A stretch of DNA of 64,000 bases, taken from Heterodontus francisci (Eukaryota). Location: positions 199,259,864 to 199,323,863 of the forward strand of contig NC_090375.1 in the NCBI RefSeq assembly GCF_036365525.1, given 5' to 3'. The position numbers and the translations under genes are program-made. Under the pieces are notes generated by a model that had not been told where the DNA came from, did no database searches, and saw only the letters and a list, made by a program, of their open reading frames with translations. Positions 1 to 64,000 of the stretch are shown piece after piece; within the stretch, counting starts at the first letter, position 1; the number at the start of each line of letters is the position of its first letter.

Positions 1-3000
1 ACGTTCGAAATCTGAGGAAGTTGTAGGAAAAAAACAGTTTGAAACAAAAAATACAACAGTCTGGCAGGGAAAGATTCAGGTATTTCCTTTGGCAAAAGAG
101 CCAATTTAAACTTGCCAGTACACATGGCAATGTTTTGTTCAGTTCTTGTTTAAAAAAGGAGGGGTGACAATGACATTACCTGTCAATCTGAGGGCTTTGG
201 CCCCGCCCTCTTTCAACGCAGCAGAGTATTAACCATTTCTGTTAGCAGCTTAAGGGAAGCACACACTTTTATAGATATTGCGCTTTTAAATTTTTTTAAG
301 TTTTTGAGTTTGGCGATGAGCAGAATGGATCTTTTGTTTTATTTTCCAAGTTACAGGCAGCTCCAAGTGCAACGGAATTTCCAACAGCTTCAAGAATTTC
401 AGGACATTTGTCACAGCATTGTGGCAATTGGGAGACTGGGAACAAGAAATTAGAATTTAAAATTGCATTCATATGAGTTGGTATTTTAAACATTTACAGG
501 GAACAACAAAAGGATATACACGCATAATTTCAGTGTTTTATGGATAAATAAAAAATGTTAATGTTTTCTTTGAACTGAATTAAATAAATTGATTTTAATA
601 TGAAATGATCTGAAGGCGGAAGAACTAGTGTTGAATCAAAAGGAATATCAAGCTAAGTAATGCAAATAGAGAGGAAAAAGAAAAAGAGAAATCGTGACCC
701 CAAAGTTACCAATAATACAGTGAGGGATATGGAGACCGCTAGACTATGAAAGTGTGGGTATGGTTGGTGATATCGGGCGAGACAACAAGACATTTTGTTG
801 GAAGCGATTTCCAGTTCAAGGGGTAGGCACCCATATGTGCCAGGATAAAGATCAGGAACTACGCTGCTCAAGTAGCAGGATGAGCAGCGTGCCGGGCATT
901 TGGGTAAGATTGCCCAGGAAGTCTCAGCCGTTAATCACAGTTGAAGTGTCTCTAACAGAGCCCAGGCACAAAAAATGGTTTAGCATTGATACCTATTGGG
1001 AAAATGTTAGGCCATGAGGTGGCACCGATGATATTGAATTTGACAGAAATAGGGTTGCCCAGGTGATCTGGGAGAAAGAAGCAGAATTTGAATGACAAGT
1101 TATTGGATAATGAGTTGGTACCCAGAGTAAGGACCAGTGGTGACGGATCTCGTCTCTGGAGACAGGTATATTTCCCATTCATACCAAAAGGGGGCCAGCT
1201 GAAGGAGGAGGAGTCAATGTCACAGCCACCGTCTTTAATACTGGGAAGTCGCTGGTGTATAGTTTGGATCTGGCATCTCTGGAAGCAGAGATAAAGGATT
1301 TCAAGGGAAGGCTGAAGGATATTCTTATGAATGAGAATACCAAGCAGGACTCACAGCTGAGGAAAGATCATAGTATGGCAGTTTATTTAAACAATGTATC
1401 AGAGCTATTGGAAGACCAAACTAAAGCTATAAATAAACTCATCCAGGTGGATGGGAACACTTTTGATGAGGCTGCCTGTAATGGTGTGTGAATTATGTAT
1501 GCTTACCGGTTGGTGGAACAGGCCAGGGAAAATCTGAGGCAAATTCACATGGGGAAGTGCCCCCTTGGGTCACTCAGGATTATCTGGACACGTTGATGAA
1601 GGATAGAACAACATCCCTGTGTGCCACCTCAGAGGATTGGTGCGGTATACCCAATACACACAGATTGTAAAAGGGGAGATCTCAAAATAATGGGTTTGGT
1701 GATGTACCTTCTGGTAATGCCACACAGTGAAGCACCGCTCCCAGTCTATAGAATTGAGAAAAATGGAGTCATCGAGGGGGATATTCATATTGACGGGAGC
1801 TAGGTTAGAAGGGTGCACTGACAGAAGAGGCAACGTGGTTTGCACATATCAGTTGGAAAAGCATGCCCAGTCAACATGTGGATTTAACCTTACTGAGCTA
1901 AACTGTATCATGGAGGCTGCAAGGACGGATCTGAAGCCTACGCAGGCAGCCTCTGTCAGGGAAGGGAATACTGTGTGACAACTAAGGGAAAGTGGAACAA
2001 GTATGGAAGGAATTTATGGTGCCTGATATCCCAACCTAACTTCTATTTTACTCCTGAAGGGCCTGTCGGGACAGGCAATAGGGAGATTGTAAATATTTAG
2101 ATCCACAACAGTACTGAGCTTAATGTGAGGGATGATTTAAAGGGAACTTTGAGACAATATGTGGAGATGTTCCGGCTTGACACACCCCTGTTACTTAAGC
2201 ATTTGACTAAGTTGCGGGGGGAGATTGATCAGTCACGAAAAGTTTATTAACAAATCCAATGAATGAGCCACCAGATTTTGCAAGAGATTAATGACATTTC
2301 AGTAACATCTTGCTGGGATGAGATATGGAATTGGAGAGGTATTATTGAGATACACTCCTGGATAAGAATTATCTCCTACATGCTCGTCATTGTACAATTG
2401 CTTCTTGTTCTTTATTTGCTGCATGAACTATGTTATTGGCACAAACATAGTACAGTGGAACAGCGGGTGAAAATGTTACTGGAGGGACAGAATAAGGTGA
2501 ATGGATTAGTTTCGGAAGTGTCGAAATATTCACAGATGGAATTATACACTTAAGGGTTGATGCAGTAAGACAATTGAATATGTCTTGTATTTTTGTTATG
2601 TTGTGAGGCATTTGTTCATATATTCTGTATTTCTGTTCAAAAGACAAATGTAACCAGTTGTGGTGTGGGCCAGCATGTGGAGTTCACCAGATGGTGAAGA
2701 CGTGGAGGCAAAGGACTTTGGGGCGAAGGGAGATGAATTCTGACTGAAGACATCATCACTGAGTTTCATATTGGACTTCAAAAAAATAAAAGACAGTGTA
2801 ATGGAACTAGAACCCTTCATATACACACAGACAGTCGAATCAGGATATGTTACTGCTGTGCTAGCCTGTGCTGTTAGAATATCAAATAGTCTGTCTACAA
2901 CCAGACTCAGGGACAATGGCCTTTTGAAATATGTGTGAATGGCTTCCTTCTTGCATTATTAAGATGTAGACATATATGCACCTCAGAACTCCCCCTGCCG

Positions 3001-3408
3001 AGAGCTGGATATGACATGCATAGCCAGGTGGGATCGATACGACATTGAAACTCACATGGATGACCCAATTCAAAACATTACCTTATATGTCAAGGGACCT
3101 GGGTCAGAAAGGGGTGTAAAGCCACAACTCACAAAGATATTGTTGTTGCATTTGGGAAGTGTGACTTGGTCAGTCACAGGAAGACATGCGGGAGACATCA
3201 TTCATTGGACCTGACCACCCAAGAACGAGTTTCTGTATGTGCGCCTACTAAGCAACTGGTGTTGTAAGTATATACTATTGCTTGGTGAGTTAATAAAGGT
3301 GTTTCACATAAAGTGGAAATTGTATCCAAAGCTTGTTTCGTTTGCTTGATACTAAGGATTTGGTCAGGATCTTAGAGGGAAGTGAGACCCCCCTTTTTAA
3401 GTCTTACA
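1..3408 (+). mobile_element. LTR element copy A (3' internal region with decayed env-like gene plus 3' LTR ~2564-3408)
   Basis: LTR ends in GTCTTACA (3401-3408) and starts (a)GTAAGAC after a purine-rich tract; AATAAA near 3292. Paralogous to 23030-26495 and 58864-62254. Confidence 0.85.
700..2553 (+). pseudogene. Frameshifted env/fusion-glycoprotein-like gene of the LTR element
   Basis: Pieces across frames: NVTATVFNTGKSLVYSLDLASLEAEIKDFKGRL (fusion peptide plus heptad), Cys-rich GCTDRRGNVVC..STCGFNLTELNC, then WDEIWNW and a hydrophobic TM IISYMLVIVQLLLVLYLL. The 5' boundary is approximate. Confidence 0.7.
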
Positions 3409-3414
3409 GCTTCT

Positions 3415-3835
3415 AAATCCTCACCTAGCCCTGATGTGAAACTAACTGGCCTGAGTGATTGCTAGGTCTGTCCTTACCCCCTTTCTCAAACAAGGATGTC
3501 ACATTTGCCATGGTGCACTCCTCTGGTACCTCCACCTTATCGAGGGAAGATAGGAAGGTTTTGGCAAGCCCTTCCATTATCTCTACTCCCACTTTCTTTA
3601 CCAACTTGGGATGCAAGCCATCCGGACCAGGTGATTTATCTACCCTAGCGTAGCCAACCATTTTAGCACCTCTCCACTCTCAATGTTTACCCTACGCATT
3701 GCCTTTACTCTCTCTGCTTCTACTGGTATTTTGTCAGGTTCTTCTTCCTTCGCAAACACCAATGCAAAGTGCACATTAAGTATTTGAGCCTTGCCCTTTG
3801 CCTCTAAGCACAATTACTGATATCAGCTTTTAACT
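3415..3835 (-). mobile_element. CR1 LINE ORF2 fragment
   Basis: ORF 3425..3661 has DKSPGPDGLHP...ANVTSLFEKG, a typical CR1 pre-RT motif. Confidence 0.85.
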
Positions 3836-3934
3836 CCAGATTTATTTAATGAACTGAATTTAAATTCTCCAACTTCTGTGGTGGGATTTGAACTCGTATT
3901 TCCAGATCATTAGTCCAGAACTCTGCATTGCTAT

Positions 3935-6655
3935 AACAAAACCAAAATACTGCAGATGGTGGAAATGTGAAATAAAAACAGAAAGTGCTGGAAATACTCA
4001 GCAGGTCTGGCAGCATCTGTGACGTGATAAGCAGAGCTAAAGTTTCAGGTCAGTGACCCTTCATCGGGCTTTGAGCAAGTGAATGGGGGGAGGGGGAAGA
4101 AAATCAAAAGGGAAGGTGTGTGATAGGCAGGAGAGATTAACAACAGAGATGTCACAGAAGAAAAGACAAAGGGAGTCGTGATAGTTGTAGTAAAGACAAA
4201 ATATTAGTCCAGAGAGATTTCTAATGGCAGAAAAAGTAACAGCTACATCCAAATGCAGAAACATGAACACACAAGTTTAAGACAGGCACATGGATAATAA
4301 ATAAAATAAATAATTAAATATTTTTAATAGATTAAAATGGCAGTCATGATCTGATATTGCTGAATTCAGCATTGAGTCCAGAAGGCTGTACAGTGAAAAA
4401 TCGCAAGATTCCCATGATCGCTTCATGGGAACACTGTAGCAGGTCAAGGAGAGGAATGTAGGCATGAGAACAGGGTGGTGAGTTAAAGTTGCAAGCAAAC
4501 AGAAGCCCTGGGTCATGCTTGAGGACGAGCAGAGGTATTCTGCAAAGTGGTCACCCAATCTGGACTTTGTTGAAATGACGTATGGCATTAGAAGAGTCAC
4601 AGATGTCGGTGGGAAGAGACGAGAAAAGGGGGGGAAATAGTGTCAAGATAGGAAGAAACAAGTTCATTGGGGCAGGAAGAGGCTGAAACGATGGGTCTTC
4701 CAGAACAGTCTTGTTTGTGGCTTTTGGGAAGGAGGTAAATGTGGGCTATTCAAGATGGAAAGACAATGAGGTGGGAAACTGTAGAGGGAATTTCTCCAGA
4801 GGTGATGAGGTCGCTGACAGTCCTGGAGACAGTGGATTGATGTTTGGTGGTGGGATCATGGTCCATGGGGAGGTAGGAAGAAGTGTCTGAGAATTGGCAC
4901 TCTGCCTCTGCAAGGTAGAGGTCGGCACACTAGACAACAACGGAACCACCTTTGTAAGCGGGTTTGATGACAATGTCAGGGTGAGACCTGAGAGAATGGA
5001 ATGCAGCAAGTTCAGAGGGAGACACGTTAGAGTGAGTGAGGGGAGCAGAGTAATTAAGACAGCCGATGTCACGCTGTCTCAATGAAAAGACAAAGAGCAG
5101 GTAACAGGCCAGAGGGAGGGATCCACGTGGAGGTAGAGTACAGGGGGAGGGAGAAAGGATCTGCTGATAGATAGACGACTCCTGGCTAAAGAAGTGAGCC
5201 CAGAGGCAAAGCTGATGGAAGAAGAGTTTGGCATCATGCTGAGCCCGAAATTCATTGAGCTGGGCATTAGAGGAGGGTGGTTAATTAAAATGACAAGCAA
5301 CCAGAAGCTCAGGGTCATGCTTGTGGACTGAGTGGAGGAGTTCCACAAAGCAATCATCCAATCTGTGTTTGGTCTCCCCAGTATAGAGGATACCACATTG
5401 TGAGCAGTGAATACAGTATACGAAATGGAAAGAAGTACATGTAAATTGCTGCTTCACCAGGAAGCAATGTTTGGGACATTTGATGGTGAGGAGAAAGGAG
5501 GTGAAAGGACAGGTACTACACCTCTTGTGATTGCATGGGAAGGTGCCGTGGTAAGGAGACAAGGTGTCGGGCGACAGAGGAGTGGACCAGGGTGTTTTGA
5601 AGGGAATAATCCCTTTGCAATGCTGACAGGTGAGGGGAGAGGAAGATGGGTTTGGTGATGGCATCACGATGGAGGTGGTGAAAATGGCGGAGGATGATCC
5701 TTTTGGTATGAAGGCTGGTGGGGTGGAAAGTGAGGAAAAGAAGAACCATGTTGGGGTTCTGGGAGGGAGGAGAAGGGATGAGGGCAGAAGTGCGGGAGAT
5801 GGGTCGGACGGTCAAGGTCCCTGTCAACAACAGTTGGGGCGTGGAGGGAGGGAATCCTCAATTGAGAATAAAGGAAAACATATCAGAGGAACTGTTGTGG
5901 AAGCCAAGTTGATAATGTTTTCCAGTTCGGGGTGAAAGGAGGAAATGACACTGATACAGTTGTCAATATACCAGAAAAAGAGTTGGGGAACAGACCTGAG
6001 TAGGACTGGAACAAGGATTGCTCGACATACCCCACAAAAATACAGGCATAACTAGGTCCAATGTGGGTACCCATAGCAACACCTTCAATTTGGTGGAAGT
6101 GAGTGGAGTTGAAGGCGAAGTTGTTCAATGTGAGAACAAGTTCAGCTAGGTAGAGGAGGGTGATGGTGGACGGGGACTAGTTGGGCCTCGGTTCAAGGAA
6201 GACACCGAGATCTCTCAGAATGTACTGGTGGGGGATGGAAGTATAGAGAGATTGAACGTCCATGGTGAAGCGGAGGCGGTTAGAGCCAGGAAACTGGACA
6301 TTGTTGAAATGACGAAGGGTGTCAGAAGGTTCACAGATGTAGGTGAGAAGAGACTAGACTAGGAGAGACAAAATAGAGTCAAGATAGGAAGAAATACGTT
6401 CAGTGGGGCAGGAACAAGCTGAAATAATGGGTCTACCAGGGCAGTCCTGTTTGTGGATTTTGGGAAGGAGGTAAAGTGGGCTGTTCAAGGTTCTGAGACT
6501 ATGAAGTTGGAAGCTGTAGAGGGAAGATCTCCAGAGGAGATGAGGTCAGTGACAGTCCTGAAAACAGTGGCTTGATGTTGGGTGGTGGGGTCATGGTCCG
6601 GGGTAGGTCAGAAGAATTATCTGAGAGTTGATAGCCTCTGAAATGTAGAGGTTGG
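3935..6655 (-). mobile_element. Rearranged Penelope-like element(s) (RT and GIY-YIG remnants, terminal repeat at ~3935-4300)
   Basis: NNFAFNSTHFHQIEGVAMGTHIGPSYACIFVGY (RT, 5883..6128) and VYCIHCSQCGILYTGETKHRL (GIY-YIG, 5281..5667); homologous to the + strand element at 39.6-44.9 kb. Confidence 0.85.
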
Positions 6656-6737
6656 TATTTATATGTTATGTCTGTTCAGCATTCTTTATCACGTGTTCAT
6701 CATTTTCAAATCACATAACTTTGCGCATTTTTTCTAG

Positions 6738-7030
6738 GTGGGTGTTTTGCCTTGTCTGTAACGCAGACTGCAAAATCAATAACAGGAAGCCCCGGTAAAA
6801 GTGTCAGATTTCAGTGTACGGTAAGCGGAGGGAGCACCGTGATCCATTGGTACCAGCAGAGACCCGGTCAGGCGCTCGCCAGAATCCTCTATTATGACAA
6901 GAGCCTCACTCGGGATCCAGAATTCAGCTCCAGGTTCAAAGCAGATAAGAATAACAATGTGCACACTTTAATAATCAATAACATCGCGGAAGAATAACTC
7001 TGCCACTTATTACTGTGCCTATTGGGACAG
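6738..7030 (+). pseudogene. TRGV: TCR gamma V pseudogene V-a (exon 2 only; stop plus 1-nt insertion in FR3; leader missing)
   Basis: Acceptor tttctag|GT at 6737/6738, then GCFALSVTQ...VRFQC..VIHWYQQRPGQ..RILYY..RFKA. TAAC stands where a single Asp codon is expected (stop 6995-6997); SATYYCAYWD follows in the shifted frame. Confidence 0.9.
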
Positions 7031-7069
7031 CACAGTGCTGAACAGAGACAGAAACCCTTTACAAAAACC
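7031..7069 (+). promoter_or_regulatory. 23-RSS of V-a (perfect consensus)
   Basis: CACAGTG (7031-7037) + 23 nt + ACAAAAACC (7061-7069). Confidence 0.97.
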
Positions 7070-7905
7070 CGGGCGCTTTAGCTCGCTCCCCCGTCAGCAA
7101 CAAACAACAACAACTTACATTGATATACGTCTCTGGAGCAAAGGCGGGAAAATGAAGTTGAGGAGCGGACCAGCCATAATCAGACTGAATAGTGAACAGG
7201 CTTGATGGGCTGAATGGCCTCCTCCTGTTTCTGTGATCCACAAGAAATGATCTTGGTTAATCTCTTCCCTTTATTTTTCCGACTGGAATACAAGCTGGAT
7301 TTAAAGAAGAAAGAAGCCCCTGTGTGCCCAACAGACTATTACAAATGATAGATTTTTCAGTTATCTACTTTACAGCCTTTTGGTCGAACACTGAGTTAAA
7401 CAATTCCAGACCATAACCTCTGCCCCCATTCAGCTGTTACCATTTCCACCTCCTCTAGAGCCATCTGTTGTTTCTTTTCTCATTCCATTACCATCTCTTT
7501 TTGCCTCACACCATCATCCCTTTTCTCATTTAATCTCTCCTGCTTTCCACTCCATCACAGATATTCCCTTTTCTTCTTTCACCCACCCACCCCAGCCCTT
7601 TCCTTGCCTCTATTCTTACTTAAAACCTGTCACATTTCTAATTTTTGCTAGTTCTGATGAAAGGTCATCGACCTGAATCGTGAACTCTGTTTCTCTCGCC
7701 ACAGATGCTGCCGGACCTGCTGAGTATTGCCAGCATTTTCAGCTTTTATTACAAAATAATCAATCCGGGCATCTGGAAAGAGGCGAACGAGAAGACGGGG
7801 CGGGTTTAACAAAGTCTCATTGATTGGGTTGTGGGAAGTGAATCATTTCCTTTTAGCTTGTAACCAGTTGGTTGAGTGAACAGTCCCTGATCCAGCAGAG
7901 TGAAC

Positions 7906-7948
7906 ATGTCACTGTATTACTGGTTCATTGTGGTGATCGTTTTTCCCT
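7906..7948 (+). pseudogene. Orphan TRGV leader exon with promoter (paralogue of the V-e leader); V exon absent
   Basis: MSLYYWFIVVIVFP + T|GTATGT donor. 7252-7984 matches 28255-28950, and homology breaks in the intron at ~7985. Confidence 0.85.
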
Positions 7949-8314
7949 GTATGTGTTTCTGATGCTATTATTCAAATGTTGTTGTGATGAGAATAATCGA
8001 TGCATCACTACTCAATCAACAATCAATCAACAATCATTCAATCACTAATCGCAGGTTCGGTGCTCGCTTTAACATTGGTGACAACTGGACTTCAAGCGCC
8101 GGACACAACACAACTCCCACACACGAGGACAATATCCCTCTGCAATTCCTTATTCTCAATTTCCCAATGATCCCTCGTCGTCTCCCTGATAAGCGATGCT
8201 CAGAATTCACAAATCCTTGATTTCTTCCATTTTGGAACAGATATAAAAAATCACTCGTGGATTCCGTTATTTTCCCGATTGTTAATGACAGCTAGTTTAT
8301 TTTCTGCTACTCTT

Positions 8315-11300
8315 ACAGAGTCATAGAGTAGTACAGCATAGAAACAGGTCCTTCGGCCCACCGTGTACATGCCGACCATAATGCCTATCTGTCCTAATCC
8401 CACCTGCCTGCATTAATTCCATATCTCCATATCCCTCTATGCCTTGCTCATTCAAGTACCTGTCCAGATGCCTCTTAAATGTTGCTACTGTTCCTGCCTC
8501 CACCACCTCCTCTGGCAGCTCATTCCAGACACCCACTATTCTTTGTGTGAAAAATTTACCACTTTGATCCCTGTTAAACCTCCTCCCTCTCACCTTAAAT
8601 CTGTGCCCTCTAGTTTTAGTCAGCCCTACCATGGGAAACAGACTCTGGCTATCTACCTTATCTATGCCTCTCATAATTTTATATACCTCTATCATGTCCC
8701 CTTTCAGCCTCCTTCACTCCAGAGAAAAGAGACCCAGCCTATCCAATCTCTCTTTATAACTCAAGGCCTCCAAACCAGGCAACATCCTTGTGAATCTTTT
8801 CTGCACCCTCTCTAGCTTAATCACATCTTTCCTGCAGTGCGGCGACCAGAACTGCACACAGTACTCCAAATGCAGCCTAACCAGCGTTTTGAAACATGAC
8901 GTCCCAACTCTTATACTCAATGCCTCGGCCGATAAAGGCAAGCATGGAAAATGCCTTCTTCATCACCCTGTCTACCTGTGTTGCCACTTTCAGGGAACTA
9001 AGTACTTGCACCCGAAGGTCTCTCTGCTCAAGAACACTCCCCAGTGCCCTGCCATTCACTGTATATGTCTTGCCTGGTTTAACTTCCCAAAATGCATCAC
9101 TTCGCACTTGTCTGCGTTAAATTCCATTTTCCAATTCCTTGCCCACTTTTACACTTTATCTATATCCTGTTGTAACTTTAGACAACCTTCTTCACTGTCC
9201 ACTATACCACCAATTTTGGTGTCATCTGCAAATTTACTAATCATGCCCTTTACATTCACATCCAAGTCATTAATACATATGACAAACAACAGAAGGCTGA
9301 GCACCGATCCCTGCAGCACACCACTGGTCACTGGCCTCCAATCTGAAAAACAACCCTCCACTACCACTCTCTGCCTCCTATCACTGAGCCAATTTTGTAT
9401 GCAATTGGCTAGCTCACCCTGGATCCCATTTGCTTGAACCTTCTGGACAAGCCTATCATGCGGGATCTTGTCAAAGGCCTTGCTAAGGTCCATGTCGACG
9501 ACGTCCATCGCCCTGCCCTCGTCAATCCTCTTGGACACCTCCTCAAAAAACTCAATCAAATTCGTGAGATATGATTTCCCACACACAAAGCTATGCTGAC
9601 TATCCCTAATCAGACCATGCCTTTCCAAATGCATTTAAATCCTTTCTCTCAGAATCCCTTCCAATAACTTTCCCACCATCGATGTAAGGCTCAGCGGCCT
9701 CTAGTTCCCTAACTTGTCCCTGCTGCCCTTCTTAAATAAAGGCACAACATTAGCTATCCTCCAGTCCTCTGGTACCTCACCCATGGTTAACGATGATACA
9801 AAAATCTCTGCTAGGGCCCCAGCAATCTCTTCCCTTGCTTCCCATAGCATCCTCGTATACACCTGGTCAGGCCCTGGGGATTTATCCACCTTAATGCGCT
9901 TCAAAACCTCCAACACCTCCTCCTTTGTAATGTTGATATGCTCCAGGATATCGCTGTTGTTGAACTCACTGGCTTCCATGACCTTCTCCACAGTAAATAC
10001 AGACGAGAAGTACTCATTTAAGACCTCGCCCATTTCACGTGGCTCCACACATAGATTACTACACTGATCCTTAAGTGGACCTAGCTACCCATTTACTCTT
10101 AATATACTTATAGAATCGTTTAGTATTCTCCTTTATCTTATCTGCCAGGGAAATCTCATGGCCCGTTTTTGCCCTCCTAATTTCCTTCTTAAGTGTACTC
10201 CTGCATCCCCTACACTCATTGAGGGACTCGCTTGATCCCAGCTGCCTATACCTGACATATGCCTCCTTCTTTGTCCTGACCAGACCCTCAATATCCCTCG
10301 TCAGCCAAGATTCCCTAAACTTGCCATCCTTGCCTTTCCATCTAATAGGAGCATGCCAGCCCTGAGCTCTTCCTATCTCAGTTTTAAAAGCCTCCCACCT
10401 GCCAGACGTCCCTTTACCTGTAAACATCCTCTCCCATTCAACTTTTGAGAGTTCCTGTCTGATGCCATTGAAATTAGCCTTCCCCCAATTTAGGACTTCA
10501 ACCTGAGGACCAGTCCTATCCTTTTGCATAACTATCTTGAAGCTAATAGAGTTATGGTCAACGGTCCCAAAGAGCTCACCCACTGACACATCAACCACCT
10601 GCCCAACTTCATTTCCTAAGAAGAGGTCGAGTGTAGCCCCTTCTCTGGTAGAGCCATCCACATACTGCTTCAGAAAACTATCCTGGACACACTTAACAAA
10701 TTCTTCCCCATCTGATCCCTTACCACTAAGGCAGTCCCAGTCAATATTAGGGAAATTAAAATCACCTACTATTACAACCGTATAATTCCAACACCTATCT
10801 GTGATTTCCCTACATATATGCTCCTCCAATTCCTTCTGACTATTGGGGGCCCTATAGCATAATCCCATCAAAGTGATCACCTCTTTCTTATTTCTAAGTT
10901 CTACCCATATGGCCTCACTGGACGTTCCCCCCTGGATATCCTTTCTAAGTACTGCCGTGATGTCCTCCCTAATCAATAGTGCAACTCCTCCTCCTCTCTT
11001 ACCTCCACCTCTGTCATGCCAGAAGCATCGGTACCTCGGAACATTGAGCTGCCAGTCCGGCCCATCCCTCAACCACATTTCCGTAATAGCTATAATATCA
11101 CAATCCCATGTACCTAGCCATGCTCTGAGTTCATCTACTTACCAGTAAGGCTTTTTGCATTAAATTAAATGCAGTTTAGCCTACCAGACCTTTCACTCTC
11201 CTTGTCCTGCCCCTGCCTGGCCTGCCTACTGGACTTGCTTACTTTAACCTCGACATTTGACTCAACTATCTCATCGGACAGACTATTACTTTGGGTCCCA

Positions 11301-11480
11301 CCCCACTGCAAGACTAGTTTAAACCCTCCCGAGTAGTACTAACAAACCTCCCCGCAAGGATATTGGCCCCCTTCCAGTTCAGATGCAACTCGTCCCTCTT
11401 GTACAGATCGCCTCTGCACCAGAAGAGATCCCAATGATCCAAGCAGCTTAAGCCCTCCTGCCCACACCAGCTCTTCAGCC
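8315..11480 (-). mobile_element. CR1 LINE, 5'-truncated (endonuclease, RT, 3' tail; disrupted)
   Basis: APE motifs (IVGDFNFPNIDW, TREGATLDL, DHN) in 10071..11078; RT motifs (DLSKAFDK, GVLQGSVL, KFADDTK) in 9149..9634. Confidence 0.95.
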
Positions 11481-13514
11481 AAAAGGTATTTCATTGGCTG
11501 TAAAGCGCTTCGGTGGTCGTGTAAAGTACTAGAGAAATGCAAGTTTATTTCTTTTAAAATAGTTTATAATGGAATAAACGGACACAGTGAAAGGAATGAT
11601 ATCGTTCCTTATTTTCAACTTTCTTGGGAACGTCCTGCATTTCCAAAGAATACGCGGCCTATAATTGATCAACAGTCTCTTTTTACTGAATTCTCACGTG
11701 TACGTTTCATGAAGCAGCGCCTCACACACACAATGGAAAAGGTCCACGTTCGTGCTTATATTTCGTGGAAGTTACATTCCCACGTGCTTTTTGTGAACCC
11801 AGAGCACATTCGGGTGTGTTCACACTGCGAGCTGTGCTGGTCCAAGGGTTGAGGCAGATTGTTTGGCCTTAGGTTTCGGACGTTTAGTCAGACCTATGGA
11901 TAGTAGGAGGACTCTTCATGCTACTGACAGCTTTGGTTGGAGTAATTGGCTGACATTTAACGCCGCCACCCCCTGGAGTGGGCTGGGGGGGGGGGAGGGG
12001 TGCCCACCGCCTACCCACCCCCCTGCTACCTTACCATCAGAGACGGAGATCGCAGGCAGCTTGCCCTTGGGCCAATTCAAGCTGTTAGGGGCTCCTCCTG
12101 CTGCTGCTGGTAGTTAACCAGTGACGGATAGGCACGTCACCTGGCAACCTCTTTGCAGGCTTGGGGGAATCTCCTGATCAGGACGCCCCATGTCCCACAG
12201 AGGGATAACCTTAGCAGCAAGGGCTGCCCCTGCTGGAACAGCTGCCCTCCCCTCTAGAGCGAGCCCCCTGCCCTCGCCGGGGCCTGTTTGATTGACCTCT
12301 GCGAACTCTGACCCCACTTGCCTGTTCCAAGGCCTGCTTCCATTGTGACTCTTCTCGCTGGAAGCTGATTGGTCGGCAGCTCTACAAACATGCGAACGTA
12401 CGAATTAGGGGCAGGGGTATGCCACTCGGCCCCTTAGACCCGCTCCGCCATTCACACCATATTCCCACTTACCCCCAATAACATTTCACCCCCTTGCTTA
12501 TCAAGAATCTATCTAACTGTACTTTAAAAATATTCAAAGACTCTGCTTCCACCACCATTTAAGGAAGAGTGTTCCAAAGACTCACGACCCTCTGAGAGAA
12601 AAAAAAAATCACCTCATCTCCGTCTTAAATGGGCGGCCCCTTATTTTTAAACAGTGACCCCGAGTTCTAGATTCTCCCACGAAAGAGTGTGAGAAAGGAA
12701 GAAACAAACAGATAGAGAGAGAGAGACAAAGGAAGATAAAGAAAGAAAGAGCTACACATTTGGTAGGAACAATGGGTCATGTGATTATTGCATGAATGGT
12801 TTTGAAAACCCAAGGATGACGTTGAAGGAGACCTAGGAGTCTCAGGAAACTCGATGTTCAACATGTCCAAACAACACAGAGCAGCAATCAACAAAGGCAA
12901 TAGAAAGTTCATCTCCAATCGTCAAATCAGTGACTGCAAGTTAGAGAAGGTAATGGATAAACTATACAGGGCTCTAGGCAGATCACATTGAATAACGCTT
13001 CCACCTCTGGTCGCCCAGACGCACAGGAGACAACATGCGGGAAGCAGTGCAGAGAGGTGTCAAAAGGTTGAGTTTTGCACAATGATTGAAGAGATTTGGG
13101 CTCTTGGTGCTGGTGAGAAGGTGTCAGAGAGATGTTTTTACAGGTGTGTAAGTTTGTTACCGGAATGGAAAAGGTGGATCTGTAATGTTACTTTCATTTA
13201 AACTGTAGGAATAGGACAAGGAAACACGGGACAACTTATAGAAGGAAACTCTAGGGCGAAATCAGAAAGCTGGTCACCCAGCGAGTGATCAACGCTTGGA
13301 ATGGACTCCCGGGCAGCGTGGTTGAGATGAAAGCCTGTTTTAATGAAACAGTGAATAACAAGATGAAACGTCACAGACACCAAATGGAAACAGCACCCTT
13401 GAGGCCACATGGGAATTCAGCAATGGGTGAAACTGATTGACAATTTCCGGTATTTCAGCGTCCCATTAACAGGTATTTGTAAACCTGGATCAGTTCTGTG
13501 TTGGGTACACAAAC

Positions 13515-13962
13515 ATGAAGGGTCAAGTCATTGTGATTTTACTCATCACCTTCCTCGGTCAGTATTTTAGGTTCTAACTGATTATTTTTATTCATCCCTC
13601 CCCTCCGCTTTGTGAAATATTCTAATTGATTTCTATTCTTCTCTCTTGCAGGGAAATCTGTTGCTCAAACCTTGACACTGTCCCCATTTTCGATGACCAG
13701 AGCTCCGACGAAAACTGTACGGTTTTACTGCACGGTTGAAGGGACAAATTTCGAAGATCCCGTTATCCACTGGTACCGGCAGACCCCGGGTCAAGGGCTG
13801 CAACGCATGTTATATTTTAAGAATCCATCCGAGACTATGCAGGATATGACCGATAAAGATTTTTTTTTTGCTGAAACAGAATGTAGAACCAAATCCTGTA
13901 CTCTGCTCATGAGGAATAGCCAGGTGGATGACGCTGGGACTTATTACTGTGCCTGCTGGGAC
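13515..13962 (+). CDS. TRGV: TCR gamma V gene V-b (leader 13515-13557, intron, V exon 13652-13962), open frame
   Basis: MKGQVIVILLITFL-G|GTCAGT...TTGCAG|GG-KSVAQTLTLSPFSMTRAPTKTVRFYC..VIHWYRQTPGQ..DDAGTYYCACWD; C23, W41 and C104 present. Confidence 0.92.
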
Positions 13963-14001
13963 CACAGTGACTGAAAGCGAAGGGAAACCAAGGCAAAAAG
14001 C
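13963..14001 (+). promoter_or_regulatory. 23-RSS of V-b
   Basis: CACAGTG + 23 nt + GCAAAAAGC (variant nonamer). Confidence 0.88.
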
Positions 14002-14859
14002 GAACCTGCACGAACACCATCATGCTCAGTCTGTACAAGCTGTTCACACACAAACCACAGGTGTAGCGTTTGGCGATTTCCACGAGCTTTTAATTCATAG
14101 TGTGCAGGATAAATCGCTCGCTATTTCCGATGCTATTTGCATATTATTTCGATATTATTTTTGAGCTGGGATGAATAAAATTGCGTTGCTAACTCCGTGA
14201 GATATCATTATGACAGATCTGTCTTTATTCTATATCTGGATATAACAATTCACTTCCTTTTTAAACTAACAGACCCATTATCACATTCGAGAAAACCGCT
14301 GTAAGTTTCAAAGTCTCCAGTAGCCGCACGGTCCTCCATGAACAAGCTACCTCAACCATCAAACCAACGCTAATGATATTTGCAGTCACTGTCCTGTCGT
14401 TAGAAATTAGGAATAGGAATAGCTCTTAGAGCCTGTCCCCCTCCTCAATGAAATCTTGACTGATTGTTATCGACTCCATGTACCCGACTCGACTCCATAT
14501 CCTGTAGCCGGGAAGGATAGCATAATGTGACTGGCCTAGTAATCCAGAGTCTTGGCCACTACGACAGCTGGGAGAATTTAAGGTCAATTAAATAAAATAA
14601 AGAATAAAAACCTAGTCTCAGTAATGATGACCAAGAAACTACCGAATTGTCTTAAAACCCGATCTGGTTCACTCATGTCCGTCAGGGAAGGAAATCTGTT
14701 GTTCTTACCCTGGTTTGGCTTATATGTAACTCCAGACCCACAACAATGTGGTTGACTCTGAACTGCCCTCTGAAGTATCTGAGCAGTTGTATCAAACATC
14801 TATGGAAAAGTCAAATAAAAATAAAACATGACCAACCACCTGCCATCATCAGATATAAC

Positions 14860-16380
14860 AAAGACATACCCTGCAAAGTCTTACTCATTAACATCTGGGA
14901 ATTTGTGTCAAAATTGGGAGAGCTTCATTACAGATCAAGAGTAGTCATAATCAAAGAAGAATACTTTCCAGCCAATATCCCAGACTCTGCCTTCATCATC
15001 CCTGGGCCCTCCTGCCGGCAGGACGGACCCATCAGATGTGACAGCACAGTGATATACAGTTCAGAGGGAGTGTCCCTGGGAGTCCTCAACATTGACTCCA
15101 GACCCCGTGAATCAGGTCAAACATGGGTAAGGGAACCTCCTGCTGATTAACACCTACTGCCCTCTCTCAGCTGATGAATCAGCGTTCCTCCCCGTTGAAT
15201 GCTACTTGGAAAAGACAATAAAGGTAGCAAATGGATAGAATGTATTCTGTGTGGGGGACTTCAATTTTCATCACTGAGTGTCTAGGTAGCACCACTACTG
15301 ACCTAGGTGACTGAGTCCTGAAAGGCACACGTGCTAGACTGGGCCTGCGGCAGGAGTGAACCAATATAAGGGAACATCTATATGACCACGTCCTCACCAA
15401 TCTACAGGTTGCTGATGTTGTCCATAACAGTATTGATAGGCGTGACCACTGTACATTCCTTGCGGAGACGAAATCCTGTCTTTACATAGAGGACACCCTC
15501 CATGATGTTGTTTAACACTAGCACTATGCTAACTGGATAGATTCAGATTGGATCGAGAAGCTCAAACATTGATTATGGTGCAGCACATTCCAAACTCTAT
15601 TACTACCATTAAGCCAAGGAACTAACCTTGGTTCAATGAGAACTGTAGGAGAGCATGCCAGGAATAGCACAAGGCGTATCTAAAAATGAGTTACCATGCT
15701 GGTCAAACTTCTAAACAGGACTACAAACATGCCAAACAGTGGAAGAAGATGATATAATTAGAGTTAAGTGACTCCACAACCAAAGATTAGATCAAAGCTC
15801 TGTGATCCTGCCATATCCAATTGTGAATTGTGATGGACAGTTAAAGAGCTAGTGGGAGTTCCCCGCAACATCCCCACTAACATTCCAGTAAAGAATTTTG
15901 GCAGAGGCTGGCCAGCACATCAGTGCAAAAGACAAGACTGAAGCATTTGCTACCATCTTCAGCCGGAAATGCCAAGTGGATGATCCATCTCAGCCTCCTC
16001 CTGCAGTCCCCAACATCACAGATGCCAGTCTTCAGCCAATTCGATTCACTCCATGCGATATCAAGAAACGGCAATGTGCACTGGATACAGCAAAGGCCAC
16101 AGCCCTGACAACATCCCGGCTGTAGTGCTGAAGACATGCTCCTGAACTAGCCATGCCCCGAGCCAAGCTGCTCCAGTACAGCTGCAACATTGTAATGAAC
16201 CCAACAATGTGGAACATTGCCCAGGTATGTCCTGTGCACAGAAGGCAGGACAAATGCAATACAGCTAATTGCTTCTCCATAAGTCTACTCTCGATCATCA
16301 GCAAAGTGATGGAAGGTGTAGTCAACAGTGCTGTCAAGTGGCACTCACTCAGCAATAACCTGCTCAGAACTGATGAACTG
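14860..16380 (+). mobile_element. Old non-LTR retrotransposon fragment (same family as 42224-44620)
   Basis: WNIAQVCPVHRRQDK..SISLLSIISKVMEGVVNSA matches ORF 43115..44047. Confidence 0.8.
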
Positions 16381-16394
16381 TCACTCCCCAAAAT

Positions 16395-16720
16395 AGGGTG
16401 GCACAGTGGCGCAGTGGTTAGCACTGCAGCCTCACAGCTCCAGGGACCTGGTTTGTATTCTGGGTGCTGTCTGTGTGGAGTTTGCAAGTTCTCCCTGTGT
16501 CTGCGTTGGTTTCCTCCGGGTGCTCCAGTTTCCTCCCATCGCCAAAGACTTGCAGGTGATAGGTAAATTGGCTGTTATAAATTGCCCCTAGTGTAGGTAG
16601 GTGGTAGGGCATATGGGATTACTGTAGGGTTAGTATAAATGGGTGGTTGTTGATCGGCACATACACGGTGGGCCGAAGGGCCTGTTTCAGTGCTGTATCT
16701 CTAAATAAATAAAATAAAAA
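16395..16720 (+). mobile_element. tRNA-derived SINE (HE1/V-SINE-like) with a CR1-type 3' tail
   Basis: GGCACAGTGGCGCAGTGGTTAGCACTGCAGCCTCACAG head, GTGTGGAGTTTGCA..GGTTTCCTCCGGGTGCTCC core, GGGCCGAAGGGCCTGTTTC..TAAATAAATAAA tail. Confidence 0.8.
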
Positions 16721-16804
16721 AATGTTAATTCTGTTTCTCTCTCCACAGATGCTGCCTGACCTGCTGAGTATTTCCAACATTTTCTATCTTCGTTGCACAG
16801 TGAT

Positions 16805-17045
16805 TGACCCCTTGCTGTCCTTTGAAGTAGTGTCATGGGATCTTTTATGTGCACCTGAGAGGGCAGAGGGGGCTTCGGTTTCACATCTCATCCAAAAGAC
16901 AGCACCTCTGAGAGTGCAGCACTCCCTGAGTACTGCACTGTTGTGTCAGTCTGTATTTTTGTGCTTAAGTCCTGGGATGAGACTTAAAACCACAACCTTC
17001 TGATTCAGAGGCAAAAGTGCTTCCAGCTGAACCACGACTGGCACA
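16805..17045 (-). mobile_element. Deu-domain SINE (SacSINE1/AmnSINE1-like); other copies at ~32290-32710 and ~37775-38005
   Basis: CATGGGATCTTTTA..CACCTGAGAGGGCAGA..TCTCATCC-AAAGAC..GTGCAGCACTCCCT, recognised from memory as the reverse-complemented Deu core. Confidence 0.65.
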
Positions 17046-18339
17046 GTCCCCATAACTCCAGGGACTGAAGGGCATGGCGCCGTCTCCAGGAACATGAGGG
17101 ATGGCACTGCAGGATCCCACATGTGCTCTGATTCCCTATGCGTTAGCCAACAACCTTCAATTCCAAGTTTAACCAACATTTATTGTAGGAAAATGCCTCC
17201 AGACTCTTAATAGGAGCATAGTCTGGCAAAGATGGACTAAAAGAAGACATCAGATAAAGTGACCAAATGTTTGACTGAAGAGCTGGGCTTTCTTAAGGAA
17301 GAGTGGTGGAGAGGTGGAGGGTTCTGAAAGGCAATTTTAGAGCATTGGATCCAGATTGCTGAAGGCACGGTCCCCAATGGTGAGGCAAATGCAGAAGGAT
17401 CCGGAATATTCAGCCGCGGCGACAATTGCTGCCTTCGTTTACCGCGTGGATTGAAATCGCGCTTTCAAAATTAGCGCCAGTAACAGCCACAATATCAGTC
17501 AGTTTTGGCAGACACCTTAATGGTAGGAAATTCCTTCCAGCGCTTTTCTGTCACAATTTAATGGTGTGCAGGAGAACAAAGGGAATGTCAGAATGCACTG
17601 GATGGAGCTCCTGACCTATCAATATTTCAGCCACAAGCCCAAACTCAGGCAATGACTGCGGAATCCGCTCTGCAGAGGGTCGGGGTTAGCAGCGAAGCGG
17701 TTGTGCTGCAAGAGATTTTGCAGCCAACATAGGCAGGACTCTCCGTGTGGTTGTTGAGGTTGCAAGCGGCCTCAGTCACCTTCTCCTCAGATAAGCTATA
17801 CAAAGCAGATGCTACCTGGGAATCTGGATGAGACGGTCACAGTGATCGTTTGCTTTCTTGAACCGCTGCACTGTGTGTTGAAGGTACTCCCACAGTGCTG
17901 TTAAGCAGGGAGTTGCAGGATTTTGACCCAGTGATGTTGTAGGAATGGCCAAGTCAAATGATGTATGGCGTCGTGTTGATGCTGTTCCCTGGCGTTTGCT
18001 GCTCCTGTCCTTCTAGTTAGGGATTTCCTGTTGATTTGATCACCTTGTATACAATGTTCAATGTGCCAGGGAAAGAACGAGCCAACTTGTGCTTTTATAA
18101 ATCCTCTTAAAAAGTGTATGTAATTCAATGCAGATTTTAATTTATATAATAGATAATGAATACATGTTACGTTAGAAGTCTGACTGAAAGGCGTGACTTG
18201 TGTCAGATGCTACAAAAATACCAGTAGAGAGCAGTATTAACAGGAAGTCGAGTCACACGTGGGATGTTGTGTTAGAGTCATTGCCCTATATATTTTATCC
18301 AGATATTAATACAAGTGTCTCACACCTCAGACAGACAAC

Positions 18340-18766
18340 ATGTTGCTCTGTTGGGTTGTTTTCGTGACATTTATTCCACGTAAATAGATCGATTCTTTAA
18401 GTACGTTTTATTTGTTTTCTTCAGACTGTAAAATTATTTGTAATTTGGCGTTTCTTTCCCCACAGATGGATGTTTTGCTCAGGATTTGAAACAGAAAAAA
18501 CTATCAGTGACGGCGAGAACGGGCAAAAGTCCGACAATTACGTGTGAGCTGGGTGAATCAGTCAGTGCTTCCGTTATCCATTGGTACAAACAGGCAGCGG
18601 GACAGCAGCCCGTTCGGATTCTCTACTACGATGGGAGCGTTCGTCGGGATGACGGATTCGATAAAAGGTTTTCAGCAGTGAAGAGCGGAGACAAACAATA
18701 TGTTCTGCTTATTGGCGATGTAAAAGCAGAGGATGCCGCCACCTATTACTGTGCCTATTGGAAACA
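18340..18766 (+). CDS. TRGV: TCR gamma V gene V-c (leader 18340-18379, V exon 18466-18766), open frame
   Basis: MLLCWVVFVTFIP-H-GCFAQDLKQKKLSVTARTGKSPTITC..VIHWYKQ..RILYY..RFSA..EDAATYYCAYWK; GT/AG intron. Confidence 0.94.
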
Positions 18767-18805
18767 CACAGAGCTAAACAGCAATTCAATCCGCTTACAA
18801 AAACC
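18767..18805 (+). promoter_or_regulatory. 23-RSS of V-c
   Basis: CACAGAG + 23 nt + ACAAAAACC. Confidence 0.93.
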
Positions 18806-19484
18806 CTCAACACTGCAATTCAAACATCACCAAAACCACATCCGACTCAACTGAAAACTGCCGAAGTCTTCCTCCTTCAGTTAAAGGTTTACTGCCTCGC
18901 ATATCATAAAAATTACACAAACAGCTACCCTCACCGAGTCGTCCATTCCTTTACCTTTAGATCCGACATGGAACATCAAAGGAGAAGAGGACACAGACAG
19001 TGCAATCGAGTGAAATATCCTGTTGATTCTCTCCCCAGACGGTAGCCAGGCGGTGCCCAGCACGACACTGACCCTGTCTGAGTCTTTCTCACCCATCACC
19101 CCATTGTTTTCCAGCCGCAATTGGTTCTCTGGCCCCAAAACAATCGAACTGGAAATCTTGATCCTCATTTCCAAACCCTCCTCGACCCTACCTCTGCAAC
19201 CTTCCCCACTTTATATCCCGGGCCATGTCATTTGGTCCTCCCACTCTTGCCTCGTGTATCTCTCTGCTCCATCATCTTTTAGCCTTTAAGTCTTCAAGCT
19301 GGGATTCTTTTGTTAAACTCTCGTCTTCCGAACTTTTCTTAGAATCTATCTTTTTGACTCTTTACAAATGAAGCACAACTTCACTTTTCAGCGGTCTCTG
19401 TTCACGCTTCCACTCCTGTTTAACTGTCATTTCTCCTTTACTAGCACATTGGTGCTTTTATAAACTTAAATGTAAGTGATTAAG

Positions 19485-20218
19485 AATATAGGAACATGAA
19501 AAGACCATCCAGCCCCATGAGTTTACTCCACTATTCAATTAGATCATGGTTGATCTATATTTCATAGGAACATGAGAGCAGGAGTAGGCCATTCAGCCCA
19601 TGAAGCCAGCTCCGACATTCAATACGATCGTGGCTGATCAACCACTTCAATACCATTTTTCCCACATCATCCCCATATCGCCTTATATCATCGGTATTTA
19701 GATATCTGCCAGTCTCTGCTTTAAATACACTCAATGACCGGAGCTTCTGCAGCCCTCTTGGGAAGAGAATTCCAAAATTCACAAACCTCTGACTAAAGAA
19801 ATGTCTCCTCATCTCAGTCGTAAGTGGCTTCCACCTTATTTTGAAATTGTGTCACGGGTTCTAGACACCCCAACCAGAGGAAACATCTCATCTGCATCTA
19901 CCTTGTCTATCCCTTTAAGTATTTTGTGGATTTCAGTGAGATCACATCTCATTCCCGAAACTCTAGAGAATACAGGCCCAGTTTCCCCAATTTCTCTTCA
20001 TCGGACAGTCCTGCCATCCCGGGAACAAGCTGGTGAATCTTCGTTGCACTCCCTCTATGACAATAATATCCTTCCAAACGTTAAGGGACCAAAACTGCAC
20101 ACAGTACTCCAGCTACGGTCTAACTAAGGTTCGATACAATAGAAGCAAGACATTGCTACTCCAGTGCTGAAACATCTTGCGATAAAGGTTAACATACCAT
20201 TAGCCTTCCTAATTTCAG
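19485..20218 (-). mobile_element. CR1 LINE 3' fragments
   Basis: MRRHFFSQRFVN..LSVFKAE (19555..19812) and a CR1 3' tail. Confidence 0.8.
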
Positions 20219-20267
20219 CTCCATTTATTCGGCTTTTCTACAGGAAACAGCCCTGAAGTTGGACAGT

Positions 20268-20619
20268 ATGTGGCCATACTTAGCCCTGGTGTTCACTCTG
20301 CTGTCTTGTGCGTTTGCCCCAAGGCAATTAAAACGTTTTTTTAAAACCCAATGTGATATAGCATCGCAGATTCATATTGCACAGAAGGGGTATTTTCGGC
20401 CCATCGTGTCGCTGCTGGCTCTCTGAAAGAGCTTCAATAACTGCAGCATCATGTGTGTTCAAGCTCTAATACACGCATGGTTATAATGCCTCTCTGTCTC
20501 TCACAAGCTGAGTCTGTCACTCCCGTGACCTTGAAGCAGGAGGTTTTATCCATCACTAGGAGTGCTGGGAAGACGGTGTGATTCATCTGCCCGATTGAAG
20601 GATTCGGCAATATAGCGAC
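20268..20619 (+). pseudogene. TRGV: TCR gamma V pseudogene V-d (leader 20268-20307; exon 2 from 20508; stop codon; cut in CDR1 by an LTR)
   Basis: MWPYLALVFTLLS|GT; acceptor tctcacaag; ESVTPVTLKQEVLSITRSAGKTV*FICPIEGFGNIA, then the TGTAAG LTR start at 20620. Confidence 0.8.
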
Positions 20620-23600
20620 TGTAAGGCATTTCTATATCTCTTGTATTTTGATTATGTGAGGAATTTGTTAATATCTCTTGTATTTCTGTTCATAAGTTAA
20701 ATGTTACGAGTTGTGTTGTAGACCAGCGAGTGGAGCTCCTCCGATGGTGAAGACGTGGAGGTAAAGGACATTAGAACGAAGGGAGAAGAATCCTGACCAA
20801 AGAATCATCGCTGGGGTTTACATTGAATTAAAAAAAAGACAGCGTAATTGAACTAGGACCCCCAGATACACACAGACAGAGAAATGAGCAGATGCCACTG
20901 ATGTGATAGCCTGGACTGTTGCAACATCAAACACCCTGTCTACAACCACACTCATGGGCAATGGCTTTTTGAGACATTTGTGGATTGTTTCCATCTTGCC
21001 TGGTCAAGATGCAGATATCACATCCATGGGTGGTATATACCTAAGAAATCCCTCTGCTGAGAACAGGACATGACTATATGCAGTCTTGCATAGCCAGGGT
21101 GGGATTGATAAGGCACTGAAACCCAATTGGAAGACCCAATTCAAAACGTGTCAAGCAGCCAGGGTCAGAAAGGGGTCTAAAGCCACATCTCCCAAGGACA
21201 TTGTTGCTGCAGCCGGGAAATATGACTGATCAATCATAGAAAGTTGTGTGGGAGAAGTTATTCAGTGGTCCTGACCATCCAGGAACGAGCCCTGTACGTG
21301 GGTCTACTAAGCAACTGGTGTTGTAAGTATATACTATTGCTTGGTGAGTTAATAAAGGTGTTGCACATAAAGTGGAAATTATATCCAAAGTCTGTTTTGT
21401 GCAATTGATACTCAGTACGGGGTCAGGACCTTAGAGGGAAGTGAGACCCCCTGTTTAAGAGTCTTAAGCTGGCGAGCACTATCAGGGACCCCGAAAGGTA
21501 AAGAAATAGGAATTCAGACATGGATGGACTTGACATGAAATGCGTGGGAGGGAAATTGCCTCTAAAACAGAGGTGGATACAGGTCAACCTAGAAGCTGTG
21601 AACTGGTGCATGGGGTTGAACAGTAGACACAGGGGTCCACTTGGAGGCGAGCCTTAGAAACAGTAGTTTGGCTGATGGAACATCAACATCAGCATAGGAG
21701 TTCTGAAACCAAGACAGTAAAAGGTAGTCAGAAGCTTGATGAGAGAGACAAGAAGCTAAGTGGATGCGAGACAGTTGTGAAGGGGTAAATAACACAGCTA
21801 GAGGAAGAGAGAGAGAGCTGGAATCCCCAGATGATAAGGAGGAATAGGGGTCAGTGGTTTCTGTAAAAAGAAAGGTAAAAGCAATTGAAGTAAAGAGGAA
21901 TCAAAACCGCTAATGTAATTTATTTTTCTTGCCTCTGTCTGAGTTCTGACTTAAGTTTCAAGTTTCCAAGATGAATGTTGTGAGAGTGGAGAACGCAAAG
22001 GAAGCTTCCAGTAATAATGCATGAGTGTGAGTTTGAATGTGTTCTTCGGCACTTTGAGTTTATATCTCATTATAGGAATTCATATGGGTGCATGGGGATA
22101 TGAAAGTGTGCATGTGTTATTGGGTGTGCCTCTGTTAATTTAATGTTAAGTTGTGGATCTATTGGAAGCAAGTAGAGTTGGGAGTTTATTGTGCTATTAT
22201 GTCTCCCAGGTAAAAGATGAAAGCTGCAGTGAAATGTAAGAAGTCCTAGTGTTCTGTCCATTTAAGAACCTGTGCGTGCAAGCTGAAAGGGCTTTTGTGT
22301 TCAAGCTTTTGTGTTCCTGTAGTTTTGGACTCAAAACTTTAAAGTGTTTCTTGTGAATTAACCTTGTGTTTAGAGTTTTAATTAAAGACATTCGGAAGTT
22401 TAAGGAAAGAAGATAAGTGATGTCATATGTTTTTCCTTTCTAAAAGCACGTGTTTCTGTGTGTGTATGGAATAAATGCCTATTTTATGTGGATGATTTTT
22501 TGTGTGTTTCAAACGTCTGTGTTTTCTTTTCCAGAACTTGTGGTTTTGTGGTAGTAGCTTCAGCACTTTAAGCTTGAAAACCCACAGTAAAATTGTGAGA
22601 TAGATTGGAGGGGAAGTTTAAATTGACTGAAGTGGATATTTTAAGTTATGAGATTTGAGGTAGGATTGTTGGCCAGGATCCCAACTCGAATGGGGTTTAT
22701 TAACTACATGGGGATTCTAATCCGGATATGAATTCACCCATGTTAGTTTGGGGTGGTTTTAATATTAAATTGTGCAAATTGGATTTTGGGTTGGAGAATT
22801 TTTCACAAAAGTTAAATATTTATTTTTGGGAATCATTGGAGTTCTTGTCCTGAAATATTGGGAAGATATGGTAAAGTTTACAAAAAAATCTTTTTCTGTT
22901 CAGAAAGAGACAGGTTTAATTGATCTGTCTAACCTGGAATGCATTTCGTGTTTGATTATCTTTTTAAATGGAGAGCTTGGAGTTTTGGAGAAATTGAAAG
23001 AGTGGTTTACAAATACTGACCAGAATGTTCTGAAATCTGCAGAAGTTGCACGAAAAAAAGTGTTTGGAAAAAATCTAATAGGAAAGATTCAGTTATTTCA
23101 TTTTCTTGGAAAGGGATATTGTTTAAACTCATCAGAGCACATGGCAATGTTTTGTGCTTTTTTTAAAAAAAGAGGGGTGACGACAACATCAATAGTCAAT
23201 TTGAGGGCTCTTGTCCCGCCCTCTTTCAAAGCAGCAGAGTGTAAGCAGCATAAGCAAACCCACACACTTACAGATATTGGACATTCTAAAAATTTTAGGT
23301 TTTTAAGTTTGTCGGATATTAACCCCTTTGGCCACAAGCAGAATGGAACTTTTGTATTTTTTTAAAGTTACAGGGAACTGCAGTTGCAACGGAATTTCCA
23401 ACAGCTCCAAGAATTTAAGGAGATTTGCCACAGCATTGTGACAATTGGGCGACTGGGAACAAGCAATCAGAATTTAAAATTACATTCATATATGTTGGTA
23501 TTTTAAACATTTAAAGGAAACAACAAACGTTTATACTCACATAATTTCAGTGCTTTTTATGGATAAATAAAACTGTTAAAGTTTTGTTTGAAAATAATTA

Positions 23601-26600
23601 AATAAATTGATCTGAACGTTAAGTGATCTGTAGGTGGAGGAACTAGTGTTGAAGCAAATGGAATATCAAGCGAGACAACGCAAAATAGAGAGGAAAAACA
23701 AAAAGAGGGAGCCTATTCCCAAAGCTGCGAGCAATAGAGTCAGGGGTGTGGAGACTGCTAGACTATAAAAGGGTGCGTATGGTTGGTCACATGAGGGGAG
23801 ACAACAAGACGTTTTATTGGAAGCAATTTCCAGCGCATGGGGTAGGCACCCATGAGCGCAAGAATAAAAATCAGGACCTATGCTACCCAAGCATCAGGAT
23901 GATCGGCGCATTGGGCACCTAGGTGAGATTGCCCAGGAAGCGCCGGCCTTTACTTGCACCAATAGACTGCGAGGTGTCTCTAAGAGACCCCAGGCTGAAA
24001 GAATATTTAGTTTTGATACCTATTGGGAAAATGTTAAATCATGATGTACATCATGAGATGGCACCAGTGATGTTGAATTTCAGAGACTGGGATGTCCAGG
24101 TGATGTGGGAGAAAGAGGCAGAGCCTGAATGTCAAGTTATTAGACAACGTGTTGGTACACGGAGTAAGGACCAGTGGTGAGGCATCTGGTCTCTGGAGAC
24201 AGGTATATCTACCATTCATAACAAAAGGGGGCAAGCCGAAGGAGGAGGCGAGGGCTGGTCAAGGTCACAGCTATTGTCTTTATTACTGGGACCTCACTGA
24301 TAGTTTGGATCTGGTATCTCTGGAAGCAGAGATAAGGGATTTCAAGTGAAGATTAAATTATGTTCTTACGAATGAGAATACCAACAGGACTAACAGCTGT
24401 GGAAAGATAAAATTAAGACAGTTTATTCAAAGGATGTAGCAGAACGATTGGAAGACCATGCTAAAATTATAAATAAACTCATCTTCGACGATAGAAAAGT
24501 TTCTGATCAGCCTGCCCCGAATAATGTGTGTGTTATGTATGGCTCCTGGTTGGTAGAGCAGGCCAGCGAAAATCTGAGGCAAATTCACATAGGGGAAGTG
24601 CCCTCTTGGGACAATAATAATCATCTGGACATGTTGATGAGGAATAGAACAACATCACTGTGTGCCAGCACAGAAGTTTAGTGCAGGCATACCCTGTACA
24701 AACAGATTATAAAAGGGAAGATCTCAAAATAATGGGTTTGGTGATGTACCTTCTGGTAATGTCACACAGGGAAGCACAGCTCCCAGTCTATAGAATAGAG
24801 AACATAGGAGTCATCAAGGAGACCATCATATTGACAGGAACTAGGGTAGAAGGGTGCACTGACAGGAGAGTCAAAGTGGTATGCCCCTATTGGTTGGAAA
24901 AGCATGCCCAGTCAACATGTTGATTCAACGTTACTGAGCTAAACTGTAGCATGGAGGCTGCAAGAATGGCTCTGAAGCCTAAACAGACAGGACATGTGGG
25001 GGGAGGGAATGCTGTGTAACTACTACTGAAAAGGGGTACAAGCATGGAATAAATTTATAGTGCCCGATATCACAAACTACTGTCTGTTTTATTCCTGAAG
25101 GGATTGCAGGGACAGGCAATAGGGAGATTGTAAATATTTCTAACCCCAACAGTACTGAGCTTAACGTGAGTGATGATTTAAAGGGAACTTTGAGACAGTA
25201 TGTGGAGAAGTTTAGGTATGACACCAACCCCCTCACCCACCCACCCCCACGTTTCCTGAACATTTGACTAAGTTGTGGAGGGAGATTGATAAGTCATGAA
25301 ACGTGTATTATCATATCCAACAAATGAGCCATCAGATTTTGTATGGGATTGGTGACATCCCAGAAACAGCTTGGTGGGATGGGATATGGAATTGGAGAGG
25401 TATTATTGAGATACACCCCCGGATAAGAATTATCTCCCACTCACTCATTGTTGTCCAATTGCTTATGAACTATATCATTGGCGCAAACGTATGAGAGTGA
25501 ATCAATGGGTGAAACTTTTATTGGAGTGACGAAATAATATGAATGGATTAGATTTGTAACCATAGGAGTATTTGAAGTTGAAATTATTCACCTAAGGCTG
25601 GGTGCTGTAAGACATTTGGATGTCTCTTGTATTTGTGTTATGCTGTGAGGCATTTGTTAATATCTCTTGCATTTTGGCTCATAAGTAAAATGTAACTAGT
25701 TGTGCTACAGACCATCATGTGGAACTCAACAGGTGGTGAAGACGTGGAGATGAAGGACATGGGTATGAAGGGAGAAGAATCCTGACTGAAGACATCATCA
25801 CTGGGATCCATATCCGACCTTTTCAAAGTAAAAGGCAGCATAACTGAAGTAGCATCCCCACATATACACATGCAGAGAGACAAGTCAGGACATGCCACTG
25901 ATGTCGTAGACTGGGCTGTTACAACATCAAACAGCCTGTCTACAACCACACTCAGGGACAATGGCCTTTTGAAATCTGTGTGAATGGTTTCCTCCTTGCC
26001 TTATTAAGATGCAGATATCACATCCATGGGTGTTATGCCCCTAAGGACTGCCCCCACCCCTCCCCTCTGCTGAGAGCAGGATATGACCACATGCAGGTGG
26101 TCTTGCATAGCCAGGGTGGGATTGATAAGGCACTGAAACCCAATTGGATGACCGAATTCAAAACATTACCTTATATGTCAAGGGGCCAGGGTCATAAATG
26201 TGAATAAAGTCACAGCTCACAAGGACATTGTTGCTGCAGCTGGGAAGTGTGACTTGGTCAGTCACACAAAGTTATGTGGGAGCAGTGGCTCAGTGGACCG
26301 GACCACCAGGGAAAGAGCTATGTACACGGGTCTACTAAGCAACTGGTGTTGTTAGTATATACTATTGCTTGGTGAGCTAATAAAGGTGTTCCATCTAAAG
26401 TGGAAATTGTATCCAAAATTTGTTTTGTGCGATTGATACTCAGGATCTGGTCAGCAGATTAGAAGGAAGTGAGACCCCTTTTTCAGAGTCTTACAGCTGG
26501 CGACCATGATCAGGGACCCCGAAAGGTACAGAAATGGCAATCCACACTTTGGATGGGATTCTCATGAAATGCGTGGCCGAGAAATTGCCTCTAAAACAGA

Positions 26601-28065
26601 GGTGGGCACATGTCATCCTGCAGTGAGCGAATCAGTGTATGGGGCTGAACAGTGGACACTTGGACGCACTTGTCAGTGAGCCTCGGAAACAGCAGTTTGG
26701 CTGATGGCACTTCAGCATCAGCATAGGTGTTATGAAACCAAGAGAAAAAAAGTTATTCAGGAGATTGATGAGCGAGATAAGAAGCTTTGTGGTTGTGAGA
26801 AAGTTGTGAAAAGGTTAATATTACAGTTAGAGGAAGAGAGAGAGCTGGAACATCTGGACAACATGGACGAATAGGAGTCGGGGGTTTCTGGAAAAGAAAG
26901 TTAAAAGCAGTTGAAGGAAAGAGGTATCAAAACTGCTATTGTAATTTATTTATTTTGTTGGTTCTGTTTGAGTTCTGATTTAAATTTCAAGTTGTCAAGA
27001 CGACTGCTATAAGAATTGAGAATGCAAAGGAAGCTTTCAGTAATAATGTATGTGTGTGAGTTTTGTTGTGTTCTTTGGCACTTTGAGTTTATAACTCATT
27101 ATAGGAGTTGTTACGACCACTCAGGACAAAGACTCCGATCAAAATATATGATTCTGATTGCAGTGCGAGCAATGCACTGTTGATTCAGTCCCGCCACTCT
27201 ACAGGTCGCATCATATTTCTTTAAGCTTTCCAAATCGAGAAAAACAAGACAAATTGAACAATCAAGTACCCTATGAATGAAGTAAACCAAACTAGATATC
27301 TTTATATATCAACAAATTAACTATTTATTAAAAAAACTAAAATCTTAAACACTACTAAGATAAACCAATATCTAAAGACCTTATAACATTTTGTTTAAAA
27401 ATTATCTTCCACATTCACATACATATACTTGGTTTTAAATTTGCTGTCAGAAAAAATAGAAAAAAAAGTCTTTGCTGATTACATTACTGATGAATGGAGT
27501 TTTCCAATACAACACAATCAAAGTTCACCTGCAAACCGAAAGTCCTTCCAAAGATAGAAATTCAGCAGCTGTCGTACTAAACTCTTCTTTTTTCCCAGCA
27601 ATGAACATAGCAGATATCAAGGAAATTAATTGGCTTGAAGCTTTGTCGAATTTTGAGAGAAAATCAACACAGCTTTTTTTTCTTCAGTTTAAATCACCTC
27701 AGAGAGCTCTGCTTCCTTCACTTGCTGGAACAATTTCTCAACCAACTGTTTCTTAGCTAATTTTTTTTAAAGTCAAAAATGCAACATTGAATCTCTGTCC
27801 TTTCTCTCTGTTTGGCTGTTGCTTGGAAATCAGAACACAGTTTGGCTCACTGTCTCCAGAGTGTTTACACTCTTAAAGATGCACCACAATATTTCCGAGG
27901 TGAGAAAATACGCACGACCATGACAGAATTCATTTGGATACATGGGGATATGAAAGTGTGCATGTGATTATTGAGTGTGCCTGTATCAATTTAATGTTCT
28001 GTAAAGTTGTGGGAAGCAATTAGTGTTGGGAGTTTATTGTGTTATTATATCTCCCAGGTAAAAGA
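20620..28065 (+). mobile_element. LTR element copy B, tandem: LTR 20620-21467, PBS, ~4.1-kb internal region with env remnant (~23700-25590), LTR 25606-26495, PBS, partial second internal region
   Basis: TGTAAG..GTCTTA(C)A termini; TGGCGA-CA--ATCAGGGAC after both LTRs; 26496-28065 repeats 21468-22220. Confidence 0.88.
27109..27925. mobile_element. Solo LTR of a different family nested in copy B
   Basis: TGTTACG...CATGACA termini; flanks GAGT/GAAT (degenerate 4-bp TSD); the empty site ATAGGAATTCAT is seen at ~22072. Confidence 0.8.
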
Positions 28066-28871
28066 AATCTCATGGCCCCTCTTCACCCCCCCTAATTTCC
28101 TTCTTAAGTGTAGTCCTATACTCCTGGAGGGGCTCGCTCGATCCCAGCTACCTATACCTGACCAATGCCTCCTTCTTTGTCCTGACAAGACCCTCAATAT
28201 CCCTCGTCAACCAAGGTTCCCTAAACTTGCCAGCCTTGCCCTTCCATCTAACACCTTGGTTAATTTCGTCCCTTCACATTCCCGACTGGAATAAAAGATG
28301 GACTACGCGAAGAAGTAAGCCCCTGTGCGTCTGACACATGCACAGGCCTTCAATCCCCCTGATAAAACGATGCCCAACAGAATATTACAAATGATCGATT
28401 TTTCAATTATCTACTTTACAGTTTTTTTTTTACTTTTTTCTTTTCTCATTCCATTACCACCTCCTTTTGCCTCACACCATCATCCCTTTTATCATTTCAT
28501 ATCTCCTGCCTCCCACTCTATCACAGACAATCCCTTTTGTTCTTTCACCCACTCACCTCGCCCCTTTCCCTGAAACTGTTTTTGCTCAAAACCTGTCACA
28601 TTTCTAACTTTTGCCAGTTCTGACGAAAGGTCATCGACCTGAATCCTTAACTCTGTTTCTCTCTCCACAGATGCTGCCCCACCTGCTGCGTATTTCCAGC
28701 ATTTTCTGTTTTTATTGCAAAATAATCGATCCGGGCATCTGGAAAGAGGCGAACGAGAAGACGGGGTGGGTTTGACAAAATCTCACTGATGGGGTTGTGG
28801 GAAGTGAATCATTTCCTTTTAGCTTGTAACCAGCTGGTTGAGTGAACAGTCCCTGATCCAGCAGAGTGAAC

Positions 28872-29311
28872 ATGTCACTGTATTACTGGTTCATTGTGGT
28901 GATCATTTTTCCCTGTATGTGTTTCTGATGCTATTATTCAAATGCTGTTATTCAGTCTGCTCTGTCACGCTGTTTATTTGTAACCGTGTCTATTCTTTTC
29001 TCAGGCGGATGTTTCGCTCAAACCTTGAAACAGATTATCCCATCCGTTAGCAAAGCTGCTGGTAAAACCGCTAGATTCCAATGCGAAATACAAGGTGGCT
29101 CGGTCAGCAGCAGTTATCCCCTTCACTGCTACCAACACAAACCCGGCCAGGCACCCACCAGAATACTCTATTATGGGAGAGGTATATCGCGGGATCCAGG
29201 ATTTGGTGAATTGTTTAAAGCCGGGAAGAGTAAAGACAACGAATTCTACCTCACAATCGACAAAATAAAGACAGAGGACGCGGCCACTTATTACTGCGCG
29301 TACTGGGTGTA
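28872..29311 (+). CDS. TRGV: TCR gamma V gene V-e (leader 28872-28914, V exon 29005-29311), open frame but conserved Trp41 is Cys
   Basis: MSLYYWFIVVIIFP-C-GCFAQTLKQIIPSVSKAAGKTARFQC..PLHCYQHKPGQAPTRILYY..EDAATYYCAYWV. Confidence 0.9.
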
Positions 29312-29350
29312 CACAGTGTGAAACAGAAAGACAAACTCTGTACAAAAGCC
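29312..29350 (+). promoter_or_regulatory. 23-RSS of V-e
   Basis: CACAGTG + 23 nt + ACAAAAGCC. Confidence 0.93.
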
Positions 29351-29829
29351 CTGAAGCACTCGAGCTTTAACTATCAGAAAAACCCACGCATTCCTCGCCT
29401 AACCCGGCTAAGCAGCAGCGACACCGCAGTTGGATTTGTCTCTTAACTTTTTCTGCCCAAACCCAAGAATTGCCAAGTGCTGCGATACCAGCCAAGACTC
29501 GGTCATTTTGATCTATTTGCTTCTTCTGAAGTGCAGGACATGGTGTTAAAAACCCCAAAGCTGACATCGTCGGGAGCTCGCAGTCCTTGGTAAAGATGGG
29601 CCTGCTCTGTCGGTGTTGCATGGAGGTTCTCCTGAGGGCGGGTTCGAGTAAAGAGTTGGTCTTTCAGAGACCGATTTCCAGGCTGTGGGATATTCGCTCA
29701 ATAGCGACCGGCTCAGTGTAATCCCGCGGGATGGAACAGGCCTGCGCGGAGAGGAGGTGTTGTTTACACTGGGAGACTCAGCCAGCTCTGGTCCCATTGC
29801 AACAGTAAAGCCGGCATCGCGGACAAACT

Positions 29830-32015
29830 TCACATGAAGTAGGAGAGGGGATCCTGGGCTTTATAAACAGAGGCATAGGATAAAAAGCAGGGAAGTTGTA
29901 TGAAACCTGTATAAATCCCTGACTGTATCTCTTGCTGGAGTACTGTGTCCAATTCTGGGCACAGCACTACAGGAAGGATAACAAAACCTTGGAGAGGATA
30001 CACTGGAGTAGTACCAAGGATGAGGAATCTCAGTTCGGTGGAGAGATTAGAATAGCTGGAGCTGTTTTCTCTTGAGCAGAAAAGGTTAAGAGGAGATTTA
30101 ATAGAGTTGTTCAAAATTATGAACACACGAACATCCGCATTAGGAGCAGGAGTAGACACTCAGCCCTTCGAGACTCCTCCCTCATTCAATAAGTTCATGG
30201 CTGAACTGATTACTCCACATTTCCACCTACCCCCAATAACCTTCCATCCACTTGCTTATCAATAATCTATCTACCTCTGCCTTAAAAATATCCAAAGACT
30301 CTGCTTCCACCGCCTTTTGAGGAAGAGAATTGCAAAGACTCACAACCCTCTGAGAGGAAGAACTTCTTATCTCTTCTTAAATGGCTGACCCTTATTTTTA
30401 AACAGTGACCCTTGTTTCTAGATTCTGCCACAAGGGGCATCATCCTTTCCACATTCAACAAATCAAGACCCCTCAGGATCTTATCTGTTTCAATCAAATC
30501 GCCTGTTACTCTTCTAAATTCCAGCAGATACAAGCCTATCCGATCCAATCTTTCCTCGGAAGACAGCCTGACCATTCCAGGTATTAGTCTAATAAACCTT
30601 CTCTCTGCTGCCTCCAGCGCATTTACATCCTTCCTTGAATAAGGAGACCAGTACTGTACACAATACTCCAGATATGGTCTCAGCAATGCCCTGTATAGCT
30701 GAAGCATAACCTCTCTGCTTTTGTATTCAATTTCCCTCGCGATAAATAACAATATTCTATTAGTTTTCCTAATTACGTGCTGTACATTAGTACTGACCTT
30801 TTGCAATTCATGGACTAGGACACCCAAATCCCTCTGCATCACAGAGCTCTGCAATCTCTTGCAATTTAGATAACTGGCTTCTTTTCTATACCTGCCAAAG
30901 TGGACAATTTCGCACTTTCCCACATTATACTCCATTTGCCAGGTCTTTGCCCACTCACTTAACCTATCTATATCCCTTTGTAGCCCTCTTATATCTTCTT
31001 CACAACTTACATCTCTACCTATCTTTGTGTCATCAGCAAACATAGCAACCATACCTTTGGTCCCTTCATCTACGTCATTTACATAAATTGTAAAAAATGC
31101 GCCCCCAGCACAGATCCCTGTGGTACAGCACTCGTTAAATCTTGCCAACCAAAAAATGATCCATTTATGCCTACTCTCTGCTTCCTGTGAGCTAGCTAAT
31201 CTTCTAGCCATGCCAATATGTTATCCACTACACCATGAGTTTTTATTTTCCGCAATAACCTTTGATATGACACCTTATCAAATGCATTCTGGAAATCTAA
31301 GTACAGTACATCCACCAGTTCCCCTGAATCCACAGCACATGAAACTCCCTCAAATAACTCCAATAAATTGGTGAAACATAACTTCCCTTTCCCAAAACCA
31401 TGTTGACACTGCCTGATTACCTTGAATTTATCTAAATGCCCAGCTATAACGTCTTTCATAATAGCTTCTAACATTTTCCCTAAGACAGATGTTAACAAGC
31501 CTGTAGTTTCCTGCTTGCTATCTCCCTCCCTTTTTGAATAAAGGAGTTACACTTGCTATTTTCCAATCTAACGGAACCTTCCAACAAGCTAGTGAATTTT
31601 GGAAAATTAAAATTAACGCATTAACTATCTCAGTAGCCAATTCTTTTAACACCCTGGGATGAAGTCCATTAGGACTGAAAGATCTTGATAAAATAAATAA
31701 GGAGAAATCATTTCCACTGCCAGGAGAGTCACTAACCAGAGTACACGGATTGAATTGGATAAGAAGCAGAGGGGTGATGAGGAGATTTTATTTTAGTTGG
31801 ATTGAGATGTCGAGATTGGACACACTACCTTAGTGTTTGTGATCCCATAGTAACTTTCAAAAGGAAATGGGACAAACGTTTGAAAAGGAAACGTTTGCAG
31901 GGTTATGTGGAAAGAGCAAGGCAGTCGGATTAATTGGATCGTTTTTCAGAAGAGCCAGTACAGGCATGATGGGCCGAATGTCCCCTTCAATGCTGTAACA
32001 TTCAGTGATTCTATC
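29830..32015 (-). mobile_element. CR1 LINE cluster (minus-strand RT copy ~30125-31680 inside an older plus-strand 3' fragment)
   Basis: MFADDTKIG, LRPYLEYCVQYWSPY and LDFQNAFDKV in ORFs 30282..31211 and 31196..31498. Confidence 0.9.
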
Positions 32016-33251
32016 ATCTATACAATGAATCATCAGTCCCTAAACTCCAACATGTCATGGTCAGCTCATTTACAGGAATGGATTCACATTAAAAAAGGCA
32101 GGAAACCCCATTAACTTGCTTTCTCACCACACATATCATTAGGTGAAAGTAACTCGAGACCCAGCTGATCTTGGCCTATAGGTCCACTTAGGTACATCGG
32201 CTACCATTACCAAGGAAGACAGCCAGAGACTTCCATTTGTTGTGTGGATTGTGGAGCACAACTGTCAGAGGCCCACCCTGCTGCCGATAAAGAATTTACA
32301 TTTATATCGCACCTTTTACCATCTCAGGACGTCCCTAAGTGCTTTACAGCCAACGAAGTACTTTTTCAAGTTGAGATGCTGTTGTAATTAGGAAAAGCGG
32401 CTGTCAATTTGCTCACAGCAAGTTCCTGCAAACATCAATAGATAATTAATCTATTTTAGTGATGTTGGTTGAGGGATAAATATTGGCCAGGATACCGGAG
32501 TGAACTCCCCTGGTCTTCTTCAAATAGTGCCATGGGATCTTTTACATCCACCTGACAGGGCAGACAGGGCAGACAGGGCCTCAGTTTAAGGTCTCATCTA
32601 AAAGACGGCACCTCCCACAGTGCAGCACTCCCTCATTACTGCACAGTGAGCGTCAGCTTAGATTAAATGTTCAAGTCTCTGATGTGCGTCTTGAACCCAC
32701 GAAATTTCTCCACTGTCAATGACCAAATTTTTAGAAACTGAAAATAATCGCCGGGTTTCTATGTCGTGTTAGAGAGCGGGGTTGAAGAAAATATGAAGGA
32801 CGGAAAGTGAGAAAAAAGAGAAAGTGTGAAACGGGGGAAATGACAAATAAATACAGTCAGCAAGGCAGGACAGTAAGAACTCCAGCCATATGAGAGCGCG
32901 AAACGATTAAAAGCGAATTGTTGGAGACTATAATGATTACAAACCTGCATTAATGGGAGTGAAAAACAAGAGTGAGGCAGTAATTTATTACTTTCATTTT
33001 GTATAAAAGGTGCACCTTCTGTAGTTTACAATAGGTTTGACCCACTGTGGCTCTCACTTCCTGTATATCAATGGATAAACGCTTAACCATTGAGTAAACA
33101 GCGGCGAAGCAATGATCCAGATCCTGAACAGATCACGGTACCACCAGGAAGTGGAACCGCTTTACTCCAACTGCATCCGAGTTGCGAGTCATTTCCTGTT
33201 TAAGAATCTGGTTTAACAGAGCAAGTGCAACCTAATCTTCATGGCTGTAGC

Positions 33252-33946
33252 ATGGTTGTTCCACTGGTTGGTTATTGTGCTGATGCTTTCCTCCAGTAAG
33301 TGTGCCAGGAATCAGTTACAATCATAGAATGGTTGCAGCACAGAAGGAGGCCATTCAACCTGTCGTGTACGTGCTGACTCTATGCAAGAGCAACTCACCT
33401 AGTCCTCCCTCACCCTTTCCCTGTTGCCCTGCATTTTTTCCCCTTCAGGTGTTTATCCAATTCTCTTTTGAAAGTCGCGATTGAATCTGCCTCCAGCACA
33501 CTCTCAGGCACTGTATTCCAGATCCGAACCACACACTGCGTGAAAAATGCTTTTCCTCAAGTCAGGTTCGTTTCTTTTGCCATTCGCCTTAAATTGGTGC
33601 TTGCTGGTTGTCGACACTTCCGCCAATGGGAACAATTTTGCTCTATCTACTCTGATTTCTGCCTATCCTTCAAAACTATATGACTTTTGTGTGTTTTATT
33701 TGGAGGTGAATATTTAGCCGAGGCATTGATGCAGTTTCTGATATCAAGCCTAAGACTACAATGGTCAAAATACAATGTGTGACACAAGCCACTGAAACTA
33801 TTCACTGGTACCAGCAGCAAATAAACCAGGTGCCTAGAAGAACAATCTGCTATAGCTAAAGAGGAGCAGTGTTGGACCCTGGAATCTCAGTCAAATTCTC
33901 AGCTGAGAAGAATGACTCTTCACTCCTTCTTGTAATTGATATCATT
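33252..33946 (+). pseudogene. TRGV: TCR gamma V pseudogene V-f (leader to 33295; exon 2 from 33706; frameshift, stop; cut in FR3 by an LTR)
   Basis: Leader LFHWLVIVLMLSS|GTAAG; exon EYLAEALMQ../..VKIQCVTQATETIHWYQQQINQVPRRTICYS*RGAVLDPGISVKFSAEKNDSSLLLVIDII. Not in the ORF track. Confidence 0.85.
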
Positions 33947-36900
33947 TGTTACAACCGGGTGAGAAAAGGGTCTCAGACTCCGCTTTTGGCCCTTTCTTGG
34001 TTTGGCCAGAACAGGGTTTAACTTTTCAAAGTGCAACTTTAGCTTCACCTCAATGAGTCCTTGTTCACTGCTCTCCAATTGTAACTGTAAATTAACCAAT
34101 CAGACAGTGTTTCTCAGGTTTAAACAGGAAAGGTGTAAGTTTATTAACCTTAACACTCTAACTCAGTTAAAGTTAATAAAATTATGTGACACAATCACAC
34201 TAGTAAGCATATGCAATACACACACACAAAAATGAAGACAGAGGAGGAGAAAGAATTAAGTGGGGGGTGGGTGTGGAGTAGTCAATAGAATTTAGTTACT
34301 GTCTTTGGTTTGGATGTAAAGACCTTGATTGGAGTTAAGTCTTGCAGTTCTTTCTGGGGCCCAGTGCACACTTTCAAACTTATTTCGCTGGTACCAAAAG
34401 ACTGAAGAAGTCCTCTGAAGCTGCTTCTGTGGGTCCCTGGTACTTTGCTGGAGAGAGGGAGAGAGAGAGACGGGTGCTTTCGTCTTGAAATTCAGTTGCA
34501 GTCTGCCCCAAAATTTTTTGTGAGGCACAATTCAGTCAGTTCCCAGGTTAGCTGGCAGGTTAGTCATGTGACCAGCTGAAACAGCATTGTCTGCGAGGGT
34601 TGTTGATTCTTCAAAGCTTACGAGACACACTGAGTGGGGGAGTGGATGGAGTGGAGTGCTGGCTCTTACACGGATAATGGCTCTCAATGTTTTTGGATCA
34701 TCACTATTGACAAAAGCCACCTCACTAATTGAATCAGGGAACACTCCCATTATCTTTCGATTCAACTGTCTCTCATAATGCAAATGTGCAGCCATGTTTT
34801 CAGCCATCCAGCTCTGTGGTCTTTTTAAGCAAGGTATGTTCAATGTCCAGTAAAAGTGCAAATAGTGTGGTTTTGTCACACCTCCACCTCTCGCCGAGTG
34901 AAATGTGACATTAGCAGGAGCATTTCATTATAAATTAGAAGGAAGAGAAAGTACAGGAAAACACACGTGCATTTCTCTCATTCATTCTCATTCATTCAGA
35001 AACCTTAAAATTGTTTCAGCCTGTCTTTCCTTGTAGCAGTGCTCCTTTGGAGTGCCCCTTTGTCCTTGAGGTAGATCTGAGATAGTTATGTGTTGCTCAA
35101 GGGGTTTAAAGTTTCTTCACCATCATTCTGCAATACGTTGGGAATGGGCATCCCAATAAACATGCGATTATTGGGAAGAACAAAGAACAAAGAAAATTAC
35201 AGCACAGGAACAGGCCCTTCGGCCCTCCAGGCGTGCGCCGATCCAGATCCTCTATCTAAACATGTCGCCTATTTTCGGAGGGTCTGTATCTCCTTGCTTC
35301 CTGCCCATTCATGTATCTGTCTAGATACATCTTAAAAGACGCTATCGTGCCCGCGTCTACCACCTCCGCTGGCAACGCGTTCCAGGCACCCACCACCCTC
35401 TGCGTAAAGAACTTTCCACGCATATCCCCCCTAAACTTTTCCCCTCTCACTTTCAACTCGTGACCCCTTGTAATTGAATCCCCCACTCTGGGAAAAAGCT
35501 TCTTGCTATCCACCCTGTCTATGCCTCTCATGATTTTGTACGCCTCAATCAGGTCCCCCCTCAACCTCCGCCTTTCTAATGAAAATAATCCTAATCTACT
35601 CAAAGTCTCTTCATAGCTAGCGCCCTCCATACCAGGCAACATCCTGGTGAACCTCCTCTGCACCCTCTCCGAAGCATCTACATGCTTTTGGTAATGTGGC
35701 GACCAGAACTGCATGCAGTATTCCAAATGTGGCCGAACCAAAGTCCTATACAACTGTAACATGACCTGCCAACTCTTGTACTCAATACCGCGTCCGATGA
35801 AGGAAAGCATGCCGTATGCTTTCTTGACCACTCTATTGACCTGCGTTACCACCTTCAGGGAACAATGGACCTGAACACCCAAATCTCTCTGTACATCAAT
35901 TTTCCCCAGGACTTTTCCATTTACTGTATAGTTCACTCTTGAATTGGATCTTCCAAAATGCATCACCTCGCATTTACCCTGATTGAACTCCATCTGCCAT
36001 TTCTCTGCCCAACTCTCCAATCTATCTATATTCTGCTGTATTCTCTGACAGTCCCCTTCACTATCCGCTACTCCACCAATCTTAGTGTCGTTTGCAACCT
36101 TGTTAATGAGACCACCTATACTTTCCTCCAAAGCATTTATGTATATCACAAACAACAGTGGTCCCAGCACAGATCCCTGTGGAACACCACTGGTCACACG
36201 TCTCCATTTTGAGAAACTCCCTTTCACTACTACTCTCTGTCTCCTGTTGCCCAGCCAGTTCTTTATCCATCTAGCTAGTACACCCTTGACCCCATGCGAC
36301 TTCACTTTCTCCATCAGCCTACCATGGGGAACCTTATCAAACGCCTTACTGAAGCCCATGTATATGACATCAACAGCCCTTTCCTCATCAATCAACTTTG
36401 TCACTTCCTCAAAGAATTCTATTCAGTTGGTAAGACATGACGTTCCCTGCACTAAACCATGCTGCCTATATGTTGCAGATGCAGTTCAATCAGGGCAAAT
36501 GCGAGGTGATGCATTTTGGAAGATCCAATTCAAGAGTGAACTATACAGTAAGTGGAAGGTTTGAAGTTTGCGCATTTCCTTGATTTTCTAGGGTGTGTTT
36601 GTTCCTGTTGGGGTCTGCCGGGGGATGGTTCGCTTTAAGGAGCCCGGGTTTGGAGCTTTGGTCATGGAAGGCGGAAGTGGGTGGATCCACTCTGATCTCC
36701 CTTTCAGCGCTCTGATGAGTCATGCAAGTGCTTTTCTCTTTTGGGCATTGTGTGTTCCTGACTGTGGGGATGGATTCTTTGCTAATCTCTTTGTCCTCTG
36801 GGACATTCCTGCATGCAGGTATTTGTCCAGATTCCACTGCACTCCCCTGGGGCACTTCGACTAGGGAAGGCATCACCCTCAATATTCTCTGCCTTCTTGA

Positions 36901-37575
36901 GGACTTTCTTTGCCCCTGCAGGTTTCTGTAAATGCTGTTAGCAACCCTGGTGAGGTGCTTCTGGTGTCTGCGTTTACGCAGGAGGATGAGGGGCCTTATT
37001 TTTCCAACAATTCGGGGTTGGCTGACCGGACAGTAGGGGCTTCCATTTGGGAATCCTCCTGGACCTCCTTTAACCTGCCCTCTTGGTCCCTTTTCCCCTT
37101 TCCTCTCTAAAGCTTAGCCAGCCCTGGGCTTGTTTGACCCCTCTTGTTCTTGACAGGGGTCCCATACAATTCACCAGCAGGCTGGTCCTCCAAATGCCAG
37201 TACAGGAATTAGGGGTATAGATTTCACTGTGGGTTGAGGTTTTCTCTCAACCTGGTACATGTGGCTACTCCTACAGTACTCCACCACACTCATACTTTGT
37301 GTACTCATACACAAACTTTGCTTGTCAAATGCTGTCTTATGCGGGCTTTGGTTTTTTGTATACCAACATGTACAACCTCATGGGCCTTTCTTAATATTTC
37401 CCTCCGGTACCTCTGCGGCACCACTAACAGGTGAAGCACTGTCCACTCTTTGTCCTCAGGTCTGTGAGGAGAAATCCACTTCCTCATCAGTACCTCATTC
37501 TTTAAATAGTGGTAATCAAGGAATCCCTCTGCTTCAATTTCACTCTGGGCAGCCTGTGCAAACTCTCTCAATACT
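33947..37575 (-). mobile_element. Gypsy-type LTR retrotransposon remnant (3' LTR 33947-34880, PPT, integrase zinc-binding fragment)
   Basis: TGTTACA...TGTCACA termini; CCTCCACCTCTC (minus-strand PPT) at 34881; LVVPQRYRREILRKAHE..HVGIQKTKARIRQH in ORF 37305..37640. Confidence 0.8.
35178..36545 (-). mobile_element. CR1 LINE 3' portion nested in the Gypsy remnant
   Basis: 382-aa ORF 35256..36404 with FSKAFDKVPH, GVPQGSVLGP and VRPHLEYCMQFWSPH. Confidence 0.95.
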
Positions 37576-39591
37576 GAAATAAAAGCAAAATACTGCGGAT
37601 GCTGGAAATCTGAAATAAAAACAAGAAATGCTGGAACCACTCAGCAGGTCTGCTTCGAACCGATAAAATGTCATGACCTGAAATGTTAACTTTATTTCTC
37701 TCTCCACAGATGCTGCCTGAGCTGCTGTGTATTTCCAGCACTGTCTGTTTTTGTTGCACTGTGATAGCTCCCCTGCCCTTCTTTGAGATAGTGCCATGGT
37801 ATCTTTTATGTACACCTAAGAGTGCAGACGGGGCCTCGGTTTCGCATCTCATCCAAAAGACAGTACCTCTGAGAGTGCAGCACTCCCTCAATACTGCACT
37901 GCGGTGTCAGTCTGGATTTTTGTGCTTTAGACCTGGAGTGAGACTTAAAACCACAACCTTCTGATTCATACACAAACGTGCTTCCAGCTGAGCCATGGCT
38001 GACACAGTTCCCATGACTCCAGGGACTTACGGACAATGGTGCAGGCTCCAGAAAAATGAAGGATGGTACTGTAGGACCGCCAATGTCCTCTGACTCCCTA
38101 CACATTAGCAGACAACCTTCAATCCCCAGTTTGATTAACATTGAATCCTTTATGCTGCAATAAAATATCTGCCCAGTTTTTCTGTAGGATTCCGTTGATT
38201 CCTCAACCACCATCCCTGCCATCTCCTACAACCCTCCCTATCTCTGTAACCTCCTCGAGCCCATTAACCCTCCTGATCTCTTTTACCTCTTCAACCACCG
38301 ACACCCCTCGCTATCACTGTAATCTCCTCTAGCCCCGACAACCCTCCCTTTCTCTGTAGATTCCTCCAGCTTTGATATCCTCTGAGATCTCTGCTCTCCT
38401 CGATTCCTAGCCTCATGTGCCTCCTGATTTTAATCATTCCACCACTGAAGGCCGTGCCTTCAGCCGTCTGGGCCTTAAGGTCTGTTGCTCCCTCCATAAC
38501 CCTCCCACTTTTCTGCCTCTCTCTCCTCCTTTAAAACTGCCTTCATAACCTGCCCCAGTGAGCAAGCTTTGGGCCATAAAGAATCATAGTACGTTTACGG
38601 AACAGCAAGAGGCCACTTGGCCCATCGTGTCTGTGCTAGCTGAAATACGTTTCACCCATTGCAATCCCACCTTCTAGCATTTGGTCTGCAGCCCTACAGA
38701 TTACGGCACTCTGACCCAATATCTGGTATTGTCAAATTTAGTCTGTTAATGATCCTATGAAGTGTCTGAGGATGTTTTATTACATTAAATGTGCTATTTC
38801 ATTAGATGTTGTTGATACTGTTGTTCAATTTATATTGTGTGGACCCGATCAAAGATCTTAATTTAAGTAAATAGCTACAAGCAGCCGCTTCCAAGAAAAA
38901 ATCCCTGGAATGTCGCTTTCTCCCTGAAAAGTGCTCCCAGGTATCAATGCAAGAAAAACACGGATCAGTTAACCCTGGTTTCCATGGTTATTTGATTAAC
39001 TGCGTCTGTTGTCAGCCTGTAAGCTGCTGCCCAACGTAATTCTGATGAAAGGTCATCCACCTGAAACATTAACTCTGTTTCTTTCTCCACAGATACTGCC
39101 TGGCCTGCTGAGTATTTCCAGCATTTGTTGTTAATATTTCAGATTTCCAGTAAATTTGGTGCGGGTCTTCTCAGCAGCTGGGACTATTTACCAGGTAGAG
39201 TGTGCATTTGGAAAGTGCTGTTAATTGAGGTCAATCAACAATAAAAACAATGCACCTGAACACCGCAGTTAATGTAGGGAAATGCCTCCAGGCTCTTCAC
39301 AGGACCATATTCTGGCAAAAAGGGACTAAAAAAAGATACTAGATAAAGTGCAAAAAGTCTGACTGAAGATTTTCTTAAAGCAGAAGAGTGCTGGAGAGGT
39401 GGAGGGTTCATGGCGGTAATTTTAGAACATTGGACCCAGATGGCTGAAGGCACAGCCCTCAATGGCGAGGCAAAGAAAGAAGGATCTGGAATATTCACCC
39501 CTGGCTAAAATTTCTGCCTTTATGTACCACGTGGAGTGAAATTCGTGCTTTCAAAATTGGTGGTGGTATATAACATCAACAATATCAGTCA

Positions 39592-42500
39592 TAATAATAA
39601 AAACAAGAAATGCTGGAAATACTCAGCAGGTCTGGCAGCATCTGGGAGAGAGAAGCAGAGTTAACGTTTCAGGTCAGTGACCCTTCTTCGGAACTGGCAA
39701 ATATTAGAAATGTCAAAGGTTATAAGCAGGAAAAGTGGGGATGGGGCAAGAGATAACAAAGGAGAAGGTGTAGATCGGACAAGACCACAGAATAGCTGAC
39801 CAGACGGTCATGGAGCAAAGGCAAATAATATGTTAATGGTGTGTTGAAAGACAAAGCATTAGTACACATAGGGTGTTAATGGATTGAAAATTGAACAGCA
39901 GCAAGTACAAACATGAAAAAAACAGTGGGTAAGCAGTGGGTCTCTGTTTTATCCCCTTACATCCCCACCTCAATGGATTTCACGCACGTCACAATGTTGA
40001 GCTCTTCTTCTGTCGCCTCTGCCTCCGGGCTCACTTCTTTGACCAGGAATCTTCACCCCGACCAGCAGATCCATTCACCCACCTCCAGCATTCTCCCTCC
40101 ACCTGGACCCCTCCCTCTGGCCTCTTATCCTCTCTTGATCTTTTCATTGAAAACTGTCGACGAGACATTGGTCATCTCAATTTCTCTGCCCCCCTCACTT
40201 ACTCTAACCTGTCCCCCTCTGAACATGAGGTACTCTGTTCTCTCAGGTTTAACCCCGACATGGTCATCAAACCTGCAGGTAAGGGTGTTGCTGTTGTCTG
40301 GTGTACCGACCTCTACCTAGCAGACGTGCAGCACCAACTCACAGACACTTCTTCCTACCTCCCTCTGGACCATGACCACACCACCGAACATCAAACTACT
40401 GTCCACAGGACTGACACTGACCTCATCTCCTCTGGAGATCTTCCCTCTACAGCTTCCAACCTCATAGTCCCGCAACCCGAGGCAGCCCATTTCTACCTCC
40501 TTCCCAAAATCAACAGACGGGACTGTCCTGGCAAACCCATTGTTTCATCCTGTTCCTGCCCCACTGAATTTATTTCTTCCTATCTTGACTCTATCTTTTC
40601 TCCACTGGCCCAGTCTCTTCCCGCCTACATCCGTGACTCTTCTGATGCCCTACGTCATTTTGACAATTTCCAGTTTCCTGGCCCCAACCGCTTCCTCTTC
40701 ACTATGGACGTCCAATCTCTCTACACCTCCATCCCCCACCAGGAGGGTTTGAGGGCTCTCTGCTTCATCCTTGAACAGAGGCCCAACCAGTCCCCATTCA
40801 CCACCACCCTCCTCCGCCTGGTTGAACTTGTTCTCACATTGAACAACTTCTCCTTCAACTTCACTCACTTCCTTTAAGTAAAAGGTGTTGCTATGGCTAC
40901 CCACAAGGGTGCTAGTTATGCCTGTCTTTTTGTGGGATATGTCGAGCATTCTTTGTTCCAGTCCTACTCAGGCTCCCTCCCCCAATTCTTTTTCCGGTAC
41001 ATTGATGACTGTATCGGAGCCATTTCCGGCTCCCGCCCCGAACTGAAAAACTTTATCAACTTTGCTTCCAATTTCCACCCTTCTCTAACCTTTACATGGT
41101 CCATCTCTGACACTTCCCTTCCCTTTCTCGACTTCTCTGTCTCCATCTCTGGGTATAGGCTGTCTACTAATATCCATTAGAGGCCCACCGACTCCCACAG
41201 CTACCTCGACTACACTTCTTCACACCCTGCCTCCTGTAAGGACGCCATTCCATTCACCCAGTTACTCCGTCTCCATTGCATCTGCTCTGATGATGCTACC
41301 TTCCATGACAGCACTTCTGATATGTCTTCTTTTTTCCTCAACCGAGGATTCCCCCCCACTGTCGTTGACAGGGCCCTCAACCATGTCCGGCCCATTTCCC
41401 GCACCTCTACCCTCACCCTTTCCCCTCCCTCCCAGAACCGTGACAGGGTTCCCCTTGTCCTCACTTTCCACCCCATCAGCCTCCATATCCAAAGGATCAT
41501 CCTCCACAATTTCTGCCATCTCCAGCATGATGCCACTGCCAAACGCATCTTCCCCTCCCTTCGAAATGTCAGAATTCCGAAGGGATCGTTCCCTCCGCGA
41601 CACCCTAGTCCACTCCTCCATTACCCCTACCACCTCGTCCCCTTCCCATGGCACCTTTCCCTGCAATCGCAGGAGGTGTAATACCTGCCCATTTACCTCC
41701 TCTCTCCTCACTAACCCAGGCCCCAAACACTCCTTTCAGGTGAAGCAGCGATTTACTTGTAGTATACTGTATTCGCTGCTCACAATGTGGTCTCCTCTAC
41801 ATTGGGGAGAGCAAACACAGACTGGGTGACCGCTTTGCGGAACACCTCTGCTCAGTCCGCAAGCAGGACCCTCAGCTTCTGGTTGCTTGCCATTTCAACA
41901 CTCCCCCCTGCTCTCATGCTCACATCTCTATCCTGGGCTTGCTGCAGTGTTCCAGTGAACATCAATGCAAGCTCGAGGAAGAGCATCTCATTTACTGATT
42001 AGGCACACTACAGCCTTCCGGACTGAACATTGAGTTCAATAATTTCAGAGCATGACGGGCCCCCCATTTTACTTTTATTTTTAGTTATTTCTTCTTGTTT
42101 TACAATCTTTTCTTTTTTTTGTATGTTTATTTTATTTCATCTTAGTTTGTTCAGTTTGCTTACCCACTGCTTTTTTCATGTTTGTACTTGCTGTTCAATA
42201 TTCAGTCCGTTAACACCCTATCTAACACCCGAAAGGACATAGCTGCGAGACTGGGTCTGCGGCAGGTGGTGGGGGAACCAACACGAGGGAAAACATACTT
42301 GACCTCGTCCTCACCAATCTGCCTGTTGCAGATGCTTCTGTCCATGACTGTATCATTAAGAGTGACCACCGCAAAGTCCTTGTGGAGACGACGTCCCGCC
42401 TTCACATTGAGGATATCGTCCACCATGTTGTGTGGCACTATCACTGTGCTAAATGGGATAGATTTAGAACAGATCTAGCAATGCAAAATTGGGCATCCAT

Positions 42501-44930
42501 GAGGCACTGTGGGCCATCAGCAGCAGCAGAATTGTACTCAACCACAATCTGTAACCTCATGGCCCAGCATATCCCCCACTCTACCATTACCAGCAAGCCA
42601 GGACACCAAGCCGGGTTCAATGAAGAGTGCAGGAAGGCATGCCAGGATCAGCACCAGACATACCTCAAAATGAGGTGTCAACCTGGTGAAGCTACAACAC
42701 AGGACTATCTGCATGCCTAACTGCATAAGCAGCATGCGATAGACAGAGCTAAGTGATCCCATAACTGACAGATCAGATCTAAACTCTGCAGTCCTGCCAC
42801 ATCCAGCCATGAATGATGGTGGACAATTAAATAACTAACTGGAGGAGGTGACTCCACAAATATCCCCATCCTCAATGATGGGGGAGTCCAGCACATCAGT
42901 GCGAAAGATAAGGCTGAAGCATTTGCAACTATCTTCAGCCAGAAATGCCGAGTTGATGATCCATCTCGGCCTCCTCCTGAAGTCCCCAGCATCACAGATG
43001 CCAGACTTCAGACAATTCAATTCACCATGCGTGATATCAAGAAACGACTGAAGGCACTGGATACTGCAAAAGCTATGGGCCCTGACAAAATACCGGCAAT
43101 AGTACTGAAGACCTGTGCTCCAGTTAGTTGCTGCACCCCTAGCCAAGCTGTTTCAGTACAACTACAACACTGGCATCTACCCTGCAATGTGGAGAATTGC
43201 CCAGGTATGTCCTGTACACAAAAAGCAGGACAAGTCCAACCAGGCCAATTACCGCTCCATCAGCCTACTGTCAATCATCAGTAAAGTGATGGAAGGTGTC
43301 ATCAACAGTGCCATCAAGCAGCACTTGCTTAGCAATAACCTGCTCAGTGACGCTCAGTTTGGGTACCGCCAGGGCCAGTCAGCTCCTGACCTCATTACAG
43401 CCTTGGTTCAAACATGGACAAAAGAGCTGGACTCAAGAGGTGAGGTGAGAGGGACTGCCCTTGGCGTCAAGGCAGTATTTGACAACGTATGGCATCAAGG
43501 AGCCCTAGCAAAACTGAGGTCAATGGAAATCAGGGGGAAAACCCTCCGCTGGCTGGAGTCATACTTAGTGCAAAGGAAGATGGTTGTGGTTGTTGGAGGT
43601 CAATCATCTGAGCTCCAGGACATCACTGCAGGATTTCCTCAGGGTAGTGTCCTCGGCCCAACCATCTTCAGCTGCTTCATCAAAGACCTTCCTTCAATCA
43701 TAAGGTCAGAAGTGGGGATGTTCGCGGATGATTGCACAATGTTCAGCACCATTCGTGACTCCTCAGATACTGAAGCAGTCCATGTAGAAATGCAGCAAGA
43801 CCTGAACAATATCCAGGCTTGGGCTGATAAGTGGCAAGTAACATTCGCGCCACACAAGTGCCAGGCAATGACCATCTCCAACAAGAGAGAATCTAACCAT
43901 CTCCCCTTGACATTCAATGGCATTACGATCGCTGAATCCTCCACTATCAACAACCTAGGGGCTACCATTGACCAGAAACTGAACTGGAGTAGCCGTATAA
44001 ATACCGTGGCTACAAGAGCAGGTCAGAGGCTAGGAATTCTGAGGTGAGTAACTCACCTCCTGACTCCCCAAAGCATGTCCACCATCCACAAGGCACAAGT
44101 CAGGAGTGTGATGGAATACTCTCCACTTGCCTGGATGGGTGCAGCTCCAACAACACTCAAGAAATTCGACACCATCCAGGACAAAGCAGCCCGCTTGACT
44201 GGCACCCCATCCACAAACATTCACTCCTTCCACCACTGGCGGAAAGTGGCAGCAGTGTGTACCATCTACAAGATGCACTGCAGCAATGCAGCAAGGCTCC
44301 TTTGATAGCACCTTCCAAACCCGCGACCTCCATCAACTAGAAGGATAATGGCAGCAAATACATGGGAACACCATCACCTGCAGGTTCCCATCCAAGTCAC
44401 ACACCATCCTGACTTGCATCTATATTGTCGTTCCTGCACTGTTGCTGGGTCAAAATCCTGGAACTCCCTTCCGAACAACACTGTGGGTATACCTACCCCA
44501 AATGGACTGCAGCGGTTCAAGAAGGCAGCTCACCATCACCTTCTCAAGGGCAATTAGGGATGGGCAATAAATGCTGGCCTGGCCAGTGACGCACACATCC
44601 CATGAATGAATAAGAAAAAAATCTGTACTCATGCTTTGCCTTTCAACACACCATTAACATATTGATTGCCTTTGCTCCATGACCTTCTGGTCAGCTATTC
44701 TGAGGCCTTATCCTATCTACACCTTCTCCTTTGTTATCTCTTGCCCCATCCCCGCTTTACTTGCTTATAACCTTTGACATTTCTAATATTTGCCAGTTCC
44801 GAAGAAGGGTCACTGACCTGAAACGTTAACTCTGCTTCTCTCTCCACAGATGCTGCCAGACCTGCTGAGTATTTCCAGCATTTCTTGTTTTTATTTCAGA
44901 TTTCCAGCATCCACAGTATTTTGCTTTTAG
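39592..44930 (+). mobile_element. Penelope-like element with inverted terminal arrangement and 14-bp TSD
   Basis: RT (MDVQSLYTSIP, GVAMATHKGASYACLFVGY, FRYIDD) at 39936-41180; GIY-YIG remnant ~41700-42050. 39592-39935 is the reverse complement of the 3' end. TSD AACAATATCAGTCA at 39578-39591 and 44931-44944. Confidence 0.92.
42224..44620 (+). mobile_element. Non-LTR retrotransposon (CR1/L2/Jockey-group RT) nested in the Penelope 3' repeat
   Basis: ORF 43115..44047 has NYRSISLLS, GFPQGSVLGP and MFADD; A-rich tail; ATCT on both sides (42220-42223, 44621-44624). Confidence 0.88.
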
Positions 44931-45728
44931 AACAATATCAGTCAGTTCTGGTAGACACTTTGCAGCCAGGAAATTCCTTCCAGCGCTTTTCTTAATGGTG
45001 AGCAGGAGAACTAAGGGAATGTCAGATTGCACTGGGATGGAGCTCCTGACCCATCAATATTTCAGCCACAGGCCCAATCTCAGCTACCTGAGAATCTTGA
45101 TGACACGGTCACAGAGATTATTGGCTTTCTTGAATCGTTGCTGTGTGTGTTGAAGGTACCCCCTCAGTGCTGTCACGCAGGGAGTTCCAGGATTTTGAAT
45201 CAGTGATGTTGAAGGAATGTTCAAGTCCAATCGTCGTGGCTTAGAGGTGATGCTGTTCCCATGCATTTGCTGCCCCTGTCCTTCAAAGTGGAAGTCGCTG
45301 GTTTCGGATTTCCTGTCGTATTGATCACCTTGTATCACAATGTTAAATATGTGAGGGCAAGAACGAACCAAATTTTGCTGTTGTAATGCTGCTAAAACGT
45401 GGTTGTGCAATTCAATTGAGATTTCATTTTACATAATAACTAATAAATACTGACATTAGAAGTCTGAAACACAGACAAGAAATGCTGGAAATATTCAGCA
45501 GGTTCTGGCAGCATCTGTGGAGAGAAGCACATTTCAGGTCAGTGAACCTTCAACAGAATAATGGAAGTCTGACTGAAAGGCGTGACTAGCGTCAAATGCT
45601 ACATATATACCAGGAGAGAGCAGTGCGAACAGGAAGTCGAGTCACACGCGGAATGTTGTGTTAGAGTCATTGCCCTATATATTTTATCTAGATGTTAATA
45701 CAAATGTCTCACACCTCAAACAGGCAAC

Positions 45729-46153
45729 ATGTTGCTGTATTGGGTTGTTTTCGTGATATTTTTTCCACGTAAATGGATTTATTCTTTAACTGCGTTTTAT
45801 TTGTTTTATTCAGACTGTAAAATTATCTGTAATTTGGTGTTTCTTTCCCCACAGATGGATGTTTTGCTCAGGATTTGAAACAGAAACAACTGTCAATCAC
45901 CGTGCGAACGCGGAGAATTCGTACAATTGCGTGTGAGCTGGGTGAATCAGTCAGTGCTTCCGTTATCCATTGGTACAAACAGGCAGCGGGACAGCAGCCC
46001 GTTCGGATTCTCTACTACGATGGGAGCGTTCGTCGGGATGACGGATTCGATACAAGGTTTTCAGCAGAGAAAACTGCAAACAAACGATATGTTCTGCTTA
46101 TTGATGGTGTAAAGGCAGAAGACGCCGCCACCTATTACTGTGCCCATTGGAAA
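45729..46153 (+). CDS. TRGV: TCR gamma V gene V-g (leader 45729-45768, V exon 45855-46153), paralogue of V-c, open frame
   Basis: MLLYWVVFVIFFP-H-GCFAQDLKQKQLSITVRTRRIRTIAC..VIHWYKQ..EDAATYYCAHWK. Confidence 0.93.
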
Positions 46154-46192
46154 CACAGAGTTAAACAGCAATTCAATCCGCTTACAAAAACC
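46154..46192 (+). promoter_or_regulatory. 23-RSS of V-g
   Basis: CACAGAG + 23 nt + ACAAAAACC. Confidence 0.93.
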
Positions 46193-46894
46193 CTCAACAC
46201 TGCAATTCAAACATCACCAAAACCACATCCGATTCAACTAAAAACTGCCGAAATCTTCCTCCTTCAGTTAAAGGTTTACTCTCTCGCACATCATAAAAAT
46301 TACACCAAGTAAACAGCTACCCTCACCGAGTTGTCCATTCCTTTACCTTTAGATCCGACATGGAACATCACAGGAGAAGAGGACACAGAAAGTGCAATCG
46401 GGTGAAATACCCTGTTGATCTTTTCCACAGACGGTAGCCAGGCGGTGCCCAGCACGGCACTGACCCTGTCTGAGTCTTGCTCACCCATTACCCCATTGTT
46501 TTCCAGCCGCAATTGGTTCTCTAACCCCAAACAATCGAACTGGAAATCTTGATCCTCACTTCCAAAGCCTCCTCTACCCTACCTCTGCAACCTTCCCCAC
46601 TTTACATCCCGGGCCCTGTCATTTGGTCATCCTATTCTGGCCTCTTGTACTTCTCTGCTCCATCACCAATCAGCCTCGAAAGTCTACAGGTTGGGATTCT
46701 TTTGCTAAACTCCCCCCTTCCTACTTTTCTCTCCAGCTTTAGAGGTCTCCCCAGAAACTATCTCTTTGACTTTCTAAAAGTAAAGCCTAACTTCCTCACA
46801 TTTCAGCAGTCTCTGTTCACTCTTCCTCTCCTGTTTAACTGTCATATCCCCTTTATTAGCTCCTTGATTTTTTTTAAAATTAAAGGTAAATGAA

Positions 46895-48370
46895 TAGGAA
46901 CATAGGAACATGAGGAGACCATTCAGCCCATGAGTTTACTCCACCATTCAATTAGATCTGTCTGTTCTATATTTCAGCTCCATTTACCTGGCCTTGCTCC
47001 ATATCCCTTGATATGCTTACCCCCCAAAAAATCTATCAACCGTGACCCATAACATTTCAATTGTGCTCCAGCATTCACAGCCTATTGGGGGAGAGAGTTC
47101 CAGATTTCCACAACCATTTGTGTGAAGAGATGCTTCCTGACATCACCCCTGAACGGCCTAGCACTAATTTTAAATTACACCCTTGTTCAGGACTCCCCCA
47201 CAAAAATAAATATTTTCTCTCTATCTACTCTATTGAATCCTTTCCTCATTTAAAAATATTGATTAGAACACTCCTCAATCATCTATACTCAAGAGAATAC
47301 ATGCCAAGGTTATACAATCTGTCCTCATAATTTAACCCATCATTCTGGTAAATGTGCACTGCAACCCCAATGCTGTTTGTGGGGCCATGTTGGCTGCCGT
47401 GTCTTTTTTTTTACATTACCACAGTGGCTACACTTCAGAAGTCTTTCTTTCTTCACTACAAAGGTCAATTTTGAGTATCATTCTTGATTACACTTTGTTC
47501 CTGTTCCCTATCTTTTACTCACATGAACATCAAGATTCCATTAGGCTTCCACAGTTCCTAAAGTCTCGCCATTAAGAAAATATTCTAGTTGCTCTTTCTC
47601 TGCTCTATCATGAATGACCTGATGGTTCCCCATATTGAACTCCATTTGTCACAGAGTTGCCCACTCACTTTATCTGTCTATTTGCATTTGTAATTTGCTG
47701 CTTCCATCTACACAACCTACTGTGTCATCAGAAAACTTGGATATAATAGGCTCCATATTCCATTATCCACTAATATATATGGTTAAAAATATCTGAGGCC
47801 CCAGTGCAGATCCCCAGATAAACAACGGTTGTAAATTCCCTTCAATCAGAGTGCATTCGCGTGGGAGACTTGTTCCTGTTCTCAGTCTCCTAACTCCCAA
47901 CAGATAACCAACCCATGTTACCTTGAGCTTTGATGTTTACTAATAATCTCATGCAATACCTTTTCAAATACCTCTTGGATGTCCATATAAACACCATACA
48001 TAGACACGTCCCTGTCCACCACGTTAGTGATCTCCTCAAAAAGTCAAGTAGAACAGTCAGATGTGACCTAGCCCTCACAAATCCATGCTGAATCTCTGTG
48101 CAGTGCAGTCACTCTGTCCCTACAGACAGACTCCAGCAACCTTCTCACATTCCCTAACACTGGAGAGCTTTGTGGAGATATAACCAACTCTCCTGTAATT
48201 TCCTCATCCATTTTTTTGAAATACCCTGGGTGGAAACCACGAGGGCTTGGAGATTTATTTGTCTTAATTTCCATTATTTCCATGATAACAATTTTTTGCC
48301 AAGCTCCTCAACTTGCGTCATTTTTGAGTTAGTTGGTACCCGTTCATTCATTTGTCTATTGTCTGCTCTT
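46895..48370 (-). mobile_element. Old degraded CR1 fragments
   Basis: CR1 3' tail at ~46900; NKSPSPRGFHP in 48068..48283. Confidence 0.65.
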
Positions 48371-49676
48371 CCACTGTGAAAATGGATATAAACAAGTCTG
48401 TCTCTTCCTTATTATCTGTTATAGTCTCACCTGCATCTGCCTTTAAATGGGTCCACAATTCCGAAATGGCTGCTCCCAGTCTTCCTATTGCCCCCACTAG
48501 GGGAAATGAAAAAAAAGCGAGTCATTTGGATATCTCTTGTATTTTTGTTCTGCTGTGAGACATTTGTTAATATCTGCTGCATTTTTGTTCATTAGTAAAA
48601 TATAACCAGTTGTGGTGTGGACCAGTGTGTTGAGCTCACCATTTGGTAAAAACGTGGAGGCGAAGGACATCAGGATGAAGGGAGAAGAATCCTGACCAAA
48701 CACATCATCACTGGTGTTCATATTGGACATATTAAAAATAAAAGAATGGGAACTGATCAAGCACTCCCACACATACACACCCAGACAGATGAGTCAGGAC
48801 ATGCCACTGGTGTGGTAGCCTGGGCTGTTACAACATCAAACAGCCTGTCTACAACCACACTCACAGACGTTGACCTTTTGAAATTTGTGTGAATGGTCTC
48901 CTTCTTGCCTTATCAAGATACAGATATCACATTTTGGGTGGTAAGCACCTAAGAACACCCCCTGCTGAGCACAGGATATGACCACATGCAAGTGGCCTTG
49001 CATAGCCAGGGTGGGATTAATAAGACACTGAATCCCAATCGGATGGACCACTTCATAACATTACCTTATATGTCAAGGGTCTGGGGTCAGAAATGTATAT
49101 AAAGCCAAAGCTCACAAGGACATTGTTGCTGCAGCTGGGACGTGTGACTTGGTCAGTCATCGGAAATTGTTTGGGAGAAGTCATTCAGCAGTCCTGACCA
49201 CCTGGGAACAAGACCTATATGCGGGTCTACTCAGCAACACCTGTTGTAAGTATATACTATTGCCTGGTGAGTTAATAAAGGTGTTCCACAAAAGTCCAAA
49301 TTGTATCCAAAGTCTGTTTCATGCAATTGATAATCAGTTTGGAGTCAGGACCTGAGAGGGAAGTGAGACCCACATTTTAAGAGTCTTACAGCTGGCGACC
49401 ACGATCAGGTACGCTGAAAGAAAAATCTAACCAGGTTTTGGATGGGTTGTCACGAAATGCGTGGCAGTGAATTTGCCTCTAACACAGAGGTGAATACAGG
49501 TCAGCCTGGAGGGGGTGAACAGGTATATGGGGCGAAAGAGTGGACACAGATGTCTATGTGTCGGCAAAGCTTGGAAACAACTGTTTGGCTGATGGCACAT
49601 CAGCATCAGCATAGGAATTACGAAGCCAAGACAGTAAAAGTTAGTCAGGAGCTTGATGAGAGATATAAGAAACTAA

Positions 49677-52600
49677 ACATGGACACATCGAAAATAAGAG
49701 CAGGAGCAGGCGATTCGGCCCTTCAGGCCTGCTCTGCCATTCAAAAAGGATTATGACTGATCTTCTAATTCAGTACCCTGTTGCTGCTTTCTCCCCATAT
49801 CCCTTGTTTCCTTTTGCATTAAGAAATATACTTTTCTCCTTCTTGAATATATTTAATGACTTGGCCGCCACTGCCTTCTGTGGTAGAGAATTCCTTAGGT
49901 TCACCACCCTCTAAGTGAAGACATTTCTCCTCATTTCAGTTCTAAATGGCATACCCATATCCTGAGAGTGTGACCCCCGATTCTGGACACCCCAGCCATT
50001 GGGAACATCCTCCCGGCATCTAGCCTGTCTAGTCCTGTTATAACTTTATAGGTTTCTATGAGATCCCCTCTCATTCTTCTAAACTCTAGTGAATATCGGC
50101 CTAGTTGATCCAGTCTCTCCTCATATGTCAATTCTGCCATCCCAGGAATCAGCCGAGTAAATCTTCTTTGCACTCCCTCCATGGCAAGAACATGAAGATA
50201 AGGAGATCCAAACTGCACACAATACTCCAGCTGTGGTCTCACCAAGGACCTGTATAACTGCAGTAAGACATCCTTGCTCTTGTACTCAAATCCTCTTGCA
50301 ATAAAGGCCAACATACCATTTGCCTTCCGAACTGCTTGCTGCACCTGAATACTTGCTTTCAGCGACTGGTCTCATCGCACCTCACCCAGGTCTCATCGCA
50401 CCTCCCCCTTTCCTAATCTATCACCATTCAGATAATAATCTGCCTTTCTGTTGTTACAACCAAAGTGGTTAACCTCATATTTATACATATTATACTGCAT
50501 TTGCCATGCATTTGCCCACTCACCCAACCTGTCCAAATCACATTGGAACCTCTTTGCATCCTCCTCGCAGCTTACATTCCCCCTAGCTTTCTGTCATCTA
50601 CAAACTTGGAAATGTTACATTTAGTTCCCTCACCCAAGTCATTAATATATACTATGAATAGCTGGGGCCCAAGCACCTATACCTGTGGTATCCCACTAGC
50701 CATTGCCTGCCACCCGGAAAAAGACAGGTTTATTCCTACTCTCTGTTTCCTGTGTCAACCATTTCTCAATCCATGCCAGTATATTACCCCCAATCCCATG
50801 TGCTTTAATTTTGCACACTAACCTCTTATGTGGGACCTTATCAAAATCCTTCTGAAAATCCAAATGCACCACATCCACTGGTTCTCCCTTATCTATTCTA
50901 GTAGTTGGACCATTAAATCCAGTAGATTTGTTAAGCACGATTTTCCTTTCATCAACCCATGCTGACTTTGCCCAATCCCGTTTATGCTTTCCAGGTGTTC
51001 AGTTATCACATCCTTTATAATGAACTCTAACATTTTCCCCACTACTGATGTAAGGCTATCTGGTCTGTAATTCCCTATTTTTCCTCTCACTTCTTTTTAA
51101 ATAGTGGGGTTACATTTGCCATCCTCCAATCTGTAGGAACTGCTCCAGGATCTGTAGAATTTTTTAAGATGACCACCAATGCATCCAATATTTCCAGGAC
51201 CACTTCCTTTAGTACTCTGAAATGTAGATTATCAGGCCCTGGGGATTTGTCAGCCTTTAACCCCATTAATTTCCCTAGCACTATTTTTTAATCATACTGA
51301 TTTCCTTCAGTTCCTCCCTTTCATTCGACCCTTGGTTCCCTAACATTACTGGGAGGTTATTTGTGTCCTCCTTTGTGAAGACAGAACCAAAGTATGTGTT
51401 TAATCGTTCTACCATTTCTTTGTTTCCCATTATACTTTCCCCCGTTTCTGACTGTAAGGGATGTACATCTGTCTTCACTAATCTTTTTCTCTTGACATAT
51501 TGAAAGAAGCTTTTACAGTCATTTTTTATGTTCCCCGCAAGTTTACTCTCATACTGTATTCCCCCCACTTAAACAACCTCTTTGTCCTCCTTTGCTGAAT
51601 TCTAAATTTCTCCCAATCCTTAGACTTGCTGCTTTTTCTGGCAATTTTACGTGCCTCTCCTATTTGGATCTAATAGTATCCCTAATTTCTTTTGTAAGCC
51701 ACAGTTGAGCCACCTTTCTGGTTTTATTTTTGTGCCAAACAGGAATGAATAATTGTTGTAATTCATGCACTCGTTCTTTCAATATTATGCATTGCCTATC
51801 CACCATCAACATTTCAGTAAAGTTCCCCAATCCACCATCGCCAACTGATGCCTCATATCTTCATAGTTTCCTTGATTTAGATTCAGGACCCTAGTTTAGA
51901 TTCAACTACTTCATTCTCCATCTTAATGAAGAATTCTATCATATTATGGTCGCTCCTCCCCAAGGGACCCCGCACAACAGGATTGTTAATTAATCCTTTC
52001 TCATTGCACAATACCCAGTCTAGGATAACCTGTTCTCCAGTTGGTTCCTCAGTATATTAGTCTAAAAAACTGTCACGTACACACTCCATGAAATCCTCCT
52101 CCACAGTATTATTGCTAATTTGATTTGACCAATCTATATGTAGATTAAACTCACCCATAGTTACAGTTGTGCCCTTATTGCATACATCTCTAATTTCCTG
52201 TTTAATGCTATCTCTTACATCTCCATAACTGTTTGGGGACCTATAGACAACATCCACCAACGTTTTCTGCCCATTGGTGTTTCTTAGCTTCACGTATACA
52301 GATTCCACATCAGGATTTTCTGAGCCAATATCTTTCCTCACTATTGCATTGATTTCCTCCTTTACTAACAGTACTACCCCACCTCCTTTCCCATTATGCC
52401 TGTCCTTCCTAAATATCGAATACCCCTGGATGTTCAGTTCCCATCCTTGGCCACCCTGCAGCCATGTCTCTGTAATCGCAACTATGTCATAACCATTTAT
52501 ATCTATTTGCGCTGTTAATTCATCTACCTTATTGTGAATGCTCCACACATTAAGACACAATGCCTTTAGACTTGTCTTTTTTTTAACATCGTTCGTCATC

Positions 52601-55600
52601 TTAACTTTATTTTGCACTATGGCCCCATTTGTTTCTTGCCCTTGTTTTCTCTGCCTTCCACTTTTGCTTCTTACCTTTCTGTTTTTCATTTCTAACCTTG
52701 TTTCCCCCTCCTCTGTCACCCTGCTCAGTTTCCCATACCCCTGCCATTTTAGATTAAACCCTCCCTGACTGCACTTGTAAAAACCCCTCCACTCCCTGAG
52801 GAATTTGGTCCCGGACCTCCCAGATGCAACCCATCCAGCCTGTACTGTTCCCACCTTCCTCAGAACCTGTCCCAATGTCCCAGAAATCTGAATTCCAACC
52901 CCCCCCCCACCCCCCACCCCCGCCACACCATTCCTCCAGTCATGTATTCATCTGATATATCCACTATTTCTGCTCCTGCTAGCACATGGCACTGGTAGTA
53001 ATCCTGAGATTATTACCTTTGAAGTCGTACTTTTTAACTTACATCCTAACTCCCTATATTCAACTTGTAAGACCTCATTTCTTTTTTTTACTTATGTTGT
53101 TGGTACCAATATGTACCATGACAACTGGCTGCTCACCCTCTGCTCTCAGAATTCCCTGCAGCCACTCAGAGTCATCCTTGACCCTAGCACCAAGGAGATA
53201 ACATACCATCCTGGAGTCTCTTTTGTGGCCGCAGAAATGTCTGCCTACTCCCCTTACGATGGAATCCCCTATCACTATAGTCTTGCCACTCTTCTTCCTT
53301 CCCTTCTGTGCAGCAGCGCCACCAATGGTGCCATGAACTTGGCTCTTGTTGCTTTCCCCTGAGCCATCTACCACAACAATATCCAAAGCAGTATATCTGT
53401 TGGAGAGGAGGATAGCTACAGGGGACTCCTGCACTACCTGCCTTCCTCTACTCTGCTTGGTGGTCACACATTCCCATTCTGCCTTTGTAGCATTTGCCTG
53501 TGGTGTGGCCAACTCACTAAACATGATATCCACGTTGATCTCACAATCGCAGATGCGCCACAGTGAATCCACCCACACCTCCAGCTCTGAAATGCGGATT
53601 TTGAGTAGCTGCAGCTGGAGACACGTCCTGCAAGCGTGTTCGCCCTGGACTCTGGAAGTGCCTCTGACTTCCCACATTGCACACGAGGCACACTCCACGC
53701 TGCCAAACTGCCATGCCAAGACTCACCTTAATATAATCCCTTAACAATTAGAGATTATTTACATGCGGGACCTTGATTCCCTAAAAAACACTACTTATTC
53801 TATTAAAAAACCTGTATACCTTACCCTACTCCCAATAGGCTTTATTACCACTAGTAAACTTTACTACTACTAATAAAACCTCACAATTACTGATAAATTA
53901 GCTGAGTTTTGGAAGATAAATGAGAAAAATAACAAAATGCTCTCTAATCAATAACTTACCTGTTTCACGGCGATGGCACCTTTTATCTCTTCTCCGAATG
54001 TGGTGCACTCATCGACTGAGCCCCAGTCACAGCTCTCAGACGGCTCTCCTCTCGCCCTGTTTAGAAGCTTTGGGACCACTCTCCTCTCGTGCTGTTTCGA
54101 AGCTCTGGGACCGCTCTCCTCTCGCGCTGTTTTGAAGTTCTGGGACCGCTCTCCTCTCGTGGTGTTTAGAAGCTCTCGGACCGGAGATCAAAAGAACAAA
54201 GAACAGTACCACACAGGAACAGGCCATTCGGCCCTCTAGGCCTTCGCTAATCATGATGCCTGCATCAACTAAAACCTTCTGCACATCCGGGGTCCGTATC
54301 CCTCTATTCTGATCCATTCCAATGATTTATCAAGATGCCTCTTAAACGTCGCTATCGTACCTGATTCCACTACCTCCCACGGCAGCAAGTTCCAGGCACT
54401 CACCACCCTCTGTGTAAAGAACTTGCCTCGCACATCCCCTCTAAACTTTGCCAATCTCACCTTAAACCTATGTCCCCTAGTAACTGACTCTTCCACCCTG
54501 GGAAAAAACTTCTGACTATCCACTCAGTCCACTCATAACTTTATAAACCTCTATCAGGTTGCCCCTCCACCTCCGTCGTTCCAGTGAAAACAATCCAAGT
54601 CTTTCCAACCTCTCCTCATAGCTAACACCCTCCAGACCAGGCAACATCCTGGTAAACCTCTTCTGTCCCCTCTCCAAAGCCTCCACATCCTTCTGTACAT
54701 CTGCAGCATTGCTTGCCAATTTTTATACTCTATGCCCCGACCAATGAAGGCAAGCATGCCGTGCCTTCTTGACGACTTTATCCACCTGCGTTGCCACTTT
54801 CAGTGATCTGTGGACCTGTACGCCCAGATCTCTCTGCCTGTCAATATTCCTAAGGATTCTGCCATTTACTGTATATTTCCCACCTGTATTAGACCTTCCA
54901 AAATGCATTACCTCACATTTGTCTGAAATAAACTCCATCTGCCATTTCTCCGCCCAAGTCTCCAACTGATCTATATCCTGCTGTACCCTCTGACAATCCC
55001 CATCACTATCCGCAACTGCATCAACCTTTGTATCGCCCGCAAACTTACTAATCAGACCAGTTACATTTTCCTCCAAATCATTTATATATACTACAAACAG
55101 CAAAGGTCCGAGCACTAATCCCTGCGGAACACAACTAGTCACAGCCCTCCATTCAGAAAAGCACCCTTCCACTGCTAACCTCTGTTTTCTATGACCGAGC
55201 CACTTCTGTATCCATCTTGTCAGATCCCGTGTGACTTCACCTTTTGAACCAATCTCCTCACTCTTTTTAAAGCTCTCGGACCGGTCTCTTCTCACGTTGT
55301 TTGGAAGCTCTCGGACCGCTCTACTCTCGCTCTGTTTCAAAGCTCTCGGACCGCTCTCCTCTCACGGTGTCTTGAAGCTCTCGGACCGCTCTCCTCTTGC
55401 TATGTTCTGAAACTCTCACCGCTCTCCTCCTACGCTGTTTTGAAGCACTGGAACCACTCTCCTCTCGTGGTGTTTCAAAGCTCTCGGACCGCTCTCCTCT
55501 CACTCTGTTTTGAAGCACTTTAACACTCTCCTCTCATTTTGTTTTGAAGCACTTTAACACTCTCCTCTCGCTCTGTCTTGAAGCACTTTAACACTCTCCT

Positions 55601-55717
55601 CTCGGTCTGTTTTGAAGCTCTTTAACACTCTCCTCTCGGTCTGTTTTGAAGCTCTTTAACAATCTCCTCTCGCTCTGTTTTGAAGCTCTTTAACACTCTC
55701 CTCTCGCTCTGTTTTGA
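49677..55717 (-). mobile_element. Near full-length CR1 LINE (5' tandem repeats, ORF1 zinc finger plus SGNH/GDSL esterase, decayed ORF2)
   Basis: ORF 53075..53719 has VECASCAMWEV..HACRTC..VIGDSIVR..VMVHIGTNN; ORF 52057..52926 has DIVAITETWL; RT fragments at 49931-51568. Confidence 0.92.
54030..55717 (+). repeat. ~34-35-bp tandem repeat (CTCTCCTCTCGCTCTGTTTTGAAGCACTTTAACA-like) in two blocks split by a CR1 insertion (~54190-55250)
   Basis: Units recur at 34-nt spacing (e.g. TAACACTC at 55521 and 55555); the array sits at the 5' end of the CR1. Confidence 0.9.
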
Positions 55718-56214
55718 AGTGGATGTGAGACAGTTGTGAAAGGATAAGTAACACAGCTAGAGGAAGAGAGAGCGCCAGATCCCCCAGCTGATAAGGAGGA
55801 CTAGGGGATTAGTGATTTCTGGAAAAAGAAAGATAAAAGCAATTGTCGGAAAAAATAATAAAAACAACTAATGTAATTTATTTATTTTCTTGCTTCTGAC
55901 TAAGTTTCAAGTTGTCAAGATGAATGTTGCAAGAATGGAGAATGCAAAGGAAGCTTCCAGTATTAACTTATGTTTGTGATATTTAATGTGTTCTCTGGCA
56001 CTTTGAATTTATAACTCATTGTAAGAATTCATATGGGTGCATTGGGATATGAGACTGTGCATGTGATTATTGAGTGTGCCTCTGTCAATTCAATGTTCTG
56101 TAATGTTAAGTTCTGGATCTATGGGAAGCAATTAGTTTTGGCAGCTTATTGTGTTACTACGTCTCCCAGGTAAAAGATGATGTGCAGTGAAAGGTAAGAA
56201 GTCCTAGTGTTCTG

Positions 56215-58248
56215 ACTCAATGAGAAGGATGAACCACCCGCGGTTAACAAAGGTGGTCAAGGAGAATATGAAATCTAAAACCTCGGCATACAAAACAGCA
56301 AAAACTAGTGGTAGGCAAGAGGCTTGGGAATTTTTTAGGAACCAGCCGCAGATGACTAAAAAACTAATAAAGAGGGACAAAATTGATTATGAAAGTAAAT
56401 TGGCAAGAACTATAAGAACAAACAGCAAAATCTTCTATGGGTATATAAAAAGAAAGACAGTACCTAAAGTGAACATGAGACCTTTTGAGGATGAGACTGG
56501 AGAATTGATGATGGGGAACAGGGAAATGGCAGATAATTTAAACCAATATTTTGCATTGGTCTTCATGGTGGAGGACACTATAAACATCCCACATATGTCA
56601 GAGAAGCAAGGAGCTATTGGGAGGAAAGGTCTTGTTGCAATCTCTATCGCGAGGGACAAGGTATTCGACAAACTAATGGGACTAAAGGCAAACACGTCGC
56701 CAGGACCTGATGGTCTCCATCCAAGGAAATTTAAAGAAAGTTGCTGCAGAGATAGTGAAGGCATTGGTTAGAATATTCCAGATGTCACTGGATTCCGGGA
56801 GGGTCCCAGCAGATTGGAAAACTGCAAATGTGACGCCCTGTTCAAGAACGGAGGGTGACAAAAAGCAGGAAACCATAGCCCAGTCAGCCTAACATCGGTC
56901 TTTGGGAAAAGGTTACAGGCCATTAATAAGGATGAAATAACAGGACATTTAGAAAAGCTTAATGTCAACAAACAGAGTGAAAGCGAAATCATGTTTGACA
57001 AATTTGCTGGAGTTCTTTGAGGATATAACATGCAGAGTTGATAAAGGGAAACCAGTAGATATTTAGATTTCCAGAAGGTATTCGATAGGATGCACATAAA
57101 ATATTATTGTACAAGATAGGAGCTCACTGTATTGGGGGTAATGTATTAGCATGGATTGAGGATTGGTTAACACACAGAAGACAGAGTCAGGATTAATGGG
57201 TCCTTTTCAGGTTGGAAAGACTTAACCAGTGGAGTGCCACAAGGATCAGTCCCAGGGCCTCAATTATTTACTATCTGTATTCATGACTTGGAGGAGGGGG
57301 CAGAGTGTGATTTATCCAAATTTCCTGATGATACAAAAATAGGTGGGAGGGCACGTTGTGATAAGGGCATAAGGAATCTGCAAGGGGATATAGATAGGTT
57401 GAGTGAGTGGGCAAAAACTTGGTAGATGGAGTTTAATGCAGGAAAGCGTGAGGTCATGCACATTGGTCGGAAGAATCAAAAGGCAGACTATTATTTAAAT
57501 GGAGAGAGCCTCCAAAAAGTGCAGCACAGAGGGATCTGGATGTTCTTGTGCATGAAACACAAAAAGTTAGCATGCAGGTGCAGCAAGTAATTAAGAAAGC
57601 AAATGGAATTTTGGCCTTTATTGCTCGGGGGTTGGCATTTAAAAATAGGGAAGTCTTGTTACAACTGTACAGGGTGTTGGTAAGGCCGCACCTGGAGTGC
57701 TGTTTTGGTTTCTGTATTTAAGAAAAGATATACTCGCACTGGAGGCAGTTCAAAAGAGATTCACTGGACTGATTCCTGGGATGAAGGGGTTGACTTATCA
57801 AGAAGGGCTAAACAGGTGAGGCCTTTATTCATTAGAGTTTTGAAGAATGAGGGGTGATCTTGTAGAAACGTATACAATTCTGAAGGGGTTTGATAGGGCA
57901 GATGTTGAGAAGATGTTTCCACTAGTAGGAGAATCTCGAACTAGGGGATATAGATACAGAATAAGGGGACACTCATTTAAAGCTGAGATGCAAAGGAATT
58001 TCTTCTCTCAGAGGGTAGTGAATGTCTGGGATTCTCTACGCCAGAGAGTTATGGAGGCTAGATCACTGAAAGTATTTAAAGACGATGTAGATAGATTTTT
58101 GAAATATCAGGGAGTTGAGGGCTATGCAGAACTGGCATTAAAGAGGAGTTGAGGTGCAGATCTGTCATGATCTTATTGAATGGTGGAGCAGGCTTGAGGG
58201 GCTGAATGGCCTACTCCTGTTTCCAAAAGCATATGTATGTTCTTATGT
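56215..58248 (+). mobile_element. CR1 LINE, 5'-truncated, inserted in LTR element C
   Basis: SPGPDGLHPR, PQGSVPGP, KFPDDTKIG, MRGDLVETY..NFFSQRVVNVW. Confidence 0.92.
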
Positions 58249-58863
58249 CCCTTTAAGAACCTGTGCGTGCAGGTAAAAAGGCTTTTGTGTGTAACCAGGT
58301 TTCCTTTTGTTTTCGATCACGGGCTATTTTTCTCTTGTGTATGTGGAATAATTGACTTTTTTTTGTGTGGATTGTGTTTTGTTTGCTTTCTGTATTTCTC
58401 TTCCTGACATTGTGGTTTTGTGGCAGTAGCTTCAACACTTTAAGTTTGAAAACTCACAGTAAAATTGTGAGATAGATTGGAAGGGAAGTTTAAATTAGCT
58501 GAAGTGGATATTGCAAGTCATGAGATTTGAGGTGGGATTGCTGGTCAGGATCCCAACTCGAATGGGGTTTATTAACCATGTGGAGATTCTAATATGGATA
58601 TGAATTCTTAAATGTTAGTATGGGGTTGTTTTAATATTAAACTGTGCAAACTGAAATTTGGGTTGGGGACTTTTTCACAAAAGTTAAAAGCTTCTTTTTG
58701 GGAACCATTGGAGTTTATGCCCTGAAATAATTGGGAAAAGGAATTGGTAACATTTTTAAAAACTTGCTTTGTTCTGAAGAAAACAGGTTGAATTGGGTTG
58801 TCTAAAATGGAGAGCTTGCAATTTTGGGGAAATTGAAAGAGTGATTTACAAATACTGAGCAGA

Positions 58864-61800
58864 ACGTTCGAAATCTGAGGATTTTGCAGAAAAAAAACAG
58901 TTTGAAAACAAAAAAAAAACAACAGTCTGGCAGGGAAAGATTCAGGTATTTCCTTTGGCAAAAGACCCAATTTAAACTAGCCAGTACACATGGCAATGCT
59001 TCGTTCAGCTCTTTTTTTAAAAAAGGAGGGGTGACAATGACATCACCTGTCAATCTGAGGGCTTTGGCCCCGCCCTCTTTAACGCAGCAGAGTATTAACC
59101 ATTTCTGTTAGCAGCTTAGGGAAGGACACACTTTTATAGATATTGCGCTTTTAAATTTTTTTAAGTTTTTGAGTTTGGCGATGAGCAGAATGGATCTTTT
59201 GTTTTATTTTCCAAGTTACAGGCAGCTGCAAGTGCAACGGAATTTCCAACAGCTTCAAGAATTTCAGGACATTTGTCACAGCATTGTGGCAATTGGGGGA
59301 CTGGGAACAAGAAATTAGAATTTAAAATTGCATTCATATGGGTTGGTATTTTAAACATTTACAGGAAACAACAGAAGGATGTACTCGCATGATTTCAGTG
59401 TTTTATGTACAAATAAAAATGTTAAAGTTTTATTTGAATTGAATTAAATAAATTGATCTTAGTATAAAGTGATCTGAAGGCGGAAGATCTAGTGTTGAAT
59501 CGAAAGGAATATCAAGCTAAGTAACGCAAATTAGAGAGGAAGAACAAAAAGAGGAAACATGTCAATAATACAGTCAGGGATATGGAGACCGCTAGACTAT
59601 GAAAGTGTGGGTATGGTTGGTGATATCGGGCTGGACAACAAGACATTTTGTTGGAAGCGATTTCCAGTTCAAGGGGTAGGCACCCATATGTACCAGGATA
59701 AAGATCAGGAACTACGCTGCTCAAGTAGCAGGATGAGCAGCGTCTCGGGCATTTGGGTGAGATTGCCCAGGAAGTCTCAGCCGTTAATCACACAGATACT
59801 ACTGTGAAGTGTCTCTAACATACCCCAGGCCCAAAAAATGGTTTAGCATTGATACCTATTGGGAAAATGTTAGGCCATGAGGTACACCATGAGGTGGCAC
59901 GGATGATATTGAATTTGACAGAAATAGGGTTGCCCAGGTGATCTGGGAGAAAGAAGCAGAATCTGTATGCCAAGTTATTGGATAATGAGTTGGTACACAG
60001 AGTAAGGACCAGTGGTGACGGATCTGGTCTCTGGAGACAGATATATTACCCATTCATAACAAAAGGGGGCAAGCTGAAGGAGGAGCAGTCAATGTCACAG
60101 CTCCCGTCTTTAATACTGGGAAGTCGCTGGTGTATAGTTTGGATCTGGCATCTCTGGAAGCAGAGATAAAGGATTTCAAGGGAGGGCTGAAGGATATTCT
60201 TATGAATGAGAATACCAAGCAGGACTCACAGCTGAGGAAAGATCAAAGTATGACAGTTTATTTAAACAATGTATCAGAGCTATTGGAAGACCAAACTAAA
60301 GCTATAAATAAACTCATCCAGGTGGATGGGAACACTTTTGATGAGGCTGCCTGCAATGGTGTGTGAATTATGTATGTTTACCGGTTGGTGGAACAGGCCA
60401 GGGAAAATCTGAGGCAAATTCACATGGGGAAGTGCCCCCTTGGATCACTAAGGATTATCTGGACACGTTGATGAAGGATAGAACAACATCCCTGTGTGCT
60501 ACCTCAGAGGATTGGTGCGGTATACCCAATACACACAGATTGTAAAAGGGGAGATCTCAAAATAATGGGTTTGGTGACGTACCTTCTGCTAATGCCACAC
60601 AGTGAAGCACCACTCCCAGTCTATAGGATTGAGAAAAATGGAGTCATCGAGGGGGATATTCATATTGATGGGAACTAGGTTAGAAGGGTGCACTGACAGA
60701 AGAGGCAACGTGGTTTGCACTTATCAGTTGGAAAAGCATGCCCAGTCAACATGTGGATTCAACCTTACTGAGCTAAACTGTACCATGGAGGTTGCAAGGA
60801 CGGATCTGAAGCCTACGCAGGCAGCCTCTGTCAGGGAAGGGAATACTGTGTGACAACTAAGGGAAAGTGGAACAAGTATGGAAGGAATTTATGGTGCCTG
60901 ATATCCCAACCTACCTACAGGCAATAGGGAGATAGTAAATATTTAGAGCCACAACAGTACTGAGCTTAATGTGAGGGATGATTTAAAGGGAACTTTGAGA
61001 CAATATGTGGAGAAATTCCGGCATGACACACCCCTGTTACTTAAGCATTTGACTAAGTTGCGGGGGGAGATTGATCAGTCACGAAAAGTTTATTAACAAA
61101 TCCGATGAATGAGCCACAAGATTTTGCAAGAGATTAATGACATTTCAGTAACATCTTGGTGGGATGAGATATGGAATTGGAGAGGTATTATTGAGATACA
61201 CTCCTGGATAAGAATTATCTCCTACATGCTCTCCTGCAATTGCTTCTTGTTGTTTATTTGCTGCATGAACTATGTTATTGGCACAAACATAGTACAGTGG
61301 AACAGCGGGTGAAAATGTTACTGGAGGGATGGAATAAGGTGATTGGATTAGTTTTGGAAGTGTAGTAATATTCACAGACGAGATTATACACTTAAAGGTG
61401 GATGCAGTAAGACAATTGAATATGTCTTGTATTTTGTTGTGTTGTGAGGCATTTGTTCTAATATTCTGTATTTCTGTTCATAAGTAAAATGTAACCAGTT
61501 GTGGTGTGGGCCAGCATGTGGAGTTCACCAGATGGTGAAGACGTGGAGGCAAAGGACATTGGGGCGAAGGGAGATGAATTCTGACTGAAGACATCATCAA
61601 TGGGTTTCATATTGGACTTCTAAAAAATAAAAGACAGTGTAATGGAACTAGAACCCTTCATATACACACAGACAGTCGAATCAGGACACGTTACTGCTGT
61701 GCTAGCCTGTGCTGTTAGAATATCAAATAGTCTGTCTCCAACCAGACTCGGGGACAATGGCCTTTTGAAATATGTGTGAATGGTTTCCTTCTTGCATTAT

Positions 61801-64000
61801 TAAGATGTAGACATATATGCACCTCAGAACTCCCCCTGCCGAGAGCAGGATATGACATGCATAGCCAGGGTGGGATCGATAAGGCATTGAAACTCACATG
61901 GATGACCCAATTCAAAACATTACCTTATATGTCAAGGGACCTGGGTCAGAAAGGGGCATAAAGCCACAACTCACAAGGATATTGTTGTTGCATTTGGGAA
62001 GTGTGACATGGTCAGTCACAGGAAGACATGCGGGAGACATCATTCATTGGACCTGACCACCCAAGAACGAGTTTCTGTATGTGCGCCTACTAAGCAACTG
62101 GTGTTGTAAGTATATACTATTGCTTGGTGAGTTAATAAAGGTGTTTCACATAAAGTGGAAATAGTATCCAAAGCTTGTTTCGTGTGCTTGATACTAAGGA
62201 TTTGGTCAGGATCTTAGAGGGAAGTGAGACCCCCCCCCCTTTTTAAGTCTTACAGCTTCTCACCAAGCCCTGATGTGAAACTAACTGGCCTGAGTGATTG
62301 CTAGGTCTGTCCTTACCCCCTTTCTCAAACAAGGATGTCACATTTGCCATGGTGCACTCCTCTGGTACCTCCACCTTATCGAGGGAAGATAGGAAGGTTT
62401 TGGCAAGCCCTTCCATTATCTCTACTCCCACTTTCTTTACCAACTTGGGATGCAAGCCATCCGGACCAGGTGATTTATCTACCCTAGCGTAGCCAACCAT
62501 TTTAGCACCTCTCCACTCTCAATGTTTACCCTACGCATTGCCTTTACTCTCTCTGCTTCTACTGGTATTTTGTCAGGTTCCTCTTCCTTCGCAAACACCA
62601 ATACAAAGTACACATTAAGTATTCTAGCCTTGCCCTTTGCCTCCAAGCACAATTACTGATATTAGCTTTTAACTCCAGATTTATTTAATGAACTGAATTT
62701 AAATTCTCCAGCTTCTGTGGTGGGATTTGAACTCGTATTTCCAGATCATTAGTCCAGAACTCTGCATTGCTATAACAAAACCAAAATACTGCAGATGGTG
62801 GAAATGTGAAATAAAAACAGAAAGTGCTGGAAATACTCAGCAGGTCTGGCAGCATCTGTGACGTGAGAAGCGGAGCTAAAGTTTCAGGTCAGTGACACTT
62901 CATTGGGCTTTGAGCAAGTGAAAGGGGGGAGGGGGAAGAAAATCAAAAGGCGTGTGATAGGGCAGGAGAGATTAACAACAGAGATGTCACAGAACAAAAG
63001 ACAAAGGGAGTCGTTATAGTTGTAGGAAAGACAAAATATTAGTCCAGAGAGATTGCGAATGGCAGAAAAATTAACAGTTCCATCCAAATGCAGAAACATG
63101 AACACACAAGTTTAAGACAGGCACATGGATAATAAATAAAATAAATAATTAAATATTTTTAATGGATTAAAATGGCAGTCATGATCTGATATTGCTGAAT
63201 TCAGCATTGAGTCCAGAAGGCTGTACAGTGAAAAATCGCAAGATTCCCATGATCGCTTCATGGGAACACTGCAGCAGGTCAAGGAGAGGAATGTAGGCAT
63301 GAGAACAGGGTGGTGAGTTAAAGTTGCAAGCGAACAGAAGCCCTGGGTCATGCTTGAGGACGAGCAGAGGTATTCTGCAAAGTGGTCACCCAATCTGGAC
63401 TTTGTTGAAATGACGTAGGGCATCAGAGGTGTCACAGATGTCGGTGGGAAGAGACTAGCAAAGGGGGGAAAATAGTGTCAAAATAGGATGAAACAAGTTC
63501 ATTGGGGCAGGAAGAGGCTGAAACGATGGGTCTTTCAGAACAGTCTTGTTTGTGGCTTTTGGGCAGGAGGTAAATGTGGGCTATTCAAGATGGAAGGGCA
63601 ATGAGGTGGGAAGCTGTAGAGGGAAGATCTCCAGAGGTGATGAGGTTGCCGACAGTCCTGGAGACAGTGGATTGATGTTTGGTGGTGGGATCATGGTCCA
63701 TGGGGAAGTAGGAAGAAGTGTCTGAGAATTGGCACTCTGCCTCTGCTAGGTAGGTGTCGGCACACTAGATAACAACGGAACCACCTTTGTAAGCGCGTTT
63801 GATGACAATATCAGGGTGAGACCTGAGAGAATGGAGTGCAGCAGGTTCAGAGGGAGACAGGTTAGAGTGAGTGAGGGGAGCAGAGTCATTAAGACAGCCG
63901 ATGTCACGCTGTCTCAATGAAAAGATAAAGAGCAGGTAACAGGCCAGAGGGAGGGATCCATGTGGACCCGGTCAGGCGCTCGCCAGAATCCTCGATTATG
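58864..64000 (+). repeat. Segmental duplicate of window positions 1-5131 plus 6863 onward
   Basis: ACGTTCGAAATCTGAGGA at 1 and 58864; same order of env, LTR, CR1 and Penelope; near-identical translated ORFs (e.g. 296..493 vs 59161..59358). Confidence 0.97.
63965..64000 (+). pseudogene. TRGV: Fragment of a second V-a copy (FR2 onward), fused to Penelope sequence; runs off the window
   Basis: GACCCGGTCAGGCGCTCGCCAGAATCCTC-ATTATG matches 6861-6896 with one mismatch. Confidence 0.9.

Follow-up and report, generated by a model that had tools for sequence, protein, structure and literature searches.

The TCR-gamma locus

The window analysed here is a stretch of 64,000 nucleotides from Heterodontus francisci (NC_090375.1, positions 199,259,864 to 199,323,863). 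It is part of a shark TCR-gamma (TRG) translocon. The 400 kb examined around the window hold at least 43 V-like segments, at least four J segments and one C region; the V and J counts are lower bounds. The J segments, with FGxG motif and 12-bp recombination signal (RSS), are located at 199.489-199.491 Mb of contig G000:C5. Compared with P0002, a V-J-C chain that carries a white shark label and a lambda-like source name, identity is 53% for the downstream C exon and 65% for the TM exon. The V array spans about 410 kb and was amplified as multi-V cassettes. Our own grouping of the segment list gave seven V families with 13 (A), 7 (B), 8 (C), 8 (D), 4 (E), 2 (F) and 1 (G) members.

Both V-c and V-g (family members A7 and A8) show the features of TRG V genes: a V-set domain with conserved Cys, Trp and YYC, a leader exon and an RSS with 23-bp spacer (Table 1). 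The splice joint 18379>18466 (GT..AG, 86-base intron) is covered at family level by contigs from three of four runs (X5, X6 and X8), taken as RNA by guess, with no matching run on record as RNA. These spliced contigs resemble copies A13 and A2, not V-c. The deepest FR1 contig of run X5 equals A13, the family-A copy nearest to the J segments, and the second resembles A2; depth cannot rank expression. Copy A1 is carried letter for letter by P0001 (labelled Heterodontus francisci). Among solved structures, the 5'-most V of the locus matched Vgamma9 chains with 61 bits, best among single-domain alignments, and the best sequence and fold matches of V-c were antibody chains in a set dominated by multi-domain antibodies. 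A near-length protein search gave no match.

The window also holds a frameshifted family-D V copy (about 6730-7069), a family-B V copy with a weak nonamer (about 13660-14001) and a family-C V copy that has Cys in place of the conserved Trp (about 29010-29350). Positions 1-5131 and 58864-63966 match with 95-96% identity; a tandem duplication of about 57-59 kb begins there. Self-comparison revealed degenerate tandem repeats at 54027-54183 and 55253-55719.

Table 1. Features of V-c and V-g in the window. Positions count from the first base of the window; pi, mean pairwise diversity in family A.
Feature	Position	Strand	Evidence and remarks
Collinear duplicated block around V-c	18175..19564	+	Partner 45564-46976, 87.6% identity, about 1.4 kb
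V-c (A7) leader exon	18340..18379	+	ATG...GT donor; splice joint at family level
V-c V exon, intact TCR-gamma V domain	18466..18766	+	Pfam V-set E 1.8e-12; open frame with Cys, Trp, YYC
V-c variable patch 1 (FR1, A'-B turn, B strand)	18498..18540	+	pi 0.217; equivalents of Vgamma9 K13, S16, K17, T18, R20
V-c 123-bp tract (Cys23, CDR1, FR2, CDR2, C'')	18541..18663	+	pi 0.034
V-c variable patch 2 (FR3: D strand, DE/HV4 loop, E strand, EF turn)	18664..18731	+	pi 0.168; Vgamma9 E70 equivalent invariant, H85 equivalent variable
V-c RSS, 23-bp spacer	18767..18805	+	
V-g (A8) leader exon	45729..45768	+	
V-g V exon, intact TCR-gamma V domain	45855..46153	+	Pfam V-set E 2.7e-10
V-g variable patch 1	45887..45929	+	
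V-g copy of the 123-bp tract	45930..46052	+	Exact match to V-c
V-g variable patch 2	46053..46120	+	
V-g RSS, 23-bp spacer	46154..46192	+	

Conserved core and variable framework patches in family A

V-c and V-g are identical over 123/123 bases, and the identity cannot be extended on either side. The flanks differ by 14 substitutions in patch 1 and 15 in 18664-18756. The original prediction labelled the tract CDR1-FR2-CDR2. These regions are covered, and the actual tract is slightly wider: it begins at base 2 of the codon preceding Cys23 and runs into the C'' strand. The inverted pattern noted for the pair, conserved CDRs between variable frameworks, is significant in the family as a whole: in a scan with permuted codons, the 123-base low has p=5e-5 and the 45-base high p=0.003.

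In a genome search, the V-c family came out at 13 members with 90-95% identity. Twelve are intact; A9 (L002), a duplicate of V-c, is interrupted by a stop codon downstream of the conserved Trp and lacks one codon. Mean pairwise diversity of the 13 copies is 0.069 upstream, 0.217 in patch 1, 0.034 in the tract, 0.168 in patch 2 and 0.057 downstream, with patch boundaries picked from the data themselves. Per position, the 12 intact genes have 0.12 extra amino-acid alleles in CDR1, 0.06 in FR2 and 0.50 in CDR2, and 1.04 in FR1, 1.46 in D-DE-E and 1.44 in EF. Families C and D, which were copied along with family A in its cassettes, have a diversity of 0.00-0.06 in the same exon bins and no patch peaks. 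Family B (window about 13660-13962 and paralogues) has a smaller rise of 0.09-0.14 over C''-D, with indels.

Expected allele numbers were derived from the non-coding allele density. The tract has 9 replacement alleles versus 25 expected, the patches 61 versus 23.5. The suggestion that selection fixes CDR1 and CDR2 while FR1 and the DE loop diverge is supported at family level. Silent alleles are also unevenly distributed, with 19 versus 9.5 expected in the patches (p=0.004) and 5 versus 9.5 in the tract (p=0.09). The latter may reflect some homogenising of the core. Synonymous diversity is likewise raised in the patches (0.17-0.20), and the within-patch dN/dS is about 1 (0.8-1.2).

The orthologue P0002 differs from V-c at 8/40 tract and 19/38 patch positions, and P0009 at 12/40 and 19/38. 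A spliced contig of run X8 (organism B, depth 3.7) equals V-c over 18541-18597, the 57 tract bases it covers; all of its 11 V-exon differences from V-c fall in the FR1 patch.

The side face of the V domain

In human Vgamma9, the ABED face is contacted by BTN2A1 via K13, S16, K17, T18, R20, E70 and H85, as described in the cited preprint text (bioRxiv 10.1101/2023.08.30.555639). In the predicted V-c model (pLDDT 82.5), strand B comprises residues 19-23, strand D 64-70 and strand E 73-78; residues 1-20 have a pLDDT of 64-68 because the J strand is absent from the model. According to prediction, the two patches make up the outer ABED side face, with side-chain orientation taken from the alignment and the strand pattern. 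The equivalents of the Vgamma9 footprint in V-c are A12, G15, K16, S17, T19, S65 and G79, mapped by range offsets, where the two C-terminal positions assume that a single gap precedes them. Six of these seven positions vary in family A, with 14 extra alleles (random-position p=0.003; 3/95 register shifts are as high). The E70 equivalent is invariant.

The basic residues of the footprint are distributed differently. None of the 12 family-A genes has K/R at 13 or 20, so the complete Vgamma9-type set of basic residues (13, 17, 20) is missing from this family. In the other six families, K/R is present at both positions in all 12 genes sampled. The loss of these residues from family A and the invariant E70 equivalent count against the side-face reading. 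In the range match of the 5'-most V to 1hxm_B (2-95 to 6-100), Vgamma9 K13, K17, T18 and R20 fall on identical shark residues; this gene (L016:3859-4146; G000:C5 about 199063860-199064149) has exactly K13, K17, T18 and R20. The K13/R20-type basic motif of six of the seven families is possibly an ancient side-face motif.

Probable selection and gene conversion

The preferred explanation, which we consider probable, is that purifying selection holds the core of family A, and that selection favouring diversity drives the side-face patches. The case for positive selection rests on family specificity, an excess of replacements in sister pairs and the shape of the diversity profile. In four intact sister pairs, dated by the divergence of their multi-kb cassettes, patch replacements number 35 versus 17.7 expected (p=2e-4), patch silent changes 11 versus 7.1 (p=0.11) and tract replacements 10 versus 19 (p=0.02). 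The pair A3/A5 has no replacement excess, and the excess may partly have been imported by conversion. The divergence profile appears to fit the peak-of-divergence signature of selection acting against homogenising conversion (PMC3924837).

Codon site models gave a mixed result. M2a was favoured over M1a with an LRT of 23.0 on one tree and 18.9 with two partitions. When each of four partitions had a separate tree and rate, the LRT dropped to 1.7 (p=0.43) and the omega>1 signal was gone. In mosaic simulations without omega>1, the LRTs were often inflated, but 0/42 reached the observed 25.1; the maximum was 23.9, and 4/42 were above 20. In families B, C and D, from which broken and gapped genes were dropped, leaving low power, the codon tests were not significant (C, p=0.17, 7/8 genes; D, 0.83, 5/8; B, 0.86, 4/7).

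Family A is a mosaic (PHI p 1e-4 to 3e-4). Nearest relatives switch between segments: A1 has the D/DE segment of V-c and the E/EF segment of A4 and A10. The trees of the tract and of the downstream part are poorly supported. The PHI result and the patchwork indicate that exchange shuffles patches, and conversion in family A shows mainly as this shuffling. A contig of DNA run X4 at 18639-18836 combines a V-c/A1-type D/DE with an A4-type E/EF segment and equals no assembled copy; it is possibly an allele or a further recombinant.

The patches could also have diverged with no positive selection. They would then be unconstrained, escape homogenising conversion or come from older lineages, and show the true age of the duplications; conversion and purifying selection would flatten the core and the proximal flanks. 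Such neutral divergence agrees with a patch dN near dS, with the raised silent sites, with the loss of omega>1 once segments have their own trees and rates, and with older cassette duplications, which are 10-16% diverged and thus near the patch values. It gives no reason, however, why conversion without selection should skip two patches as short as 43 and 68 bp when the sequence around them is homogenised. Families C and D are constrained at the same positions, even young sister pairs carry the replacement excess, and the patches overlap a known ligand footprint. We regard this explanation as unlikely, although it deserves serious consideration.

The original prediction had offered a recent germline conversion that copied CDR1-FR2-CDR2 between V-c and V-g; A12 may be included, as it is identical over the tract too. 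At the 8.1% flank divergence of the pair, zero differences in 123 bases have a probability of 3e-5, and V-c and A12 share 144 bp (p=0.009, uncorrected). Conversion is also active in family A. Scaled to the tract diversity of the family, the probability per pair is 0.007, which corresponds to about half an identical pair expected among 78; 3/78 are observed, all within the trio V-c, V-g and A12. A GENECONV-like permutation on 226 polymorphic sites gave p=0.053 for the V-c/V-g run, uncorrected for 78 pairs. The run ranks joint fourth among the longest identical runs of the 78 pairs, and three other pairs have longer ones. The two tracts equal the family majority sequence except for G18637, which is common to 6/13 copies, and the pair has no derived allele of its own. 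Agreement with the majority at all but this N/S site is seen in 3/13 genes versus 1.8 expected (P(0)=0.135). As the tract is conserved family-wide, A12 is identical, private alleles are lacking, the permutation gave 0.053 and the same core occurs in the contig of another organism, a recent conversion specific to the pair is not needed, and we consider it improbable. By itself, the 123-bp identity is ordinary; it is a family-wide property.

Local germline mutation hotspots in the patches, for example through leaky AID activity or tandem mutations in the germ line, are very improbable. They would raise silent and replacement sites alike, as observed. In patch 1, adjacent alleles with the same carriers make up 8/35, versus 12/147 in the non-coding flanks, patch 2 has nine alleles on nine WRC/GYW sites, and shark somatic hypermutation makes tandem changes according to the cited text (PMC5931798). 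Against hotspots, the peaks are family-specific, tandem alleles are 0/47 in patch 2, only two patch 1 alleles lie at WRC/GYW, and the part with the fewest changes is the CpG-rich tract (22 CpG sites). Explanations by AID hotspots and by CpG were judged weak.

Assembly collapse or a polishing artefact can practically be dismissed: V-c and V-g themselves rest on the assembly, and the private FR1 letters of V-c are absent among the listed contigs of X4, which show presence only, but the assembly resolves the tract, in which 10/13 copies have retained variants of their own, X5 contigs equal A13 letter for letter over 18466-18598, and X4 has a zero-difference contig over 18534-18636.

Candidate ligands and proposed mechanism

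Butyrophilin genes occur in cartilaginous fish, as stated in the cited text (PMC12841164). About 20 butyrophilin/MOG-like IgV exons were found at 2.5-12.1 Mb of contig G000:C29 (L056-L112), and four more on C1207. The C29 cluster has matching IgC exons and many PRY exons nearby, known as exons and not as full gene models; the PRY search, taken alone, gave little information. Several of the C29 copies are 98-100% identical. A codon test of the largest butyrophilin-like subfamily (9/11 genes, two identical copies dropped) gave a weak signal with an LRT of 7.7 (p=0.02). Its sites 5, 79, 86 and 111 lie outside the BTN2A1-type contacts, so the test gives no sign of reciprocal diversification, which counts against the preferred explanation. 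The predicted complex of V-c with the butyrophilin-like IgV domain L093 had a score of 0.00 with alignments unused and counts neither way.

Tandem amplification gave the 13 copies of one V family. Under the proposed mechanism, exchange between paralogues would keep flanks and core alike and recombine the patch variants. Purifying selection would hold the delta-pairing face and CDR1/2; diversifying selection would keep and add differences on the ABED side face, at a germline-encoded ligand site. Since selection would act at a side-face site read in the germline, the choice of V would set the ligand specificity, and CDR diversity would be left to the junctions and somatic hypermutation. The leading candidate ligand is a butyrophilin-like protein, and a microbial superantigen-like binder is the alternative. 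Tentatively, family A may reverse the usual receptor design, with nearly fixed CDR1/2 and a conversion-shuffled ABED face that reads an expanded butyrophilin-like set or evades a microbial binder; from K13/K17/R20 in the other six families, recognition of butyrophilins by the side face would then be as old as the jawed vertebrates. This extension is possible, though on balance doubtful.

Comparison with known systems

The type of locus, conversion among V genes and ligand binding at the side face are already known. For the sandbar shark, a TRG translocon with five TRGV, three TRGJ and one TRGC is reported (Chen et al. 2009, as cited in the review PMC7349638). As described there, it resembles the H. 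francisci locus in a V array with 23-bp signals, a J cluster and a single C. Unlike it, the present locus has at least 43 V, seven families over about 410 kb, multi-V cassettes and one 13-copy family with inverted variability. The same review text reports somatic hypermutation for shark gamma V.

The human Vgamma9-BTN2A1 system, as far as described in the text cited above, is similar in the use of the germline ABED face as a site apart from the CDRs, and six of its seven contact equivalents would lie in the variable patches. Vgamma9 is a single gene with a fixed footprint, whereas the predicted face of family A varies among copies and is without K13 and R20. Human Vgamma2/3/4 with BTNL3 and mouse Vgamma7 with Btnl1/6 (PMC6868513, PMC7608190) also involve close paralogues, in which a few HV4/FR3 differences decide binding; for human Vgamma2 versus Vgamma4, HV4 differences decide the binding of BTNL3 (PMC6868513). 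In the cited texts, CDR2 contributes and FR1 is not implicated, whereas in family A CDR2 is nearly fixed and FR1 is most variable.

Human red and green opsins (PMC3924837) are, in the cited account, likewise duplicates that exchange sequence, with divergence peaks around putatively selected sites. They are two copies; family A has 13 with shuffled patches. For human TRAV/TRBV, the cited text (PMC13396459) indicates that framework codons can be under diversifying selection. There, this accompanies the diversification of CDRs across whole gene groups, whereas family A is young and its CDR1 almost invariant. A search of a limited literature library found no account of this locus or of its variability pattern. 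Kazen and Adams reportedly described selection and conversion in primate group-1 Vgamma in 2011.

The ligands of gamma-delta receptors, and the age of butyrophilin recognition via germline V surfaces, are still open issues. Where a locus is amplified, differences among germline paralogues, and not somatic hypermutation, may account for framework variation seen in shark gamma cDNAs. The 12 intact genes of family A are natural variants that differ in the side face but hardly in CDR1/2, and the same genome has about 20 candidate butyrophilin-like IgV domains, so that the matching of ligands is directly testable.

What the first reader, a model, noticed from the sequence alone, without database searches (positions are those of the whole stretch)
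20620..26495. LTR element with no visible pol carrying an F-protein-type (lokiretrovirus-like) envelope
Seen: ~850-890-bp LTRs with TGTAAGAC/GTCTTACA termini flank only ~4.1 kb. That internal region holds a short 5' ORF remnant, AT-rich sequence and a 3' env-like frame, and I found no protease, RT or integrase motifs. Copy B keeps a polybasic site at 24237-24251, RRRRR|GLVKVTAIVFITGTSL, followed (after a frameshift) by SLDLVSLEAEIRDFK. Combining copies gives HR1, a long Cys-rich segment, HR2, W-rich WWDEIWNW and a TM, about 445 codons after the cleavage site (1215-2553 in copy A). Established: gammaretroviral TM subunits are about half that size and contain CX6CC, which I did not see here. A long Cys-rich post-cleavage subunit is typical of paramyxo/pneumovirus F1 and lokiretrovirus Env. 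Inference: this is a non-autonomous env-bearing element of that type in a chondrichthyan, possibly an undescribed family.
Basis: partly seen in the sequence, partly recalled or inferred. Interest (0 to 1): 0.8.

Follow-up and report, generated by a model that had tools for sequence, protein, structure and literature searches.

The report
Dead hitch-hiking shark retrovirus, F-type envelope
This is one of many old, broken copies of a shark retroviral element that has no polymerase gene and likely spread by borrowing enzymes from a full retrovirus with the same terminal repeats; it is likely a relative of snakehead retrovirus rather than a lokiretrovirus, and its envelope relic is predicted to be built like the fusion protein of RSV and measles-type viruses.

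Summary
The element is real: LTR, gag stub, non-coding spacer, broken env, LTR. It belongs to a dispersed family (189 env and 1306 LTR candidates). None of 43 stretches examined holds protease, RT or RNase H; 2 hold short gag or integrase scraps. The env matches shark and ray proteins whose nearest annotated look-alikes are F-type fusogens (Atlas 0.95; Foldseek ranks RSV/hMPV F first, E 0.017, not significant). The lokiretrovirus reading fails. Gag-pol-env proviruses with the same LTR family exist (11 of 18 loci), and their RT is about 50% identical to snakehead retrovirus and 31% to a lokiretrovirus (hand count); the primer site fits tRNA-Arg(TCG). The env was already dead when the family spread: two frame breaks are shared by most copies (19 of 24, 14 of 16) and copies decayed neutrally. 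The env is closer to a sister family (57-63%) than to the helper's env (38%), so spacer and env likely moved between LTR families. The window's copy is a tandem chimera in a duplicated V-gene array. This scan noted F-type env in SnRV-like shark ERVs before, on other DNA; I did not find it in print.

The parts
20621..21467 (+). 5' LTR of copy B
   Evidence: LTR family has 1306 first-look candidates in the genome
21470..21489 (+). primer-binding site, decayed; family motif complements the 3' end of tRNA-Arg(TCG)
   Evidence: family copies; matching tRNA gene found and typed
21474..21863 (+). 5' stub of gag, about 130 codons, broken
   Evidence: frame free of shared stops; 66-74% DNA match to the gag 5' end of pol-bearing relatives; protein match to a distant Gag not significant
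21900..23650 (+). AT-rich non-coding spacer (35% GC) in place of gag-pol
   Evidence: no shared-open frame over 75 codons on the + strand; colinear in the copies; patchy 70-93% matches to a spacer in pol-less sister elements, none to pol-bearing L074, L111, L113, L124
23650..24236 (+). env, surface-subunit remnant; its 5' end is deleted in this copy
24237..24251 (+). polybasic (furin-type) cleavage site RRRRR
   Evidence: same place in other copies and relatives
24252..25563 (+). env, fusion subunit remnant: long helix, Cys-rich beta region, second helix, W-rich stretch, membrane anchor; several frame breaks
25595..25605 (+). purine-rich stretch before the 3' LTR (likely polypurine tract)
   Evidence: same motif before the 3' LTR of family copies and of helper L102
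25606..26495 (+). 3' LTR of copy B, also 5' LTR of a second, truncated unit
26498..28065 (+). second unit: primer site, gag stub and start of spacer (26498-27109 and 27926-28065), interrupted
1..3408 (+). copy A: 3' part (spacer, env, LTR); its 5' part lies before the window
   Evidence: L060
48520..62254 (+). copy C, split by LINE-type insertions; segmental duplicate of copy A

Best explanation
This is a decayed copy of a pol-less LTR element family that likely spread in the germ line as a passenger of a gag-pol-env provirus family sharing its LTRs, is likely of the snakehead-retrovirus-related group, and carries the broken relic of an envelope gene predicted to be of the paramyxo/pneumovirus F type. 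Shown: shared pol-less layout, 4-bp target-site duplications at dispersed copies, tRNA-Arg primer site, a pol-bearing family with the same LTR, shared frame breaks in env, neutral decay among copies. The copy in the window was later rearranged and duplicated with the V-gene array around it and has no likely function today.
For: Layout: 40 fetched loci colinear, long inserts are LINE/Penelope type. Protease, RT, tether, RNase H: 0 of 43 stretches with helper queries, control 5-17 of 18 helper loci; 0 hits with 18 gag/pol queries from other relatives. Retrotransposition: TSDs at L029 and L026 exact, L037 3 of 4. Helper: L102 has gag with zinc knuckle, pol and env between LTRs with a 4-bp TSD; its LTR is K2P 0.16-0.21 from nine family LTRs, whose mean among themselves is 0.18; 11 of 18 further loci with its pol carry that LTR within 10 kb. 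SnRV kinship: L102 RT 66 of 131 positions identical to SnRV, 41 of 131 to Loki-Npa (hand count); RNase H motifs shared with SnRV; dual RNase H, integrase, one CCHC knuckle. F type: Atlas features 0.95 for two shark homologues, nearest clusters Baculo_F, Gypsy env, Fusion_gly; TM 0.57 to an F0 cluster; Foldseek top 10 are all pneumo/paramyxo F; Baculo_F E 0.006 on L081. Dead env: same break in 19 of 24 and 14 of 16 copies, control junctions in frame 15 of 17 and 17 of 21, sister family in frame 11 of 19 and 12 of 15; codon positions diverge alike within the family (0.15/0.13/0.16) but 0.22/0.14/0.69 net between families. Env tree: 25 family rows form one clade (99) inside pol-bearing relatives.
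Against: No sequence or fold match to an F protein is significant on its own: Foldseek best E 0.017 on a poor model (pLDDT 51), VIA-align found only helical bundles, PDB and Pfam profile searches were blank. The F evidence is on homologues, not on the window's own sequence. RT placement is by hand count and motifs, with no tree against named references; among solved RTs foamy RT scores best (SnRV and loki are not in that set). Only the best 40 of 189-200 DNA candidates were scored per search, so pol-bearing copies with this family's own env may exist; L030 has 330 bp of helper-type gag and L027 a weak integrase scrap. 7 of 18 helper-type loci showed no family LTR within the 10 kb fetched. Trans-mobilisation itself is inferred.
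Confidence: 0.8

Rival explanations
1. Env-supplying satellite: a pol-less lineage (gag stub, spacer, env) kept a working F-type env for a long time and spread between cells or hosts with a helper, giving it a second envelope; the window family is a late, env-dead offshoot.
For: A sister family has the same pol-less layout with a homologous spacer (L076, L077, L110, L117, L120, L123), and its env junctions are mostly in frame. Env between the two families shows strong purifying selection (position 2 / fourfold sites 0.21). The family env is only 38% identical to the helper's env.
Against: The sister pol-less env is 82-85% identical in DNA to env of pol-bearing sister copies, so repeated capture of env from helpers by recombination explains the selection equally well. 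In the window family env was broken before the spread.
Confidence: 0.25
2. Non-autonomous lokiretrovirus, the first in a cartilaginous fish.
For: F-like env with polybasic site and long post-cleavage subunit; coiled-coil Gag N-terminus and dual RNase H in relatives.
Against: RT motifs and identity follow SnRV, not loki; SnRV Gag also has an N-terminal coiled coil (PMC2717909); a loki Env seen in the supplement has a strongly hydrophobic fusion peptide unlike this one; 0 of 3 chondrichthyan genomes had loki.
Confidence: 0.05
3. Deleted foamy-like ERV; foamy Env is also F-like with a long TM subunit.
For: Similar subunit length; foamy RT is the best PDB match; the genome holds 47 foamy-env matches.
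Against: None of those 47 loci is a family locus; no HMM or profile-profile similarity to them (hhalign probability 0.4 or less); relatives' Gag has a zinc knuckle, which spumaviruses lack; tRNA-Arg primer.
Confidence: 0.04

Closest known systems
Snakehead retrovirus (SnRV) and SnRV-related ERVs (clade Huo, PMC6001957; CmiERV lineage I of elephant shark, PMC4422223)
   Same: RT and RNase H motifs, coiled-coil Gag with one zinc knuckle (in the helper and relatives); already known from a chondrichthyan.
   Different: The window element has no pol. I found no paper calling SnRV-clade Env F-type, and no SnRV Env among my protein hits, so whether SnRV's own Env is related is open.
Lokiretroviruses (PMC7947760)
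   Same: Env resembling paramyxo/pneumovirus F, polybasic cleavage site, dual RNase H in relatives.
   Different: RT of the helper is about 31% identical to Loki-Npa against 50% to SnRV; loki not found in chondrichthyans.
Foamy virus Env (PMC11468914)
   Same: F-like retroviral envelope with long fusion subunit.
   Different: No detectable sequence similarity to PF03408 or to foamy-like env of this genome; different Gag and primer.
Non-autonomous ERV passengers: ETn/MusD, VL30/MLV, ERV-beta4_1B, MaLR (PMC6466679); TERV (PMC2717909)
   Same: LTRs and internal ends shared with a coding helper, middle replaced by non-retroviral sequence, spread in trans.
   Different: Keeps a near full-length env relic that comes from another family than the helper's; SnRV-like, shark.

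Membership tests
Lokiretrovirus | RT in the loki clade, sister to other retroviruses | tested here: not met
   helper RT 41 of 131 identical to Loki-Npa, 66 of 131 to SnRV; diagnostic motifs follow SnRV (hand comparison); no tree with named references
Lokiretrovirus | Env similar to paramyxo/pneumovirus F | tested here: met
   moderate strength, on homologues; not specific to loki
Lokiretrovirus | integrase closest to CGIN1 | not tested
   no reference sequences on hand
Lokiretrovirus | smc-like gene before gag (some members) | tested here: inconclusive
   coiled-coil-like Gag N-terminus in relatives, no SMC family hit; SnRV has the same trait
SnRV-related ERVs (clade Huo) | RT closest to SnRV | tested here: met
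   about 50% identity by hand count for helper L102
SnRV-related ERVs (clade Huo) | placement in an RT phylogeny with named references | not testable with these tools
   reference RTs were visible only as text in a supplement
SnRV-related ERVs (clade Huo) | Gag with N-terminal coiled coil and one zinc knuckle | tested here: met
   zf-CCHC in L108 and L113, E 0.002-0.005, below cut-off; knuckle visible in L102; SnRV traits from PMC2717909
SnRV-related ERVs (clade Huo) | tRNA-Arg primer site | tested here: met
   that SnRV uses tRNA-Arg is recalled, from no call
SnRV-related ERVs (clade Huo) | Env homologous to SnRV Env | tested here: inconclusive
   no SnRV Env among hits; these searches are insensitive
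Foamy viruses / foamy-like ERVs | Env matching PF03408 or foamy-like env of the same genome | tested here: not met
Foamy viruses / foamy-like ERVs | Gag without zinc knuckle | tested here: not met
Gamma-type Env | CX6CC and short TM ectodomain | tested here: not met
   no CX6CC in L079, L080, L081; over 400 residues after the cleavage site
F-type class I fusion protein | cleavage site, long helix, Cys-rich beta region, second helix, TM | tested here: met
   secondary structure of the model; alignment
F-type class I fusion protein | significant fold match to a solved F | tested here: inconclusive
   Foldseek E 0.017 at best, low-confidence model; Atlas TM 0.54-0.57, under its naming bar
Non-autonomous ERV passenger (ETn/VL30 kind) | no pol, multiple insertions with TSD, LTR shared with a coding provirus | tested here: met

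The most novel reading that the evidence does not exclude
Sharks and rays carry a large SnRV-related retrovirus group with an F-type envelope, a third retroviral lineage with this fold beside foamy and loki viruses, which would make the F fold the ancestral retroviral Env; and within it a long-lived pol-less spacer+env cassette moved between LTR families as an envelope-supplying satellite.
Probability: 0.25. Interest if true: 0.7.

Novelty: new variant of a known kind. Interest (0 to 1): 0.45.

Why it matters
The element itself is a dead repeat. The wider group matters: Wang and Han (PMC7947760) left four scenarios open for the origin of retroviral Env. An F-type env on an SnRV-like pol, inside the retrovirus tree, would join foamy and loki viruses and favour an F-type ancestor with later replacement by gamma-type Env. 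The genome holds 2716 first-look candidates for this env type, so it is a major, little-described part of shark ERV content. The family is also a clear fish case of a helper/passenger pair in which the passenger carries another family's env.

Full report
Observation. The window holds an LTR at 20621-21467 and one at 25606-26495, 80% alike, with 4.1 kb between. The internal part has a primer site, a broken 5' frame of about 130 codons, 1.75 kb of AT-rich sequence and an env-like region with RRRRR at 24237-24251. Two more copies lie at 1-3408 and 48520-62254; they are duplicates of one insertion (94.5% over 5.1 kb with flank). Copy B has a 96-98% paralogue 57 kb on (L040). B has no target-site duplication, and its 3' LTR is followed by a second primer site and 5' internal stretch, so B is a tandem or recombined structure; its LTR distance (K2P 0.19) exceeds that of pairs in dispersed copies (0.11-0.13). 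The neighbours are three Ig V-set segments with recombination-signal-like ends; that they are T-cell receptor gamma V genes is recalled from their motifs.

Family. DNA searches of the 6.0-Gb genome gave 189 env, 200 gag-stub and 1306 LTR first-look candidates, of which the best 40 were scored each time. I fetched 10 kb at 40 places. Wherever they match, they follow B's order at 70-85% identity. Of 17 long frames in or beside them that I scanned, 14 are LINE-type RT or endonuclease, 1 is GIY-YIG and 2 more had no match. Dispersed copies have 4-bp target-site duplications (L029, L026 exact; L037 3 of 4). Ten helper queries found protease, RT, tether and RNase H in 0 of 43 family stretches, against 5 to 11 of 18 control loci. 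Exceptions: 330 bp of helper-type gag upstream of the spacer in L030 and a 32-residue integrase match (E 0.001) in L027. Six copies keep 450-700 bp of env 5' end, with a hydrophobic leader, that A, B and C lack. LTR distances of 0.11-0.13 give 25-29 My at 2.2e-9 and 110-130 My at 0.5e-9 per site per year (rates from PMC7947760 and PMC10699275); the age is not well fixed.

The envelope. A single-frame piece of family env found 2716 candidates in the genome, 150 scored, down to 34% identity. A profile search of 1.84 billion proteins gave 18 hits; 17 are unnamed shark or ray proteins, one is a chance bacterial hit. For two of these the ESM Atlas gave feature scores of 0.95 with Baculo_F, Gypsy env and Fusion_gly clusters, and for one a TM of 0.57 to a fusion glycoprotein F0 cluster. 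A model of a natural 531-residue open frame of a relative (57 rows, pLDDT 51) shows strands and a helix before the cleavage site, then about 120 residues of helix, a beta region, a second helix and the anchor. Foldseek ranked RSV, hMPV and henipavirus F in all of the first ten places, best E 0.017; the wide VIA-align search and BFVD gave nothing significant. No CX6CC. No similarity to the foamy-like env at 47 other loci (8 compared). I put the F-type reading at about 0.85; it rests on homologues and on agreement of weak signals.

The env was dead during the spread. Against a natural frame of the sister family, the same frame break occurs in 19 of 24 copies at one junction and 14 of 16 at another; control junctions are in frame in 15 of 17 and 17 of 21; the sister family is in frame in 11 of 19 and 12 of 15 (duplicates L023, L040, L046 and copy C left out). 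Most copies also share a deletion of about 15 codons. Within the family the three codon positions diverge alike (0.15, 0.13, 0.16); between family and sister family the net distances are 0.22, 0.14, 0.69 (codons with CG left out; the alignment filter favours conserved codons). So env was a selected gene on the branch leading here and junk by the time of the expansion.

Relatives and helper. [quoted passage not shown] One locus, L102, is a gag-pol-env provirus between LTRs of the window's own family: TSD of 4 bp, LTR pair 0.079 apart, 0.16-0.21 from nine family LTRs whose own mean is 0.18. Of 18 more loci with its pol, 11 have that LTR within 10 kb and 11 have its env. Its env is only 38% identical to the family's; in DNA only the last 150 bases or so are shared. 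The spacer is absent from pol-bearing L074, L111, L113 and L124 but has a homologue in six pol-less sister elements and in L073. The family is therefore a mosaic: helper LTR and ends, spacer and env of sister-family kinship. This is the pattern of ETn/MusD, VL30/MLV and ERV-beta4_1B (PMC6466679).

Which retrovirus group. By hand count L102 RT matches SnRV at 66 of 131 positions and Loki-Npa at 41 of 131, using the alignments in the supplement of PMC7947760. The motifs PTVA, LDISNGFWS and LPQGFH are shared with SnRV; loki has different words there. RNase H motifs also follow SnRV. The family primer site complements a tRNA-Arg(TCG) gene of this genome; SnRV's use of tRNA-Arg is recalled. SnRV-related ERVs are known from elephant shark (PMC4422223); lokiretroviruses were found in 0 of 3 chondrichthyan genomes. 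No tree with named references could be built.

Novelty. Searches for a printed account of F-type Env in SnRV-related or shark ERVs gave none (two searches returned 0 papers); subscription journals, Dfam and Repbase were not searchable, and the paper on cartilaginous-fish foamy ERVs and the original SnRV paper were not held. Two earlier notes of this scan, seen only after my RT comparison, reach the same reading on other genomes; they are not independent proof. What this window adds is the pol-less family, its identified helper, the heterologous env and the proof that env was broken at expansion.

Papers seen. PMC7947760: parts 1-3 of 4 and searched passages of its supplement (cut when stored). 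PMC4422223: part 1 of 2. PMC10699275: part 2 of 4. Passages only: PMC11468914, PMC12193657, PMC12583693, PMC11521997, PMC6001957, PMC2717909, PMC6466679, PMC4977317, 10.1101/2023.10.26.564294, 10.1101/2024.03.17.585361. Supplements of the others were not read; CmiERV sequences there could show whether lineage I has this env.

Verdict. Observation confirmed with corrections; F-type and non-autonomous supported; lokiretrovirus not supported. New variant of a known kind, interest 0.45.

Noticed in passing
window 18444-18766, 28929-29311, 45833-46153: Three Ig V-set gene segments, each followed by a heptamer/nonamer-like signal; likely a T-cell receptor gamma V array (label recalled) that was duplicated together with the LTR elements.
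   Followed up: partly
L045 5158-10000 and L046: A 74-bp piece of the element's spacer (matching window 22709-22778) is amplified into a tandem satellite of more than 60 copies.
   Followed up: no
L079, L087, L088, L090, L092, L093, L097-L099: A second pol type, with a more orthoretrovirus-like RNase H, carries the same env type, so the env spans at least two or three pol lineages in this genome.
   Followed up: partly
L126 5673-8700: A copy with the window family's spacer but a quite different env of the same type, a further env swap.
   Followed up: partly
L061-L068: At least 47 foamy-virus-like env loci in this genome.
   Followed up: partly
P0005 (sawshark protein named Niban 1-like): A gene model joins a piece of this env type to a Niban-like host protein; may be an annotation artefact.
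   Followed up: no
L038 oriented 6400-6430 and window 21493-21503: An acceptor-like pyrimidine-AG motif before the env leader and a donor-like AAG/GTAAAG just after the primer site suggest a spliced env message.
   Followed up: no
PMC2717909 (chicken Ovex1 ORF3): An SnRV-related bird ERV has a long env without CX6CC or immunosuppressive motif; worth testing for the same fold.
   Followed up: no
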